A stretch of DNA of 64,000 nt from contig OY764216.1 of NCBI GenBank assembly GCA_963668315.1, positions 5,536,001 to 5,600,000 of the forward strand, in the 5' to 3' direction. Below the pieces are notes generated by a model. That model made no database searches. It had not been told where the DNA came from and worked only from the letters and a program-made list of their open reading frames with translations. Below are positions 1 through 64,000 of the stretch, in pieces. Position numbers and translations under genes: made by a program. The DNA comes from Spirochaetia bacterium. GTDB taxonomy: Bacteria > Spirochaetota > Spirochaetia > DSM-2461. Numbering within the stretch: the stretch's first letter is position 1; each line of letters begins with the position of its first letter.

Positions 1-717
1 GAATCGGATGCTTCCCTGGGGGCGAGAATCCTTCGCTGTGTGAATTCGTCGGCCTATGCAACGCGGGAGCGAGTGACCAATCTCCAGCAGGCGATCAGCT
101 ACCTTGGGCTGCGTCAGATTCGAAGTCTGGCGTTGACGGCGAGCGTTGCTGAGATGTTCGCCAAGGATGAAACGATCGGTCCCTATCGACGACGCGACCT
201 TTGGAGCCACTCGGTGGCGGTCGGGATATGCTCCCGGTTGATTGCCATGCGTCAGAAATCCGCGGATTTTGAAGATGCATTTGCCGCGGGGCTGCTTCAC
301 GATATTGGGATCGTGCTCGAAGACCAATACGTTCACGAGCCATTCCGGCAAGTCGTCCAGTCCCTCGATTCGGAGACGCCGCTGAGCGAAGTGGAACGGA
401 AGATCCTGGGATTTGACCACACACAACTTGGTTTGAAGGTTGCCGAACTCTGGCGTTTGCCGAGCAGTGTCAAGGCGGCGATCGGATACCACCACAAGTC
501 GGTCAATTATCGCGGCGAGGACGTGACAATTGTGCGGTGTGTGGAAGTGGCAAACCTGATCTGCACCGTGAAAGGGTACCCGTCCGTTGGAGTGAAACTG
601 GTGCGGCCATCTCAACCAGCCCTGAACGCCCTTTCGCTGACGAAGGAACATATCCTGGTTTTAGCGAAGGACTTGGACGAGGAGTTGACCAGGAATGCCG
701 TGTTGTTCGAACTCTGA
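1..717 (+). CDS. HDOD domain protein (5' end outside the window)
   Basis: Frame open from base 1 (ESDASLGARILRCVNSSAY...); LWSHS, AGLLHDIG, GFDHTQLG...W.LP...I.YHH are HDOD motifs. Confidence 0.85.
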   Translation, partial: ESDASLGARILRCVNSSAYATRERVTNLQQAISYLGLRQIRSLALTASVAEMFAKDETIGPYRRRDLWSHSVAVGICSRLIAMRQKSADFEDAFAAGLLHDIGIVLEDQYVHEPFRQVVQSLDSETPLSEVERKILGFDHTQLGLKVAELWRLPSSVKAAIGYHHKSVNYRGEDVTIVRCVEVANLICTVKGYPSVGVKLVRPSQPALNALSLTKEHILVLAKDLDEELTRNAVLFEL

Positions 718-2869
718 GGCTTCCGCCGCGAAGGCGGCGGCGAGCATCGAAGACGTGATTGCGTTTGCCACAGCGGGGGCGTCCGGTTTTGATGGATCGC
801 GCCGCGTTGCGGAGGCGTTCCGCGGCTTTGCGCCGAGGCTTGTCTGTCTGGTCTTTCCGGATCAGTCGACCGTTCCGCTCAATCGTGAATGCGCCGAGGA
901 AGAAGTCCGGTGGATTGAAGAAGCGGCAAGCCGGTTTGTGGATCTCAAGGCGGGCGAGACGCGATCGGTTCGCGTCGCATCGAAGGGCGGTCCGGTGACT
1001 GTGAGGGCCGCAGCCCTGCCCCCCGACGCAAGCCACGGGATTCTCCTGTGCGTTCATGACGAGGCCGGCGATTTCGATCGGCCCGAGATCTCATCCGAGT
1101 CGGCCATGTTGGCCGGTCTGACATGGCGGGTCGCAACCGACGAGGTGGACACGGTTTCTCTCCGGACTCGGGTGGAGCAACTCGCGGCGGAACACGAGGC
1201 CCTCCAGACGTCCTACACGCGGTCACTTACTCAAGCGGTCGAAGAACGAGACGAACGGCTCCGGGAGCAACAGGAGCACACAAGTCGCCTGCAGGCGATC
1301 ATGATGGCAGCGGCTGAGGGGATTGTCACGATCGATGAGAAGGGGGCCATCGAGTCGTTCAATTTTGCGGCGACCGAGATCTTCCGATACGCCCCCGAAG
1401 AGGTGATCGGCACGGACGTTTCGATCCTGTTTCCGTCGGCGTTGCAGAAGGACGAAGACATCTTCTGGAACTCGCTTTCCTCGCACGGCGAAGCGGCGAG
1501 GCAGGCCTCGTCGCATGAACTGCCAGGACGGCGCAAGGACGGATCAACTTTTCCGCTGGAAATCTCCATTAGTCATGTGGCGTTGCAGGATCGCATCCTC
1601 ACGACGGCGATCCTCCGCGACATCACCGAGCGCAAGGAGGCCGAACGAGAACTGCGGCGGCTTCATCTGTTCAATCGCATGGTGTTGGATTCTGCAGGCG
1701 AGGGGATTGTCGGGCTGGATCGGGAAGGGCGAGTCGCCTTTGCCAATCCGGTGGCCGAACAGTTGTTTGGTCGGGAGGTCTCGACCATGGTTGGGCTCTC
1801 GCTTCACTCGATGACGCATCATTCCCGGTTGAACGGGGCTCCCTATCCCTGGCAGGATTGTCCCATCTACCGGGCCGTGTCCGAAGGAGCCGTCCATCGC
1901 GAAGACGGCGAGGTCTTCTGGCGCGAAGACGGCACGAATTTTCCCGTCGAATATGTTGCCACTCCAATGCGTGAAGAGGACGAGATCATCGGCGCCGTTC
2001 TCACTTTCCGCGACATCAGCCAGCGCCGCACGCTCGAAGGGCAGCTCATCCAGGCGCAGAAGTTGGAATCGATCGGGCAGCTTGCGGCGGGAATCGCACA
2101 CGAGATCAACACGCCGACCCAGTTCATTGGCGACAATCTCCGCTTTTTGAAGGAGGCCTTTGAAGAACTGGAGCCGGCGCTTGTGGGCCTTGAGCAAATG
2201 GCCGGGGAAGAGGCGGCGACCGCTCATGCGGCTTTGGGGGCCGCCGGCGTGCCGACAACTCCGGATCCCGACGATCTCGCCTATCTCATGGAAGAAGTGC
2301 CCAAAGCGATTTCCCAATCGCTGGAAGGAGTGGAGCGGGTTGCCAGAATCGTCCGATCCATGAAGGAGTTCTCCCATCCGGGCGCCGACGAAATGCAGAG
2401 CGTCGATCTGAACCGCGCAATCGAAAGCACACTCACCGTTTGCCGAAACGAATGGAAATACGTGGCGGACGTGGTGACCGACCTCGATCCCGACCTTCCC
2501 TTGGTCACTTGCCTTCCGGGAGAATGCAATCAGGTCTTCCTGAACCTCATTATCAACGCGTCGCACGCGATTGCCGAGGCGGCGCGAGGGGACAACGACG
2601 CCAAGGGGACGATCACGGTCCAGACCAGGAGTTCGCCGGAAGCGGTCGAGATCCGAATCACCGACACAGGCACGGGAATCCCGCCCGAACATCGCAGCAA
2701 GCTCTTCGATCCTTTCTTCACCACGAAGGAGGTCGGACGCGGCACCGGACAGGGTCTGGCCATTGCCCGATCGGTCGTGGTCGAGAAGCACGGCGGGGCA
2801 ATCTGGTTCGATTCGGAACTCGGGCGCGGGACCACGTTCGTCGTGCAACTGCCGATCGCCACAACGTAA
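695..2869 (+). CDS. PAS-PAS sensor histidine kinase
   Basis: Two PAS/PAC repeats, H-box LAAGIAHEINTP, N-box NLIINA, DTGTGI, FDPFFTTK, GTGQGL; start codon uncertain. Confidence 0.9.
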   Translation: MPCCSNSEASAAKAAASIEDVIAFATAGASGFDGSRRVAEAFRGFAPRLVCLVFPDQSTVPLNRECAEEEVRWIEEAASRFVDLKAGETRSVRVASKGGPVTVRAAALPPDASHGILLCVHDEAGDFDRPEISSESAMLAGLTWRVATDEVDTVSLRTRVEQLAAEHEALQTSYTRSLTQAVEERDERLREQQEHTSRLQAIMMAAAEGIVTIDEKGAIESFNFAATEIFRYAPEEVIGTDVSILFPSALQKDEDIFWNSLSSHGEAARQASSHELPGRRKDGSTFPLEISISHVALQDRILTTAILRDITERKEAERELRRLHLFNRMVLDSAGEGIVGLDREGRVAFANPVAEQLFGREVSTMVGLSLHSMTHHSRLNGAPYPWQDCPIYRAVSEGAVHREDGEVFWREDGTNFPVEYVATPMREEDEIIGAVLTFRDISQRRTLEGQLIQAQKLESIGQLAAGIAHEINTPTQFIGDNLRFLKEAFEELEPALVGLEQMAGEEAATAHAALGAAGVPTTPDPDDLAYLMEEVPKAISQSLEGVERVARIVRSMKEFSHPGADEMQSVDLNRAIESTLTVCRNEWKYVADVVTDLDPDLPLVTCLPGECNQVFLNLIINASHAIAEAARGDNDAKGTITVQTRSSPEAVEIRITDTGTGIPPEHRSKLFDPFFTTKEVGRGTGQGLAIARSVVVEKHGGAIWFDSELGRGTTFVVQLPIATT

Positions 2870-2879
2870 GGGTGCCAGA

Positions 2880-4040
2880 GTGAAACCACGACTACTTTTC
2901 GTCGACGACAGCCGCCAGGTCCTGGACGGACTTGCGCGGATGCTGCGTACCCAGGAAGCGCAGTGGGACATGACCTACATCGATGATCCGGGCGCGGCGT
3001 GGGAGCTCCTGCTGAAAGAGACCTTCGACGCGGCGGTTCTCGACGTCATGATGCCGGGGATCACCGGTCTTGAGCTTCTCGAACGGATGCGCTCCCTCGA
3101 TCGGACCGCAGAGATTCCCGTTGTCATGCTGACCGGGCTCGGTGACGGTAATCTGAAACGGCGGGCCCTGGATCTTGGCGCAACGGACCTTCTCGGCAAA
3201 CCGATTCAGTGCGAGGATTTGATTGCGAGGTTGCGCAGCGTGCTCCGAATCAAGGCGTTCCAGGATCAACTCCAACGGCAGACGGCCGAGTTGGAGAAGA
3301 CGGTCCGCATGCGAACGGCCGAGTTGTACCGTTCCCGACTGGAGGCGATCTGGCGTCTGGGAAAAGCGGCCGAACACCGCGATAACGACACCGGGAATCA
3401 TGTCATCCGGGTGGGATGCATGAGTCGGGCCGTGGCGGAGACCCTGGGAATGGATCGTCAGTTTGTGGAAACGCTTTTCGTCGCTTCGCCCCTTCACGAC
3501 ATTGGCAAGATCGGAATCCCCGACGCGATCCTCATGAAGCAGGGTCCGCTCACGGACGCGGAACGCCAGGTGATGCAGCGTCACTGCTGGATTGGGGAGC
3601 GAATCCTCCGTGAAGACGCGCAGCCGGCTCGAATTTTCGCCGACCTCATGCGGATGCCCGAGTTGGACACCGTAGCCCCGATCCAGAATCCATGGCTCGA
3701 AGTGGCAGCGAGCATCGCGCTGACGCACCACGAGAAGTGGGACGGATCGGGCTACCCCATCGGGCTGTGCGGAGCGGAGATCCCCCTCGAATCGCGGATT
3801 ATTGCCGTTGTCGACGTGTTCGACGCCTTGCGTTCCGAGCGACCGTACAAGCGTGCTTTTTCCGAGGAGCGATCGCTGGCGATCATGGAGGAAGGGCGGG
3901 GGACGCATTTTGCTCCCGAGATCTACGATGCCTTCCTGAAAACGTTGCCCGAGTTGCGAGAAATCCGACAGCAATTGAACGACGATCCCGTGTCCCGCAG
4001 CCGTGAGGAGTCGGAGAATGAACCGAATCTTGTTCGTTGA
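2880..4040 (+). CDS. Response regulator with HD-GYP phosphodiesterase domain
   Basis: GTG start at 2880; REC (FVDD, LDVMMPG, GKP); LHDIGK and HHEKWDGSGYP intact. Confidence 0.9.
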   Translation: MKPRLLFVDDSRQVLDGLARMLRTQEAQWDMTYIDDPGAAWELLLKETFDAAVLDVMMPGITGLELLERMRSLDRTAEIPVVMLTGLGDGNLKRRALDLGATDLLGKPIQCEDLIARLRSVLRIKAFQDQLQRQTAELEKTVRMRTAELYRSRLEAIWRLGKAAEHRDNDTGNHVIRVGCMSRAVAETLGMDRQFVETLFVASPLHDIGKIGIPDAILMKQGPLTDAERQVMQRHCWIGERILREDAQPARIFADLMRMPELDTVAPIQNPWLEVAASIALTHHEKWDGSGYPIGLCGAEIPLESRIIAVVDVFDALRSERPYKRAFSEERSLAIMEEGRGTHFAPEIYDAFLKTLPELREIRQQLNDDPVSRSREESENEPNLVR

Positions 4041-5193
4041 TGACGAGCCGAAGATCCTGACGGGCCTGCGGCGGATGCTTCGGAGCATGCGGTGCGAGTG
4101 GGAAATGGAGTTCGCCGAGGGAGGCTGCAATGCGCTCGAACTCCTCCAACGGCAGAGCTTTGATGTCGTGGTGAGCGACGCCAGAATGCCCGGGATGGAG
4201 GGCTCGGAGTTGTTGGAGCGAGTGCGTCACGATTATCCGGACACGGTGCGGATGATTCTGTCCGGGCAGTGCGGGCGAGATTCCGTCCTCCGGTGCGTGG
4301 GGGCCGCGCACCAGTTCCTGAGCAAGCCGTGCGATCCCGAGACCTTGAAAGACGCCATACGGAGCGTATGCCGACTGCGGGAGCGCGTTTGCGATGCCGA
4401 AGCCCGGGCCGCCGTATCGCGGATCGATTCGCTTCCCTGCCGGCTCGAGTCGCACGCCGCGTTGGTGCGGCAAGCGGAAACGGAAGCGACGCCGCTTCGG
4501 CAGATGGCGGAAACGGTCTGTGCCGATGTGGCGATGAGCATGAAGATCATTCAGTTGGTCAGTTCGGGCTTTTTCGGCACGCCGCAGCGCACCATTGGAG
4601 TTGAGCGGGCCGCGGAACTCCTCGGCGGCGACACGTTGCGAGCGCTCGTGTTCGCGACGAATGCGTTTCGCCCTGCGGAAACCGGCGAGGCCGAAGAGGA
4701 GTTGTTGACGCAACTCACGCAGCACAGTCTGGCTGTAGCCGCCGCGGCACGGCAGATTGCCGAGACGGTTACGAGCGACCGCAAGGTGATCGTTCATGCC
4801 TATTTGGCCGGCTTGTTTCACGAGGTCGGCTCGCTGGTTCCTGTGACGCAGCCGCTTCGGGAACTCCCCGAGCGCTGCGAGGGGAAACGCGAGGGGGCCT
4901 GCACGTGCGAGTTCCGGGCGGGAGGCTATCTGGCCGCCCTGTGGGGGCTGCCTCTGGAAGTGGCGATCGCCGTGGGCAGCCATCGATCCCCCGATGAGAA
5001 TGACAGCCAAGGCTTCAACGCTCTGACCGCAGTCCATGTAGCCGACGCGTGCATTACCGTTTGCCCTGACCTGCACGAGCGCGGTTCGGGCGAGGTGAAC
5101 CGGGTTTACCTGACGCGTATTGGCTGTGCCAGTCGCCTGCGGCAGTGGCAAGAGATTTGTCATGCAATCCAACCGAGCGAGGTGCTCCTATGA
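4018..5193 (+). CDS. Response regulator with HDOD domain
   Basis: REC (FVDDE, SDARMPG, SKP) followed by HDOD-like SSGFFG, AGLFHEVG, LWGLP. Confidence 0.85.
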   Translation: MNRILFVDDEPKILTGLRRMLRSMRCEWEMEFAEGGCNALELLQRQSFDVVVSDARMPGMEGSELLERVRHDYPDTVRMILSGQCGRDSVLRCVGAAHQFLSKPCDPETLKDAIRSVCRLRERVCDAEARAAVSRIDSLPCRLESHAALVRQAETEATPLRQMAETVCADVAMSMKIIQLVSSGFFGTPQRTIGVERAAELLGGDTLRALVFATNAFRPAETGEAEEELLTQLTQHSLAVAAAARQIAETVTSDRKVIVHAYLAGLFHEVGSLVPVTQPLRELPERCEGKREGACTCEFRAGGYLAALWGLPLEVAIAVGSHRSPDENDSQGFNALTAVHVADACITVCPDLHERGSGEVNRVYLTRIGCASRLRQWQEICHAIQPSEVLL

Positions 5194-6386
5194 GCGAACG
5201 CATTCTCTGCGTCGATGACGACTCCAATATCCTCCTGGGCTATCAGCGGGCCTTGCGGAAACGTTTCTCGCTGGAGGTTGCCCTGGGAGGGGAAGAGGCA
5301 CTCGAGGCGATTTCGACAGAAGGTCCTTATGCGATCGTCGTGGCGGACATGCGCATGCCCGGAATGAACGGCGTGGAACTTCTGGCAGAAGTCAAACGGC
5401 GCACTCCGAAGACCGTGCGGATGATGCTCACGGGAAATGCGGATCAGCAGACCGCGTTGGAGGCGGTCAACGAGGGCCAGATCTTCCGTTTCATGAACAA
5501 GCCTTGCGAGCCCGAGACGTTTGCCAAGGCCCTCGAAGCGGGGTTGGAGCAGTACCGACTGGTGTGTGCGGAGCAGGAGCTTCTTTCGAAGACCCTCAGC
5601 GGCAGCATCAAGGTTCTGACCGATGTTCTGACCCTGGCATGTCCCACGGCTTTTGGGCGGACGTCACGGATCCGGAATCTCGCACACACCCTTTCCGTGA
5701 AGCTCAACGATGACGAGCAGTGGATGACCGATATCGCGGCTCTTCTCTCGCAGATTGGATGCATCGGCCTTCCGGACGGCATCCTGGAGAAGATCCACGA
5801 GGGCGAGGAATTGCAGGAGGATGAGGCCGAGGCCTTCGCCGTGCATCCCATGCTTGGGCGGGATCTGATCAAGAACATCCCGCGTCTTGAACGGGTCGCG
5901 GAGATCGTCTCCTACCAGCAGAAGCACTTTGACGGCGGCGGGAGTCCACGAGATCTCTGCCAGGGCGAGTCAATTCCCCTGGGAAGCCGCATTCTCAAGG
6001 TCGCGTTGGATTTCGACCACCTCATATCCCATTCAAGCACCCACGAAATGGCGGTGGCCGAAATGCTCCACCGCAAGGGTTGGTACGATCCTCGGGTATT
6101 GGACGCGCTGCGGGGCATTCTCAACGTTACGGAAGCCCACATCGTCCAGGACCTGGGGATCGACGAGTTGGCGGACGGCATGATTCTGGCGAAGGACGTC
6201 AAGTCGATTCAGGGCACGATGCTGTGCGCCAAGGGGCAGGAAGTTACTCGCGCCGTTCGTCTTCGCCTGCGGAATTTCGAGTGCAATCTTGGAATTCGCG
6301 GTCCGATCACCGTGTTCATTCCCATGGGGCTCGCGGAACGGCTGGCGGCCCAGGGAGTCGAGTGGGCGGCACCCTACCATGCATGA
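5190..6386 (+). CDS. Response regulator with degenerate HD/HD-GYP-like domain
   Basis: REC (CVDDD, ADMRMPG, NKP); LSQIG in place of LHDIG, QQKHFDGGGSP in place of HHExxDGxGYP, IPLGSRIL retained. Confidence 0.85.
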   Translation: MSERILCVDDDSNILLGYQRALRKRFSLEVALGGEEALEAISTEGPYAIVVADMRMPGMNGVELLAEVKRRTPKTVRMMLTGNADQQTALEAVNEGQIFRFMNKPCEPETFAKALEAGLEQYRLVCAEQELLSKTLSGSIKVLTDVLTLACPTAFGRTSRIRNLAHTLSVKLNDDEQWMTDIAALLSQIGCIGLPDGILEKIHEGEELQEDEAEAFAVHPMLGRDLIKNIPRLERVAEIVSYQQKHFDGGGSPRDLCQGESIPLGSRILKVALDFDHLISHSSTHEMAVAEMLHRKGWYDPRVLDALRGILNVTEAHIVQDLGIDELADGMILAKDVKSIQGTMLCAKGQEVTRAVRLRLRNFECNLGIRGPITVFIPMGLAERLAAQGVEWAAPYHA

Positions 6387-9261
6387 CGCCCCTTTTATCA
6401 CCGACCATGTGGCAGAAGTCGAACCGACCACGATGAATCAGGAAATGAAGATCTCCTCGGATTCGCTTGCGTCCGCCTTGGGCGAGGCCATCGACAGTCG
6501 CGAGAACTCGCTCGCGGAGCTGGCCGTCAATTCTCTGCCCGACCTGGTCTACGTGGTGGACCGGGAGGGACGCCTGCTTTTCTGGAATCGCGCCCTCGCC
6601 GCGAGGACCGGCTACTGTGACGAGGAACTTCGATTGCTGGGTTCGGAGCAGTTCTTTCCGCCGGAGGAACGTCAACGAGTCCGCGCCTCGACGGCGAAAG
6701 CGTGGCAAGAGGGCGCCGCCAGCATCCAAGCGCACGTTCTCGCCAAGAGCGGAGAACGGATCGCATATGAGTTCTCGAGCACCCTTCTGCGCCATTCGGA
6801 CGGGACGCCTTTCGCCCTCTGCGGCGCGGCAAGGGATCTCAGTGAACGTCTGGCATTCGAAACCGCCTTGCGAGAAAGCGAACTTCGATCGCAAGCGTTG
6901 TTCGAGTCATCGCGGGACGCCATGATGGTGATCGGCGACGACGGACGTTTTGCCGCGGGCAATTCTTCCGCCCTGGAGATGTTCGGTTGCCGCTCGGAGG
7001 AGGAGTTCTGCCTGCACACCCCAGGTTCGTTTTCTCCAGAGCGTCAGCCGGACGGCGAGCCGTCGGAGGAGGCGGCCCAGAAGCGAATCGCAAAAGCTAT
7101 GGAGGAGGGCTCCCATTTCTTCGATTGGGCGCATTGCCGCGCCGACGGGAGCGAGTTCGAGGCGTCGGTGCTTCTGACCCGCATCGAACTGGAAGGCCAA
7201 CAGCACATCCACGCCACGGTCCGCGACGTGAGCGTGGAAAGGGCGATCCAGCGGGCGCTCCGCGCCAACGAGCAGAAACTGCGGACCATCACGGAGTCGG
7301 CCCTCGACGCCATCGTGATGGTCGACGCCGCGGGGAAGATCGTGCATTGGAACGCCGCCGCGTCGACGATGTTCGGATACGCTTCCGACGAGGTCATGGG
7401 AAAGGACCCCCATGAGATCCTGGTCCCGCCGGGACTGCAGGAAACAGCCCGTCGCGGCATGGCGGCCTTCGCCCGACACGGAACCGGAGCGGCCGTCGGT
7501 CGCATCCGGGAACTGACGGCGCTGCACAAGACCGGACGCCGCTTCCCGATTGAAGTTTCCATCTCGGCTGTCCGCGCGGACAACGGCTGGGCGGCTGTGG
7601 CGGTGCTTCGCGACATCAGTGAACGGCGGCGACTGGAGATGTCCCTTCAGAAGCAGACGGCGGAATTGACCGCGAAGGTGCGGGAACTCAGTTGCCTGGA
7701 GCGAGCATCCAACGTTTTCGAGAAGAGCCATCTTGCGCCCCGCGAGATCGTTGCACAGGTCGTGGAACTGTTGCCCAACGCGGTGAGCGAACCGGAGAAC
7801 GCGTGTGCGAGAATTGTCTATCACGACTACGAGATCGAAACGCCGGGATTCAGCGAGACTTCCATGCGTTTGTCTGTGCCTCTGAGTGTCGGAACGGGGC
7901 TAGTGGGTACGCTCGCGGTGGGCTATCGAGAAAGCGAAGGGGCCGCGTCCCAAGGGGGCTTTTCTCTCGAAGAACGCCACCTCCTGGAGCATCTGTCGGG
8001 ACGCCTTGGACGCGCCATCGAACGATACCTGAGCAACGCGGAGATCAAGTCACTCAACCAGAAGCTCGAACTGATCTTCGCGGCCACGCGAACGCGTTTT
8101 CTGCTGACGGACGAAGACTGTATCGTGCGTTACGCCGATCCGGAAACGCAGCGGAAGTACGGCTCCCTGGCGAACCAGAAATGCAGCCGTTACCTCTTCC
8201 TTTCTCAAGGTCGATGTCCCGGTTGCCCGAAGGAGACGCCCGAGGCCCGCGACGGAACGGTGGTGACCCATTTCACGCTTCCGCTCGAGAAGGATCGGAT
8301 CTTCCAACGAACCTCCGTGCCGATCCGTTCCCACTCGGGCGAGCTGATGTTCGCTGCCGTTCTCGTTGACGTAACCGAGCACAAAGCGCTCGAGGTGAAG
8401 CTGAACCAGGCTCGAAAGCTCGAAGCCGTTGGGGAACTGGCTGCCGGCATCGCGCACGAAATCAACACCCCCACCCAGTTCGTCGGCGACAATACTCGCT
8501 TTCTGCGCGAAGGATTTCAGGACGTGGAACAGATTCTCGAGAAGCTGGACACCCTCCTCGACGCGGCGAAAACGGGAACCGTCGACCCGGCCACGGTGGA
8601 GCAGATTCGCGCCGTCGTCGAGGAAGTGGATGCAAGCTATCTCCGCAAAGAGATTCCCCTGTCCATCGAACAAGCCCTGGAAGGCGTCGGTCAGATCGGC
8701 AAGATCGTCCGGGCCATGAAGGAGTTTTCACATCCCGGCAGCAAAGAAAAGCAGGCCATCGACATCAATCGGGCCCTTGAGAACACGCTCACGGTGTCGC
8801 GAGGAGAATGGAAGCACGTCGCCGAACTCGTCACCGATTTCGAGCCGGACCTTCCTTCCGTTCCGTGCTTCCCCGCCGATCTCAACCAGGCGATGCTCAA
8901 TATCATCGTCAACGCCGCCCATGCCATCACGGAAACCGAATCGGGACACGGCACAATCACCGTTCGCACCAGGCAGCAGGACAACGCGATCGTAATCGAA
9001 ATCGAAGATACGGGTTGCGGAGTTCCCGCGGATATCCGGCCTCGTATTTTCGACCACTTCTTCACCACCAAGGAGGTCGGCAAGGGAACCGGCCAGGGAT
9101 TGACGATTGCCCACAGCGTCATCGTTGAGAACCACGGCGGAACACTGGATTTCGAGAGCGAAGTGGGCAAGGGAACCACGTTCACCATTCGGCTCCCCCT
9201 GAACGACCAGAGAATGGAGCCGCAGAAGCCGGCACCATGCACGACCACCGCCCAAACATGA
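6379..9261 (+). CDS. Multi-PAS sensor histidine kinase
   Basis: Three PAS/PAC repeats, a GAF-like segment, a fourth PAS, then AHEINTP, NIIVNA, DTGCGV, FFTTK, GTGQGL; start uncertain. Confidence 0.9.
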   Translation: MHDAPFITDHVAEVEPTTMNQEMKISSDSLASALGEAIDSRENSLAELAVNSLPDLVYVVDREGRLLFWNRALAARTGYCDEELRLLGSEQFFPPEERQRVRASTAKAWQEGAASIQAHVLAKSGERIAYEFSSTLLRHSDGTPFALCGAARDLSERLAFETALRESELRSQALFESSRDAMMVIGDDGRFAAGNSSALEMFGCRSEEEFCLHTPGSFSPERQPDGEPSEEAAQKRIAKAMEEGSHFFDWAHCRADGSEFEASVLLTRIELEGQQHIHATVRDVSVERAIQRALRANEQKLRTITESALDAIVMVDAAGKIVHWNAAASTMFGYASDEVMGKDPHEILVPPGLQETARRGMAAFARHGTGAAVGRIRELTALHKTGRRFPIEVSISAVRADNGWAAVAVLRDISERRRLEMSLQKQTAELTAKVRELSCLERASNVFEKSHLAPREIVAQVVELLPNAVSEPENACARIVYHDYEIETPGFSETSMRLSVPLSVGTGLVGTLAVGYRESEGAASQGGFSLEERHLLEHLSGRLGRAIERYLSNAEIKSLNQKLELIFAATRTRFLLTDEDCIVRYADPETQRKYGSLANQKCSRYLFLSQGRCPGCPKETPEARDGTVVTHFTLPLEKDRIFQRTSVPIRSHSGELMFAAVLVDVTEHKALEVKLNQARKLEAVGELAAGIAHEINTPTQFVGDNTRFLREGFQDVEQILEKLDTLLDAAKTGTVDPATVEQIRAVVEEVDASYLRKEIPLSIEQALEGVGQIGKIVRAMKEFSHPGSKEKQAIDINRALENTLTVSRGEWKHVAELVTDFEPDLPSVPCFPADLNQAMLNIIVNAAHAITETESGHGTITVRTRQQDNAIVIEIEDTGCGVPADIRPRIFDHFFTTKEVGKGTGQGLTIAHSVIVENHGGTLDFESEVGKGTTFTIRLPLNDQRMEPQKPAPCTTTAQT

Positions 9262-9274
9262 GGAGACTCCATCC

Positions 9275-9682
9275 ATGAACCACTCCGTACTACTGGTCGA
9301 CGACGACAGCAATCTGCTGCACGGGCTGACGCGCGCCCTTCGGCATCAACCCTTCGACCTTTTCACCGTGCGATCCGCAGAAGAGGCCATGGACGTCCTG
9401 AAACGGCGGCCCATCCGCGTTGTCGTAGCCGACGAGCAAATGCCCGGCATGTCGGGCGGTGATCTGTTGGCCTGGGTGGCGGAGAACTTCCCTGAAACGA
9501 CGCGGATTGTACTTACGGGGCACCCCACAGCCGAACGGGCCATTCGCGCCATCAACGAGGGGGTTGTCTATCACTATTTCACGAAGCCCTGCAATCCTGT
9601 CGAGCTGGCGATCTCCATCCGGAAGGCGTTGGAAGAGCAGGATGGGGCCCAAGTGTCGCAGGATCCTGCCACCACCACGTAG
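9275..9682 (+). CDS. Single-domain response regulator
   Basis: LVDDD, ADEQMPG, VLTG, TKP; RBS GAGGAG upstream. Confidence 0.9.
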   Translation: MNHSVLLVDDDSNLLHGLTRALRHQPFDLFTVRSAEEAMDVLKRRPIRVVVADEQMPGMSGGDLLAWVAENFPETTRIVLTGHPTAERAIRAINEGVVYHYFTKPCNPVELAISIRKALEEQDGAQVSQDPATTT

Positions 9683-9806
9683 CACTCGTCACGATCGGCG
9701 AAGCGTCAGCTCTGTCGGAAACGGTGCTCGGCCTTGTCCAGTCGTTGCTCGATTTCAGCGACAATGTCGCGAACTTCTCCAAGATCGCTTTCCTGAAGAT
9801 GCTTTG

Positions 9807-10961
9807 CTAGCTCCTTTCCCGTCGAAACACGCCCGGCGTGACCCCCACCTGGCGACGGAACACCTGGACCAAGTACTGGGGCGTCTGGAAACCGGTCCGC
9901 CGGGCGATGGTCGTGAGCGGCTGATCGGTCGAAACGAGCAGTTCCTTGGCTCGCTCGACCCGGACCCGGGTGATCTCCTCGTTGGGTGAGCGTCCCAAGG
10001 CGGCACGCATTCGCCGCTCCAACGCACTTCGGGAAATGGCGATCGTCTTGAGCACGTCGGTGACCGCGATTCCGTCGCAGGCCGTTTCGCGGATGAATCG
10101 AACGGCCTGGGCGATGTCGGGATCGTCGATGGCGACCACGTCGGACGATCCGCGCGTGATCACGCCCAACGGTTCGATCAGCAGAGGCGTTTTGGGAGCC
10201 GTTTCGCCCGCCATGAGGCGCGTGAGCAAAGCGGCGGCCTCGTATCCGATTCGCTCCGCGTTGAACCGCACGCTGGAAAGGGCGGGCATGGCCATCGTGC
10301 AGAGGGATTCCTCGTCTTCCACGCCCACGACGGCCACCTCCTCGGGGACGGCGACGCCCGCGCGGGCGCAGGCGTCCAGGAGGAAGAAGCCCAGTTGGTC
10401 GGTGCAGGCCATGACGCCCGCCGGCTTGGGAAGCCCCTTCACCCAGGCCGCCAGTTCGTCCTGGTGTTTCTCCCATTGGGCAGGCTTCTCGGGCTGGCCT
10501 TTGGCATGATAGGTGTCGCAATCCCAGCCGGCTTTCCGGACGGTGTCGATGAAATTCACCCGGCGCTGTTCAAAGTAGATTTCCGTGCCGATCTCACATA
10601 CGCCGAAGTGGCGAAAACCCCGCTGCATGAGATGGTCGGCTACGATCTGGCCCATGGCACGATTGTCGACACCGACCCAGGGAGCTCCGGGATTAAGCCG
10701 CGGGGAACGAAGTTCCACCACCGGCACGCCGACCCGTCGAACCGCGGCGGCCATGGCAGGCGTGGCTGTTCGGGTGAGAATTCCGTCGCCCTGCCAGTTT
10801 TTGAGCCAGAGCGGCGGCGGTGAATCAAGGGCTCGCAGTTCCATGAAGACGGACCACGGTCCGTTCTCGGCAAGGTAGCGGCGAATGCCTCGCAGCAGGC
10901 CGCGACCGTAGGATCGAGATGTTTCGATCAACGCGGCGACATGGGGGATGGACCTGACCAT
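9807..10961 (-). CDS. XylR-type regulator (LacI-like sensor domain + AraC HTH)
   Basis: VAALIETSRSYGRGLLRG N-terminus; C-terminal SRSALERR...IARRTGF...VFRRQVGVTPG. Confidence 0.9.
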   Translation of the reverse strand: MVRSIPHVAALIETSRSYGRGLLRGIRRYLAENGPWSVFMELRALDSPPPLWLKNWQGDGILTRTATPAMAAAVRRVGVPVVELRSPRLNPGAPWVGVDNRAMGQIVADHLMQRGFRHFGVCEIGTEIYFEQRRVNFIDTVRKAGWDCDTYHAKGQPEKPAQWEKHQDELAAWVKGLPKPAGVMACTDQLGFFLLDACARAGVAVPEEVAVVGVEDEESLCTMAMPALSSVRFNAERIGYEAAALLTRLMAGETAPKTPLLIEPLGVITRGSSDVVAIDDPDIAQAVRFIRETACDGIAVTDVLKTIAISRSALERRMRAALGRSPNEEITRVRVERAKELLVSTDQPLTTIARRTGFQTPQYLVQVFRRQVGVTPGVFRRERS

Positions 10962-11034
10962 GGGGATTTCGCACCAGAAATGAATGAGCCGTAATAGTGT
11001 AAGCGATTTACGGAAATTTGGAATGAACGAGCGG

Positions 11035-11046
11035 GACATATATGTC
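11035..11046. promoter_or_regulatory. Palindrome GACATATATGTC in divergent promoter region, possible operator
   Basis: Perfect 12-bp palindrome between the XylR-type gene and the oxidoreductase gene. Confidence 0.35.
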
Positions 11047-11119
11047 ATACTGCTGTTAGTGTCCTGTGTCGAGTGGCCGGATATTTGTAACTCCATGGTC
11101 AAGGGGAAGAAGCGCGCCC

Positions 11120-12421
11120 ATGAACACCAATCGCCGACAGTTCCTCACTCATGCGGCAGGGGTCGCGGGCATTGGCCTGCTAGGCTCATGCACGTTTCCT
11201 GGCACGACTCGAGGCGAAGGCCCATCGTCCCAGAACGATTGTCCCGGGATTGGTGCGATCGGAATGCGTTACCAGGGCACAGTCATCACCCTAAAAGCGC
11301 AAAACCACGGACGCATCGTGGCCATTGCTGATGTGGATCGCCACGTGCGAGAGCAGGCCCGTGCGGGGTTTGGGAGCACCCCGAAGATCTACGAAGACTA
11401 TCGCAAGCTGCTCGATAATAAGAACGTGGACGTCGTCATGATCGGCGCGCCGGACCACTGGCACGTGAAGATGGCGATTGACGCCTGCCGTGCCGGCAAA
11501 CACGTTTATGTGGAGAAGCCGGTTTCGCTCACGATCGACGAAGGGAAGATCCTCCGTCGGGTAGCCAAGGAAACCGGGCAGGTCATCCAGGTCGGTTCGT
11601 GGCAGCGGAACGACGCCCGGTTTCGGCTGGCCGTCGAGATGGTGCGAGCAGGACGGATCGGGAAGCTGAAGAAGGTGATCTGCGCCACCGGCCCCAATCC
11701 GTCCGGCGGCCCCTTTCCCGAACGCCCCGTTCCGGCCCACGTGAACTGGGACCTATGGCTGGGGCAAGCCCCCAAGACTCCCTATGTGGAAGAACGCTGC
11801 CACTACACCTTCCGCTGGTGGTACGAATATGCGGGCGGAAAAGTGACCGATTGGGGCGCTCACGACATCGACATCGCCCAATGGGCGATCAACGAGTATC
11901 CGGTCGAAATCGAGGCGAAGGGCACCTTGCCGAAGATCTCCAACGGCTACAACGTCTCCACCGACTTCCATGCCATTGTCCGTTATCCGAGCGGTGTGGA
12001 ATTGGAGGTGGGGGAAGTCGGGCGTGCCGGAGTGCTCTTCGAAGGCGATAAGGGGCGGCTGTTTGTAAACCGGGGCACCATAGCCGGAACGCCCTACGAC
12101 CAGCTCCAAGAAGATCCCCTGCCCCGGGAGAAATTCCAACTCTACGATTTCGACAATCTCGATCGTCCGGAGCGGGTTGGCAAACTCGACGCCATCGTCA
12201 ATCATATGGGCAACTTCTTCGACTGCATTCGGGAGGGGAAAACGCCCATTTCCGACGTCGAAAGTCAACACCGCAGCGCCACCACCTGCCACTTGATCAA
12301 TCTTGCGATTCGTCTGGGACGTCCTCTGAAGTGGGATGCAGAGCGAGAGGAGTTCGTTGGCGACTCCGAGGCGAATCAGTGGCTCCGGCGCGAACAAAGG
12401 AAGGGCTTCGAAGTCGTTTGA
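11120..12421 (+). CDS. Tat-exported Gfo/Idh/MocA oxidoreductase
   Basis: TNRRQFL twin-arginine signal; APDHWH, GKHVYVEKP, DWGAHDID. Confidence 0.9.
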   Translation: MNTNRRQFLTHAAGVAGIGLLGSCTFPGTTRGEGPSSQNDCPGIGAIGMRYQGTVITLKAQNHGRIVAIADVDRHVREQARAGFGSTPKIYEDYRKLLDNKNVDVVMIGAPDHWHVKMAIDACRAGKHVYVEKPVSLTIDEGKILRRVAKETGQVIQVGSWQRNDARFRLAVEMVRAGRIGKLKKVICATGPNPSGGPFPERPVPAHVNWDLWLGQAPKTPYVEERCHYTFRWWYEYAGGKVTDWGAHDIDIAQWAINEYPVEIEAKGTLPKISNGYNVSTDFHAIVRYPSGVELEVGEVGRAGVLFEGDKGRLFVNRGTIAGTPYDQLQEDPLPREKFQLYDFDNLDRPERVGKLDAIVNHMGNFFDCIREGKTPISDVESQHRSATTCHLINLAIRLGRPLKWDAEREEFVGDSEANQWLRREQRKGFEVV

Positions 12422-12570
12422 GAGCCTATCGAGAGGCCGCTGGCGACGCGTGTGTGCTCCTTCCGTGAGAGGCCGTTGCGGTGGTCTGCGGGTAGGCTCC
12501 GGCGTTTGACGGCCAGGCCCTGACAAATCTCGTCCTATCACCCTTTCCTTCTTTTTTGGGGAGAATGCGT

Positions 12571-13461
12571 ATGTCTGCGCGCACATCTCGAGTCCGTGGG
12601 TTCACTCTGGTTGAACTACTTGTCGTCATTGCGATCATCGGGATCCTGATCGCCCTATTGTTGCCCGCCGTTCAGGCGGCTCGCGAGGCGGCTCGCCGCA
12701 GCCAGTGCGCCAACAACCTCAAGCAGATCGGTCTCGCACTGCAGAACTATCACGACACGTTCAAAATCTTCCCGCCGGGCAGTCTGTATGACTCCCGAAG
12801 CACCAGCAACGGCGGCGATCGGTTCAGCGGCTGGGTCTTGATCATGCCGTTTATGGAAGCCGATACGATCCACGAGTTGTTTGACTTCAAGTACGGTTAC
12901 GATGATTCGCAGAACAACGCCGCCAAAGTCGTTCCGGTGGACGGCTATTTCTGCCCCTCGAAGCCGCGTGCGGAGAAGGCGAGCAGCAGCGTGGCTTACG
13001 GCGACTACGCGTTCAGCGCAGGGACGGGGAGCTGTAACTCGGCGACCCAATACTACTGGAAAGGGATGTTTAATCAGAATTCCGTGTGTCGTTTCCGAGA
13101 CATCACGGATGGAACGAGTAATACGATTGCGGCCGGCGAGAAGCGAACCGTTCAATCCACATCGCTCACAAGTCCGCAGTACCGTTGGGGTTGGCACTCG
13201 ACGAGGAACATGTGCTTCCCGATGAATCGAGATGTTGAAGCGGATGCAAGCTACACGTTCTATCTGAACACGGGCTCAACCGTGGCGGGCACCAGCGCGG
13301 CCTGGAACGACTACTGGGCCAATTTCGGGAGCGATCACCCGGGAGGGGCCCATTTCGTGGCGGCCGATGGCTCCGTGAAATTCCTGGCCGAGACCATCGA
13401 ATTCACCCTCTATCAAAACCTGGGCGACAAGGGCGACAAGCAAGTGGCGTCCTTCCCCTAA
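12571..13461 (+). CDS. DUF1559 / prepilin-type N-terminal methylation domain protein
   Basis: GFTLVELLVVIAIIGILIALLLPAVQAAREAARR, DGTSNT, HPGGAHFVAADGSV. Confidence 0.95.
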   Translation: MSARTSRVRGFTLVELLVVIAIIGILIALLLPAVQAAREAARRSQCANNLKQIGLALQNYHDTFKIFPPGSLYDSRSTSNGGDRFSGWVLIMPFMEADTIHELFDFKYGYDDSQNNAAKVVPVDGYFCPSKPRAEKASSSVAYGDYAFSAGTGSCNSATQYYWKGMFNQNSVCRFRDITDGTSNTIAAGEKRTVQSTSLTSPQYRWGWHSTRNMCFPMNRDVEADASYTFYLNTGSTVAGTSAAWNDYWANFGSDHPGGAHFVAADGSVKFLAETIEFTLYQNLGDKGDKQVASFP

Positions 13462-13680
13462 CGGTCGCGGTCCGGCTCCTGCCGTCAGCCGGGATCGAGG
13501 TTGCGAGCGTCGTCGCGAACATCCGGCGACGCTTGCAGCCGTGCTGGGGTTGTTCGTTCCGTTCGCGCTCGTCGTCAAGCTGGCAGACGGGGACGAAGGG
13601 GAGCCGAGCCAACCGACTTCGACCGTTCTTGCATTGTCCGACACGAATCTCACTGACCTACTATGCGGAAGGATACGAAG

Positions 13681-14067
13681 ATGGCGAGTCCAAGACGTGT
13701 TTCTCTCACCGGGCGTATCTTCCCGGCGGCGATGTTTCTCTTCTTCATGATCATCTGCGGCTGCGGATCAACCACCGAAGAAGCCGCCGATCCCACGGCG
13801 CAGGCGTCGGGCACGGTCTCCGTGGAAGGCAAGGCCGTCGGTCGCGGAGAGGTCTGCTTCTACTCCCTTGCGTCGGGGGCCACCGGGCAAACGGCGTTGA
13901 GCAAGGGAGGGAAGTTCCAATTGGAAAGTCCCCTGGTTCCTGGAGACTACGCTGTTTATCTCATCGGTGCGAGCAACGTTCCGGAGAAGTTTCTGAGCGA
14001 AACCTCGAGCGACTACAAAGTGACCCTGAAGGAGGGAGCGAACGACTTGACGATCAACCTTCAGTGA
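13681..14067 (+). CDS. Small lipoprotein (carboxypeptidase-regulatory-like fold), usual DUF1559 partner
   Basis: Hydrophobic stretch plus ICGC lipobox; SGTVSVEG, PGDYAV, VPEKF. Confidence 0.7.
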   Translation: MASPRRVSLTGRIFPAAMFLFFMIICGCGSTTEEAADPTAQASGTVSVEGKAVGRGEVCFYSLASGATGQTALSKGGKFQLESPLVPGDYAVYLIGASNVPEKFLSETSSDYKVTLKEGANDLTINLQ

Positions 14068-14153
14068 CGGGTTGGCAAGGGGGATGCGATCGATCATCAT
14101 AAGGCAGACTGCTCTGACAGCTTCGTAATCACCCGATTAGAAAGAAACGAGAC

Positions 14154-14714
14154 ATGGAAAAAGTCCTCATCATCGTTGGCGACGCCACCGAAACCGTTGA
14201 CACCCTGTACCCCTACTATCGGCTTATCGAGGGCGGCTTCGAACCGGTCGTGGCCGGGCCGGAAGTTCATCGCTATCAGATGGTGATGCACGAAGTGAAA
14301 CCCGGCTGGACAATCACCAAGGAGTGGGAAGGCTACACGATCCAGACCGATATCGCCTTCCGAGACGTGAAGCCGGAAGAGTATGCGGGCATCTTTTTTT
14401 CCGGAGGGCGTGCCCCCGAGTACATCCGCTATGATGAGGACCTTGTCCGCATCACCCGCCACTTCTTCGAGGTGAACAAACCGATCGCCAGCGTGTGCCA
14501 TGGTGTCGAGATTCCGGCGTACGCGGGCTGCGTCAAGGGGCGCCGCATGGCCACCGTGCCCAAGTGCAAGTTCGACCTGGAGGTCTGCGGCGGGACGTTC
14601 GTCGACGAGGCCTGCGTGATCGACGGCAACCTGGTGAGCGGGCGGACCTACCACGACCACGGACACTACATCGGCCCGTGGATGAAAATGTTGGAAGAGG
14701 CGAGACAGAAGTAA
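14154..14714 (+). CDS. DJ-1/PfpI family protein
   Basis: SGGRAPEY, ASVCHG nucleophile elbow, DGNLVSG. Confidence 0.9.
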   Translation: MEKVLIIVGDATETVDTLYPYYRLIEGGFEPVVAGPEVHRYQMVMHEVKPGWTITKEWEGYTIQTDIAFRDVKPEEYAGIFFSGGRAPEYIRYDEDLVRITRHFFEVNKPIASVCHGVEIPAYAGCVKGRRMATVPKCKFDLEVCGGTFVDEACVIDGNLVSGRTYHDHGHYIGPWMKMLEEARQK

Positions 14715-14784
14715 CCGGTGTGAGTGGCGTACGGCCGCACAGCCTCCGGCTCAGAGGAGCCGGAGGTTCGCACGGCGGTCTGTT

Positions 14785-16686
14785 TCACTCCGTGGAGCGC
14801 TCAGTTTCGGACAGCAGTCCGGCCGTGATTCGGTCTGCCTGCGCGCGACCGCGATGCCCCATTCGCCGGTGGACGGACGCGCGAAGCCGGTACGAATTCG
14901 GCTGGGCCGGGCGAAGCCGGACGACCTCATTGCAGTCCGCCATGGCGTGCTCCCAATCGAAGCAGGCATAATACGCGGTAGCCCTCCCCCAGTAGGCGTC
15001 AGCATCGGCCGGCGCAAGGCGGATCGCTTCGCGATACGCGTCGACGGCCTCCGCGGGGCGTTTCAGTTGGAACAGGCAGTAACCCCTACAGCTGGAAATC
15101 ACGCGTTTTTCGTCGTCGGTCTGCCGTCTTGTCGTCTGTTTCGCCGCCAAGTCGATGACGTCCTGGTAGTCGCCGTTTGTCAATAGCCCGTGCAACGCAA
15201 AGCATACGTACTGCCCCACGACCGCATTCTGGTTTTGACCAAGTTCTTCTCTCCGTATCTGTGCTGCCAGCTTCAGCACGTCGCGGAACTTGTTCCTGGA
15301 AATGAGCGAATACATGGTGAGCACGTCGTAGCCCAACTCGTAGTGCCGCCAATAGCGTGTTCCGGCGAAGCGTCCTCGCAGCAGATTGTCGTTCGGGCCG
15401 GATCGCCATCCGATGAACCATGACTGCGGATGAGTCGACACATGGTGTTCTTTTGCCCAGGGCAAGAACACGTGGACGTAGAAGGCACGGGCCTTCTCCG
15501 CCGCTTGCGCCTCACAGTCGATATATCGACTCACATACTCGTGTTTTGACAGTTTGCCCTGCGCTGCCAGTTCGCAGATCCGGGAGAACCGTTCACCGTT
15601 CCTGACATTGAAGAGTTCAAACACGGCACTCCGCCAGAGTTCCTCGAAGGGTATCGCTCTTCCCTTGTGGAGGCCGTTGCCATACACCTTTCTCAGATGG
15701 ATTCGGGCCGGACTGTCGGCGCCGCGCGGGCTGCACATCGCATCCGTCCCGGGGTCAGGGTTGGCAGGATCCCAGAAGATCCTCTGATCGGGACCGTCGC
15801 CTGCAAACAACCGTGCTGCCGACCGGTAGAGTGGGCTCGCCGCTTTCCCGTGTTGGGCCATGGCAGGCCGATCCTTTAGCATCCGGCGGAGTTGCGCCTC
15901 ACCGTGCTCCAATGCTGCCGAATCCGCCGAAACTTCGCCGCCGGCGTCGAAACCTGCCGCGGGATCGTCTGGATCCAGGTGAATCGCCGTTTGCAGATCA
16001 GCGAGCCCGCCGTCGAAGTCACCGCGTTCAATCCGCACAGCGCCGCGCCGCTCAAGGGCGTAGGGGGAACTTGGTCTGAGTTGGAGGACAGCATCGTAAT
16101 CGGCACGAGCCTGGTCGTACTTGTGTCGGCGCCAGAAGCAATCCCCTCGGCTCATGTGGTAGATCACAACCTCCGGATCCAATTCGACGGCGCGGTCGAG
16201 GTCCGCAATCGCCTTGTTGAACTTGCCGAGAGAATCGTACGCCCTGGCACGGATGAAATACGCTGCCGCAAGATTCGGGGCGAGCTGGATCGCACGCGTG
16301 GCATCGCGAATGACCAACTCGTGATTGCCCATGCCGGCGTACGCCACACTGCGGCTGTAGTGTCCTCGCGGGTCATTTGGGGTGAGCTCAATCACCTTGC
16401 TGGCGTCTGCCAGAGCCAGGTCATACTCTGCCTGCGACAATCGCCTCGCACTGCGGACGCGGTAGGCGTCCGCGTCGGACGGGTCGGACGGGGCGAGGCG
16501 GGGCGTCACGTCCAGATCCGCGATGATTCGGAGATGTTCCTTGTCTGGGATGGGCAAGTTGAGAACCGACGGCTCTGCGACGGCCCCGTTTTTCGACGCC
16601 AAATTGCCACCCGCGGTGACAAGCCCCATGATGCACGTGAGAAGCGAGAGATAGGAGCAAACCGTCTGAATGACCGTTGTTTGCAA
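14785..16686 (-). CDS. Tetratricopeptide repeat protein, probably exported
   Basis: Several TPRs (AIADLDRAVELDP, AYREAIRLAP) around a non-TPR core; start uncertain. Confidence 0.8.
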   Translation of the reverse strand: MQTTVIQTVCSYLSLLTCIMGLVTAGGNLASKNGAVAEPSVLNLPIPDKEHLRIIADLDVTPRLAPSDPSDADAYRVRSARRLSQAEYDLALADASKVIELTPNDPRGHYSRSVAYAGMGNHELVIRDATRAIQLAPNLAAAYFIRARAYDSLGKFNKAIADLDRAVELDPEVVIYHMSRGDCFWRRHKYDQARADYDAVLQLRPSSPYALERRGAVRIERGDFDGGLADLQTAIHLDPDDPAAGFDAGGEVSADSAALEHGEAQLRRMLKDRPAMAQHGKAASPLYRSAARLFAGDGPDQRIFWDPANPDPGTDAMCSPRGADSPARIHLRKVYGNGLHKGRAIPFEELWRSAVFELFNVRNGERFSRICELAAQGKLSKHEYVSRYIDCEAQAAEKARAFYVHVFLPWAKEHHVSTHPQSWFIGWRSGPNDNLLRGRFAGTRYWRHYELGYDVLTMYSLISRNKFRDVLKLAAQIRREELGQNQNAVVGQYVCFALHGLLTNGDYQDVIDLAAKQTTRRQTDDEKRVISSCRGYCLFQLKRPAEAVDAYREAIRLAPADADAYWGRATAYYACFDWEHAMADCNEVVRLRPAQPNSYRLRASVHRRMGHRGRAQADRITAGLLSETERSTE

Positions 16687-16985
16687 AGCACTTCTCCCTC
16701 AAACCGAGACCACCTATGACCGCCTTGAGACGCGGAAGCGTCTCGCAGATGGGAAGTATACCGCAGCAGGTACGCTTCACCAAGGTCGGCATCCCGCCCG
16801 ATCGCGGGACGAACGTCTACCTACCTGCCGTCGGCGGCGCGGCAACGGAAGGCGAAATGCGAATCATGGGATGTTCCCTTGTCGGCGTGAGTGGGGTAGG
16901 ATCGTGCACTGGCCGTTCGAATCGTGTCGCACGGATTGTACCGTGCTCGCTCCGGCTCCCTCAAGGACCCAAGAGGACAAACGCC

Positions 16986-18170
16986 ATGCCGCAAGCCGCG
17001 GTCACCCTGGGATTGGACGTCCTCCTGCAAGATCCACCGCCGATCCTCGCAGGGGCAAGGTTCGGCCTGCTGATGAACCAGGCCTCGGTGGATTCCCACT
17101 GCCGCTACGCCTGCGACGTGCTGGGCGAACGATTTCCCGGGCAATTGGCCGCGTTGTTCTCGCCTCAGCACGGCCTGTGGTGCGAAGAACAGGACAACAT
17201 GATCGAGACCGGTCACAGCGTCTACGGGCCGCTCGGCATCCCGATCCACAGCCTCTACAGCGAGACTCGCCGTCCCACGCCCGAAATGCTCGCCGGTCTC
17301 GATTGCCTGCTCATCGACCTGCAGGATGTGGGAACCCGGGTGTATACGTTCATCTGGACCGTTTCCCATTGCCTGGAGGCCTGTGTGGAGGCCGGGATCC
17401 CGGTGGTCGTTCTGGATCGGCCCAATCCGCTCGGCGGCGAGATCTGCGAGGGGCCGTTGCTGGAACACGGTTTCACCAGTTTCATCGGGCGGGCGGCCGT
17501 GCCCATGCGTCACGGGCTGACCCTCGGCGAAATGGCCCTGCTGACGAATGACCTGCTCGGGATCGGGGCGGACGTGCAGGTCGTGCCCCTGCAAGGCTGG
17601 CGGCGTGGGATGGTTTGGCAGGAAACCGGCTGCCCGTGGGTGATGCCGTCGCCGAACATGCCGCGACTGGAAACGGCCGTGGTTTACCCCGGCCAGGTGC
17701 TGGTGGAGGGAACGACCCTTTCCGAAGGCCGGGGAACGACGACGCCGTTCGAGCTTGTCGGAGCGCCGTACATCGAGCCGGAACGACTGGCGGCGGCGCT
17801 GGCTGACTACGACACGCCCGGGCTGACGATCCGTCCGGTCCGCTTTCGGCCGACTTTCAATAAGTGGGCCGACGAGAGTTGCGGCGGCGTGGCCCTGCAC
17901 TTTGCCGACGCCGCGGCCGTCCGATCCTACGCAACCACCGTGGCGATCTTTGCCTGTCTGCGTTCGTTCTACGGGGAGCAGTTCGCCTGGCTGCCGCCGC
18001 CCTACGAATACGAAGAGACTCTCATGCCAATCGACATCCTCTCGGGCAGCAGCCGACTGCGCGAGGCAATCGACGCCGGACGGACCTCGCCGGGCGACGT
18101 CGCGCAGCTTGCCGAGTTGCACGCAGACCCGTGGTGGGAGCAGGCGGGGCCGTATCGGCTGTATGACTGA
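16986..18170 (+). CDS. DUF1343 / NamZ-like exo-beta-N-acetylmuramidase
   Basis: FSPQHG, SLYSE, DLQDVGTRVYTF, LDRPNP, RHGLTLGE, PSPNMP, SEGRGTTTPFE. Confidence 0.9.
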   Translation: MPQAAVTLGLDVLLQDPPPILAGARFGLLMNQASVDSHCRYACDVLGERFPGQLAALFSPQHGLWCEEQDNMIETGHSVYGPLGIPIHSLYSETRRPTPEMLAGLDCLLIDLQDVGTRVYTFIWTVSHCLEACVEAGIPVVVLDRPNPLGGEICEGPLLEHGFTSFIGRAAVPMRHGLTLGEMALLTNDLLGIGADVQVVPLQGWRRGMVWQETGCPWVMPSPNMPRLETAVVYPGQVLVEGTTLSEGRGTTTPFELVGAPYIEPERLAAALADYDTPGLTIRPVRFRPTFNKWADESCGGVALHFADAAAVRSYATTVAIFACLRSFYGEQFAWLPPPYEYEETLMPIDILSGSSRLREAIDAGRTSPGDVAQLAELHADPWWEQAGPYRLYD

Positions 18171-18309
18171 CAGTTGCCTTACGGCATGGACAGTTATCAG
18201 GCCCGGGATGCCGAAGTCGGCGGTATGCAGCATGGACCGCTTGCGGCAATCCCGCTAGAATAGCAATGGACAGTTGCTTCGTTCCTCCCCCAATTATGAG
18301 GAAACGATC

Positions 18310-18582
18310 ATGGATACTACAGAACGCCGATTCAGCAAAGAAGAGTTTGCTGACCGCGGAGATGCAATCTACGAGGGTGAGGTGCGTCCGCACCTGTCGA
18401 GCGACGACGACGGCAAGTTCGCGGCGATCGATATCGAAACCGGGGCCTACGAGATCGACCTTGACGAACTGGGGGCGTGCGATCGCTTGCGTGCGAGAGT
18501 GCCCAACGCACAGATTTGGATGGTGCGAATTGGCTCGCGTCACGTCCATCGATTTGGAACGCGACCACGGAGCACGCCATGA
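18310..18582 (+). CDS. Small hypothetical protein coupled to the protease gene
   Basis: 90-aa ORF with GKFAAIDIETGAY motif; ATGA overlap with next gene. Confidence 0.75.
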   Translation: MDTTERRFSKEEFADRGDAIYEGEVRPHLSSDDDGKFAAIDIETGAYEIDLDELGACDRLRARVPNAQIWMVRIGSRHVHRFGTRPRSTP

Positions 18583-18944
18583 TCACCGGTGTGGTGAAAT
18601 CTGACGAGGCGTGCATTCGACTGAAGGTCAACGGAACTCGGGGAGAGCAGGAATTCGAGGCAGTAATCGACACCGGTTACACTGGGGCGTTGACGTTGCC
18701 GCCCAAATGGGTCACGGCGCTCGGATTGAAGTGGCAGAGTGTCGACCGGGGTACACTGGCTGACGGTAGCGAATGTCTCATCGATGTGTACGAGGCCGCC
18801 GTGGTGTGGGACGGAAGGCCGCGTCGAATTCTCGTTGATGAGACAGACACGGCGCCGTTGATCGGGATGGGGCTGTTGAACGGCTACGAACTGAGAATCC
18901 AGGTTCGGCCAAACGGCAGAGTAACCATCATCCCGCTTTCTTGA
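18579..18944 (+). CDS. Clan AA (retropepsin-like) aspartic protease
   Basis: AVIDTGYTG catalytic motif, LADGS flap, PLIGMGLL. Confidence 0.85.
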   Translation: MITGVVKSDEACIRLKVNGTRGEQEFEAVIDTGYTGALTLPPKWVTALGLKWQSVDRGTLADGSECLIDVYEAAVVWDGRPRRILVDETDTAPLIGMGLLNGYELRIQVRPNGRVTIIPLS

Positions 18945-19063
18945 TCCCACGGGCCTGTTCTCCGCATAGTCACCGTCCTGCTTCGGCGCCGATGCCTGAT
19001 GAGCAAGCGTGCAAGGCTGCGTCTTGTGTTTGTGAGCGCTTGGGGGAACCAAGTCTTCGCCAC

Positions 19064-19088
19064 AAAAAAAGGGGCCCGAAGGCCCCTT
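19064..19088 (-). terminator. Intrinsic terminator of the DUF1598 gene (possibly bidirectional)
   Basis: AAGGGGCC-CGAA-GGCCCCTT stem with A7 on + strand (U-tract on minus strand). Confidence 0.75.
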
Positions 19089-19116
19089 GGGATCAGTCAA
19101 GATTCTCGCGATTCGA

Positions 19117-20466
19117 TCAGTTCGACCACCACGAGCCGGCGGCCATGGCGATCTGGCTGCGGAGTTGGGCCAGGTCGGCCTTCACTTCGGTGCGTTCGAC
19201 GATTTCCCAGGGATTCACCTGGACGCCGCCGCAGGCGATGACCCAGCCGCGATTCTTCTGGGCAAAGGTGGCTTTGCTGGCCACGTGGCGGGGCGCCGCC
19301 ATCTGGGCAGTCGCCTGCTCTCGCATGAGCATGGGCAATTCGCATTGGGCCTTGGCCCGGAGATCCTTGCGGACGATCAACGCAGCGGCCACCGCCAGAT
19401 CCATGCAGCCCTGAAGCTGTCCGAAGACGGGTTCCGCTACGGAGAGGTCGCTGTAGCAGGCGGTCATCGTCTCGGCCCACTTGCGGGAGAGCGGATCCGA
19501 CTTGCCCGTGTGGGTGCGTCCGCCGTCAGCCGTGAACACGTCGTTCTCGGTCATCGTTTTGACGCCGGAGTCGGTGATCTGCCAGGCCAAGCCTTCCTGG
19601 TCGCCGAGAATCGTGCCGTAGTTCGGTTCCATCCACCAGCGGGGCATCGTGTTAGCGCCGCGGCTGGAAGAACGCATCATTTCCACGAAACTCGGAAGCT
19701 GGCGGACGGGGGAGGGCGTGAGGCCCATGCCGATCTGCTTCATCCGGTAATCGGCAGCGACCATGACGCCGGCGAAATGGCTGTCGGCCGGGACACCACC
19801 GACGGTGATTTCCTGGGGGCCGAGAGCCGCTTCCAGGGCCGCAGCTGCCTGCCGCGGATCGGACGAGCGGCTCTTCATGCGTTGGACCCGTTCACGTCCC
19901 GCTTCGCTCGGGTCGATGGAGCAGGAGATGACGGAGGGGGAGGGAGAGCTGACGGCCCGAAGGGCGACCAGCAGGTCGTCGAGAAGGAGGACCGGTTTGC
20001 CTGTGGTCTCGCCGACGACCGTTCCGTCAGCGGCAACCTTCCATCCCTCGGCCGGGCCGACGAGGATGATGTCGTTCTGCTCGGGGCAGGCGAAAACGTA
20101 CTGGATCTTCTGCAAACCAGCCAGGCACTGGACCGCGTCCGGGATCGGAGTCCCGGCGGCCGCACATTCGCGGAGAGCGGCGTCGATTCCCTTGAGCGAG
20201 ACTTTTCGGGTCTGGCATTTCCCGGCCAAATCGGCGGGCACCTTGGCGAGAGCGTCGAGAGCGTCTCGCTGAATCTGACCTCGCTCTGCCACCGTGGCAT
20301 TTCGGATCATGCCGTCCAAGTCGAACTTCACGCCCCCAACGGATCGCGAGTTCGAGAAGACTTGGGCCTGAACCGTCGGAGTCAGCACAACGGCCACCGC
20401 CAAAACGAGCACGGCCACAGCCGCTCGGCGCGCGGTACGGGCGAAGGCAGATGTACGCAACAACAT
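19117..20466 (-). CDS. DUF1598 family exported protein
   Basis: Signal peptide, LILVGPAE-like motif, CSIDP, ADYRMKQIGMG, PRWW; RBS AGGAGA. Confidence 0.8.
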   Translation of the reverse strand: MLLRTSAFARTARRAAVAVLVLAVAVVLTPTVQAQVFSNSRSVGGVKFDLDGMIRNATVAERGQIQRDALDALAKVPADLAGKCQTRKVSLKGIDAALRECAAAGTPIPDAVQCLAGLQKIQYVFACPEQNDIILVGPAEGWKVAADGTVVGETTGKPVLLLDDLLVALRAVSSPSPSVISCSIDPSEAGRERVQRMKSRSSDPRQAAAALEAALGPQEITVGGVPADSHFAGVMVAADYRMKQIGMGLTPSPVRQLPSFVEMMRSSSRGANTMPRWWMEPNYGTILGDQEGLAWQITDSGVKTMTENDVFTADGGRTHTGKSDPLSRKWAETMTACYSDLSVAEPVFGQLQGCMDLAVAAALIVRKDLRAKAQCELPMLMREQATAQMAAPRHVASKATFAQKNRGWVIACGGVQVNPWEIVERTEVKADLAQLRSQIAMAAGSWWSN

Positions 20467-20992
20467 AACGCTTCTCCTGACAAGGTCGGAAATCGTGGGG
20501 TCGTTCTGCGTGGGGTATGCCGTCACAGCATGACCCCCAACGGAACCAATTCGCCTTCCGCAACCCGCGGGAATTCAGAGAGCAAGGCCGCGCAAACGAA
20601 TCCGATTGATGAAACAGCGTAAAATACAGAATAATTCGGCTCGCCAAGCATTGCAAGGAAACGGTCGTCAAACCGTCCCCCCTGGCGAACGGTGGCTCTG
20701 GCCTCGTAAGGATTTTACCGAATTTGCACGGGGGGGTGCGTCGGATCGACGCGACTTGGGGTCCGGCTGCTTGCCATAACCCACGATTTCCGGATAAGTT
20801 AGGAATAGAGGGCACGCGTTCGAAGGATGTGTGGGGACCCGGCCAGGGTGGGGTTCCCAGCTGGTTGCTGCCATTTCCGCCGACGACCGCCGAGAGCGAT
20901 CCGGCGGAAATCAGGCGCAGGGTGGACCGCTCAATTGGATTTCGCGATCCTCGGACGTTGTTGTTTACTACCTGGAGAGGTCAATCGATTCC

Positions 20993-23071
20993 GTGGTCAC
21001 TGAACTTGCCTATTTGGTCATTCGAGAAGGCGCGAAGTGGACCGATGTGTTTCGGCTCGTTCCTGGCCACTCGGTCACGGTGGGGCGGGCCCCAACCAAC
21101 CAGATCGTTCTGAAAGACGAACGGTGCAGTCGAGCCCACGCCGAGTTCTTCATGACCAACGGTCGCTGGACGATCCGCGACCTGGACAGCCGCAACGGAA
21201 CGGCGGTAGGCGAGAATCTCCTTAAGGGAGACTGGCTGCTCAAGCCGGGCGACATCATCCGGATCGGTCGCTCCCAACTCGTATTCGTCCACAATTTGAG
21301 CGAGGCCTTCTCCGATTCGAGCACCTCGCTTCGCCAACCCGACGTCTCCCATGAAGAGGGAACGATCGACATCGGGGCGCGAGGTGTGGCGGACGATGAG
21401 AGCGAATACGAGCCCACTACGATCACGCACCGTCGTGGTCAGACGCGTTTTCTGGAGTCGGCTCCGCTGGAAATCGAGGCGGAGCAGGAGCAAGCGACTC
21501 CCATTGACACCATTGGACGCGCGGCCGCCAAGCTCTGCCGCCTCGCCTTTGAACTCGGAAAGGCCCCGTCCATCGAGAACGTGGCCATGCTGGCCCTGGA
21601 CGGGCTTTTTGAGACAACCCAGGTTGATGCAGGTGCCGTTCTCCTCCTGCCTCGCGATTTCCAGGGCGAAGGAACCGCCGCCGATCTTGAAATCGTGGCC
21701 TCCCACACGACCTCCGAACGGCGCTACCATCGTGTGGCGGGGTTCCTGGCCTCCACGGTGATGCGCGAGGGAGAGGCGGTCCTGGCACGAAACGTCCTCG
21801 GCGACAGCGCCCTTGGCAGTCGCGACAGCAAGGGGATCATCCACACGACCAGCGTGATCTGCGCGCCCATTCGCCAGGCGGACCGAATTCTGGGCCTGAT
21901 CCACCTGTACTCGACCAACGAAGCCCTGGCCCCCGAACCGGAAGATCTGGAATTCACGCTCGCGGTGGCCGATACGGTTGCCGTGGCCATCAACAACGTT
22001 TTACGCCGGGAGGAACTGGCGGAGAACCTGACCCAGGTTCGCGATGAGAACGTTCGTCTGCGTGAACAACTCGGCGTGCAGAGCGAGATTGTGGGCAGCA
22101 GTCGCGTCGTTCGCCAGATCACGGAGGAGATTGCCCGGGCCGCCGCCAGCAAGGCGACGCTCCTCATTCGGGGCGAAAGCGGCGTCGGCAAGGAGTTGGT
22201 TGCCCGGGCCGTCCACTACTCAAGCCAACGGAGCAAGAACTCCTTTGTCTGCCTGAACTGTGCGGCCCTTTCCGAAGACCTTCTTGCGAGCGAACTTTTC
22301 GGCCACGAGCGGGGCGCCTTCACGGGCGCCACCGACCGGAAGATCGGCAAGTTCGAGGCGGCGAACCTCGGCACGCTCATGCTTGACGAAATCGGCGAAA
22401 TGAGCCCCAACATCCAGGCCAAGTTCCTGCGAGTCCTGGAAGGGCACCCCTTCGAACGCGTCGGCGGCAGCAAGCCGATCACGGTCGACGTTCGCGTTAT
22501 CGCCGCCACGAACCGTGACCTGGAAAAGGAAGTTGCCGCGGGCCGTTTCCGCCACGACCTGTTCTTCCGCCTCCGCGTTCTGGAAATCATCGTGGCTCCC
22601 CTTCGCCGACGACCGGAAGACATCCTGGAACTGGCCCAGCATTTTCTCGAGAAATTCCGCCTGGAAACGGGGCGCAAGATCGAGGGATTCAGTCCCGGCG
22701 CCATCCAGCAGATCAGCTCCTATCGCTGGCCCGGCAATGTGCGCGAACTGAAGAACGTTGTCGAGCGAGCCGTTGTCCTTTGCAGCAGTTCGCAGATCGA
22801 GCCGGGAGACCTCCTCCTCTCCAACCTGGCGACAACCGGGGACACGACGGAAGTCAAGCCTGCTGAAATCGTCTATCGGCCCTGTTCGCTTTCCGACATG
22901 GAACGTCGGCACATCCTGGAAACACTCTACCACGCCGGCTGGAACAAAAGTCGTTCCGCCACGATTCTCGGCATCGAACGGTCCACGCTGGATCGGAAAA
23001 TCCGCCGCTACGGGCTGGACAAGTACCGCACGGACTCCGGCCCGGACAACTCGGACGTCAACGGAAACTGA
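20993..23071 (+). CDS. FHA-GAF-sigma54 enhancer-binding protein with Fis HTH
   Basis: GRAP...SRAH...SRNGT (FHA); [32 protein letters not shown]-terminal HTH; start uncertain. Confidence 0.92.
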
Positions 23072-23093
23072 TGCTCCCGAGAAGGGAAATGGG

Positions 23094-24512
23094 TCAGCCC
23101 AGGTCGAAGCCGAAATAGCCGGCCGCATTATGGTAGCAGACGTCCTGGACCATGGGGCCGATCAGGTCGAAATCGGCCGGGAGCAGGCCCTGCTCCATCT
23201 CGCGCCCGAGAAGGTTGCAGAGGATGCGGCGGAAGTACTCGTGCCGCGTGTAGGAGAGGAACGAGCGGCTGTCGGTGAGCATGCCCACGAAGAGGCTCAA
23301 GAGCCCCTGGTTCGACAGAACCTCGATCTGGCGTTCCATGCCGTCTTTCTGATCCAGGAACCACCAGCCGCTGCCGAACTGCATCTTGCCGGCCGTGACC
23401 CCGTCCTGGAAGTTGCCGATCATGGTTCCCAACACGTCGTTCATCGTGGGATTGAGATTGTACAGGATCGTCTTGGCCAGTCGATCTTCCCGGTCCAGCC
23501 GGTCGAGGAAGTGGGAAAGGGGTTGCGCCACGAGCCAGTCGCCCATGGAGTCGAAGCCGGCATCGGGACCCAGTTTCTCGAAGAAACGGGTGTTGTTGTT
23601 CCGCATGGCGCCCATGTGGAACTGCTGGGTCCAGCCCTTCTCGTGGTCCATGAGAGCGAACTCGTAGAGCATGGTCATCTTGAACTTCCGCACCTCGTCG
23701 ACCGAGAGGTCGCCTCCGGTGCGGACCTTCTGGAAGATGGCCTGCATCTCCGCTTCGGTTCCGTAGTCGTCAAAGAACGTGTCGAGTCCGTGGTCGGAAA
23801 GCCGGCCGCCCACGGCGTGGAAGTGGTCGTGGCGAGCGCGGATGGCCTCCATGAACGTCGTGTAGTCCTTGATGTCGATGTCGGCCGCCTCGGCAAGCCG
23901 GTCCACCCACGGATTGAAGATCGAGGGGTTGTCCACGGCCATCCCCTTGTCCGGCCGGAAGGTCGGCAGGACGAGGATGTTGAACGACGGGTCGGCGGCG
24001 ATGGCCTGGTGGTGCTCCAGCGTGTCGCAGGGATCGTCCGTCGTGCAGACGGCCACGACGTTCATTTGCTGCATGATCCCGCGGCAGGAGAAGTCTTCCT
24101 GGGCCAGCATCGCGCCGGCCTCGTCCCAGATCCCTTGGGCCGTTTCGGGGCTGAGCAGGCGATCGTTGATTCCGAAGGGACGATTCAGTTCCAGGTGGGT
24201 CCAGTGGTAGAGCGGATTGCGGAGCGTGCGGGGGACGGTTTCCGACCACTTGGCGAATTTTTCCCAATCGGAGGCGTCACCCGTGCAATAGCGTTCGGCC
24301 ACGCCGGCGGCCCGCATAGCCCTCCATTTGTAGTGGTCGCCGTAGAGCCAGATCTGGGCGAGGTTTTCGAAGCGATGATCCGCGGCGACCTGCTCGGGAG
24401 GCAGGTGGCAATGGTAATCGATGATCGGCATGTCCCGAGCGAAATCGTGGTAGAGGCGGACGGCGGAGTCGCTCTGGAGCAGAAAATTCTCGGAGATGAA
24501 GGGAGTTGCCAC
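23094..24512 (-). CDS. uxaC: Glucuronate (uronate) isomerase
   Basis: PIIDYHCH, GDHYKWRAMR, NPLYHWTHLEL, CTTDDP, WWFLDQ, GMLTDSRSFLSY. Confidence 0.97.
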   Translation of the reverse strand: MATPFISENFLLQSDSAVRLYHDFARDMPIIDYHCHLPPEQVAADHRFENLAQIWLYGDHYKWRAMRAAGVAERYCTGDASDWEKFAKWSETVPRTLRNPLYHWTHLELNRPFGINDRLLSPETAQGIWDEAGAMLAQEDFSCRGIMQQMNVVAVCTTDDPCDTLEHHQAIAADPSFNILVLPTFRPDKGMAVDNPSIFNPWVDRLAEAADIDIKDYTTFMEAIRARHDHFHAVGGRLSDHGLDTFFDDYGTEAEMQAIFQKVRTGGDLSVDEVRKFKMTMLYEFALMDHEKGWTQQFHMGAMRNNNTRFFEKLGPDAGFDSMGDWLVAQPLSHFLDRLDREDRLAKTILYNLNPTMNDVLGTMIGNFQDGVTAGKMQFGSGWWFLDQKDGMERQIEVLSNQGLLSLFVGMLTDSRSFLSYTRHEYFRRILCNLLGREMEQGLLPADFDLIGPMVQDVCYHNAAGYFGFDLG

Positions 24513-24677
24513 GGCTCTATTGGTTCCCGTTTGGGTGCAGATGGACGGACATCGCCCTCGCCCTCGAAGGCACAGGCCGTGGGCAGAGGAAGACAATGAA
24601 AGGGATCAGTTTACCAGTCCCGAGCTTTCTTGGCCATGTTCTCGGAGCACGCCCGGACAGGCCATCGGCATGGATAT

Positions 24678-24872
24678 TTTGGCCGAAGGCCTTTCCTCAC
24701 CGTAGCCTGGGGCACCGCCCCAGGAATTGCCACAGTGCGACGTTTGGCCGAAGGCCCTATTCAACCCTCATGAGATGGGAGACGTGAATATGGCCGTTGG
24801 CCAAACGGATGGCTACGCCTGAATTCCTGGGGCGATGCCCCAGGCTACGGTGAACGTAGGCCTTCGGCCAAA
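24678..24872. repeat. 195-bp palindromic REPIN/MITE-like element
   Basis: About 50-bp inverted arms TTTGGCCGAAGGCC..CACCGTAGCCTGGGGCA.CGCCCCAGGAATT and its reverse complement, with inner TTTGGCC/GGCCAAA arms. Confidence 0.8.
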
Positions 24873-24953
24873 CATAACCGTGTTATCACGGAGGATCTTG
24901 CGTCGATTCGCCATCAGCACCCATCCCTATTCGGGCAGGGGGGTGGGGATCGC

Positions 24954-25541
24954 TTAGGGGAGGGCCTGGGGCGTGGGAATCGCCTCGCTGGGAAGCGGCG
25001 CCGGGACAAGAACCGGTACGGGAATGGTCTCGGCCGAGTCCTGAGAAATGGCAGTTCCGCCGTAGCCGGCGTCCGAGGTTTGGTCCGAGGCGTAGAGCGG
25101 CTCGTAGACGTAGCTATTGGAACTGGTCCAGGTCTTGCGGTGACCGGTCGGCTGCTCGATAGGCGCCGGATTCGGATTCAGGTAGGGCAAGACAGGGACG
25201 ACCTTGCCGCCGCTGGGATAGGCGTAGCCCGGGGCGGCTGGGAAGGGCAACTGATAGGGACTCTTGCTCAGTCGTCGTTCGTACCGTCGTTGGCCCCGTG
25301 CACGAAAAGGAACGGGAGGAGCCTGGTAATAGCCCGGGGCGTAGGTGCCGTACCACGTCATCAAGTCGTTCGCCTGCCGCTGTCGATCGATGGCTTGGAG
25401 CCGAGCCTGCTCACTTCGGGCATAGGCATCCCAACCGGCGGCCAGGGGACTGTGAATCTTGGCCTTGGCGATGACTTCCCCCCCGGAGGCGGCCACCGCG
25501 GTCATGGCAAGGACGATCGTAGCAAAGAAGAGCGGTTTCAT
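24954..25541 (-). CDS. Exported Pro/Tyr-rich hypothetical protein
   Basis: Signal peptide MKPLFFATIVLAMTAVAA; low-complexity C-terminus. Confidence 0.6.
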   Translation of the reverse strand: MKPLFFATIVLAMTAVAASGGEVIAKAKIHSPLAAGWDAYARSEQARLQAIDRQRQANDLMTWYGTYAPGYYQAPPVPFRARGQRRYERRLSKSPYQLPFPAAPGYAYPSGGKVVPVLPYLNPNPAPIEQPTGHRKTWTSSNSYVYEPLYASDQTSDAGYGGTAISQDSAETIPVPVLVPAPLPSEAIPTPQALP

Positions 25542-25753
25542 CGGATCGGGCCCTCGACGAATCATTCGAGCAGATATGCGTCAGGCGGCAGCACGCCGGC
25601 CTTGTTGCGAAATCGTCGGCACCGGCGCGTCTTTCCGAGAATTATATGCCTTTCCGTCACAGATTCCCGACGGCGCGAATTCTACCTGACGAGATTCTTT
25701 TCCGAAATCGGTCAGGTCGCTGGCAAGGTAGGAAGACCTGGGGGACAGGGCTG

Positions 25754-26545
25754 CTACGCCACGAGGTCCAGAAGGGTTCCTATGGTGCCGGCTTCCTCCG
25801 AGGCGCCGTATGCGGCTGCCGTGGCGTTTTGAGCCGGGTCCTGTTGGAGCATTTCCGCCCGAGCCTGGGCTTCCATCTGAGCGGCCGCAGCCGCAACCCG
25901 TTGATCCTGGCCGGAAGGCGAGGCCGGGGCACGAGCGGCCGCCTGGATCTGCTGGGCCTTGTCGATGGTGGCTTCGGGATCGCCCGGAATGGGTGAGGTG
26001 TCGATGCTCACCTCGCCCCCGACCGCATATTGGCGTCCGTCCGGCCCTTCCTGGTACTCGTAGGAGGGCCCGCCCTGGGCATAGGGGGCGGCGGCAGCCA
26101 AGTGGGCCTGTTCATGAGCACGCACTTCGCGATCGCGGCTCTGAAGCTCCTCGACTTGCTGTTGCTCTGCCTCGGTCAGTTCGACCCCCGGTTCGTCGGC
26201 GTCCTCCGCCGCGGCCTGCATCTCACCGTAAACCTGGCGATCCGCCTCTCCGGCATCGGCAACCGCAGGCTCCTCAGCGGTGACCGGCGTGGAGCTGTCG
26301 GTTTCCGAAACCACGCCGGGGGGCTGTGCGAGAAACGCATCGCCCGCTTCAGAAAGAGCGAGGGCCTGTTCGGAGAGGTCCAATTCGTCAACCGGCTGGG
26401 CTGCCGCGGCCTGCTGGGCCGCTCCCGCACAATCACAGCCTGTCCCCCCACAAGTAGCGCACGCCGTGGTCGCCGACGCTTGCTGCGTCGCCGCCAAATA
26501 GACGGGCGTGGTCGCAAAGGCTTGCAGGAAGGTGGGTTGGATCAT
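25754..26545 (-). CDS. SprA-related family protein
   Basis: RDREVRAHEQAH, GPDGRQYAVGGEVSID, AARAPASPSGQD. Confidence 0.85.
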   Translation of the reverse strand: MIQPTFLQAFATTPVYLAATQQASATTACATCGGTGCDCAGAAQQAAAAQPVDELDLSEQALALSEAGDAFLAQPPGVVSETDSSTPVTAEEPAVADAGEADRQVYGEMQAAAEDADEPGVELTEAEQQQVEELQSRDREVRAHEQAHLAAAAPYAQGGPSYEYQEGPDGRQYAVGGEVSIDTSPIPGDPEATIDKAQQIQAAARAPASPSGQDQRVAAAAAQMEAQARAEMLQQDPAQNATAAAYGASEEAGTIGTLLDLVA

Positions 26546-26669
26546 TTTTCGGACAACTCGAACAGAAGAACGAGAATTCCTCGCTATCATACGTCGGCAA
26601 AACGACCCGTGCTTCTGCAGAACTGTCAAACTTTTACGGATCTGCGGGTTGGGCGGGAAATTGCCTGAC

Positions 26670-26747
26670 AGGGGGACTGGTCCGATTTTCGGTCAGCAAG
26701 GTGCTTTGGCGAAGAGGCGACGCCCGAAAACTTGGACCCTTTCCCCT
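26670..26747. repeat. Short inverted-repeat (REP-like) element
   Basis: AGGGGGACTGGTCCGATTTTCGG ... CCGAAAACTTGGACCCTTTCCCCT imperfect arms. Confidence 0.6.
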
Positions 26748-26823
26748 TCCTTCACAACTTGGCTGTTCTGCTGCGAAGGATTCTCGCCGACTTCGGACAT
26801 AAGTGGGTAAGCTGTTGGGTGAA

Positions 26824-26848
26824 GGAACCTATCCGCCTTGCTCGCGTT
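26824..26848 (+). promoter_or_regulatory. Putative ECF-sigma promoter
   Basis: GGAAC-N16-CGTT about 30 nt upstream of the ECF gene start. Confidence 0.45.
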
Positions 26849-26879
26849 GGGTCGAGGACAACCGCCTGGGAGATGCGCT

Positions 26880-27470
26880 TTGCCGGACAAGTTTGACAAG
26901 CGATGGCACCGGCGGGCTCTTCGTGGCGATCCGACGGCGATCGAGGCCCTGGCCTGTGCGGCTGTGGGGCCCCTCTATCGCTTCTGCCTCCACCGCCTTG
27001 GCGGGAACTCTCACCTGACCGAGGAAGTCGTTCAAGAGACACTCGTTCGAGCCATCCGCGAACTGGAGAAATATGATCCCGCCCGGGCAAGCGGCAATGT
27101 GTTGAGTTGGCTCACCGGATTGGCGCGGAATCAGATACGCCGAGCCTTGAATCGGGAAGGCGAGGCTGTCAGCTTCCAGGCACTCTGGGACAAGTTGGAT
27201 GAGGATCTTCGCGGAGTGTATGCAAGGATCGAGTCGGAGCCCCTTGCGTGCGAAGTGCTCGACCGCGACGAGACACGCGAGATGGTCAATGCGACCATGG
27301 CCCAATTGCCCGCCAAGTACCGCGAGGCTCTTGAAGCGAAATACGTGGACGGTAAGAGCGTTCGCGACATGGCCGCGGCTCTCCGTATGTCGGAGAAGGC
27401 CGTCGAAAGCCAACTGACCCGGGCGCGAAAGGCCTTCCGAGCGACGTTTGCCGCGTTGGGCGAAGCGTAG
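26880..27470 (+). CDS. ECF RNA polymerase sigma factor
   Basis: Region 2 (EEVVQETL, SWLTGLARN) and region 4 (LPAKYREAL, SEKAVESQLTRARKAF); TTG start after GGGAGA. Confidence 0.9.
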   Translation: MPDKFDKRWHRRALRGDPTAIEALACAAVGPLYRFCLHRLGGNSHLTEEVVQETLVRAIRELEKYDPARASGNVLSWLTGLARNQIRRALNREGEAVSFQALWDKLDEDLRGVYARIESEPLACEVLDRDETREMVNATMAQLPAKYREALEAKYVDGKSVRDMAAALRMSEKAVESQLTRARKAFRATFAALGEA

Positions 27471-27503
27471 GAATTCGGACGCGGCTGCTGACGTGACCAA
27501 TAA

Positions 27504-27556
27504 CAGGCTGAAGCCTGGACTCCAACAAGTAAGCAGGCTGAAGCCTGGACTCCAAC
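27504..27556. repeat. Two direct copies of 23-bp REP-like CAGGCTGAAGCCTGGACTCCAAC
   Basis: Copies at 27504 and 27534 (period 30); internal hairpin CAGGCT-GA-AGCCTG; related GGACTCCAAC arms at 44951-45003. Confidence 0.85.
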
Positions 27557-27571
27557 GAGGAGTATATCACC

Positions 27572-30500
27572 ATGTCGGAACACGGCGATCGCAAGAGTGT
27601 TGGGGAAACCAACGTCCAGCGGCTCCTGTCCGAGGCCTACCGCCCGGAGCAACCGGACTCGGCCTTTGCCGAACGGGTCACTCGTGCCATGCTGGCTGAG
27701 GCCGAGCGGCGTCAGAACACAACCACTGCCCCGCGAACACGGCTGGTCTGGCATGGGGCGGTGTGGGTGACGGCCGCAGTGCTGCTGATCGCCTTGGGCG
27801 CCGGGCTCGGGCATTACTTTTCTCGCCCTGAATTGCCTGGGGGCGACTCGCCCATTCGATTTGCCGAAGGAGGCACCGATGCGGCTCCGTCGCCGCACCT
27901 CGCTGCAAGTTGGCCGGTGGCGACTGCCCTGTCGCCGCGACCGCGTGCGGAAGCCCCGCCAACTCCCAAACTGGCCGTGGGCGATTCGGCTCGCACCGGC
28001 CCGACGGAACGGCGGAGGGTCGAACTCCCCGACGGTTCGGTTCTCTATCTCAATCGGGACACGAGCCTCACGCTAACTTCCTCACGCCACATTCAACTTG
28101 ACCAAGGCGAGATCTATCTGGAGGTAGCATCGCGGCACGAGGCCGACACGGAAGACGAGGCCAATCGCTTTGTGGTGATGACGGCGGACCGCGAGGTCGT
28201 GTCGCTGGGTACGAAATTCAACGTGCGAGCGGAAGGCCGCGGCACCTCGGTGGCCGTCACTCAGGGCAAGGTGCAAGTGAGCGGCGTCGACGGGCCGCTC
28301 CAGGCCGGCCAGCAGGTTCTGGAAACCGGCGCGGAGCCCGTCCCGATCGGCCAGGCCTTTCACCTGATCGACTGGACCCGCGATCTGGTCGCCGCTTCGC
28401 AGTCGCCCCTGGTCCCGGCCAGCAACTACGCCGGCGGCGCGTTGGTGGCCCGGCGGCCGGGAGGCGACGAGGCGAGCCTGAGCATGCGGCGCTACAAGGT
28501 CGACGTTCACATCGAAGACGGGTTTGCGAGAACCACGATCGATCAGACCTACTTCAACCATGAGTCGTGGCGGCTGGAGGGCACGTTCTTCTTTCCCCTG
28601 CCGCCCGATGCTTCTCTTTCGCGACTGGCCATGTACGTGGGTGGAAAGCTCATGGAAGGCGGCATGGCCGAACGGGAACACGCCCGGAAGACCTTCGAGT
28701 CGATTGTTCGCAAGCAGAAGGACCCGGCCCTGCTGGAGTGGATCGACGGCAGCACCTTCCGCATGCGGGTCTTCCCACTCGAACCGCGGCAGGAGAAGCG
28801 GATTGTTCTGAGCTACACCCAGCGGCTCGAGCGGCTCGGCGATCGCGTCGAGTACCGCTTTCCCGGCGGGCACAGCATGGCGAAGGTGGGCCAATGGTCG
28901 TGCCACGTCCGTGCCAAGGACCGCGAGGGCTGCCGCTGGGAGGCCGATTCGTACGACTTCCATGCCGGCCGCGAAGAGCAGGACCTTTTGCTCGATGCCA
29001 CGGCGGAAGACGTCAGCCCCGACCGAAACGTGGTCCTCCGATTCTGGGACCGAACCTCCGAGAACAAGCGGGCGGATGCCGGGCCGCAATTCGTCTCGGC
29101 CGAGCACGAGGGCCAGCGCTATCTTGCCTTGCGGTATCCCTTCCAGCCAGGCGGTGGCCGGAAGATGCGGCGCGATTGGGTGTTTTTGTATGAAACCTCG
29201 GCCGATCGCGACCCGGTGCTGGCCCGGGTCCAGGTCGACGTGATCAAAACCCTGCTCGAAAACGCCGAACGGGACGACACATTCACGATCCTAGCGGCCA
29301 GCAGCCGAATTCGCGCGATGTCCGAGGTCCCGCTTCCCGTTCGGCCCAAGAACGTGCGGCGGGCCATCGAATTTCTGGAGAAGTCTCAACTGGTCGGGGC
29401 CCTCGATCTCGAAAAGGCCTTCGGCGCCGCCGCGGCCGCGGCCCGGGATGTTGAGAATCCGTGTGTCGTTCACCTGGGCAGCGGCTACCCGCGACTGGGC
29501 GAAGAAGACCAGGTGGCGCTCGCTCGCCTGCTTCCGGAGAAGAGCACCTATGTGGGCGTGGCCGTGGGCAACCGCTGGAATCGCGCCCTGATGAAGCGTC
29601 TGGCCGGCGATTCGGGAGGATATCTGACGCAGATCAACCCGAACGAACCGGTCGCATGGCGGGCGATCGAACTGGCCTCGCGGTTGAACGCCCCGCGGCT
29701 GACGAACGTGCGAGTTGTCGACAACCGAGAGAAACTGCACTTTCTCAACATGAGCGACGTTGTGTGTGAGGGGGAAGAACTGCTGGCCGTCGCCCGCATG
29801 GATGCCGGTGCAAAGCTGCCCAAGTGGGTGGACGTGACAGGCCGGATGGACGGCGAACCCTACACGGAGCGAGTGCCTGTCGGCCAGGTTTCCGAAGGTG
29901 CGGAGTACCTGCCTCGCACCTGGTCGAAGCTCGAAATCGACCGGCTCGTGGCTGAAGACGCCCTCGCCCACCACGACGAGATCGTCAACCTGAGCATGGC
30001 CATGTACGTCATGTCGCCCTTCACGTCGCTGCTGGTGCTGGAGAACGACGCCATGTACGAGCAGTATCACGTGGATCGCGGTCGGAAGGACCATTGGGCC
30101 CTCTATCCATGCCCCGAGACGATCGAGGTCGTTCACGAGCCGCTTCCTTCTTCACCGCCTGCACCGCCCAAACCGGCTGTTGCCGGGCCGAGCGTGGAAG
30201 AGGTGCTGGCAACCATTCTGCTGCGTCATGGGAGATCCTGGTTGGACGTCGCGTCGATTGGTGGGGAGGGAGAACGGGGGAAGATCAACGCGAATACAGT
30301 CACGTGGGATATCCCGAACGCGTGGGAGTGGGGTTTCTGGGATGTCGATCATGACGGAGATGTGACGGTGGGGTTGAGCGGGCCGGGGATGTTCAGTGCG
30401 GACTTGGACATTCCCTTTACCGGCTACGAATGGCAGGATGTCCCGCAAGGCATCACGCTCCCGGGAACGGCGGATTCTGACGGTCTCTTTTCGGTGTTCG

Positions 30501-33500
30501 AGATTTCGGCCAGACGCTCCGCGCGGGTTTCCGACTGGGGCGAAGACGCCTTTCGTGGTTCCTTTTACTTGCCTAAGGTCTACCCAGTTGCCGACATGGT
30601 GATCCCCCTTCCGCAATCGGAGTTCGTGTTTGGAGTTCGCCCAGCGAATCGCTTCCATGAGCTTGTCGAACGAGAAACGTACAGAGTTGTCGAGCAAGCT
30701 CACCGGGCGTCGAAATCGGATCTGGAAGGCTCAATCTACAATCTCAAGCAACAGATCGAAACGGTCCGCCAGTTGACCGAGTTGGGCCCTCGGCATTCAG
30801 AACATCTGCTCGGCCTGCTCCAAACGGCGGTTGGCGAGGCGATGGGCAGGCAACAGGCCGAAGAGCGACGGCAACGGAGCCAATCGGAGAGGATCGCTGC
30901 TGCCCGCGATCGCGAGCAAAAACTCCTAGAAAGCCTCCAAAAGGCGGACAAGGTCCGCCAGCTCATGAACCGCTTCGATTCGCTTATGGCTGAAAGCAGG
31001 TATCGCTTCGCCGAAGAACCCGCGATCGAGATGGGGACGGATTCGGGCATAGGCGTACCGGCTGGAATTGCCCGCACGCTGCAAAGTCGTACGATCGAGG
31101 AGTTGAACCGCGAGATGGTGTTGCGGTTTGAACGTCAGAAAGGGGTTGTCGACCGGCTCTACATCACAGAACTCGCTCACGTGCCGTTTCCCGACGAGCC
31201 GCCAATCCTCTATCCGCCCGCCGAGGTTTGGAGGGAACTGACTGAGCGCCGCCGAGAAGGCTACCTTTCGATGGACTTGGCCAGTCCGTTTTCGTCCGAA
31301 CGGCAAATCCGGGCCGCGCTGGCCGAAAAGACGTTCGTTGATTTTGACGCGGAGCCGCTGCGCGGGGTGGTTCGATTCTGGGAGGATTATCACGATATCA
31401 GGATCAAGATCGCGGAGGATTGTCTGCGCCGAGCCGGGATTAGTCCGGATGCGAAGATAAGCAAGCATATCGAAGGGATTTCGCTGCGTTCCGCAATGCG
31501 TCTGGTCCTCGGCGACCTGGATTTGACGTATGTACAGGGCAACGGCGGCCTGATTATTATGCCCACACGGGACGCCTGGTGTTTTCAACACCGCGTGCGG
31601 CGTTCCTCGTTCGGTCCGCCGGCCATTCACAATCTCCTGGCCTACGCCCCGGGGGTGCAGACGACTGCGGCCGACGTGCTGGCTGTGGTCGATGCTGAGG
31701 CGGCCTTGGAAGACAAACCGACTGTCGGTCGAATTGATAAGCGGGCCCGGCAGCTCATCGAGAGTGCCCGACGTGACGGCTGGCAGCGGCTCGTCGGCGG
31801 TGAAAACGCAGAGCGCGAGGTGAGTGTCGTCTACGACGGCGAGGGCCATTTCCGGATCGACACCGAGACCGCCCTGGGCCTCAAGGAGACCATTTCGTGT
31901 GATGGCCAGAATCTCTGGCATCAGTATCCGGAACTCGGCGTGGGGACGCGGCGTCCCACGTGCCGCTTCTACGGAAACGCGGCCCGGGCTCTGGTTCCAT
32001 GGCTGCTGCCCAGTCCGGAAGAACTTGCACTCGGCGCGGACGTGACCGCAATCGACGACCGGACGGTGGCTATCACTGCCCACAGGGCAGGGGAAGACCA
32101 GGGGGCGGCCATGCAACTCCGCCTACTGTTTGCCAGCGATGGCCGCCTGTGCGAACGGCAACTGCTGGAAGCCGACTCGGAAAAGGTCCTGTGGCGTGAG
32201 ACCTACGATGCCGAGGGCACGGTGCGACTCGTGGACGGCGACGGAAAGGAGCGGTTCAGCAGGAGGATCGTCACCGAGCCGTGCGACGCCCCCGAACTGA
32301 CGCCCGATCCATCGCTCGTTGTTCTCGCCATGCCCTGGCGGACCCGCGAACACGTATTCGCTTCCCGCGGGCTTACGGACGACGGCGCCCGGAAAGAATG
32401 GAGCGACGAGGACGCCCTGGCTGTTCTGGCAGCCGAAACGGCCACGCGAGCCGAGTCGATCCTCTCCACGATCGGCTGGCACTTCTTCGCCAAGGGCGAC
32501 CGCCGTCCCGGCTTCTACACGCTCCTTCTGGCCTCCGGCGTCGATTGGAAAGCCCCGCCGGATGCTGAACCAAACGACGTTCGCCGGTTGTTCACGCCCC
32601 AGGAATCAACCGCCAAGGAACTGATCGTCGAATATGCCGAGGCCGTCAAGGATGTTGACCCCTTGGCCGGCACGGGGGTCATGGTAGGAATGAGACCGAT
32701 GGGGGGCATGGGGTCGATGACGGATAGCGGCGAGGACGTGAAGGCCGAAGCGTCTTCAGATGCCCGCCGCGAGAAAATCGGTCCGCTGAATGGCAGCGAA
32801 GACGGCTTCCTTCGTCGTCTTGCCGAGTTGCACGATCTCTGGATCAAGTGGCAGGCTTATGCTGCCAAGAAGACAACGGCCCAGGAACTTGCGGACCTCG
32901 AACGAGAAACGGTCCGCCTGCTCAAGCTGGATGCGAGAAGTCCCGTTATCATGAGTGCCCTTGCTGCCGTGAATCAGAACGCCGGCCGGCAATCACTGGT
33001 CCGCATCGGCGACGAACTGAAAGCCCCGTTTCGCGAGCACGGTCCGGCAATGTTCTCCTGGCGTCTGCTTCATGCTGAGGCTGTGGTCCAAACGGGAGAG
33101 GCTGCCCGCGGGCGTCAACTCTTCACGGCCCTGGTCGACGACATGGTCGCCGCCGGGGTGGTCCCACTGATTTCGAGCCGGATGAAGGAGACCTTCTTCC
33201 CCGACTTCGACTCCCGGAATGCCTGGCAAGGAGTCGTCGATCGGCTGACGGACGAAGCTTTGACAAACATGTCGGCAACGGCAGGTTTGCCCCTTGCGTT
33301 GCGGCTCTACCAACTGGACGCTCGCGACGAGGCCGAACGCATCTTTGCCAAGGCAACGACCTCGATCAGCCCGGACGATCCGGGGCCCGGAACCCTGGCC
33401 TGCGTGGCTTACCTGTGGCAAACGGACCAACGGCATCGGGCCGATCGAATGCTTACCGGGCTGCTGGCAGACGAGCGTTATCGAGGCATGCCGATCTTGT

Positions 33501-34066
33501 GGCGTCTGGCCAGCGAGTTTGCCCAACGACAAAACCTGCCCCGACGAGCGGCCCAGTGTCTGGATCGAGCCTTGGAAATCGAGTTTGCTCAACTTCCCGA
33601 CGAGATCGATCCATCGGCCATTGAATCGGACTATGCGAAGCTGCTCACCTTCTTCGACTGGGCGGCGGCGGACGGGCTGCGATCGGATCCGCAGGCTCAA
33701 GCCAGTGAGATCTCGCAGATCGTGGCGGCCGCCGACCGTTGGCGGAAATTGGACCCCGAGTCCCAGGTCGTTTACTGTCTGGCCGGCCGCACGTTGGCTC
33801 GTTGCGGAGCCCTGGATCTTGCCTGGGACTACGTCGTCTCGCCGCTCGCGAAGGAAGGAACCTCCATCGACTGGATGCAGGAGGGCGACGAATATCGCAA
33901 GAAAGGCCAGCCCGAACTGGCCGTCCGAGCCTACGACCTCGCGGCCGTCGCCGATCCGGCCAACGGCGAGCTCTGCTGGAAGCGCGCCCTGGCCCTCGCC
34001 GAAGCCGGGCGCCACGCGGAAATCCGGGAAATCCGGGAAATCCGGGGACACAATACGAGTTATTGA
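27572..34066 (+). CDS. Large anti-sigma-type protein: TM-FecR-VIT-vWA-secretin-like/STN-TPR; native C-terminus replaced by inserted element
   Basis: LPDGSVLYLN, SLGTKFNV (FecR); ARTTIDQTYFN, LEGTFFFPLP, DPALLEW (VIT); VMSPFTSLLVLE; TPRs; ends in element-derived EIREIREIRGHNTSY. Confidence 0.85.
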   Translation: MSEHGDRKSVGETNVQRLLSEAYRPEQPDSAFAERVTRAMLAEAERRQNTTTAPRTRLVWHGAVWVTAAVLLIALGAGLGHYFSRPELPGGDSPIRFAEGGTDAAPSPHLAASWPVATALSPRPRAEAPPTPKLAVGDSARTGPTERRRVELPDGSVLYLNRDTSLTLTSSRHIQLDQGEIYLEVASRHEADTEDEANRFVVMTADREVVSLGTKFNVRAEGRGTSVAVTQGKVQVSGVDGPLQAGQQVLETGAEPVPIGQAFHLIDWTRDLVAASQSPLVPASNYAGGALVARRPGGDEASLSMRRYKVDVHIEDGFARTTIDQTYFNHESWRLEGTFFFPLPPDASLSRLAMYVGGKLMEGGMAEREHARKTFESIVRKQKDPALLEWIDGSTFRMRVFPLEPRQEKRIVLSYTQRLERLGDRVEYRFPGGHSMAKVGQWSCHVRAKDREGCRWEADSYDFHAGREEQDLLLDATAEDVSPDRNVVLRFWDRTSENKRADAGPQFVSAEHEGQRYLALRYPFQPGGGRKMRRDWVFLYETSADRDPVLARVQVDVIKTLLENAERDDTFTILAASSRIRAMSEVPLPVRPKNVRRAIEFLEKSQLVGALDLEKAFGAAAAAARDVENPCVVHLGSGYPRLGEEDQVALARLLPEKSTYVGVAVGNRWNRALMKRLAGDSGGYLTQINPNEPVAWRAIELASRLNAPRLTNVRVVDNREKLHFLNMSDVVCEGEELLAVARMDAGAKLPKWVDVTGRMDGEPYTERVPVGQVSEGAEYLPRTWSKLEIDRLVAEDALAHHDEIVNLSMAMYVMSPFTSLLVLENDAMYEQYHVDRGRKDHWALYPCPETIEVVHEPLPSSPPAPPKPAVAGPSVEEVLATILLRHGRSWLDVASIGGEGERGKINANTVTWDIPNAWEWGFWDVDHDGDVTVGLSGPGMFSADLDIPFTGYEWQDVPQGITLPGTADSDGLFSVFEISARRSARVSDWGEDAFRGSFYLPKVYPVADMVIPLPQSEFVFGVRPANRFHELVERETYRVVEQAHRASKSDLEGSIYNLKQQIETVRQLTELGPRHSEHLLGLLQTAVGEAMGRQQAEERRQRSQSERIAAARDREQKLLESLQKADKVRQLMNRFDSLMAESRYRFAEEPAIEMGTDSGIGVPAGIARTLQSRTIEELNREMVLRFERQKGVVDRLYITELAHVPFPDEPPILYPPAEVWRELTERRREGYLSMDLASPFSSERQIRAALAEKTFVDFDAEPLRGVVRFWEDYHDIRIKIAEDCLRRAGISPDAKISKHIEGISLRSAMRLVLGDLDLTYVQGNGGLIIMPTRDAWCFQHRVRRSSFGPPAIHNLLAYAPGVQTTAADVLAVVDAEAALEDKPTVGRIDKRARQLIESARRDGWQRLVGGENAEREVSVVYDGEGHFRIDTETALGLKETISCDGQNLWHQYPELGVGTRRPTCRFYGNAARALVPWLLPSPEELALGADVTAIDDRTVAITAHRAGEDQGAAMQLRLLFASDGRLCERQLLEADSEKVLWRETYDAEGTVRLVDGDGKERFSRRIVTEPCDAPELTPDPSLVVLAMPWRTREHVFASRGLTDDGARKEWSDEDALAVLAAETATRAESILSTIGWHFFAKGDRRPGFYTLLLASGVDWKAPPDAEPNDVRRLFTPQESTAKELIVEYAEAVKDVDPLAGTGVMVGMRPMGGMGSMTDSGEDVKAEASSDARREKIGPLNGSEDGFLRRLAELHDLWIKWQAYAAKKTTAQELADLERETVRLLKLDARSPVIMSALAAVNQNAGRQSLVRIGDELKAPFREHGPAMFSWRLLHAEAVVQTGEAARGRQLFTALVDDMVAAGVVPLISSRMKETFFPDFDSRNAWQGVVDRLTDEALTNMSATAGLPLALRLYQLDARDEAERIFAKATTSISPDDPGPGTLACVAYLWQTDQRHRADRMLTGLLADERYRGMPILWRLASEFAQRQNLPRRAAQCLDRALEIEFAQLPDEIDPSAIESDYAKLLTFFDWAAADGLRSDPQAQASEISQIVAAADRWRKLDPESQVVYCLAGRTLARCGALDLAWDYVVSPLAKEGTSIDWMQEGDEYRKKGQPELAVRAYDLAAVADPANGELCWKRALALAEAGRHAEIREIREIRGHNTSY

Positions 34067-34219
34067 CGCACTGCAAACGCGTCGGTAGAGTTGCGTCCAC
34101 GGCGAGGTTTGCGCGAGTCGTTTGTCGAGTGACTTAAGCAACTCCTCGCCCGTGTGCGGAAACCGCAGAAAGGCGGTTGCCCACGAAAGCAATAAAACTC
34201 GTAATGTGTCCCCGGATTA
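34038..34219 (+). mobile_element. 182-bp non-autonomous element, copy 1 (deleted Y1/RAYT-like transposase derivative)
   Basis: Inverted ends AATCCGGGGACACAATACGAGTT / AACTCGTAATGTGTCCCCGGATT; homologous to 36703-36884. Confidence 0.8.
34063..34091 (+). promoter_or_regulatory. Sigma70-like promoter inside element copy 1
   Basis: TTGACG-N17-TAGAGT, conserved in copy 3 (36728-36756). Confidence 0.6.
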
Positions 34220-34227
34220 AGCCAGCA

Positions 34228-34632
34228 ATGATACGCGACTGCCTCATTCCCGCAATGAAACGCGAGTTCTCTGGTTGGGAGGTTGCGTTTGACGTGCCAC
34301 CGCAGCCGATTGCTGCTTTCGCAGCCGCTCAGCCTTCCGTCGGCAGAGTTCTTGTTTACGACGATGGCGATGAGGCGACGGTCTTGATCGAGAACGTGAC
34401 GCATGGTCACTTCAATTCTTATGACGAGAAGCTCTCGGATGCCCAGCGAGACGAGATGGTGACTGAGGATGTCATTGATTTTCTCAAGGCTCTATTCAGC
34501 GACCGGGTCCTACTGCATTGCAGCCCAGACAAGCACGGAGATGGATGGACGAGATTGGATTTGAAAGTCGGACCGATTGAGTTGTCACCGTCCTTTCAGT
34601 ATTTTCTATGGTCACGACCTTATCAGGCATGA
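34228..34632 (+). CDS. Hypothetical cargo protein (134 aa)
   Basis: ATG within 10 nt of the element end; globular-looking sequence; no family recognised. Confidence 0.65.
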   Translation: MIRDCLIPAMKREFSGWEVAFDVPPQPIAAFAAAQPSVGRVLVYDDGDEATVLIENVTHGHFNSYDEKLSDAQRDEMVTEDVIDFLKALFSDRVLLHCSPDKHGDGWTRLDLKVGPIELSPSFQYFLWSRPYQA

Positions 34633-34692
34633 CGAAGAGGGCTAACAAGACGCGGGTGGGACTGGCCCTGCACAACGGCGACCACCAACCGG

Positions 34693-34821
34693 CGTGTGCC
34701 ACTTGCTTGCCAAGCAGTGCTGTGCCATCGACGACGTGGACCGATCGGAATAGGAGTTGACGCATCGGGCGGAAGAGCTTGTTGAGGGAAACACCTTTCA
34801 ACAAGTGGACAGTGGCACACG
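34693..34821. repeat. Degenerate REP doublet
   Basis: CGTGTGCCACT ... AGTGGCACACG inverted ends; related to 61922-61948. Confidence 0.55.
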
Positions 34822-34935
34822 GGTCTGATATATCACGAGTTGGCGGGGTCACTCGCCCCGCTCGACTTGTGGGTGACGCACGCGTCTGATAGGGTAGACT
34901 TCGACACGTGTGGAAGCACCGGTGCCATGCTGGGC

Positions 34936-35804
34936 GTCCTGGCGGGCAGAAGGGAGGCATTGAGCGAAATAGGGACTTGGTTGGCGACGGAGCCCGATCC
35001 AAACGCGAAACGGGAAGACATGCGACCCATCGCCTGTCGGATGAAGCAGACATTCACTCCGGAGGAAAAGGAGCTCGCCCGACAGATTGTCGTGGCAATG
35101 CAGGGTGGTGAAGATGCCTCGATTGCGCAACAAGTCGGGGACAAGGGCGACGTTGACGTGGCGGAACCGGCCGGACACAAGACAGGCCTGGCGAACCTCA
35201 AAAAGATCCCCAGGCATTCCGGAGCTACCACGACACCTACCACAGCTTTCCCATGGCGGTTCAGATTGGGCCCAAGAACGTGCCTCACAGTTGGCGTGTG
35301 ACCCTTCTTCCTCAACTGGGATACAAGAAGTTGCACAGCGTCTACCGGCAGGACGAGCCCTGGGATAGTGAGCACAACAACACCGTTCTGACTCAAATGC
35401 CAGACGTCTATCGTAGCGAGGGCGACGAGGTAAATTCGACGAACTCGTCATACTTCGTCTTCACGGGCGAAGAATCGGTGTTTCCAAGCGATAGGGCCTG
35501 TTCCTATGCCAATATTATGGATGGTTCGGACAGCACTCTCCTGGTCGTGGAATCCAAACGCGATGTGCCGTGGACCAAGCCGGAAGATATTGCCTACGAC
35601 GCGAAGGACGCCCTGTCAACAATCGGGGGCTGGCATCCTGACGGATTCGATGCCGTCACATGCGCAGGAGACCTCCAGTTCTTCCCTCTCGATTTCGACA
35701 AGACGAGTTTGAAGTACTTGATTATGCGCAAGGACTGTCATTTGATTCAAATGCCGCAGCCCTACGTGCGGGAGAATGACGCCCGAAGCGGCAGAAGGCG
35801 GTGA
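34936..35804 (+). pseudogene. Frameshifted DUF1559-domain gene fragment
   Basis: NLKKI in one frame continues as QAFRSYHDTYHSFP...HSWRVTLLP...DEPWDSEHN...DGSDST...PWTKPED in another; shift near 35208; 5' limit uncertain. Confidence 0.75.
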
Positions 35805-35837
35805 GTCGTCCGCAGTGAGGCGAGGGTGGTGGACCTG

Positions 35838-35960
35838 CGTCGTTCGTCGAGCGACTGGAGCGACTTTTCGGCCGCGTGCTGAAACCGCAGCAAGGGGGAC
35901 GCCCAAGAAGGCAACATAACCCGTATTGTGTCCCTAGATTTGCTAGATTTGTCCCGGAGT
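35838..35960 (+). mobile_element. Element copy 2 (right half only)
   Basis: GTCGTTCGTCGAG...CTGAAACCGCAG...CAACATAACCCGTATTGTGTCCCTAGATTT followed by a CTAGATTTG duplication. Confidence 0.75.
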
Positions 35961-36024
35961 TAACAGCAGGTCAAGAAGCTCTCTTGCAGCGGTCTTCGCC
36001 GTGAGCGAAGTAGGAAGGATTCGT

Positions 36025-36549
36025 ATGATGCAGTTACGGCGACTTCGGTGGCTGGTTGCCTTATTGAGTGTCGTTTTTCTAACGATCCTCCTCGTCTTAT
36101 TCTTATTTGCACGACACCCCCGTCAAGTGCTGTTGTCAGATGTTCAACGGTCCAGAAAGATCATTGTCAACTGGCATCAGCTACAACTAAACGCTAATGG
36201 CGAGTGTCACGATGTTGCATTCGAGTTGAATACATCAGACAGAGCACGCTTCGTTCGGGAACTGACAGAGAACCTCGACTTGGACTATTTCAGACTACAG
36301 GCGACTATTGTTCCAATCATCGGAGTTTACCTAGTTGACGAAAATGACAAGTTCATAGGATACTATGTGATCCGACGTGCTCGGGGTGGTCGTGAATGTC
36401 CTTCGATGGTGTTATTGCGCCGCACAGCATCAAGAGGCCGTGCACTTACACAGGTCGAGATGGATGAACTCTACAATGACAACCTTCGCACAAAATGGCC
36501 TCGTGTTCTTCCCTGTGATTTCGATTACGTATTACCAGCCTCAGATTGA
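36025..36549 (+). CDS. AT-richer membrane-anchored hypothetical cargo protein
   Basis: N-terminal TM (WLVALLSVVFLTILLVLFLF); codon usage visibly unlike the flanking genes. Confidence 0.65.
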   Translation: MMQLRRLRWLVALLSVVFLTILLVLFLFARHPRQVLLSDVQRSRKIIVNWHQLQLNANGECHDVAFELNTSDRARFVRELTENLDLDYFRLQATIVPIIGVYLVDENDKFIGYYVIRRARGGRECPSMVLLRRTASRGRALTQVEMDELYNDNLRTKWPRVLPCDFDYVLPASD

Positions 36550-36702
36550 GCGGGGAGCGGGAGAAGAATAAAGGGGTCGGGGAAAGCGCCGGGATAAGCC
36601 GGACTGGACATCATCGCCGTGATCTTCGAGGCCGGCGTCTGGTACTACGACAACAACGGGGCGGCTGGTGGCACTGGGCAACCGGAGTGAGTACACTACA
36701 TC

Positions 36703-36884
36703 AAATCCTGGGACACAATACGAGTTGTTGACGCACTGCAAACGCTTCGGTAGAGTTGCGCCCACGGCAAGGTTCGCACGAGTCGTTCGTCGAGCAACTG
36801 GAACAGCTCCTCGCCCTTGTGCTGAAACCGCAGAAAGGCGGTCGCCCAAGGAGGCAACATAACCCGTAATGTGTTCCCGGATTT
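36703..36884 (+). mobile_element. 182-bp non-autonomous element, copy 3
   Basis: AAATCCTGGGACACAATACGAGTT ... AACCCGTAATGTGTTCCCGGATTT; colinear with copy 1. Confidence 0.8.
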
Positions 36885-37190
36885 GTCCATGTGTTCGACG
36901 GTCTCCCGAAGATTCTGAAGCACCCATTCTCGGTTCATATTGCGTTCCTCTTCCTCCTCGTCGAGCAGGAACTCGAAGAACTCCGCGTAGCGCGGCCAGG
37001 TGTCCGGCGTTCCCAACATCTTGCTGCTATCGTCGAGGCGAGGAACGTCATAGTTGTCACACCAAATGACGCCTTCGGACTCGACATCAAGGACAATCAG
37101 GCTTTCAGATGGCTGCGCCAACACGATGAAGCGATGCGGCAGGTCAATCGCTGATCGGAGACGCAACGTCTCGTTCACAATGTTCGCGGT
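36885..37190 (-). pseudogene. SMI1/KNR4 (SUKH)-like immunity gene remnant
   Basis: LRLRSAIDLPHRFIVL...LIVLD...WPRYAEFFEFLL resembles a SUKH C-terminal half; N-terminal half missing (in-frame TGA just upstream); 3' end runs into element copy 3. Confidence 0.55.
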
Positions 37191-37246
37191 CGGTCAGTGA
37201 CATCCGCCCTGTAGTGGCAGTGAGACGCACACCCTCTTGTGGCAAA

Positions 37247-37316
37247 GCCACCCCGACGATTTTCCGGCATTGTCAACCGAGATGGGAGGCCGGATGCGGA
37301 AAATCATCGGGGCTAC
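37247..37316. repeat. GTAG-type REP-like hairpin
   Basis: CCCCGACGATTTTCCG ... CGGAAAATCATCGGGG arms ending in CTAC. Confidence 0.6.
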
Positions 37317-37334
37317 CCGCTACCCGATTTTGTC

Positions 37335-40300
37335 CTACCTCATATCCGCCACAGCCGGCGGCTCCACCTCGCAGACAATGCGGAAGCCGACGTTGTAGAC
37401 CTTCTGGTAAGGCGGATAGGCAAGCCGGAAACTGGATGTGCAGCGCTCGGGGCGGTCGCGCCAGGAGCCGCCGCGGACGACCTTGGCGGCGGTTGGGGCG
37501 CCGGTGTCGTCGTCCGAAGGGTAGGGACGGTAGGGCGTGCGGGTCCACTCGGCCACGTTGCCGTGCATGTCGCATAGGCCCCAGGCATTGGGCTGATAGG
37601 TGCCCGGCCTGACCGAGAGGAGAGCGCCGTCGTCGAAGCGAGCATCGCGGGGGATCCAGTCGTCGTATTTCGACGGGTTCGTCAGGGGCGAGTCGACCGT
37701 GTAGGGATTGCTGGCGAAGAGGCGGATGGTGGCGTCGGCCATGTTGGCGTAGGTGGAAAAGTCAGTGTCGGCCGGACCGAAGCTGAAAGGCGCAGCGCTG
37801 CCGGCCCGGCAGGCGTATTCCCACTGGGATTCCGTCGGCAGTGAGACTGCGGCGCCGGTGGCCTCCGAAAGCCAGCGGCAGAAGGCGGCCGCCTGGTCGC
37901 AGGACACGCGTACGACGGGTTGCTCGGGCCCGTTCATGGGATAGCCGTGGATTCCGAACTGGTAGGCGTTCTTCGACTCCACGCGACTGTCGTGCTTGGA
38001 GTCAAAACAGGCGAACTGGGCGTTGGTGATTTCAAAGCGTCCCATCCAGAAGGGGCGATCCATGGCGACGACCCGCTGGGGGCGTTCGTCGGGCGAACCG
38101 TCGCGGCTTCCCATGACGAACCGGCCCGCAGGGATCAGGACCAGTTCCACGTCCAGACCGTCGGCCAGATGCAACGTGCGGGTCGTGGCCGGGCCGGCGG
38201 CGGCCTGGCGGCGCTGCGCTTCGGCGGCGTCGAAAGGCCAGCCTTCGCAGGACGGCGTGGCCGCAGGTGGAGCGGCGGGCGGCGGAAGGAGCGGTTCCAC
38301 GGGCGTGGAGGCTACTTGGGGAACGGCCTCGGGGTCGTCGTCGTAGCCGCCGTAGAGCCGCAGCAGTTCGCGGCGACGCTGGCGCTGGACGCCGGGATCG
38401 GCGATGTCTTCGCCCCACGTGCCGTGGTAGGGACAGTTCAAATCGATCCAGGTGACAAGCCGGTCCCAGGCCTCGTCGTCGAGCCGGACGCCGTGGTGGC
38501 CCTTCTTGAGCAGTTGAACGAGCTGGGTCGTGTCGGCGTGGAACTCCATCGGTTCCAGCATATGATAGTCGCTCTCGATTCCCGGTCGGCGAACATAGCG
38601 GGAGAGCTCGTAGTAGCCCACGGAGAACTTGCCGCCCCGTTTGCCTCCGTTGCCCGGCGTTACCTGACGCCAGTCGGTGATTTTCACGTCGCCCCGGAGA
38701 TTGGGCTCGGCGCCGCCTTCGCTGGCCGGACGGCCGTCGTGGCAGGCCACGCAATGGCGGTCGACCACGGGTTGGACCTCGCGGGGGTAGCTGAAGCCGC
38801 GCAGCGGCCCGTGCCAGGGCGTGATCTTGTCGGCCGGTCCGTTCAGGGCCAACGTGAGCAGCGCGGGCGGGGCGGTGTTCTGGGGTTCGTGGCAGCCGGC
38901 GCACTGAACGACCTCGCCGGGCATGGCCGTCATCCAACTCCGCATCAACTGCAGAGCCCTGCCGTCCTTGTCGAGGGGCTGGATGGAGATGGGCATGTTG
39001 GCCGGGACGCGGAACTTGGCCGAGCCGTCGGCGCGGACCGGGACTGTGCCCAGAACCCGTTTGATGTCCCACGGGCCGTCCATGCCGACCACGCCCAAGA
39101 GGCCGCCCATGTCCTGATAGGCAAAGTGGTAGGTGAGAAGCCGCAACTGCTTGACCGTTCCGCGAGGAATGCCCTTGAGCCCGTCGCCCACGTAAATGTC
39201 CGGCAGGTAGACCACGGCGTCCTTCTTGGCCAGATCCACCTTGTCGGCAATCGGCTGGGGCGGCTCGGTCGCCCGCAGCGGGATCGGTTCGAGCAAAGCA
39301 CACTTCGGATCGTCCTGCAGAAGAACGAAGTTGTCGAACGTGTCGACCAGGTAGATTCCCCAACCGGTATTGGGCGACGGCTTGCAGGAGACGAGGAAGT
39401 GCTTGTCGCTGAGCGGATAAGGGTGGAGGAACTTGGGCCAACTGTCGAGGGTCAGGCCGTCGCGGATGAGCATTTCGACCTTTTGGCCGTAGCCCGGAAT
39501 CCGCTGGATCGCCCCGGCATCCTCGCGGCGACCGGCGGCCGGATCGAACACAACCAGTTCGCCCATCCGCGGGTTGTCGTGGTGCCCGCCAATGACGGAG
39601 ACGACCTTGGTGGGATGGTTGGGGATGGGACGCGTGTAAAAGAACGAGTTCGGCCAGTAGGAGTTGCTCCCGTAGAACTCCATCTGGCCGGTGCCGTCGG
39701 GGTTCATATGGAAGAGGAGTCGCGTGTTGGAATGAGGCGTGTCGGTGTATTCCCAGCGGGAATAAAGAACACGACCGTTGTTCATCACGGTGGGGCACCA
39801 GTCGTGTTCCTGGTCGAAGCAAAGCTGGCGAATATTGTGGCCGTCGGCGTCCATCTGGTAGAGCGTGGCCACGTGGGAGTTGCCATAAACACAGGGCACG
39901 CCGATGAAACACGCCGTGGAGGTGAACACGATCCGTCCGTCGGGCAGGTAGCAGGCGTCGTAGCTATCCACGTCAGGCTGTTCGCCTGTGAGCTGCCGGA
40001 GTCCCTGCCCGTCGGCGCCGATCTCAAAAACCTGCCAGCGATCGTTCTCGCCCACCATCGAGAAGAGCATTCGCCGACCGTCGAAACTCAGGTCCACATC
40101 GCCCACGAAGCTGTCGCGCGACGGCGCGAAGAGCGTGCTCAGGCTTCCTTTGGACCGGACGGGAGAGAGAACGGCGATTTCGTCGTCAAATCCCTTCTTG
40201 GGCAGGCTGGAATTGCTCTGCCAATTGCGGGGCAGGCCCAGGGAAGGCGACTTGTTGGATCGTTTGACGAGGAGCAGGCGGTCGAAGTCGAGGAGCGGGT

Positions 40301-41105
40301 TGGCCAGAAGGGCCTCGTCGCGGAGGACGGCGAGTTGTTCCTGAACCTGTTTGACTTGCGCCGACGCTTCCTTGTCGCCTGCCTTGGCGGTCTTCTGGGC
40401 CTCTTCGAGGTCTCGCGCGAGGCGGTCGACCTGAGCGAGGTAGTCGGGGCCGCCGGGGTAGCGGTTGCCGAAAGTGGTGATCAGGTCCTGGATCGCCAAA
40501 CGCAACTTCGCAGGATCGACGGTTGCCACATCGTATCCCACGCCGGGAACCTCGGGCGGAGGACTGTCGAGAGTGCGTGCATTGGGCCGCTTGAGCTCCC
40601 AACCCTCGGGAAAGGGGATCGTGCATTCGAGGCGAAGGGTCATCACGTGCGGAAAGGGCCCGACCCGTTCCATCCGCAAGGTGTGTTTGCCGGCGGTGGC
40701 GTCGAAATCGAGGCTGTTCTCCCACTGGGCGCTGGACGTGTTCCAGCTACCGGTCGTGCCGCGGCAGCATTGGCCGAGGCGTTTCTTGTCGAGGGAGAAC
40801 TCGACCGGCCGGGCGTCTCGAGCCGCGTAGCGAATGCGGACCCAGTAGGTTGCGGCCACCGGAAGTTCTAGATCGTATTCGACGACGACGGGGCTCTGGC
40901 CCCCGAAGGCGACCATCGGTCCGCCGTCCGCATACTGTTTCGGGTCGGCAAACGTCCGGGCGTTGCCGCGATCGAAGGCGTAGGCGGGGATTTCAATCGA
41001 GTCGACCGTACTGTCTTCCGGTTTGGGAGGCTCGGCTGCCGCGGTGGCAGCGAGCATTGCCAGTGTCAGTCCCAGGATCAGCTTGCCTTGCCGGACGATG
41101 ATCAT
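37335..41105 (-). CDS. Exported protein: CBM-like N-terminus, hydrazine-synthase-alpha-like propeller/middle domain with two CxxCH, C-terminal FGE/SUMF1 domain
   Basis: YLPDGRIVFTST, YSRWEY, NPDGTGQ, GTVPVRADGSAKF, CAGCH, CVACH; LPTESQWEYACRAG, NAWGLCDMHGNVAEW, RGGSW, VGFR. Confidence 0.85.
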   Translation of the reverse strand: MIIVRQGKLILGLTLAMLAATAAAEPPKPEDSTVDSIEIPAYAFDRGNARTFADPKQYADGGPMVAFGGQSPVVVEYDLELPVAATYWVRIRYAARDARPVEFSLDKKRLGQCCRGTTGSWNTSSAQWENSLDFDATAGKHTLRMERVGPFPHVMTLRLECTIPFPEGWELKRPNARTLDSPPPEVPGVGYDVATVDPAKLRLAIQDLITTFGNRYPGGPDYLAQVDRLARDLEEAQKTAKAGDKEASAQVKQVQEQLAVLRDEALLANPLLDFDRLLLVKRSNKSPSLGLPRNWQSNSSLPKKGFDDEIAVLSPVRSKGSLSTLFAPSRDSFVGDVDLSFDGRRMLFSMVGENDRWQVFEIGADGQGLRQLTGEQPDVDSYDACYLPDGRIVFTSTACFIGVPCVYGNSHVATLYQMDADGHNIRQLCFDQEHDWCPTVMNNGRVLYSRWEYTDTPHSNTRLLFHMNPDGTGQMEFYGSNSYWPNSFFYTRPIPNHPTKVVSVIGGHHDNPRMGELVVFDPAAGRREDAGAIQRIPGYGQKVEMLIRDGLTLDSWPKFLHPYPLSDKHFLVSCKPSPNTGWGIYLVDTFDNFVLLQDDPKCALLEPIPLRATEPPQPIADKVDLAKKDAVVYLPDIYVGDGLKGIPRGTVKQLRLLTYHFAYQDMGGLLGVVGMDGPWDIKRVLGTVPVRADGSAKFRVPANMPISIQPLDKDGRALQLMRSWMTAMPGEVVQCAGCHEPQNTAPPALLTLALNGPADKITPWHGPLRGFSYPREVQPVVDRHCVACHDGRPASEGGAEPNLRGDVKITDWRQVTPGNGGKRGGKFSVGYYELSRYVRRPGIESDYHMLEPMEFHADTTQLVQLLKKGHHGVRLDDEAWDRLVTWIDLNCPYHGTWGEDIADPGVQRQRRRELLRLYGGYDDDPEAVPQVASTPVEPLLPPPAAPPAATPSCEGWPFDAAEAQRRQAAAGPATTRTLHLADGLDVELVLIPAGRFVMGSRDGSPDERPQRVVAMDRPFWMGRFEITNAQFACFDSKHDSRVESKNAYQFGIHGYPMNGPEQPVVRVSCDQAAAFCRWLSEATGAAVSLPTESQWEYACRAGSAAPFSFGPADTDFSTYANMADATIRLFASNPYTVDSPLTNPSKYDDWIPRDARFDDGALLSVRPGTYQPNAWGLCDMHGNVAEWTRTPYRPYPSDDDTGAPTAAKVVRGGSWRDRPERCTSSFRLAYPPYQKVYNVGFRIVCEVEPPAVADMR

Positions 41106-41240
41106 GACTCGTGCTCCCCATGGCGATTTGCAGATCGGAAATCCCCTGCCTGGATGCCCAGTATACACCGCCCGGGCAGCCCCAAGAACGGGGTGCTGGG
41201 TATTTCCTTGACGCGGGGGTGTGGGCAAAGTAGAACCTCA

Positions 41241-41316
41241 GTAGCGGTGGCATCCTTGTCGCCGGCACGCGTGGGAATAGTCGGGCCGCGACCGGCGGCA
41301 GGGATGCCACCGCTAC
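41241..41316. repeat. GTAG-type REP hairpin
   Basis: GTAGCGGTGGCATCC ... GGATGCCACCGCTAC perfect 15-bp arms extending inward. Confidence 0.8.
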
Positions 41317-41363
41317 AGACGATGACGGACCTTCCATTTCACGACGATTAAGGAACGCTTCCT

Positions 41364-42116
41364 ATGAAACCCCTTGTTGCCTTTGCGTCTCTCCTAGCTC
41401 TTTTCTCCCTGTTCTTATCGCCGCTATTTGGGGCCGAGAGGCAGACGCCGAAGAAAATCCGGATCCTGCTGACCACCGGCGGACACGGCTTTGAAGTGGA
41501 ACCGTTCTACGCCATGTTCGACGCGATGAAAGGAATCGAGTATACGAAGGCCGAGGTGCCCAAGGACGCCGACCTGCTCAAGCCGGGGCTGGAGAAGGAG
41601 TATGACTGCATCGTCATGTACGACCTGTGCCGCCCGACCATCTCGCCGGAGCAGCAGAAGGCCTTCGCCAAGCTCGTGAAGGAGTCGGGCATCGGGTTGG
41701 TTTCGATGCACCACAACCTGGGCGCCAACTGGGAATGGGACGAGTTCCGCAAGATGATCGGCGGCCGGTTCATCATGAAAGACACCGAACTCGACGGCGT
41801 GGCCTGGAAGACCACGCCGTGGAAGCACGACGAACACATCAAGGTCCACGTGGTCGACAAGAAGCACCCGATCACCCAGGGGGTCGACGATTTTGAGATC
41901 GAGGACGAGGCCTACGGCAAGTTCTGGGTCGACCCCGAGGACCACATCCTGCTCAGGGCCGAACATCCGTGGAACAATTCCGAGATTGCCTGGACGAAGA
42001 ACTACGGCAAAGCCCGAGTGTTTCACCTGATGCTGGGTCACGACGGGAAGGCCTACGGCAACCCGTCGTATCGCAAATTGCTGGAGCAGGGAATTCGCTG
42101 GGCGGCGGAGAAGTAG
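41364..42116 (+). CDS. ThuA-like (trehalose utilisation domain) exported protein
   Basis: Signal peptide; TGGHGF, HPITQG, DEAY, YGKARVFHLMLGHD, GIRWA. Confidence 0.85.
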   Translation: MKPLVAFASLLALFSLFLSPLFGAERQTPKKIRILLTTGGHGFEVEPFYAMFDAMKGIEYTKAEVPKDADLLKPGLEKEYDCIVMYDLCRPTISPEQQKAFAKLVKESGIGLVSMHHNLGANWEWDEFRKMIGGRFIMKDTELDGVAWKTTPWKHDEHIKVHVVDKKHPITQGVDDFEIEDEAYGKFWVDPEDHILLRAEHPWNNSEIAWTKNYGKARVFHLMLGHDGKAYGNPSYRKLLEQGIRWAAEK

Positions 42117-42136
42117 GGGACGGCTGCCCAACTTCG

Positions 42137-42502
42137 GCCCGGCTACACCGCTTCAGCCCGGCTGCTTTGGTCACGCTGTAGGGAGTCGTGACAGCTCCAA
42201 GAACCGTTTGATTTGCAGCCGGGCTTTTGGGGTCGACAGGGATTGAGCAAAGAGCCGGGCTAGTTTCGGAACTTCGGCGGCCAGGCTGCCTTATCTGAGG
42301 TGGGTGATTCAAGAGCCCGGCTACACCGGTTCAGCCCGGCTGCTTTGGTCACGCTGTAGGGAGTCGTGACAGTTCCAAGAACCGTTTGATTTGCAGCCGG
42401 GCTTTTGGGGTCGACAGGGATTGAGCGAAGAGCCGGGCTAGTTTCGGAACTTCAGCGCCCAAGCGGGCTGAACTGAGGTGGCCAGTTCAAGAGCCCGGCT
42501 AC
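42137..42502. repeat. Tandem duplication of a 178-bp structured unit (2 copies + 10 bp)
   Basis: GCCCGGCTAC starts at 42137, 42315 and 42493; units contain alternating AGCCCGGCT/AGCCGGGCT arms. Confidence 0.9.
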
Positions 42503-42508
42503 TCTGCT

Positions 42509-42835
42509 TCAGGGGCACTTCTTCACCGGGCAAGGACTGCAGAAGCGAGGCAGGGGCTTCTTGCAGTAGTTGTCCGGGCACCATGTGAAGGAAAGGCATG
42601 GGATGCACGGCAGCGGCTTGGGACAGTAACAATTGGGAGACGGTGCGAAGCACTGGCACGGAATACACGGGATTGGTTTCGGGCAATAGTCGTCGCAACA
42701 TGCGCAAGGAACAGAAAGGCAGCGTGCGCAACGCAGCTCCTGGCCCAAAGGGGGCTGGCACGGTTGGCCCGCCCATGCGGTTTCGGCCAGGCCCGCGAAC
42801 AACAGTACGGCCAAACACCAGGTCAATCGGTTCAT
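42509..42835 (-). CDS. Small exported Cys/Pro-rich repeat protein
   Basis: Signal peptide ending AWA; three YC(P/K)KP(I/L)P repeats; 19 Cys in about 86 mature residues. Confidence 0.7.
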   Translation of the reverse strand: MNRLTWCLAVLLFAGLAETAWAGQPCQPPLGQELRCARCLSVPCACCDDYCPKPIPCIPCQCFAPSPNCYCPKPLPCIPCLSFTWCPDNYCKKPLPRFCSPCPVKKCP

Positions 42836-42891
42836 CGTAAGGACTCGCGAAGGGCTGCGGCGATCGGAATACCTCGGCAAGATGGTGGACA

Positions 42892-44547
42892 TCAGAGCGG
42901 GGGACGAGGAGCTTGCATGGGGGCGCCTTCGTAGCCGGGATCCTGGGGCGGAGCCGCCTGGGTGGGCTGAGCAGGCTGACCGGGCTGAGCCGGCTGAGCA
43001 GGTTGACCAGGCTGACCGGCAGCCACAGGCGGCAACGGCGTCGGAGCGTTCAAGCGAATCTGCCAGCCTCCGCCCAAGGCGCGGTAGAGCTCAATCAGGT
43101 TCTGAGCCACGGCTCCTTCCGCCACGGCGAGTTGGTCCTGTTGCTGCGTGAGAGACTGCTGGACAATGGACACGCGGTTGAAGTCGACCGCTCCCTCCCG
43201 GTACTGGGCCATGACGATTTCGACGGACTGGCCGGCTGCGTCCGCACTGCGAGCGACCGCAAGGAGCCGCTGCTGGGCATTCAGGAACCCAATGATGGCG
43301 TTCTCCGCTTCGGCGTTGGCCTTCAGGACCGTCTCCTGGTATTGAACGGCAAGCTGTTGGAAGCGGGCATCCTGAACGCGAATGTCGTTGACCAGCCGTC
43401 CGTAGTTGAGAATGTTCCAACTGAACGAGGGACCAACGCTCCCGGCAACCGAGCTGGCCTTGAAGAGATCCGTGAAGTTGATGGCTTCGAGCTGAATCGC
43501 CCCGCCGATGGCGAAATGAGGATACAACTCGGCGGTGGCCACGCCGATCATGGCGCTCTGCGCGGCTACCTGTCGCTCTGCTTGGCGAACATCCGGACGA
43601 CGACGGAGCAAGTCGGCGGGAATGCCGACCGCCACTTGCGCCGGAGCCTTGGGAACGCCCTTGCTTTCCTTGAGAATCTCGTCCAGGTTGTGAGGGGGCA
43701 TGGCCAGGAGAATGCAGAGTTGGTTAATCGCCTGGCGGCGGGCCGTCTCCAGTTCGTAGATGGCGGCCTCCGTATTGGCAAGGTCGGACTCGCCTTGCGT
43801 CACGTCGAGACGAGTCACCGTGCCTTCGCGGAACCGATGCTCCGCGATCGTCAGGTTCTTCTGCTGAATACGCACGTTTTCGCGAGCGTAGACGAGCCGT
43901 TCCTCCGCAATGCGGATGTTCGCATAGGTCTGAGCCACTTCTGAGATGAGGAGCACGAGAACGTCGTCGTAGCTCTCCACGGAGGCGTCCAGATTGGCAT
44001 CGGCCGCCTCGACGGCACGGCGGAAACGACCCCAGAAATCCAGTTCCCAGGCCAGATTTCCACCGACGGTCCAGGCGTCGTATTCGCTGCTGAAGAGCGC
44101 CCCGAAGCGGCTGTTCCCGCTCGTGCCGGTACGCGTGTAGTCGCCTGTGGCTTGTTGCTGCTGGGGCAGCAGGTTGCCCGCGGCGATGCCCCTTTGAGCC
44201 CGGGCTTCAAGGATCCGCAGTCCCGCGACTCGCAGAGTGAGGTTCTCCTCGTAGGCCGTCGCGACGAGCACGTCGAGCACGGGGTCGTTGAAGGTTCGCC
44301 ACCACTCGGGATCGCCGGCCCGCGACGTGTCGAGGTGCGCCTGCTCGGCATCGATCCACTCCTGCGAGACGGGAGCGGCGGGCCGGCAGTAGTTGGGACC
44401 GACCTTGAAGCCGTTGGCCAAGTATTCCCGGGTGCTTGTGCAACCGGCCAGCAGCGTCAGGAGCAGAATGCCCGCTATGGTCGAGGTCGTGCGAGGCGAA
44501 CCGGCACGGGGGGGGTGGTGTGACGCAGCTTCTAGCGAAAATGCCAT
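42892..44547 (-). CDS. TolC/NodT-family outer membrane efflux lipoprotein
   Basis: LLAGC lipobox, KVGPNY, WELDFWGRFRR, LLRRRPDVRQAE, LYRALGGGW. Confidence 0.92.
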   Translation of the reverse strand: MAFSLEAASHHPPRAGSPRTTSTIAGILLLTLLAGCTSTREYLANGFKVGPNYCRPAAPVSQEWIDAEQAHLDTSRAGDPEWWRTFNDPVLDVLVATAYEENLTLRVAGLRILEARAQRGIAAGNLLPQQQQATGDYTRTGTSGNSRFGALFSSEYDAWTVGGNLAWELDFWGRFRRAVEAADANLDASVESYDDVLVLLISEVAQTYANIRIAEERLVYARENVRIQQKNLTIAEHRFREGTVTRLDVTQGESDLANTEAAIYELETARRQAINQLCILLAMPPHNLDEILKESKGVPKAPAQVAVGIPADLLRRRPDVRQAERQVAAQSAMIGVATAELYPHFAIGGAIQLEAINFTDLFKASSVAGSVGPSFSWNILNYGRLVNDIRVQDARFQQLAVQYQETVLKANAEAENAIIGFLNAQQRLLAVARSADAAGQSVEIVMAQYREGAVDFNRVSIVQQSLTQQQDQLAVAEGAVAQNLIELYRALGGGWQIRLNAPTPLPPVAAGQPGQPAQPAQPGQPAQPTQAAPPQDPGYEGAPMQAPRPPL

Positions 44548-44819
44548 GGTCGTCTCTCCGCGACAATCGTGTTTCCAGGACTCATCGCTAGAATCGGCCT
44601 TGAGCATCCGATGTGCGCAGCATTTATCGCAAAGGAGGTATTTGCGATACAGTCCGCACGTGCCGGACAAGCGCTGCCTCGCGCACAGTCGTCAAGGTTT
44701 GCCTAACTGGCACGACAGGCGGGCCGGGAGAAGTGTGAGAAAGGAGCAAGAGAGCCGCCCACACGCGGACTGAGACGGTGTTTTCCGGTTCGCAAGAGCC
44801 GGGCCTACGCTCAAGTGAC

Positions 44820-45021
44820 GGGTGGCACGCTCAGAGCCCAAGCGATGGGCGTGGTGATCTAAGCGTCCACGCCCATCGCTTCGCTCTGGGCGTGCCACCC
44901 ACCGCGGAAGGCAATGTTCTGAAACGTCTGGCTCTTAGGGCAGGCCATCTGTTGGAGTCCGGCCTTTGGGTTGTCTTCCACACGCTAAAGCGTGGACTCC
45001 AACGCTCTGAGCGTGCCACCC
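44820..45021. repeat. Nested cluster of REP-like palindromes
   Basis: GGGTGGCACGCTCAGAGC..GCTCTGGGCGTGCCACCC hairpin (44820-44900), GTTGGAGTCC..GGACTCCAAC (44951-45003), third arm 45004-45021. Confidence 0.8.
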
Positions 45022-45043
45022 AGTTCACTGGACTTTCTGCGGA

Positions 45044-48000
45044 TCACGCCGACTGCACATCAGGCGGCGCTGGTTTGGCCTTCGCGCCGAAGAAAGCGGA
45101 AACGATGACGAAGAACAGGGGAATGAAGATCAGGTCGATGAAGGTGGCCGAGAGCATCCCGCCCGTGACGGCCGTTCCGATGCCATTCATGGCCCCGGCG
45201 CCGGCGCCGGTGGCAAGGGCCAGCGGCAGGGTGCCGAAGAAGAAGGCCAGGGAGGTCATGATGACCGGGCGGAAACGGATTCGAACGGCCGACAAGGTTG
45301 CCTCGATGAGCCCTTGGCCCTGCCTCATTTCTTCCTGGATGAACTGGATGATCAGGATGGCGTTCTTCGTCGAAAGTCCGAGGGTGGTCAGGAACCCGAT
45401 CTGGAAGTAGACGTCGTTCGACAATCCTCGCATCGAAGTTGCCGCCAACGCGCCGAACACGCCCAGGGGCAACATGAGCAGGTTCACGAAGGGGATCGTC
45501 CAGCTTTCATACAGGGCGGCCACGCAGAGAAAAATCACGAGGATCGAGAAGGCGTAGAGGAGCGGGGCCTGCGCCGTCGACATTCGCTCCTGATAGGAGA
45601 TCCCCGTATAGTCGTAGCCGATGCCCGAGGGCAACTGGGCGACGGCTTCCTCCAGGGCCTCCATGGCCTCCCCCGTACTGTGCCCGGCCGACGGTTCCGC
45701 CAGAATGTTGAGCGATGGGAATCCGTTAAACCGCTCCAGACGCGGGGAGTTGGACGACCAACGTCCGGAGGCGAAAGCGCTGTAGGGCACCATCTTGCCT
45801 TCTTGATTGCGGACGTAGACTCTTTCCAGGTCCTCGGGCAACATGCGATAGGGCGCGTCGGCCTGGACGTAGACACGTTTGACACGCCCGTCTTTGATGA
45901 AGTTGTTCACATAGGAACTGCCGAAGGCCGCCGAGAGGGTCGTGTGGATCGACGTGATCGGGACCAACTGCGCCCCGGCGGCGTCCTTATCGACGTCGAT
46001 GCGGTATTCCGACACGTCCTCCAGCCCGTTGGCTCGCACCGTATGCGGGTTGAGACGCGGATCTTTGCGGGCCAGTTCCAGAAACTGATCGCGAGCCGCC
46101 ATCAACTCGAGGTGGCCCAGCCCGCCCCGATCCACCAATTGAAAATCCACTCCCGTCGCATTCCCCAATTCACTGACGGGAGGCGGTGGGAAGGCGAAGA
46201 ACATCGCGTTGCGGAGAGAGGACAAGGCGCCCATGGCACGTCCGGCAACGGGGCCGGCTTTGAGCTCCGGACGGTTTCGTTCGGCCCAGTCCTTCAATTT
46301 GACGAACACCATGGCGCTGTTCTGAGACCGGCCCGCAAAACTGAATCCGCAGATGGTCATGCAGGAGGCGACCGCCTCTTGCTCGTGCTCCTGGAAATAG
46401 GCGGCCACTTCGTCCGCCATTTCCTGGGTCTGTTCGAGAGTGCTTCCCTTGGGCAGCGAAAGCTGGCAGAAAATCATCCCCTGGTCCTCGTCGGGGAGGA
46501 ACGAACTGGGAAGCTTGACATACAAATAACCCACCGCCGTGACGATGACCACGTAGATGAACACATAACGCAGCTTCTTCGCCAGCGAGTGGCCGACCAA
46601 TCCCACGTAGCGATCTCGGATTGCGAAGAAGATCCGGTCGAACCAGCGGAAGAAGGGGCGAAGGAAGAAGATCGCGTTTTCGCTCGGCTCGTGGCCTCGC
46701 ACCACGGGGCGGAGGAAGGTCGCGCAGAGCACCGGCGTGAGGATCAGGGCGACCACCACCGAGAGCATCATGGCGGCGATGATCGTCACGGAGAACTGGC
46801 GATAAATCACCCCTGTTGAACCGGGGAAGAAGGCCATGGGGCCAAACACGGCCGACAGCACCAGTCCAATGCCGATCAGGGCACTCGTGATCTGGTCCAT
46901 CGACTTGGCGGTCGCTTCCCGCGGCGGCAGGCCTTCTTCGGCCATGATCCGTTCCACATTCTCGACCACGACGATCGCGTCGTCGACCAGGAGCCCGATG
47001 GCCAGCACCATGGCGAACATGGTGAGCATGTTGATCGAATAGTCCAACGCCCCCAACACGGCAAAGGTGCCCAGAAGCACGACGGGCACTGCAATCGTCG
47101 GAATCAGGGTGGCCCGGATGTTCCCCATGAACAGGTACATGACCAGGAACACGAGCACCACGGCCTCGAACAGTGTCTTCACCACCTCTTCAATGGCCAC
47201 TTCGATGAAGGGCGTGGTCTCGTGAGGGTAGATGACCTTCATCCCTTCCGGGAAATAGCGGCTCATCTCGTCGAGCTTGGCCTTGATGGCGTTGGCCGTA
47301 TCGAGGGCATTGGCCCCGGGGGCCTGCCGAATCGCAAGTCCCGCGGTCGGCTGGCCATTGAAGAAGACTCGGATGTTGTAGGCTTCGGTTCCCAGTTCGG
47401 TTCGTCCTATGTCCTTGATGCGGATAATCGAGCCGTCCGGGTTGATCCGCACCGGAATGTCGGCGAATTCATCCGGGGTCTGCAGCAGGTTCTGCACCAC
47501 GATCGACGCGTTGAGCCGTTGCCCTTCCACCGCCGGGGCTCCACCGAACTGCCCGGCGGAAACCTCGACGTTGTAGTTCTGAAGCGAGGCGATTACGTCT
47601 TCCACCGTCAACTGGTATTCGGTCAGTTTGTCGGGGTTCAGCCAAACCCGCATGGCGTACTGGGTCCCGAAAGCCATCACCTCTCCCACGCCAGGGACGC
47701 GGGCAAGCACCTTCTCCAGGTTCGATTGGGCATAGTCGCGCAAGTCGTTGCCGTCCATGCTGCCGTCTTCGGAAGTCAGACCCACGATCAACAGGAAGTT
47801 TCGCGTCGACTTGTTCACGGAGACGCCGGATCGCTGCACGACTTCGGGCAAACTGGTCATGGCCAGTTGCAGCTTGTTCTGCACCTTGGCCCATGCCAGG
47901 TCGGGATCCGTTCCCGGCTTGAACGTCAACTCGATGCGAGAGGAGCCGGACGAATCGCTTGTGCCCGACAAATACAGCATGTCGTCGAAACCCGTCATCT

Positions 48001-48205
48001 TCTGTTCGATGATCTGGGTGACGCTGTTCTCGACCGTCTCAGCCGAGGCTCCCGGATACATGCAGTCGATGGCGATCGATGGCGGAGCGATCGGGGGATA
48101 CTGGGATATCGGCAGATGATAGATCGCCAGGCACCCCAGCACCATCATGATGATGGCAATCACCCAGGCAAAAACGGGACGATCCAGGAAAAATCTCGAA
48201 AGCAC
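45044..48205 (-). CDS. RND efflux permease, AcrB/MexB (HAE1) type
   Basis: FFLDRPVFAWVIAI, AIGLLVDDAIVVVENVER, KNAILI, RFRPVIMTS. Confidence 0.96.
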   Translation of the reverse strand: MLSRFFLDRPVFAWVIAIIMMVLGCLAIYHLPISQYPPIAPPSIAIDCMYPGASAETVENSVTQIIEQKMTGFDDMLYLSGTSDSSGSSRIELTFKPGTDPDLAWAKVQNKLQLAMTSLPEVVQRSGVSVNKSTRNFLLIVGLTSEDGSMDGNDLRDYAQSNLEKVLARVPGVGEVMAFGTQYAMRVWLNPDKLTEYQLTVEDVIASLQNYNVEVSAGQFGGAPAVEGQRLNASIVVQNLLQTPDEFADIPVRINPDGSIIRIKDIGRTELGTEAYNIRVFFNGQPTAGLAIRQAPGANALDTANAIKAKLDEMSRYFPEGMKVIYPHETTPFIEVAIEEVVKTLFEAVVLVFLVMYLFMGNIRATLIPTIAVPVVLLGTFAVLGALDYSINMLTMFAMVLAIGLLVDDAIVVVENVERIMAEEGLPPREATAKSMDQITSALIGIGLVLSAVFGPMAFFPGSTGVIYRQFSVTIIAAMMLSVVVALILTPVLCATFLRPVVRGHEPSENAIFFLRPFFRWFDRIFFAIRDRYVGLVGHSLAKKLRYVFIYVVIVTAVGYLYVKLPSSFLPDEDQGMIFCQLSLPKGSTLEQTQEMADEVAAYFQEHEQEAVASCMTICGFSFAGRSQNSAMVFVKLKDWAERNRPELKAGPVAGRAMGALSSLRNAMFFAFPPPPVSELGNATGVDFQLVDRGGLGHLELMAARDQFLELARKDPRLNPHTVRANGLEDVSEYRIDVDKDAAGAQLVPITSIHTTLSAAFGSSYVNNFIKDGRVKRVYVQADAPYRMLPEDLERVYVRNQEGKMVPYSAFASGRWSSNSPRLERFNGFPSLNILAEPSAGHSTGEAMEALEEAVAQLPSGIGYDYTGISYQERMSTAQAPLLYAFSILVIFLCVAALYESWTIPFVNLLMLPLGVFGALAATSMRGLSNDVYFQIGFLTTLGLSTKNAILIIQFIQEEMRQGQGLIEATLSAVRIRFRPVIMTSLAFFFGTLPLALATGAGAGAMNGIGTAVTGGMLSATFIDLIFIPLFFVIVSAFFGAKAKPAPPDVQSA

Positions 48206-48260
48206 CGTGGGACTCCGTCAGTTCGATCAAGGGGGGCGGGGCGGGACCAGCCGATTGCGT

Positions 48261-49568
48261 TCAGAGAGCAGCTTGGGCCGTGTCGGCGGCGTCCGTCGTG
48301 GCCGCAGGTTGGGGGTTGAATGGGATTGCTTTGACCGTCGAATTCGGACGCGCCTTCTGACTGCCCTCGACGATCACCTGGTCACCTGCGGCAAGCCCGG
48401 AAGAGATCAGCCACTTATCACCCAACGCTCGATCCGTCACGAGCGCTCGTTGCTCCACTTTCCCTTCGGCGTCCACCACCAGGGCGGTTGGATTGCCTTT
48501 GGGATCACGATGCACGGCCTGTTGGGGAACAAGAATGGCTTGCTCATTGACGCCCTCCTCGACCACGGCGCGGACGAACATGCCCGGCAGGAGAATTCGA
48601 TCCGGATTGGGAACCTCGATCCGCACGATCACCGAACCGGTCGTGGGATCGACGGTCACGTCGCGAAACTTGAGGGCTCCCTCGATCGGAAAGACCGAAC
48701 CGTCCTCCAGGAGGATCTTGACCTTGTCCGTGCCAATGTCTTTCAACGAACCGTGGCTCATCCTCTGCCTCAGACGGGTCAGTTCCGCCGTCGATTGAGG
48801 CACGTCCACGTAGATCGGATGGAACTGCTGAATTGTGGCCAGAGGCGTTGCCTGATAGGCCGTGACGATCGCTCCCTCGGTCACCTCCGAGCGACCAATT
48901 CGCCCAGTGATCGGAGCAACGATCCTGGTGTAGTCCACGTTGATGCGGGCCGTTTCAACAGCGGCTTTGGCCTGCTCAATGGCGGCTTCGGCTGCCTTGA
49001 CGGCTTCACGTTGGCTCTCCACCTCGGCCTGGGCCTCCTTGAGAGCGGCATCGGCCACCTCGACATCGGCAACGGCCTGGTCGACTTCCATTGCCGAGAC
49101 CGCGTCCGTCTTCACGAGCTTCGTCTTGCGATCCCGATTGGTGATCGCCAGATTGAGGACCGATTCGAACTTCTTCAAACCGGCGATGCTCGCTTGAAGG
49201 GCCGCCTTGGCCTGCTCGGCACTCTGCTTCGCCGAAGCGGCCGTGGCCACCGCACTATCGTAGGCCGCCTGGTAGGGGGCGGGGTCGATCTGGTAGAGGA
49301 GATCCCCTTTTTCCACGTCGGCCCCTTCCGTGAAGAATCGCTTCTGGAGCAGTCCGTTCACCTGGGGACGGATTTCCGCGATCAGGAAGCCCGCCGTTCG
49401 CCCCGGCAGTTCCGAGGTGAGCAGCACCGATTGAGGCTCAACGGTGACCACCGACACTTCCGGCGGACCGCCCGGAGGCGGGCCTTGGGCCTCCCGATGA
49501 CAACCTGCCAACGGGAAAATCGCTGGCAGGACCAGCAAAACAGTAGCTCTTAACGTGTGCCGATGCAT
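48261..49568 (-). CDS. RND periplasmic adaptor, AcrA type
   Basis: LAGC lipobox, AEIRPQVNG, LYQIDP, APITGRIG, LLPGMFVRA. Confidence 0.95.
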   Translation of the reverse strand: MHRHTLRATVLLVLPAIFPLAGCHREAQGPPPGGPPEVSVVTVEPQSVLLTSELPGRTAGFLIAEIRPQVNGLLQKRFFTEGADVEKGDLLYQIDPAPYQAAYDSAVATAASAKQSAEQAKAALQASIAGLKKFESVLNLAITNRDRKTKLVKTDAVSAMEVDQAVADVEVADAALKEAQAEVESQREAVKAAEAAIEQAKAAVETARINVDYTRIVAPITGRIGRSEVTEGAIVTAYQATPLATIQQFHPIYVDVPQSTAELTRLRQRMSHGSLKDIGTDKVKILLEDGSVFPIEGALKFRDVTVDPTTGSVIVRIEVPNPDRILLPGMFVRAVVEEGVNEQAILVPQQAVHRDPKGNPTALVVDAEGKVEQRALVTDRALGDKWLISSGLAAGDQVIVEGSQKARPNSTVKAIPFNPQPAATTDAADTAQAAL

Positions 49569-49652
49569 GGAAGTGCTCCAGAAAACCAAAACCTGCTATC
49601 AGCCGATTAAACACCGCCGAGTCCGCGAACGGACCTCTCGCAATCATGCCAA

Positions 49653-50273
49653 TCAACCGATTTGTCTCTTCTCCACCGAAATCCCATTCAGGAACGTATT
49701 CAAAATCAACCGACAAAGCGCTTCCCTTTGTTCCGGCTCCTCAAGCGGTGGTCCGCTTCTCAGCACTCCCCGGCAGAGCCCGAAATACATGTGGGCCATC
49801 ATGGCCGGATCGCCTGGTTGAAATGCTCCTTCGGCAATCCCCTGGCGAAACAAACGCTCAAACTGCTTGCTGACCGCATCCGCCGTCCGACGCACCGAGG
49901 ACTGGAGGAGACTGTGGGCGTTCGCGTCATCGAAAAGGAGCCGGTGAGCTCTCAAATGCCGCGCTATGTGATCGAAAAACCAGCGAAGCTGTTCGGCCAG
50001 CTTCTCAACGGCCGGTTGCTTCCGGCCCGCCAACTCCTCAAAAACCTCGAAGACGGGTTCCGTCAACTTGGCATGAACAAACTCCAGGAGATCCCTCTTG
50101 CTGTGGAAATATCGATACAGGCTCCCTTTGGCCACCCGAGCTGCCGATGCCACCCGGTCCATGGTCATGCCTTCTGCGCCGTGTTGGTCGAGAACCGAAA
50201 TGGTCGCTTCGAAAAACGCCTCTTTCATCAGTCCGTCGACGGCCTGTTTTCGTATCTCCGTCAGTCTAGGCAT
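49653..50273 (-). CDS. TetR/AcrR family regulator
   Basis: TMDRVASAARVAKGSLYRYFHSKRDL HTH; first gene of the efflux operon. Confidence 0.93.
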   Translation of the reverse strand: MPRLTEIRKQAVDGLMKEAFFEATISVLDQHGAEGMTMDRVASAARVAKGSLYRYFHSKRDLLEFVHAKLTEPVFEVFEELAGRKQPAVEKLAEQLRWFFDHIARHLRAHRLLFDDANAHSLLQSSVRRTADAVSKQFERLFRQGIAEGAFQPGDPAMMAHMYFGLCRGVLRSGPPLEEPEQREALCRLILNTFLNGISVEKRQIG

Positions 50274-50301
50274 ATCCTCTCCCTTCTTGCCTCCTAAGTC
50301 T

Positions 50302-50330
50302 ATTTTGCCGACTGGCCAGTCAGTTTTCAA
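50302..50330 (-). promoter_or_regulatory. Efflux operon promoter with embedded putative TetR operator
   Basis: TTGAAA-N17-CAAAAT on minus strand; palindrome GACTGGCCAGTC (50310-50321) in the spacer. Confidence 0.65.
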
Positions 50331-50828
50331 GACCCCCGGGTCTAACAAGAGGGACGAATGCGCCTTTTCCGGTTAGGACAAGATTGTCGTACAGATTGTG
50401 CGGCCTGGGTCGACGTACCGCCCACCAGACAATTCTCCTCCAATGGGTGGGGATAGCGTACGCTTCAAGTTCGGTACGCTTTGGTGACCGGGCAGTCACA
50501 CGGGCTGGATGAATGGCGATCGCTTCCGTGCCGCGGGGCCAACCATCCCGTTCAACTACCCCAGAACATCTGGGACACCGGGGCGCTGTTCAAGGTTCTC
50601 CCATACCGCTTCAGGGGCAGACCAAGCCGGCTCGGTTCCCTGAACCACGCGTCTTGGGAAGGTCGCCCCAACAACGGAACACCGCCAGCCCTGGTTCTCC
50701 GGTGCGGCGGATTTCTCGGCATAAGTCGTGTGCCCTTCGATACTTGCTTGTCCTCTGGCGTTCTGGCTATACTGCAACCGCTTCACGGGGCAACGCACGA
50801 AACCACTTCCTTGGGCGGAGATATTCCC

Positions 50829-52388
50829 ATGCCACAAACAGTGAATTCACGGCGCCTTCTTCCTCGTCATGGGATGGGCACGCTCCTGGCCCGATTGGCG
50901 ATTCCCGTAGTGATGCTGGCCACCATCGCGGCGTCGATTGCCCCGGCGGAGTGCGGAGAGCCGGCGAAGGATGGCCGTGCCCCCAATTTTGTCGTCATCT
51001 ACATCGACGACATGGGCTACGGCGATATCGGGCCCTTCGGTGCCGAGGGATACGCGACTCCGAACCTGGATCGCATGGCGGAGGAGGGAAGGCGATTCAC
51101 CGATTTCTACGTGACCCAGGCGGTTTGTTCGGCTTCGCGGGCCGGACTGCTTACCGGCTGCTACAACGTGCGCGTCGGGATTCTCGGAGCCCTCAGCCAC
51201 AGAAACACCCACGGTATCAGCTCTGACGAGATGACGATCGCCGATGTGCTCAAGCAGAAGGGCTACGCCACGGCGTGCTACGGCAAGTGGCACCTTGGGC
51301 ACCACCCCAAGTTCCTGCCGACCAATCACGGATTCGACGAGTACGTGGGCTTGCCCTATTCCAACGACATGTGGCCAGGCCATCCCACGGCCGGGAAAAA
51401 CTACCCGGACCTGCCGTTGCTCCAGAATACGCACGTGATCGATGCCAACGTGACGGCCAAGGACCAGGAACAACTGACCACGCTCTACACGGACAAGGCG
51501 GTCGACTTCATTCAACGCAACAAGGAGCATCCCTTCTTCCTCTACGTTCCCCACTCGATGGTTCACGTGCCGCTCTACGTCTCCGACAAGTTTCGCGGCA
51601 AGAGCGAGCGAGGCCTCTTCGGCGACGTGGTGATGGAAATCGACTGGTCCGTGGGACGCATCCTGGAGACGATTCGGGAGAACAACCTGGAAAAAGACAC
51701 CATGGTCGTGTTCACCGCCGACAATGGTCCCTGGCTTAGCTACGGAGATCATGCCGGGACAGCCGGGCCGTTGCGCGAGGGCAAGGGGACGATGTTTGAC
51801 GGCGGGTGCCGCGAACCCACGGTCATGTGGTGGCCCGGGAAGATTCCGGCAGGAACCGTGTGCTCCACCCCCGCCATGACCATCGATCTGCTCCCCACAT
51901 TTGCCACCTTGATTGGCGCCCCCCTGCCGAAGAACAAAATCGACGGCAAGAACATCTGGCCCCTGATTGCCGGCGACAAAGGAGCGACCAGCCCGCATGA
52001 AGCGTATTTCTTCTACTATGGCAACCAACTGCAGGCCATGCGGATGGGCCAATGGAAACTCCACTTTCCCCACGGCTACCGGACCTTGTCGGGTCGCCCC
52101 GGCGGCACGGGCGGCATGCCGGTTCCTTACGATCAGGCAAAAATCGAATTGGCTCTGTTTGACCTGAACGCCGACATCGCGGAAACCACGGACGTCAAAG
52201 ACCAGCATCCCGAAATCCTGGCCAAGATGCAGAAAATGGCCGACGTGATGCGCGAGGATCTTGGGGACGGCCAGAAAAAGGGCAACGGGCAACGTCAACC
52301 AGGCCGCCTCCAACAGGATGACCTCCGCTTCGATTGGCAGCCCGGCAAACCCAACGACCCTGAACCGCACGTGGTCGATCCCAAGTAG
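50829..52388 (+). CDS. Formylglycine-dependent sulfatase
   Basis: PNFVVIYIDDMGYGD, CSASRAGLLTG, GKWHLG, ADNG; signal peptide. Confidence 0.95.
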   Translation: MPQTVNSRRLLPRHGMGTLLARLAIPVVMLATIAASIAPAECGEPAKDGRAPNFVVIYIDDMGYGDIGPFGAEGYATPNLDRMAEEGRRFTDFYVTQAVCSASRAGLLTGCYNVRVGILGALSHRNTHGISSDEMTIADVLKQKGYATACYGKWHLGHHPKFLPTNHGFDEYVGLPYSNDMWPGHPTAGKNYPDLPLLQNTHVIDANVTAKDQEQLTTLYTDKAVDFIQRNKEHPFFLYVPHSMVHVPLYVSDKFRGKSERGLFGDVVMEIDWSVGRILETIRENNLEKDTMVVFTADNGPWLSYGDHAGTAGPLREGKGTMFDGGCREPTVMWWPGKIPAGTVCSTPAMTIDLLPTFATLIGAPLPKNKIDGKNIWPLIAGDKGATSPHEAYFFYYGNQLQAMRMGQWKLHFPHGYRTLSGRPGGTGGMPVPYDQAKIELALFDLNADIAETTDVKDQHPEILAKMQKMADVMREDLGDGQKKGNGQRQPGRLQQDDLRFDWQPGKPNDPEPHVVDPK

Positions 52389-52614
52389 CCGGGAAACGCC
52401 CTGCCGGATTGTGCGAGCCTCCCCTGCCTTCCCTGCCCTTACAATCCGACCTTTCCCACTCAATTCCACGGCCCCCTCATCCCCCATGAGCTAGACTTTT
52501 TGGGCGGATCACTCCGATCCCCCTTGAAGTCTTGGTTCACGACCTGTGCGCACAATGCGCGTGGGGTTGTATGGAATTGGATTGCGGGCTTACCCCGCTT
52601 TGGGGAGGTGCACC

Positions 52615-53091
52615 ATGAATCGATCCCTATTGGCCGCCGTCGCCGTTCTTGCTTTTTCTGTGAACAGCGCAAACGCCCAGTCCTGGATCTTCCAGCCGGG
52701 AACGTACAGCAGAACCTCCGGACCGGCCGCTCTGCAGAATGCAGCCCCGGTGCAGTCTGCGACCGGCTCCCAATCCGTGGCGGGATCACTGTCCTCTCTC
52801 GGCTCTCAGACCGCGAACGGACCGAAAGCCTATGCTTCCTTCACGGAATCCCAGGCGGCCGCAGCGGCTACCATGCCCAAGCCTGCCTTCCAATGGGATC
52901 CCACGGGAATTCTCGGACGAGGCCAACGGTACGAGCAATGGAGTCATGAGGAAGCCATGGAAGCCAACCGGCTGGAGACCTATGCTCGGGGAGTGCGCGA
53001 TGCCGTGGGCATGCCTGTCTGGACCTGGAATCCAACCGCTTACCAGCCGCTTCCTCGGATCACCGCCCCGAAAGAAGACTTAGCGAATTAG
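52615..53091 (+). CDS. Exported hypothetical protein
   Basis: RBS GGAGG, signal peptide ending ANA; TAG stop overlaps the MITE left border. Confidence 0.65.
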   Translation: MNRSLLAAVAVLAFSVNSANAQSWIFQPGTYSRTSGPAALQNAAPVQSATGSQSVAGSLSSLGSQTANGPKAYASFTESQAAAAATMPKPAFQWDPTGILGRGQRYEQWSHEEAMEANRLETYARGVRDAVGMPVWTWNPTAYQPLPRITAPKEDLAN

Positions 53092-53252
53092 GCTCTGTTT
53101 CAAAACTCAAGGTGCCGGGCTTCGAGCGGCTGCACGAGCCATCCGCTGCGTTGTCCTGCATCGACATATGTCCAATATGCCTGCTTCGAACGCCTTGCGG
53201 ACTGGCTCGTTCGCTCGCTCTCGGGCCTGCGGCAGACTTTTCAAACAGAGCC
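53091..53252. mobile_element. 162-bp MITE, copy A
   Basis: Terminal inverted repeats GGCTCTGTTT / AAACAGAGCC flanked by TA on both sides; near-identical to 58737-58898. Confidence 0.88.
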
Positions 53253-53445
53253 TAGGACGCATCAGGAGTCCGACTCTTGAAATGGGGCGGCTCAAAGCGT
53301 TTACACGGCGGGTCGTGTATGGCATAACAGGAGGAAGCCTCGCGGCCTTGTTCATGACCGGAAACGCAAGCCCGGGGTGTTGGTGGGAACCAGGCGGCAA
53401 GACGCCGAGCGACACTCCTCTTTCACGGTTCGTGCGGTGTGAGCG

Positions 53446-55476
53446 ATGAATATCGCCTTCCAATGTCCCGTATGCGGGAAACGATACGAAGTGCCCGGAC
53501 ATCAGGCGGGCGCGCAGGTGATCTGTGCCGGCTGTCGGCGGACAATCCTGGTGCCACGCCCCGCGGCTTCCCCGTCGCTGGATCGCCCCCGCCGGACACG
53601 CCTTCCCCATAACGAGGGACCGAGCCGAACGGCAATCTTCGTGGCGGTGGGAGGCGCCGGTGCACTCGTGGCGGTGATCGCGGCTCTCGTCTTCGTTCTA
53701 ACCCGAGAGGACCAAACGCCGGCCTCGTCCGACCCGCCTGCCCAGGTGGAGACGCCCCCTGCGGACACGAACCGCCTGGCCTCACGCCTCGCCCCCCTGA
53801 TGCACGCCGACAAACGCTCCGAAACCGAACCGTCAAAGCCCCCGGAGAAGCAGGACACCCCGTCATTGGAGGCGGCTTCGGCCGACACGACAGAGACCGC
53901 CGACAAGAGTGACGAGTCGCCTTCGCCAATTCCGGCCCCCACCGGCGACGCTTATCCACTTCGCGTGGCCGATCACGAACCCGTCACTTTCGGCGCCGCG
54001 GGATGTCCCATCGTGGTCATCGGCTCGAAAGTCTGGGACTATCAGAAGAAAACGGTGCGCTCCACCCTCGACGGCAAGTACGACGATAGCAGTCTGACCG
54101 CCCTGTCGCCCGACGGACGCTATTTTGCGGCCACGGAACAGTCGGCCCACCACCGCAACAATCCCGTGCTCGTCTGGGACACCTCGACTGGCCAACTCTG
54201 CACACGCATCCCGGGAGATACGGCCGCCGGAGTCGGGCTTCTCCATCTGGCGGGCGGGCGAGCCTTCATCGCGCCCGCTCATTCCAACCGCTTGTATGTC
54301 TGGGACCTGGCGGAAGCTCGCGAGTTGAAGTCGCTCACATTGGCCGAAAGCCGGCTCACGCCGGGCAACACGGCGATCGCGCACAATGGACTGTATGTGG
54401 CAACGATCGAGGATCGCAAACTCGTCGTGATCAAGATCGAGACGGGCGAAACCATCGTGAAGATGCGGGCGCCAAAAAAACGCGAGAAGCCTCGGGGCCC
54501 CGAACTTCCACCCGGAATGGTCCGAGTCGATCACGGGGGCTGGATCGTCGATAACGTGGGAGAGGCCGCCGACGACAGCGAGTGCAGCTCGATCTACTCG
54601 TCATTGAAGGCCCTGGACTTCTCCCCGGACAGCCGTGAGTTGGTGGCTGTTTCCACATATCCCCAGCCCCGGGTCATCTGCTGGAACCACAAGGGACGTC
54701 GAGTGCTGGATGAAACGCTCCATTCCGACCGAGACTTGCACGAAACGCGGTCGATCCACTGGTTTGGCGAAAAAGACGCGTGGCTGCTTGGAACCGACCT
54801 CTTCGACCGTAAGGCGTCGAAGGTCGTGCTTTCCGTCCGCCGATCGTTCCTGCACACACCCACGATTCACGTTCAGGACGACAATCACCTGGTGGGCACG
54901 TTCTCCAGCAAACCCAACGAGATCCAGACAGTCGCAATCCCCTGGGACGCTATCCGGGCATCGCTCGAAGACCTGGAGAAAAAGGCTCCCGCACTGCTCA
55001 GCCCGGCCGAGCCGGTGAGTATCGTCTTCGAACTCGGCTCGCTCCGGGGCGACCAGAACAAGACCGTCCGGGAACTCGGCGATGCCCTCAAGGCGAGATT
55101 GGAGAAAGACGGGCTGGAAGTGGAAAGCGGGAAGAGCACGTTCTTCCGAATCCGTTTCTCGGAAAAGGCGGGTGACTCGGTCCCCGTTTACGAACGCCAG
55201 TCCCCATTCCATTGGGACGATCGCGATACGGGCCAGCGGGTTCATGAAGCCGAAGGCAAACTGGTCGTCGAACTGGTCGTGCCCGGCCGGGATCAGCCGG
55301 TCTGGCGAGATACCCTGGCCGCCGGCTCCGACTCGTCCTACGATGGCAACGTCACCGAACTGGTCGTCCGCGACAGCATGGTGGAAAACCTGGCCAACCG
55401 GATGGACGACCTGAACTTCCCCTACTTCATTCCCAAATCCGACGACCTGCTGGCGCTGCCGGTCGTCCTCCAGTGA
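53446..55476 (+). CDS. Zn-ribbon / TM / WD40-like beta-propeller protein
   Basis: CPVC...CAGC N-terminus, one TM, Pro-rich linker, ALSPDGRYFA, VWD, DFSPDSRELV repeats. Confidence 0.8.
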   Translation: MNIAFQCPVCGKRYEVPGHQAGAQVICAGCRRTILVPRPAASPSLDRPRRTRLPHNEGPSRTAIFVAVGGAGALVAVIAALVFVLTREDQTPASSDPPAQVETPPADTNRLASRLAPLMHADKRSETEPSKPPEKQDTPSLEAASADTTETADKSDESPSPIPAPTGDAYPLRVADHEPVTFGAAGCPIVVIGSKVWDYQKKTVRSTLDGKYDDSSLTALSPDGRYFAATEQSAHHRNNPVLVWDTSTGQLCTRIPGDTAAGVGLLHLAGGRAFIAPAHSNRLYVWDLAEARELKSLTLAESRLTPGNTAIAHNGLYVATIEDRKLVVIKIETGETIVKMRAPKKREKPRGPELPPGMVRVDHGGWIVDNVGEAADDSECSSIYSSLKALDFSPDSRELVAVSTYPQPRVICWNHKGRRVLDETLHSDRDLHETRSIHWFGEKDAWLLGTDLFDRKASKVVLSVRRSFLHTPTIHVQDDNHLVGTFSSKPNEIQTVAIPWDAIRASLEDLEKKAPALLSPAEPVSIVFELGSLRGDQNKTVRELGDALKARLEKDGLEVESGKSTFFRIRFSEKAGDSVPVYERQSPFHWDDRDTGQRVHEAEGKLVVELVVPGRDQPVWRDTLAAGSDSSYDGNVTELVVRDSMVENLANRMDDLNFPYFIPKSDDLLALPVVLQ

Positions 55477-55703
55477 TCTCTGCGCGACCGGTTCAACTTC
55501 TGCCCATGGACTTCTTCTGCGACGGGAATCCGACGTAAGAGCTGAAGTGGTCCTGACTTCGGCTGTTGGAACACACAACGCTCGACACAAGACCCCGCAT
55601 TCGTTAGAATGCCGTCACCGGCCGGAAGAAGGGGGGCGTTCCTTCTGGTGCTGGCACATTTTTGGGGATTGTTTCCAACCTTCTAGCGGGAAAGGCGGTG
55701 CTT

Positions 55704-57437
55704 ATGCGAAGAGCCATTTGCTGCTTCGGATGGGGGGTCGTGGCGATAGGCCTTCTGGGACCTGTCGCCCATGCAAACGGAGAGAGTTGTTCCCTTGAGA
55801 TGAAAAAGGTGGACACCTCGAACACGTCGAGCGACACCCGCCTCTATCGGGCAACCTCGTCTCAGAGTTTCTATCACCCTGTCGCACGCGGTGTCCGCGT
55901 CCGCGACAACTCGGCGCAAGAATTCGCGGAAACGATCAAGAAGGAGCCGGAGGCCTATCGGGCCGAGTTTCCCGTTCGGGGCGTCGTCAAGTTCGGGACG
56001 CTGAAGTTCGGCTATGCGCTGGACACATCGGTTGAACCGGTGAAAGAAAAGGAAGACAAGGCCGACGCCAAAGAGGCGGAGGAGAAGAAGTCCGAGAGCG
56101 TCCTGTCGGCCCTCTCCAAGGTTTTGACGGGTGACACCAAGAAGGCGGAGGAAGAAACGACGCCCTTCAAACCGGTGCCCTACGATCGCCTCTACATCGA
56201 CACCGATCGCGACGGCGACCTGACGGACGAAGAAGTGATCGAGGCTTCGTCGACGAGAAACGACAGCAACAACCGCTACTACTCATGCAACTTTCCCCGA
56301 ATCGATCTTCCGATTGAGGTCGAATCCGTTCCGGTCGACTATGCCATCACCCTGAGCACGATGGCCTACGGCGACGACAAGTTCGGCTATGTCAACGGTT
56401 CGTTCCAAGCCGGAGCCTACCGGGAAGGTGAAATCACCCTCGACGGCAAGAAACGCCGCCTCGTCCTGATCGATTTCAACGGCAACGGGCGCTTCGACGA
56501 CCCGTCGACCTTTCGTGATTCAGCCGGCTCCTCCAGCGAACGCGTTTACACCATCCGCGGAGATCGACTCTACGTCGACCCCGACATGAACGCCTCCGGA
56601 CGAAGCGCCTACGATGTGACCAGTGCGGACGATATGTTCGCCGTAGGCTCGTTGCTGTGCCTCGACGGGAGGTTCTACAAGATGACCGTCTCTCCTTCGG
56701 GGGACAAGCTGACCCTGGAGCCTGCCGACCTCGACGTGGGCTATGTGACAAACGCCGTAGGAAACTACCGCGCTGTCATTTACGGCGACCTCGGCCTCAT
56801 CAAAATCCAGTCGGACGAGTCGGGCAAGGCGCCCGTGCCGGCCGGTTCCTGGAAACTGATGAACTATACCCTCGATCGAACCGGGTATGAGGAGAAAAAG
56901 GCCAAGGAAAAGAACGAAGAACCGTCGATTCTGGGCGTTCTCACGGAAGCCCTGGGAACGGACGACAACGGAAGACCTCCCCGCCGCACCGTCGTGGCTG
57001 CCAGCGGGACGAACCGCTACAAGGCGGTGGATGTGAAGGAAGACGAAACCGTCGAGTTGCCCTTCGGACCTCCGTACCGCCCCGAGGTAGACGTCCAGTA
57101 TCGCAGAGGCGCCGACCAGGTGTCGCTGGGGATGTCCCTCGTCGGCTCGGCGGGAGAAGTCTGCACGAGCATGTACGTGAACGGGAGTCGTCCCGGGAAG
57201 CCCCAGTTCACCATCACCGATCCGGAAGGAAACAAGGTGGCCGAAGGCGTCTTCGAGTATGGCTGAGGCTTCACTTGCCGGTACTCGTGGCGAGTACCTT
57301 CGGACCCGGCCGACGAATACACGATTCAAGTTCGCATGAACGCTGGCCCCTTCAAGATCGACAGTGAACACAAAAGCGTCCTGAAGAAGAGCGAAATCGC
57401 TCTCCCGAAGGCTGCACAGGCCAGACCGGCCACTTGA
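55704..57437 (+). CDS. Exported protein, candidate selenoprotein (UGA at 57264-57266 read as Sec; ends at 57266 if not recoded)
   Basis: Signal peptide; DTDRDGDLTDE and DFNGNGRFDD Ca-binding-like loops; FEYG-TGA-GFTC then open frame to TGA 57435-57437. Confidence 0.75.
57280..57298 (+). promoter_or_regulatory. Candidate bacterial SECIS hairpin
   Basis: GGTACTCG-TGG-CGAGTACC perfect 8-bp stem starting 13 nt after the UGA; G at second loop position. Confidence 0.65.
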
Positions 57438-57449
57438 ACCAATCCCCTG

Positions 57450-57485
57450 ACGCCGGGAGGTCCTCGCGACTTCCCGGCGTTTTTT
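57450..57485 (+). terminator. Intrinsic terminator
   Basis: ACGCCGGGAGGTC-loop-GACTTCCCGGCGT followed by a T-run, 12 nt after the second TGA. Confidence 0.8.
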
Positions 57486-57639
57486 AGTCAAACGCACTTC
57501 CCCGCAAGCGGCGCTTTCGCCGACGGTCCGGGAGAGTGTCTTGCTCTCTACCTGAACTGAATTCCAGCGGGAACAGGGGATATGAGCGGAGCAATTCTGC
57601 GCCCACGCCGGCATCCCGTTCCCTGAGTAGGAGACGATT

Positions 57640-58719
57640 ATGCAACGTATCACTCTGACGGTCTGGATCCTGTTGATGTCTGTGACGGTTCCCTATGCGC
57701 TGAGCGAAGATTCAGCCGCGGAACAGAAAACTCCGGAACTGCCGATGCGGGACGACTTCGATTCGAAACTCTCCCTTCCCTGGAACATCGTTCGGCCTGA
57801 TCCAACCCATGTGTCGCTTGAATCGCATCCCGGCAAGCTGACGATCACGACCCAATTCGGTTCGATTCACATGGCCAAGACGAGCGCCAAGAATCTCTAC
57901 TTCCTCGATGTCCCCGACGGGTTGACGGACTTCGTGGTTACCACATGTGTGGAAGACTTCCTGCCCATAAAATCGTGGCAGCAGGCGGGCATCATGTTTC
58001 ACAACGATGACGACACCTTCATCAAATGGGTCCGCGACTACACCGGACAGGGCTATCCCGTTATGAACGTGAACTGGGAAATCAACGGGGAAAACAAGGG
58101 GGTCCACTCGTCCATCGAAGTAAGCAAGAAGCAGTTCTGGCTGCGGACGATCAAGCGAGGGAACGTCTACCAGTTCCTCGCGAGCGAAGACGGGAAGACC
58201 TGGACCACCCACTTCGTGGTTCCCTGGGGCGACGGCAAGTTGAAGAAGGTGGGCCTCGTCGCGAAGAACGGGCCAACGCAAGGCGACATGGAGGCCCAGT
58301 TCGACTTCTTCGAACTCCGCCGGCCCACCAAGCAGGAGTTGGACGATCCGGTCTATCCGCTACGCCGGGCCTTGTGGGGCAGTTGGAAAGCGGTCGAGCG
58401 GAAGATCAACGGAAAGGAGGTTGCGAAGGGGCCCGTCACGCAACTGAGCATTGTCCCAGGGCGGATGACCCTGAAAGAAAAACGCGCCCTGCCCTGCGCC
58501 TACACGGTTGACCTGACCGTAACCCCCAACCGCATTACGCTGTACCCCCTGAATCTCGGCGTCGGACCCCAGCTCAACGGACTGTTTGCTCTTGACGGCG
58601 ACACGCTCACGCTCTGCCTCAACCCCAAGCCGGGCGGGGAAACCCCCGGTACTCTGGAGCCCCAGGAGGGCGACGGGAGTCTGTTCATGAAGTTGGAGCG
58701 GGACAAGGCCGCGAAATAG
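57640..58719 (+). CDS. Exported ConA/DUF1349-like beta-sandwich plus TIGR03067-like domain
   Basis: RDDFD, WQQAGI, SEDGKTW, VGLVA, FDFF; LWGSWKAV...LDGDTLTLC...FMKLER; RBS AGGAG. Confidence 0.75.
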   Translation: MQRITLTVWILLMSVTVPYALSEDSAAEQKTPELPMRDDFDSKLSLPWNIVRPDPTHVSLESHPGKLTITTQFGSIHMAKTSAKNLYFLDVPDGLTDFVVTTCVEDFLPIKSWQQAGIMFHNDDDTFIKWVRDYTGQGYPVMNVNWEINGENKGVHSSIEVSKKQFWLRTIKRGNVYQFLASEDGKTWTTHFVVPWGDGKLKKVGLVAKNGPTQGDMEAQFDFFELRRPTKQELDDPVYPLRRALWGSWKAVERKINGKEVAKGPVTQLSIVPGRMTLKEKRALPCAYTVDLTVTPNRITLYPLNLGVGPQLNGLFALDGDTLTLCLNPKPGGETPGTLEPQEGDGSLFMKLERDKAAK

Positions 58720-58736
58720 CAGCCACCCACGAACTA

Positions 58737-58898
58737 GGCTCTGTTTCAAAACTCAAGGTGTCGGGCTTCGAGCGGCTGCACGAGCCATCCGCTGCGTTGT
58801 CCTGCATCGACATATGTCCAATATGCCTGCTTCGGACGCCTTGCGGACTGGCTCGTTCGCTCGCTCTCGGGCGTGCGGCAGACTTCTGAAACAGAGCC
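58737..58898. mobile_element. 162-bp MITE, copy B
   Basis: Same ends, TA flanks and orientation as copy A. Confidence 0.88.
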
Positions 58899-59386
58899 TA
58901 GGCCGTCAATTCGTAGACGGGTTCATCATCGGCTCGCGGCTCGTCCGCGAGCCGTTTCTCGTCTCGAACCCAGTCGTCGTGCGTGTAGATCACCACGCTC
59001 GTGTCCGTCTCCCGGATTTCCAACCGGTCGAGCCGAAAACCGAAGTCGGTGATCTCCGTGAACAGCTTGCAGGCCAGGTTTTCGACCGACGTGGGACCCT
59101 CGAACCGCTTCATCTTGAGACATTCGCCCGTCCGCTGGGTGTGATGGGCAAGCGTCTCATAGAGGGGATCGTTCACGTTGATCAGCAGGCCGTGGTCGTA
59201 CTCCTCCTTCAGAAAGGGCTCGATCACGTCGTCGAAGTCGCCGAAGAGGGTGGACACGGCGCCCTTGCGCTGCACCTCGAAGAAACACGAGATGCCGTAA
59301 CGATGCCCGTGGAGGTTGCGACACTTGTCGGCCAGTTCCTCGTTTCGATGGGCGGCGTAGAACTTGTAGTCTTTGCGAATGATCAT
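58898..59386 (-). CDS. queD: 6-carboxytetrahydropterin synthase (PTPS/QueD family)
   Basis: AAHR, CRNLHGH, YDH, TSVENLA, RET. Confidence 0.85.
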   Translation of the reverse strand: MIIRKDYKFYAAHRNEELADKCRNLHGHRYGISCFFEVQRKGAVSTLFGDFDDVIEPFLKEEYDHGLLINVNDPLYETLAHHTQRTGECLKMKRFEGPTSVENLACKLFTEITDFGFRLDRLEIRETDTSVVIYTHDDWVRDEKRLADEPRADDEPVYELTA

Positions 59387-59406
59387 CTCCGAGCCCTCCG
59401 GTTCGG

Positions 59407-60042
59407 TCACGATTTGTGAATCAACGCCATAATCTCGGCGCGGCTTGCCGGGTTCTCGCGGAAGACGCCTCGCAGCGCGCTGGTGACCGTCGAACTTCCG
59501 GGTTTCTTGACCCCCCGTATCGACATGCACGAGTGTTCCGCTTCGATAACGACGGCGACACCGGCCGTCTGCAGCTCGGTCTCGACCAGGTTGGCTACCG
59601 TTTCGGTCATCCGTTCCTGGACCTGGGGCCGCCGGGCGACCTCTTCCACGACCCGGGCCAGCTTGCTCAGCCCGGTCACACGCCCGTTGGGCAAGTAGGC
59701 CACGTGGGCCACGCCCTGAAACGGCAGCAGGTGGTGTTCGCACATGCTCGTGAACGGAATATCCCGTACCAACACAACCTCGTCGTAAGTTTCGGGAAAG
59801 GTCACGTGGAGATGGCGTGCCGGATCCGTCTTCAGCCCGGCGAACATCTCCGCATACATCTTGGCAACGCGGCGGGGCGTCTCCTGCAAGCCCGGCCGGT
59901 CCGGATCTTCTCCGACAGCCTTCAGAATCGTTCTGACTGCCCCCTTGATGGCCTCCAGGTCAACCGCTCCGGCCGAATCGGTTCCAGGGTTGGGACGGGT
60001 TCGAGCCAAAGGGGTTTCCGGATACTGCAACGCTCGCAACAT
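59407..60042 (-). CDS. folE: GTP cyclohydrolase I (type IA)
   Basis: [47 protein letters not shown]. Confidence 0.96.
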
Positions 60043-60126
60043 GACGATCGCTCCTTTGTTCGGTTTTCGCACGCATTCTTGGTCTCTTCTCCATCGGTAT
60101 CTGGAGCAATCATCGCGTCGCAGCTG

Positions 60127-60152
60127 TTTTTGACAACAGGAGTTGCTAAAAA
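60127..60152. promoter_or_regulatory. Imperfect palindrome upstream of folE-queD
   Basis: TTTTTGACAAC-AGGA-GTTGCTAAAAA, 9 of 11 positions symmetric. Confidence 0.45.
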
Positions 60153-60311
60153 TATGCGAGCGGAGCATGCTCCCTGTCTTGAAGTCTCGACGTAACCGAC
60201 TGTTAAATCGCTTGTTACGTCATCAAGAAGGCCGCGCCCAAGTCATCCTTCTTCGGGAAAGCCACATCCCGGAGAACGCTGGACATCTGAAAATTCGTCC
60301 AAACCGTTCGG

Positions 60312-61139
60312 CTATCGCGGTACGGGGATGTCGCGTTGAGAGAAGACCAGGCCCGCGAGGGCGTAGGCGATCAGGCCCACGCCGAGGAGGATGCTGTTGA
60401 GGTTGAGCGACGCGGTCCAAGGGTGGTCGCTCTCGAGGATCAATCCCGGGGGATCGAAGGCCGTGAGAAAGCTCAGGTAGCCCAGCCACTCGCCGGGCTT
60501 CCACATGGAGGCCACCATGTCGAGGAGGATTGATACGACAAGGAATCCACCGGCGAGGCACATGGTTCTCCATCGGTTCCGATCGAACGCGGAAAACAGC
60601 GTGGTGATCCCTGCGAAGCAGAAGGTCATGAAGAACAGGTTCACGGCGCCGGGAAGGAAGTCGGATGCAGCGACGGGGCCGCCTTCGAGCTGGACGGTGG
60701 CGACTCCCAGACAGTTCCCCAGCCACGTGCTTAGCGCGAGCAGGGCCGCGCCGAGGGAAGCAACGGTCCCCACGGCTACAACGATCGTATAACGCCGGAT
60801 GGGCAACGTGAGGAGCAACTCGTAGGTACCGGCCGAAATTCCCCCGCTCACGGCGGACGAGCCCCGGGCAATCGCCCAGCCGTAGCAGATCAGCAGGGTA
60901 ATCAGGTGCAGGTAGAGGATGCTGATTCGACCGCGGGGCGTGACGAACTGCTCCAGGGGGACGCCGACCAGATCCTGTACGAAGTCGGGCAGAAGCGTGA
61001 GGAAGCCGGCAATTGCCCCCATTTTGAAGAGGCTTTGGAACCAGACAAAAAACCAGCCAAACAGGAGCAGGAGGAGGCAACTCACCAGCAATTGGCCGCG
61101 GGCGTCGTTGATGGCCTTTTTCCAGACGGCAGCGTTCAT
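60312..61139 (-). CDS. ABC-2 type transporter permease
   Basis: Six hydrophobic segments, GTYELLLTLPIRR, C-terminal FSQRDIP. Confidence 0.85.
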   Translation of the reverse strand: MNAAVWKKAINDARGQLLVSCLLLLLFGWFFVWFQSLFKMGAIAGFLTLLPDFVQDLVGVPLEQFVTPRGRISILYLHLITLLICYGWAIARGSSAVSGGISAGTYELLLTLPIRRYTIVVAVGTVASLGAALLALSTWLGNCLGVATVQLEGGPVAASDFLPGAVNLFFMTFCFAGITTLFSAFDRNRWRTMCLAGGFLVVSILLDMVASMWKPGEWLGYLSFLTAFDPPGLILESDHPWTASLNLNSILLGVGLIAYALAGLVFSQRDIPVPR

Positions 61140-61303
61140 GATGAAAATGGGGGAGTGGAAGGAGTTGCCAATTCAGCCCATTCCATCAGTCTATCCGAAA
61201 GGGAGCATGGCGTCTTGGAGGACACCAGTCGGGTCGGTATGATGCGGCGACTGACGTTTTTTCTATACCAACTAGCATCCTTTCGATAGAAAGCCGGGTT
61301 CAA

Positions 61304-61807
61304 ATGGACTCCCCCCTGGAACTTGCGATCAAGCAGATCGCTTTCGCCCGATCGTACACGCTGGAATTAGTGGAAGGGCTTGAGGACGATCTTTGGTTTG
61401 TCATGCCCGAAGGGGCTGTCACGCACATTGGCTGGCAGATGGCCCATCTGGCCATGGCCCAGTACGGCCTGTGCCTTTTCAGGCAGCGAGGTCGTGCCGA
61501 CGTGGATCGAGAGCTGCTCCCGAGGGGGTTCGTTCAGAAATACGGAAAAGGCTCGACACCAACCCCCTCCGTGGAGGAGAATATCCCCCCCGAAGAGATT
61601 CGGGGCCTGCTTCAACGAATTCACGAGCAGGCGAACCTGGAGATGCCCGGGTTTTCCGAGGCGCAGTTGAGCGAGCCCATGGACATGCCCTATGCGGTTT
61701 ACCCGACCAAGTTGGGCAGCCTGCTTTTTTGCTCCCATCACGAGTTTCTTCACGCTGGACAGATCGGTTTTCTCCGTCGTCTCTTGGGCAAAGAGCCGAT
61801 TCGATAG
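61304..61807 (+). CDS. DinB/YfiT-like family protein
   Basis: HIGWQMAHLA, HHEFLHAGQI. Confidence 0.85.
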   Translation: MDSPLELAIKQIAFARSYTLELVEGLEDDLWFVMPEGAVTHIGWQMAHLAMAQYGLCLFRQRGRADVDRELLPRGFVQKYGKGSTPTPSVEENIPPEEIRGLLQRIHEQANLEMPGFSEAQLSEPMDMPYAVYPTKLGSLLFCSHHEFLHAGQIGFLRRLLGKEPIR

Positions 61808-61921
61808 AAAGACGGGTTTTCATGAAGATTGCCCGACGCTGGCCATTGATGGAGAATGGACCCACATTACGTCGGCTTGCGTAACCTGAACTAGTGCCCT
61901 GTCAACCTTGGAATTTTGGGG

Positions 61922-61948
61922 GCCACGGGCTGCTTGTCAGCCAGTGCC
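61922..61948. repeat. Single REP-like unit
   Basis: GCCACGGGCTGCTTGTCAGCCAGTGCC imperfect hairpin, related to the arm at 34693. Confidence 0.45.
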
Positions 61949-62039
61949 AACACGTTACATCGAGGCGCCCCCTTCAATTCGTAAACGTGGCGGAGCACTA
62001 GGGTTCCCTGACCTGGCAGATTTTGCGGAGAACGCCATT

Positions 62040-62822
62040 GTGCTGAAGCTCATCCAAGCACTCAATAGCCTCCTCGGGATGCTTCTGGCAGTTGTGCTCG
62101 TTGTCTTGCTGGCCGCGGGCGGCTGGTATGCCTACCAGAACTACTACGCCGCGAAATTCGAGTTGGAAGCCGAATTGGCAGCCAGTCAGGAGGAAGTCGA
62201 CCGTCTTGAAAAGGACCTGGAAACGAAACGCCATGAGATTGCCCGTCTGGGCACGGCCTTGAAGTTCATGAAGGTGGACCAGCGACTGGCCCGAATCACG
62301 GTTCTCTCCCAAAGCGGATCCGCCGAGGCGGGGAATCTCTCGACTCGCTTCAGCTTTGTCGAGGTCGATCGCCACGGCAAGCCCCTCGGCGATCCTCGCG
62401 TCTTCAACATTGAGGGCGACCTGGCCTACATCGATTCCTGGGTGATCAAGTTCGGCGACGAGTATGTGGAAAAAGGCGATTCGCTTCGAGCCGCCTCGAT
62501 CTGCCTCTTCCGCCGCGTATTCGGGGAGAAACAACTTCCGGCAGACGGCTTCCGCCTGGATGAAGAAGGAAGGCAGCCCTCCGTTTATCGGACGGGCGAG
62601 GAGATGTCGGACTTCGAGAAAGACCTTTGGTCCCGCTTCTGGGACTACGCCAATGATCCTGCCCTTGCCCAGGAGATGGGCGTTCGTGCGGCCCACGGCG
62701 AAGCGCCTTCAATCCAACTTCGCCCCGGAAAAAGCTACCGCATTGAACTCCGAGCCTCGGGCGGTATCTCCGTGGTCCCCGAAGAAAGCCCAAAGGTTCA
62801 GGATACCTCACTGCTCAACTGA
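62040..62822 (+). CDS. Membrane-anchored coiled-coil hypothetical protein
   Basis: TM, coiled coil, then a globular domain; GTG start after GGAG. Confidence 0.75.
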   Translation: MLKLIQALNSLLGMLLAVVLVVLLAAGGWYAYQNYYAAKFELEAELAASQEEVDRLEKDLETKRHEIARLGTALKFMKVDQRLARITVLSQSGSAEAGNLSTRFSFVEVDRHGKPLGDPRVFNIEGDLAYIDSWVIKFGDEYVEKGDSLRAASICLFRRVFGEKQLPADGFRLDEEGRQPSVYRTGEEMSDFEKDLWSRFWDYANDPALAQEMGVRAAHGEAPSIQLRPGKSYRIELRASGGISVVPEESPKVQDTSLLN

Positions 62823-63433
62823 CAATGATCGCGACTCCAGAAAGCTGCAATCCGACCGATGGACTCAACCATTTGGTCGAAACCCTTTGCCTTCGTCACA
62901 AATGCGTTCGCCCCCGCGGATAGACACGTCCGTGCTAACTCGTCATTGGTGGCAGACGTAAGCACGACCACGGGAATCGCGGCAAGCGTTGGCGTCTGTC
63001 GGATCTTGCAAAGCACCTCCATCCCCGGTATGTCCGGCAGGTTCAGGTCCAGGAGGACGAGCGAGGGCACGATCCGTGGCGGCGCGTCGTTCTCCGGCAG
63101 AAGGGCATCGACGGCCTCCGACCCCTGCTTGACCACGGTGACCGAGGGCAGCCGGGCCATGGCGAGGGAATGGGCGATCAAGGCTGCCTGATCCGGATCA
63201 TCCTCGACCACCAGGACAGGAAATTCCCGCCCGGAATCGGTCCCACTTCCTGCGCTCGCGGCAACGCGGTCTTTCGTGGCGTCTTCCGGGGCGATTTCGT
63301 CTCGCCAGATCCGAAGACTGCTGGGGGCATCGACACCGATCTTCACGTGCTGCTTTCGAATGGCAAGGACCTTGATCGTGATGTCCGGGCCAATTCGGAT
63401 CGATGAATCGCAATCGCGAGAGAGAACCAGCAT
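62798..63433 (-). CDS. CsrA/RsmA domain fused to a receiver domain
   Basis: MLVLSR...IRIGPDITIKVL...VKIGVDAP...IWRDEI, then VLVVEDD, LLDLNLPD, VLTS, GANAFVTK; RBS GAGGAGG. Confidence 0.9.
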   Translation of the reverse strand: MLVLSRDCDSSIRIGPDITIKVLAIRKQHVKIGVDAPSSLRIWRDEIAPEDATKDRVAASAGSGTDSGREFPVLVVEDDPDQAALIAHSLAMARLPSVTVVKQGSEAVDALLPENDAPPRIVPSLVLLDLNLPDIPGMEVLCKIRQTPTLAAIPVVVLTSATNDELARTCLSAGANAFVTKAKGFDQMVESIGRIAAFWSRDHCQLSSEVS

Positions 63434-64000
63434 GTCTCCCTCCTCTACTGCATGAAATGCCTCAGAGAAACGGCATTTGGAAAAACTCGCCCTGCTTTGG
63501 GAGACCCCAAATCATCCACCCCAACAACTCACCGAGATAAGCCCACCAGGATAAAATACCCTTGCCACATTCTAGGGGATCGCATGAGAACGGGCAATGT
63601 TTTTGTCTCCTCAAAAACGACTTTCTTGGTCAGACGTTTCACGGCAACTCCATCGTAGCCGAATGTATAGCGACTTTCTGGCTGGCCCTCGCCGAGACAA
63701 AGCGGAAGACACTCCGATTCGCCCAATTGCCCACGAGCCACAAAAGTGTCTGAAAGACATTCGGCTCCGTCCTTGAGCCATCGCTCGATTCCCCGTGCCG
63801 CCCGGATTTCGCCTAATGGCCCCCAAGGTCTTCGAGAAATCAAATGGATTCGGGGGTCGGCCAGAAACTCGCAGGGTGAAAAACGCACCGAATGCAAGAG
63901 GATTTGGCACGCCGATTGACTCGTCCTTCTTTCCCGTCGCAACACGACTCGTAGAATTCGCGTGCATTTCGGACAACAGCAAGGCAAAGTTTGCCCGGAC

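Follow-up and report, generated by a model that had tools for sequence, protein, structure and literature searches.

Integrons and CALINs are built on attC repeats, at which a tyrosine recombinase acts with a fixed crossover and by which whole genes are carried. HUH enzymes, by standard HUH chemistry, remain bound to the element's 5′ end after nicking. One group of HUH transposases has been described under three names, as TIRtron/TIRYT (Di Nocera et al., 2013, PMC3733652), as TnpA-Y1 subclass 2.1 (Quentin et al., 2018, PMC6006769) and as RAYT group 1 (Bertels et al., 2017, PMC5581495). In the excerpts of these papers used here, the Y1 HUH gene lies between terminal inverted repeats (TIRs) of the GGGGWSAS type, which also occur as solo copies, dimers and clusters, and roughly 15% of the species in the Quentin et al. 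sample have subclass 2.1 proteins (PMC6006769, Table 1). TIRYT has been named, never bench-tested: no TIRYT biochemistry was found in the literature, and widespread as the subclass is, the use of inverted ends by a single-strand HUH enzyme is untested in the published work found.

Other systems lie close by. According to the portions of PMC13181058 consulted, IS91 and ISCR elements also use an HUH enzyme, make no target duplication, possess one fixed and one variable end and co-mobilise adjacent DNA, but in IS91 the ori and ter ends differ from each other and carry no TIRs. MITEs and composite MITE pairs such as TIME-COMPs (PMC13367494) are internal-deletion derivatives that keep both ends, and pairs could bracket cargo. 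Finally, in prochlorosin clusters full and C-terminal pieces of TnpA-REP subclass 2.1 lie among variable small genes, and a diversifying role was proposed for the transposase, causation being, in a later note by the same authors, without strong evidence (bioRxiv 10.1101/2020.03.09.984088); TIRs were not found there, unlike at the locus described below.

That locus lies in a window of 64,000 nucleotides, the whole stretch of DNA analysed, which is itself within a planctomycete segment of about 195 kb joined chimerically to another genome. The chimeric join is about 140 kb upstream on the contig. Only these ~195 kb of the host organism are present in the assembly, so the absence of a transposase is uninformative here, and the first-pass annotation's remark that the window holds none was weak evidence for the same reason. 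No Y1_Tnp profile match was obtained in the assembly, an outcome that says little for the same reason. The relatives listed for the assembly are kin of the other organism in the chimera; among them the repeat was found in 0 of 60, and close transposase homologs numbered 0 of 400 at E<=1e-30. The useful comparison is the Thermoguttaceae relative G062, the sole comparison genome with both flanks, at 84–92% identity. The features of the locus are as follows.

27572..34066, + strand: FecR-VIT-TPR host gene (Pfam FecR, VIT)
34020..34037, + strand: two 9-nt tandem stutters of the copy 1 left tip, read in the sequence
34038..34219, + strand: copy 1, a 182-bp mini-TIRtron; 154 of 182 bases are those of the two ends of the full L004 element
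34038-34061: left TIR of copy 1
34063-34091: transposase promoter of copy 1, TTGACG-17-TAGAGT
34099-34101: former start codon of copy 1, now ACG
~34115-34122: deletion joint of copy 1
after the deletion joint: transposase remnant of copy 1, last ~29 codons (tblastn match to residues 194-222)
34196-34219: right TIR of copy 1
34217..34646, + strand: likely former integron cassette
34217-34222: R′-like start, overlapping the copy 1 tip
34228-34632, + strand: intact 134-aa gene
34640-34646: R″-like box; the rest of attC is missing
34646..34859, no strand assigned: REP-type palindromic repeat of another HUH family
35205..35804, + strand: frameshifted DUF1559 fragment (Pfam PF07596, E 5e-7; frames differ at ~35250)
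35839..35951, + strand: copy 2, right half only, with transposase C-terminal codons and right TIR, promoterless
35943-35951: tip stutter of copy 2, one 9-nt unit
36025..36549, + strand: 174-aa orphan gene (47% GC), intact, its N terminus including a hydrophobic stretch
36566-36608, between, and 36663-36699, + strand: 43-nt repeat, then 54-nt orphan fragment, then 37-nt repeat
36703..36884, + strand: copy 3, a 182-bp mini-TIRtron with deletion, promoter and ACG as in copy 1
36885..37178, − strand: C-terminal half of a SUKH/SMI1-KNR4 family gene
37233..37320, no strand assigned: 88-nt palindromic repeat with many copies in G062
L004 5001-5746: full parent element, GGGGWSAS TIRs flanking a Y1 transposase gene; likewise in L003

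The sequence identifies the repeat as a non-coding, internally deleted mini version of a TIRtron (TIRYT, TnpA-Y1 subclass 2.1). Its parent, a 746-bp element found in L004 and G062, encodes a 222-aa Y1_Tnp protein and has TIRs and promoter in common with the mini, which consists of the parent's two ends minus the middle 564 bp, a single gap in the alignment. The parent protein scores 55 bits with PF01797 (cut-off 23) and carries NHVH, WQ, YVELNP and SS (WSS), compared by eye with the subclass 2.1 motifs in Table 1 of PMC6006769 (NHVH, W[EQ], YIELNP, SS), the part of that paper on which the assignment draws. Across 80 metagenome loci, GGGGWSAS occurs at 67 left and 71 right ends, a count made with a loose pattern that includes some mis-picked ends; in the window repeat the core of this kind is GGGGACAC. 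Such long TIRs rule out a REP or REPIN of a RAYT REPtron, with its GTAG-type foot and short hairpin. The earlier proposal of an HUH (Y1/RAYT-like) transposase acting in trans was well founded: a deleted Y1 TIRtron must rely on an enzyme in trans, and the repeat is likely mobilised by a TIRYT encoded elsewhere. In the same samples, other left ends run into an ATG, and no host transposase itself was seen. AlphaFold, given the transposase as a single sequence, produced a model with pLDDT 43, which was set aside.

Alignment and a search of the 5.62-Mb assembly bore out the first-pass description of three same-orientation copies separating unrelated pieces, with no other matches. The two full copies are 87% identical over 181 nt, each bounded by TIRs of about 24 nt, copy 3 having one substitution in the core of each; copy 2, the 3′ half only, aligns over 35839-35942 at 78–84%. 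Independent minis of ~55, 75, 228 and 367 bp exist in relatives, and at L104, L237, L238, L243 and L244 full, half and mini copies lie co-oriented among gene fragments. The promoter predicted for the full copies is indeed present in both, at 36728-36756 in copy 3, and its conservation in related elements marks it as the transposase's own: a −35-like TTGAC box occurs in 42/43 left ends and 0/43 right ends, the −10 T/A/T positions are kept in 58, 60 and 61 of 62, and an ATG stands 35 nt from the −35 box in 56/62. The transposase transcript is probably leaderless. That the promoter points into the next piece holds for copy 1, which is predicted to transcribe the 134-aa gene; the copy 3 promoter reads towards a remnant lying antisense and copy 2 lacks a promoter, leaving copy 1 as the only one of the three to direct a promoter at a sense gene.

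Where does the element end? Left and right tips agree outside the core in 39 of 43 cases at position −5, then in 27 at −6, 20 at −7 and 12 at −8, and comparison of the two sides thus places the tip 5–6 nt beyond the GGGGACAC core. Tandem stutters occur at 44 of 127 related ends, against a mean of 1.0 and a maximum of 5 in 200 shuffles. They begin at the tip and finish 0–21 nt inside the TIR, longer units of 23–168 nt are also present, and the duplicated stretch reaches 6–11 nt outside the core rather than a single fixed value. Taken with the 5–6-nt tips, the stutters point to nicking and rejoining at one end independently of the other.

The cargo patch of about 3.2 kb is missing from G062, where the island flanks are 477 kb apart and inverted. 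Synteny ends at 34021, the copy 1 left tip, and resumes at 37216. Of the cargo differences with junctions at element ends that the first-pass annotation expected between strains, the difference in cargo and one junction are seen here, the right edge not lying at a tip. The FecR-VIT gene is cut at ~34021 and its last codons and stop are now element-derived; its orthologs in G062, G909 and G942 extend ~30 or more codons further, and the lost 3′ end was not found in the assembly. Copy 1 is not a clean insertion, because synteny ends at its tip and the FecR-VIT 3′ end does not lie beyond the element.

Of the five pieces in the patch, two are intact genes and three are fragments. The 134-aa protein has 98 matches, its own included; relatives are 44–87% identical, the named ones coming from several phyla, and a homolog in L194 forms a complete cassette with attC, which makes the gene a likely former integron cassette gene. 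A simple detector, which found two attC sites in L228, found none in 33901-37400. The protein gave nothing in viral contigs, plasmids, Pfam or NCBIfam, no meaningful PHROG, and only unnamed clusters in Atlas. A short-motif search for cassette ends stayed at chance level (8 matches in G062, 25 for the control). A second such search matched 21 viral loci, by motif match alone. The adjoining REP-type repeat has 73–82% matches in G062, on either side of a RAYT-like Y1 gene (C9:635829-636041).

The remaining cargo pieces named by the first-pass annotation are all present, the AT-richer one being the 174-aa gene, but the DUF1559 piece is not clearly foreign because G062 holds a host-type paralog at 67% DNA identity. 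The 174-aa protein has 8 matches, its own included, and no Pfam family in any of four scanned. The segment reported as an orphan is a 54-nt fragment, the first three codons of its 'GLDII...' reading belonging to the separate 43-nt repeat; this and the 37-nt repeat are multi-copy in G062 and are joined to other flanks in the same samples. The SUKH-like remnant has no stop of its own and runs into the copy 3 right tip. It matches the C-terminal half of ~150-aa proteins, 11 of 12 scanned relatives pass SUKH_5 or SMI1_KNR4 at E<=0.001, and a word search for longer relatives returned none.

The locus is probably best explained as an internally deleted TIRtron in a 3.2-kb patch that likely arose, at a rearrangement breakpoint, by separate imprecise end-joinings carried out by a TIRYT encoded elsewhere, with other repeats also contributing. 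TIRYT would nick one strand just outside either inverted repeat, the position and polarity of the nick being inferred, and the enzyme held on the element's 5′ end would join this fixed tip to 3′ ends that vary. Stutters and duplicated half-elements would result where the tip is rejoined once a short extension has been made; where it is joined elsewhere, deletions and inversions would follow, as would uptake of whatever DNA the other joint brings, much as IS91 does in one-ended transposition. By such a joining, copy 1 may have landed on an integron cassette start, its inward promoter yielding a 130-nt untranslated stub followed by transcription of the promoterless 134-aa gene. Gene capture would be a by-product, with no ordered cassette cycle.

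It is unlikely that the repeat instead serves a dedicated platform for capture and expression, in which TIRYT would extend the array in one direction, each unit comprising a gene and an element end, and the minis would double as recombination sites and promoters, like attC/attI and Pc. The integron-like platform first proposed does find a cargo absent from G062 and a copy 1 left junction exactly at the tip. All three copies are co-oriented, as are 14 of 16 adjacent transposase pieces (13 related, non-independent loci); copy 1 meets a cassette start and has kept its promoter while its ATG is silenced, both G062 minis likewise carry ACG, and the copies, 78–87% alike, look as though each arrived with different DNA. 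Yet the promoter is the transposase's own, tips cut through genes, and most pieces are fragments. The patch is also interrupted by at least four further repeat families, and the joints at 34646, 36566, 36609, 36663 and 37216 lie at such repeats. In the same samples the 174-aa gene has a second copy with slight sequence divergence, whose match to the locus starts only at 35993, 42 nt past the copy 2 stutter and not at a tip. Co-orientation is also expected from Y1 lagging-strand targeting, according to the relevant portion of PMC6006769. A fixed crossover and expression of each piece are not supported. In related elements, an attC-like site lies within 1.5 kb of 1/160 tips and cassette-start motifs at 6 (7.8 expected), so attC targeting was rejected, and selection for in-frame fusion to the right-TIR ATG, in frame with the 134-aa gene at copy 1, was likewise dropped, the frame being open in 8/15 (5.0 expected, not significant).

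Might the minis be passive, MITE-like insertions in a disordered, repeat-rich breakpoint, the cargo having been brought in separately, through an integron integrase acting at a secondary site, through RAYT/REP activity or through homologous recombination of repeats? In G062 the two corresponding sites lack the 182-bp element and already contain REP, 37-nt-like and 88-nt repeats, G062 has 21 Y1_Tnp matches of several kinds, and most of its element matches are scattered solo ends or halves. Against this stand the stop of host synteny exactly at the copy 1 left tip, the overlap of the right tip with the cassette's first bases, the end-specific activity shown by the stutter excess, and the lack of any integron integrase over cut-off in G062, which together leave the idea quite improbable. 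That the region is an assembly artefact or a structured RNA family has very little to commend it. The contig is chimeric, but contigs from short-read run X1 match the window without differences over 32500-36143 and 36504-38500 and span the inner and outer joints of all three copies, letter for letter. The element folds strongly, far better than shuffles (DNA z −8.3), but its TIRs account for the fold, Rfam gives one chance match only, and the predicted transcript folds well in copy 1 alone (z −3.0, −1.2, −0.4). In X1 and X3 a contig joint links 34072 to 35843, the intervening sequence unread, for which a further copy of the element is the best reading; no joint showing excision between copies was found in contigs, which cannot reveal rare circles.

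Set against the described systems, the mini-TIRtron stands apart in several ways. Promoter-keeping internally deleted minis, stutters, gene truncation at tips and cassette capture are undescribed in the consulted parts of the TIRtron papers. With integrons and CALINs the locus has in common co-oriented repeats that separate small genes spread horizontally, a promoter upstream of a cassette gene lacking its own, and one likely ex-cassette, but here the repeat has no attC fold, the enzyme is HUH, and genes are cut with no fixed crossover; integrases over cut-off were also absent from G1102 and G830, the one in the assembly belonging to the other organism's part of the chimera. Instead of distinct oriIS and terIS, the same inverted repeat stands at either end and both stutter. 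Like a MITE, the repeat is short, non-coding, TIR-bounded and derived from an autonomous element, but its parent is a single-strand Y1 enzyme, copies 1 and 3 show no target-site duplication, and comparison with the G062 site reveals a lost FecR-VIT 3′ end and a synteny break. Its three copies, 78–87% alike, lie at one locus within the ~195 kb of host sequence present.

It is doubtful whether TIRYT forms a second, integrase-free capture system in planctomycetes and beyond, in which minis with silenced starts would be kept as modules of end plus promoter, their tips picking up promoterless genes, integron cassettes included, by nicking and joining single strands, switching them on and building co-oriented arrays of immunity genes, toxin tails and orphans. 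If ends do carry and express their neighbours, environmental bacteria would have a gene-shuffling route that escapes annotation tools for IS elements and integrons. From the locus and its relatives one would predict a nick 5–6 nt outside GGGGACAC, a fixed 5′ tip with variable 3′ ends and a leaderless transposase transcript, and at 182 bp the substrate is small enough for synthesis. Apart from the element, the chimeric join is a warning for users of the assembly, since some 195 kb of the reference genome comes from a different phylum-level lineage.

The three copies of the 182-bp repeat reported by the first-pass annotation are all present in the window, where they lie as follows:

34038-34219, copy 1: full, 182 bp, 87% identical to copy 3
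35839-35942, copy 2: right half of the repeat
36703-36884, copy 3: full, 182 bp, 87% identical to copy 1

No further copy was found in assembly GCA_963668315.1 (G000) when the 20-nt end was searched with up to 3 mismatches. The ORFs are likewise borne out, as are the promoter-like boxes and the drop in GC, with 0.47-0.57 in the patch vs. 0.63-0.65 for the flanking genes. Contigs of short-read run X1 reproduce 32500-36143 and 36504-38500 without difference, and those of runs X3 and X4 are consistent with the window where listed; this support comes from two samples of one study, one of them possibly the source of the assembly.

Among 185,579 genomes, the exact left end plus its -35 box occurs at 2 loci. 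Both are full elements in which the same terminal inverted repeats (TIRs) flank a Y1_Tnp gene of 219-222 aa, confirming the proposed HUH (Y1/RAYT-like) link. Alignment of copy 1 or copy 3 with the 746-bp element at locus L004 of the Thermoguttaceae genome G062 leaves a single 564-bp gap and gives 154 identical bases of 182 in either case; the deletion joint sits at a 7-of-8-nt microhomology, and the sole tblastn matches of the transposase in G000 are its final codons in the three copies. The protein has the subclass 2.1 motifs, and the ends agree with the GGGGWSAS motif of TIRtrons, as these are defined by Quentin et al. (PMC6006769) and Di Nocera et al. (PMC3733652), respectively. By these alignments, the repeat is a real non-autonomous TIRtron derivative (a “mini”) within a repeat-rich breakpoint. 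Two 228-bp minis with a different deletion occur in G062, one of which has an IS4-family insertion in its right TIR (L004 797-2285, G062:C7). In relatives there are minis of ~55, 75, and 367 bp as well as ends paired head to head. Of the 251 genomes of G062's family, 50 have the end pattern; among the matches listed, there is none to its reversed control. Bertels et al. (PMC5581495) describe group 1 as the RAYT group that most resembles an IS.

The GC of G000 is ~52% except in its final 195 kb, and the tetranucleotide score of G000:C1 switches at ~5,429,000, the joint (~5,428,900; ~8900 in L271) falling within genes on both sides. Left of it the DNA matches G001, a genus-mate of G000; right of it the DNA matches G062 at 89%, and the window itself runs collinear with that genome, with identities mostly of 83-93%. 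Judged by composition and matches, the window is thus planctomycete DNA chimerically joined to another genome, and it lies wholly within the ~195-kb segment. The earlier statement that the window has no intact transposase extends to all of G000, where none was found, but this says little because of the planctomycete part just these 195 kb are present. The non-planctomycete part contains, at G000:C1:3134160-3135089 (L253), an integron integrase that scores above its family cut-off. Within the 195-kb segment there is also a second TIR-bounded MITE of 168 bp, missing from both orthologous sites of G062, with three copies 97-100% alike:

window 53089-53256, 168-bp MITE
window 58735-58901, 168-bp MITE
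G000:C1 5504852-5505018, 168-bp MITE

Judged by where its boxes lie, the promoter is that of the transposase. Of 43 left ends, 42 have a TTGAC-like box, vs. 0 of 43 right ends; in the hexamer 17 nt after this box, 62 distinct left ends have T at position 1 in 58, A at position 2 in 60, and T at position 6 in 61. For 56 of these 62, the distance from the -35 box to the ATG is 35 nt, so that the start codon falls just where transcription is expected to begin; from this we infer a leaderless transposase mRNA. In the window minis and both G062 minis this ATG is replaced by ACG. A search of the patch for plus-strand terminators found none, so read-through beyond the element's right end is plausible. 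The claim that full copies point a promoter into the next piece stands for copy 1, the only one from which a sense gene could be reached, but not for copy 3, which faces an antisense remnant; copy 2 has no left half. One case of promoter donation to a likely former cassette, at copy 1, is plausible.

In G062 the FecR-VIT gene left of copy 1 continues 31 codons beyond the point where the window switches into the element; this tail is kept in two further orthologs and was not found in the 195 kb of planctomycete DNA. In G062 a distance of 477 kb and an inversion separate the two flanks of the island (C2:1058584 and 1535587). By this comparison, the left tip of copy 1, with 2-4 nt of microhomology, is a rearrangement breakpoint rather than a clean insertion. 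On the right side of copy 1, the final two T's of the tip are shared with a TTRRRY-like start 9 nt upstream of the 134-aa gene, and an R''-like box lies 7 nt past the stop. The family occurs across phyla; of 11 homolog loci, three of them identical, a single one forms a complete cassette whose start has the same geometry, another overlaps an attC, and nine have neither. As these homologs are just 30-48% identical, integron cassette origin of the gene is graded only as likely. The expectation that cargo would differ between relatives with junctions at element ends holds in part: neither the 134-aa nor the 174-aa gene turned up in G062, and copy 1 ends at a breakpoint, but the joints at 34646, 36566, 36609, 36663, and 37216 are at four other repeat families, all also in G062, where one flanks a RAYT-like gene. 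The samples behind the short-read runs also contain the 174-aa gene a second time; there divergence sets in at 35993 and not at a tip.

Does the repeat then punctuate an integron-like capture platform? At related loci, full, half, and mini copies lie co-oriented between small orphan genes and fragments of large surface/RHS genes, and adjacent transposase pieces are co-oriented in 14 of 16 cases (13 loci, with two from one genome and two tandem duplications). Such co-orientation would also be expected from local re-insertion or from lagging-strand targeting, known for Y1 enzymes (PMC6006769, PMC5027513). The tests for an ordered cassette platform failed: a simple detector placed an attC-like site no more than 1.5 kb from 1 of 160 tips and found cassette-start motifs at 6 tips vs. 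7.8 expected, and the frame of the right-TIR ATG is open in 8 of 15 vs. 5.0 expected. Only 2 of the 5 pieces in the patch are intact. The platform proposed at first is thus not upheld, and our verdict is that, in how it works, the repeat is closer to one-ended HUH transposition than to an integron. In genome G830 (L237, L238, L239), the ATG of the right end begins reading frames of 242-575 codons that run on into gene fragments downstream, and there and at L104 co-oriented copies are interleaved with RHS-like and LRR-like genes.

The ends, studied in the best 80 of 283 metagenome relatives plus the genome loci, provide good evidence for end-specific joining. The two tips of one element agree out to -5 or -6 from the GGGG run, and their identity is down to background by -8 (39, 27, 20, and 12 of 43 at -5, -6, -7, and -8). 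The tip hexamer re-occurs within 45 nt outside in 44 of 127 distinct ends (200 shuffles: mean 1.0, maximum 5). These repeats start at the tip or up to 5 nt beyond and reach 0-21 nt into the TIR. The same geometry is also seen for units of 23-168 nt, and 9-nt stutters are present at copies 1 and 2. HUH chemistry involves a 5'-phosphotyrosine link. A fixed 5' tip would be joined to a variable 3' end, with nick, short extension, and rejoining producing the stutters; the same nick-and-join on distant DNA could yield deletions, inversions, and capture. Such joining would resemble the one-ended transposition of IS91 (PMC13181058). In the literature searched, which takes in few subscription papers, no report was found of gene capture, minis, or stutters for subclass 2.1, although this family of TIRs may already appear in the supplements or figures that accompany Di Nocera and Quentin; the nearest work is a prochlorosin preprint (bioRxiv 10.1101/2020.03.09.984088).

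At 6 of the 80 metagenome loci (L094, L117, L119, L121, L134, L142), the tip is swapped directly before the GGGG run for one same foreign end, which in five of them is accompanied by a TTGAC box lying further out; an IS targeting TIRtron ends is a possible source. At 36885-36940 (minus strand), the SUKH remnant has no stop where its homologs end; ~20 extra codons, starting with ATG, run into the tip of copy 3, and another truncated gene may begin with them. A 43-nt repeat (36566-36608; L092, L093) is followed in G062 and the source samples by a conserved segment, which we take to resemble the 5' end of a group II intron. Further repeats of the window are:

24678-24872, inverted repeat with 51-bp arms
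27504-27559 and 44981-45006, REP-like 26-mers
42137-42492, 178-bp tandem duplication, 92%

Follow-up and report, generated by a model that had tools for sequence, protein, structure and literature searches.

Coding sequence and flanking signals

The window analysed, a stretch of 64,000 nucleotides, carries on its forward strand a coding sequence (55704-57437) that opens with ATG at 55704, runs to the residues FEYG and a first in-frame TGA at 57264-57266, and continues through 56 open codons to a second TGA at 57435-57437. Translation through the first TGA gives a product of 577 residues with selenocysteine (Sec, U) at 521 and Cys at 525. The preliminary description had reported this TGA and its 56-codon extension, and re-deriving the positions from the sequence returned the same values. 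It had also anticipated that annotation would truncate the protein at FEYG, and the databases indeed carry a form of 520 residues. The features of the locus, and the segment of the source assembly (G000) in which it lies, are as follows.

55582..55610 (+): sigma-70-like promoter match TCGACA-17-TAGAAT, 10/12; a consensus match only, with 0.4 expected by chance
55704..57437 (+): full coding sequence, 577 aa, with putative Sec at 521; database form 520 aa (P0154)
55704..55778 (+): probable signal peptide, about residues 1-25, from the hydrophobic N-terminus and low pLDDT; cleavage site predicted
56199..56228 (+): conserved DxDxDG loop, residues 166-175, with D166, G171 and L173 invariant in 115/115 rows; presumably, from the motif, a calcium site
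56472..56501 (+): a further conserved loop, DxNxNG, at residues 257-266, probably another calcium site, with a weak GEVED match
57066..57410 (+): beta-sandwich domain of Ig/FN3-like type that carries Sec, residues 455-569; predicted fold, weak MG2 matches
57264..57266 (+): UGA probably read as selenocysteine, U521, from conservation across homologs
57276..57278 (+): Cys525 of the U-x3-C motif; Cys at +4 in 60/78 TGA rows
57280..57298 (+): bacterial SECIS hairpin within the coding sequence, from folding, covariation and RNAalifold
57449..57487 (+): intrinsic terminator-like hairpin and T run past the second stop; fold z -5.45
G000:5,428,914-5,624,497 (window 1..64000; no strand assigned): terminal 195.6-kb planctomycete segment holding the entire window, from composition, synteny and read contigs

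The sole terminator-like site in 55400-57700 sits past the second stop and not the first, as had been claimed, in a scan for which 2.5 such sites are expected by chance; the ortholog in L019 is likewise trailed by a matching terminator-like hairpin. The window copy is a lone gene that adjoins neither sel genes nor any regulator gene. Third-position GC is 0.68 in the extension, compared with 0.76 in the body of the gene and 0.55 after the second stop. However, among the 72 long ORFs of the 195.6-kb segment that end in TGA, a set that may include shadow frames, 35 have at least 38 open codons past the stop, and the extension alone is therefore weak evidence. A short repeated element with a frame opening MSNMPAS..LRTGSFARSRACGRL, which looks like an intergenic repeat, occurs at 58814-58860 and 53168-53215 of the window and again at G000:5,504,931.

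The hairpin proposed in the preliminary description is present in every detail: a perfect 8-bp stem (57280-57287/57291-57298), a UGG loop starting 21 nt past the UGA, and an early loop G. A stem of at least 7 Watson-Crick pairs with an early loop G at SECIS spacing was found in only one of the 72 long TGA-ending ORFs, namely this gene. The fold z of the hairpin region alone is modest (-0.64 to -2.96), and an Rfam search over the gene gave nothing near the gathering score. The bacterial SECIS consensus, as stated in the accessible part of PMC13188914, comprises a loop of 3-9 nt, G in the first two loop positions, a spacing of 16-37 nt and a folding energy below -7.5 kcal/mol; all four constraints given there are satisfied by the hairpin.

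The family and the recoded site

The 520-residue product has 1,223 representatives at 50% identity. Among 275 database homologs retrieved, 265 stop precisely at the site, 7 continue past it with other residues and 3 carry unrelated tails; none has Cys at the site, and all are named hypothetical protein bar one BlaR1 fusion. If the stop codon is read as selenocysteine, the databases consequently list the members cut short and miss the reactive site. An earlier class-level search with a single protein had matched 2/301 genomes, and profiles matched more: the domain was found in 39/401 genomes of the phylum of G061, a Thermoguttaceae metagenome-assembled genome (MAG), and in 48/121 Thermoguttaceae genomes with up to 10 copies each, an in-frame TGA being present in all 150 matches listed of 172 Thermoguttaceae domain matches. 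A metagenome scan, which returned one short spurious match (L056), used a pattern built on the Cys codon and thus says nothing on TGA forms.

The site was compared in 92 distinct rows of fetched DNA, excluding 4 more rows with a gap at the site. TGA occupies it in 78 rows, a true Cys codon in 2, and Cys followed by TGA in 1; 1 row is a spurious short match and 10 have other residues. Neither TAA nor TAG, which the preliminary description had named as arguing against recoding, occurs in any of the 92. The second stops of the same genes (n=72) are TGA in 34, TAG in 23 and TAA in 15, and the genetic code is therefore standard. A further 25 loci (22 new, 3 re-finds) all have the TGA and a full 7-pair stem, and the conservation of TGA that had been looked for among homologs is in this way confirmed. 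A sequencing error at the TGA was considered and is ruled out by this conservation.

The frame downstream is likewise conserved, as had been proposed. Of the 72 rows that have a second stop, 65 carry an extension of 38-56 aa and 7 a longer one, substitutions past the hairpin are mostly at third positions, and non-Sec homologs read straight through the same domain. The Cys homologs that were sought exist (L071 and L072) and form one clade of two in a poorly resolved, unrooted tree. The U-x3-C motif stands for most members: Cys lies at +4 from Sec in 60 of the 78 TGA rows, at +5 in 2 and at +6 in 6. It does not hold throughout, since 10 rows have no Cys within seven residues of the Sec site, and the U-C pair is thus not obligatory. 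Moreover, G467 has Glu at the site although Sec genes are present, and seven paralogs in G545 and G406 are without Sec; the fold consequently has Sec-independent uses. P0181 has lost both the Sec and the Cys residue, with Gly at the Sec site. At L126:642-1454 (-), in G648, a Cys immediately precedes the TGA in the same loop, a CU-like motif.

Covariation of the stem, which had been suggested as a check on the hairpin, is clearly visible in the 78 TGA rows, although these are related genomes and the counts are hence not independent. In these rows 80.4% of stem cells are paired, with double-sided changes at 8/8 pairs, in 88 cells against 22.5 in shuffles, and a stem covariation of 0.436 against ≤0.17 for slid partners. 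The outermost pair is weak, being unpaired in 47/78. RNAalifold, unprompted, returned the same helix with five of the stem's pairs. The mean stem is 7.2 bp in TGA rows; recoding them synonymously shortens it to 4.9, which is also the mean of 12 non-TGA rows. For the Arg of SWR rows, CGA is used in 43/43, versus 63/645 in the background.

Source of the DNA and the selenocysteine machinery

The source assembly consists of one contig of 5.62 Mb and is 96.95% complete. Its terminal segment has a GC content of 59-63% against 51% overall, and the tetranucleotide profile also differs. The join, at G000:5,428,913/4 (L127:4914/4915), falls within an ORF whose two halves do not belong together, and independent contigs break exactly there. 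No contig spanning the join was found in four runs of two samples from one study, both sides continuing into other sequence. Read depth in one sample was 60/183/189 on the left versus 4.3/17/17 on the right (about 11-14-fold), and the relation was reversed in the other sample (about 0-5 versus 39-98). The segment is syntenic with G061 at 84-88% nucleotide identity over about 26 kb, and the family was found in 0/60 relatives and in 0/250 genomes from the phylum of the host. The tmRNA tag of the host suggests a spirochaete. The window thus consists of planctomycete DNA that was joined in error to the chromosome of another organism. Horizontal transfer of the segment was considered and is ruled out by the unspanned mid-gene join, the depth shift that reverses between samples and the absence of the family from relatives. 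As the join is chimeric, other findings from the segment do not concern the host either. G000 is a species-representative assembly rated 1.62% contaminated, yet it carries 195.6 kb from another organism; the case shows that some 196 kb of foreign DNA can reside in such a reference.

The preliminary description had made its reading depend on Sec machinery in the genome, and this fared unevenly. No selA, selB or selD over cut-off and no tRNA-Sec were found in G000, while selA, selB, selD and tRNA-Sec are all present in the nearest relative, G061. Because the window DNA is misjoined, the source organism's own sel genes are not visible in G000, and their absence there is no refutation. Across carriers, selA was over cut-off in 34/35 TGA-bearing genomes versus 24/39 controls without a domain match, one of the 35 not having been checked in DNA and some controls being defined by a single-protein search; the remaining TGA-bearing genome has selB-family hits. 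Five further carriers have selA in 5/5. Conversely, selA, selB and tRNA-Sec were not found in the two Cys-form genomes, for which completeness is not given.

The proposed connection to sel genes also appears in gene order. A member lies within 9 kb of selA in 14/35 TGA-bearing genomes, and within 3.3 kb in 13, and members flank selC, selD and selAB. In G061, four paralogs surround selC and selD; in G1010, the ortholog of the window gene directly follows selA-selB. tRNAs with a UCA anticodon adjoining members were called tRNA-SeC by ARAGORN in 7 genomes, and that of G061 scored 81 bits on RF01852. Formate dehydrogenase alpha was not found at E 1e-100 in 17/41 family-bearing genomes, G061 and G237 included, most of which have selAB; in G431, a Cys-form genome, the formate dehydrogenase alpha gene is present without TGA. 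The family may thus explain why many planctomycetes without formate dehydrogenase retain selABCD.

In combination, conserved TGA and frame, covarying hairpin, Cys homologs and sel linkage were all found, and the selenoprotein interpretation first put forward is upheld: on strong comparative grounds, the UGA at 521 is almost certainly read as Sec. That it is instead a true stop, with a product of 520 aa, is scarcely credible. The lack of Sec genes in G000 and the frequency of long open frames past stops at this GC content would fit termination, yet G000 is chimeric, TAA and TAG are missing from the site although they make up 38/72 of second stops, and the downstream frame is conserved, with non-Sec homologs passing through the same domain. 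It is highly improbable, too, that the UGA is read as another residue, be it Cys via a suppressor tRNA, or Trp or Gly via a changed code. The Cys that two homologs have there and the Gly of P0181 could be cited for this, but TGA is the commonest true stop of the same genes, the adjoining UCA tRNAs are recognized as tRNA-SeC, and the hairpin fits the bacterial SECIS model.

Fold, possible function and relation to known systems

An AlphaFold2 model with Cys substituted for Sec (pLDDT 90.1, pTM 0.87) comprises a signal peptide, several beta domains with the two conserved Asp-rich loops, and a C-terminal sandwich. A crude hydropathy test gave a hydrophobic N-terminus in the query and in 212/224 full-length homologs, and the protein is probably exported. 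In the model, residue 521 is part of a loop rich in Gly that connects strands 511-519 and 525-530, and three strands (525-530, 538-544 and 557-561) are encoded past the UGA; hence only the recoded product has the whole domain. Comparison of the C-terminal domain with Ig/FN3-like folds, macroglobulin domains among them, gave Z up to 7.5 and none reaching 8, so that only the fold class is established. Foldseek with the whole model returned low-TM generic beta matches only, and sequence searches of the PDB gave nothing significant. The Sec domain is found, too, on short exported proteins, ahead of membrane segments or of a lectin domain, and as part of fusions; the Sec site sits in a mobile Ig-like domain used across many architectures. 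Fusions to SHD1 domains were seen in P0090, P0096, P0112 and P0129.

In G061 and G1078, selAB face genes for a methyltransferase and for a double-cubane reductase, which in G061 is over the NF040772 cut-off, with two related subunits and an activase; the same operon has selC and genes for membrane-anchored members, a fused SelD, a small membrane protein, a NapH-like ferredoxin and a long member. The double-cubane block was found in five genomes (G061, G237, G559, G738 and G1078); the stretches fetched from G574, G545 and G465 did not contain it. Neighbours in other carriers differ, and include corrinoid methyltransferases and an ABC transporter. ECF sigma genes lie directly upstream of both Cys forms.

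The neighbourhood yielded further observations. The small membrane protein by selC ends C-P-T-TGA-[VM]-K-stop in 4/4 loci (L049:14196-14663 (-), L162:14624-15016 (+), L167:2193-2549 (+) and L170:16798-17253 (-)), with an 8-bp hairpin about 22-24 nt past the TGA that extends into the next gene. It matches no Pfam or NCBIfam model and is a candidate second new selenoprotein. In these sel operons, SelD has an N-terminal extension rich in Cys and, at the C-terminus, an AhpD/CMD domain; this form is encoded at L049:14944-16572 (-), L162:12757-14424 (+) and L133:272-2362 (-). An ORF at L170:8372-9166 (-), in G1039, lies near family members, has a partial AhpC/TSA match and ends in TGA with an open frame beyond; it is probably a peroxiredoxin-like selenoprotein.

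Sec recoding together with a redox or ligand role in the broad sense is likely. More specifically, we tentatively propose an envelope redox or soft-metal/selenium-binding site tied to the anaerobic selenium operon with its double-cubane reductase, the contents of that operon being the reason for favouring such a role. The product would be an exported selenoprotein of 577 aa from a planctomycete of the Thermoguttaceae. SelB would bind the hairpin 21 nt past the UGA and Sec would be inserted at 521, whereupon continued translation would complete the last three strands of the C-terminal Ig-like domain and place Sec in the glycine-rich inter-strand loop, usually with Cys four residues on. The envelope-facing reactive selenolate could then capture or redox-cycle a compound of selenium, of a metalloid or of a soft metal, and the Cys would be a second ligand or the resolving residue. 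The site may be reset by the NapH-like membrane ferredoxin that the sel operon encodes, and may in turn feed the cytoplasmic methyltransferase and the ATP-driven double-cubane reductase of that operon; this mode of working would resemble that of the binding proteins with Sec in the SAO system, although the fold differs. A wider scheme is doubtful. In it, the mobile Ig-like Sec domain would be the first prokaryotic example of its fold class and, for many planctomycetes, a main client of their Sec machinery. With the C-P-T-U protein, NapH-like ferredoxin, fused SelD, methyltransferase and double-cubane reductase, the domain would form a pathway, as yet undescribed, that leads from envelope to cytoplasm and handles selenium or organometal compounds.

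The redox or soft-metal role is ranked ahead of two others that likewise assume Sec insertion. The residue might only stabilise an Se-S bond, or be passive, in a surface or S-layer-like beta-protein that neither catalyses nor captures. The best structural neighbours, which are S-layer, adhesin, receptor and macroglobulin Ig-like domains, are in keeping with this, as are the many paralogs and the membrane-anchored and lectin-fused forms; a purely structural part is nevertheless unlikely, for Sec is retained without a nearby Cys in 10/78 rows, Cys would suffice for a structural bond and yet only 2 Cys forms were found, and the linkage to sel genes is tight. It is about as improbable that the domain senses redox state or selenium supply at the envelope and signals via membrane transducers, with termination at low selenium itself switching the protein off. 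Fusions to BlaR1-type M56 domains (P0145 and P0181) and the ECF sigma genes beside the Cys forms point in that direction, and truncation at the UGA does remove three strands; both M56 fusions, however, are without Sec, and the window copy lacks an adjoining regulator.

The claim that the protein resembles no known selenoprotein family agrees with our searches. No NCBIfam family (June 2026) matched the window protein (P0002) at E 0.1, and the NCBIfam selenoprotein models gave no match to 76 domain rows, with one unrelated weak hit overall; this comparison extends to those catalogued families that have a model in the libraries searched. No published account of the family was found in the literature searched, and an earlier mention as an unvalidated candidate is possible. 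In the accessible part of PMC12013277, the Cys-homolog filters of deep-Sep are said to risk missing families with rare Cys homologs; here such homologs make up 2/92 rows.

MG2 (PF01835) had no hit on the window domain and matched 3/76 rows weakly (best E 1e-4), hhalign to an MG2-bearing protein gave a probability of 86% over 53 columns, and VIA-align to macroglobulin domains gave Z 6.1-6.6. Unlike MG2/alpha-2-macroglobulin proteins, the family has no alpha-2-macroglobulin architecture, and its Sec loop is new. As far as the accessible part of 10.1101/2022.07.06.499078 goes, the SAO selenoproteins SaoX, SaoB, SaoP and SaoL were found truncated at UGA about 50 residues before their true end, and the distribution of double-cubane proteins is reported to follow that of SelD and SAO loci. 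The present family is similar in its UGA truncation near the C-terminus, in being a putatively exported or membrane Sec protein, and in often having a double-cubane reductase and activase adjacent. It differs in fold, in its planctomycete hosts and in having no nine-gene sao cassette in the loci read; Sao protein models gave no hit on the family or on 13 neighbouring proteins. The family provides a concrete system in which to examine how double-cubane enzymes may be connected with selenium.

With catalogued bacterial selenoproteins the family shares the UGA, a consensus-fitting stem-loop, Cys homologs and sel genes in its carriers. In contrast to thioredoxin-fold UxxC selenoproteins, Sec and Cys are spaced as U-x3-C, and the model of the domain consists of beta structure throughout, without UxxC at a helix start. 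U-x3-C is likewise absent from the 119 families of Table 1 in the accessible part of PMC13188914, where some rows give no motif, and the family departs from those entries in this motif and in placing Sec on an Ig-like sandwich and not on a thioredoxin fold. It thus appears to be a real selenoprotein made by standard decoding, of an apparently undescribed family on a new fold class, and would add a large family, held truncated and unnamed in public databases, whose fold and motif lie outside that 2026 catalogue as far as its accessible part extends.
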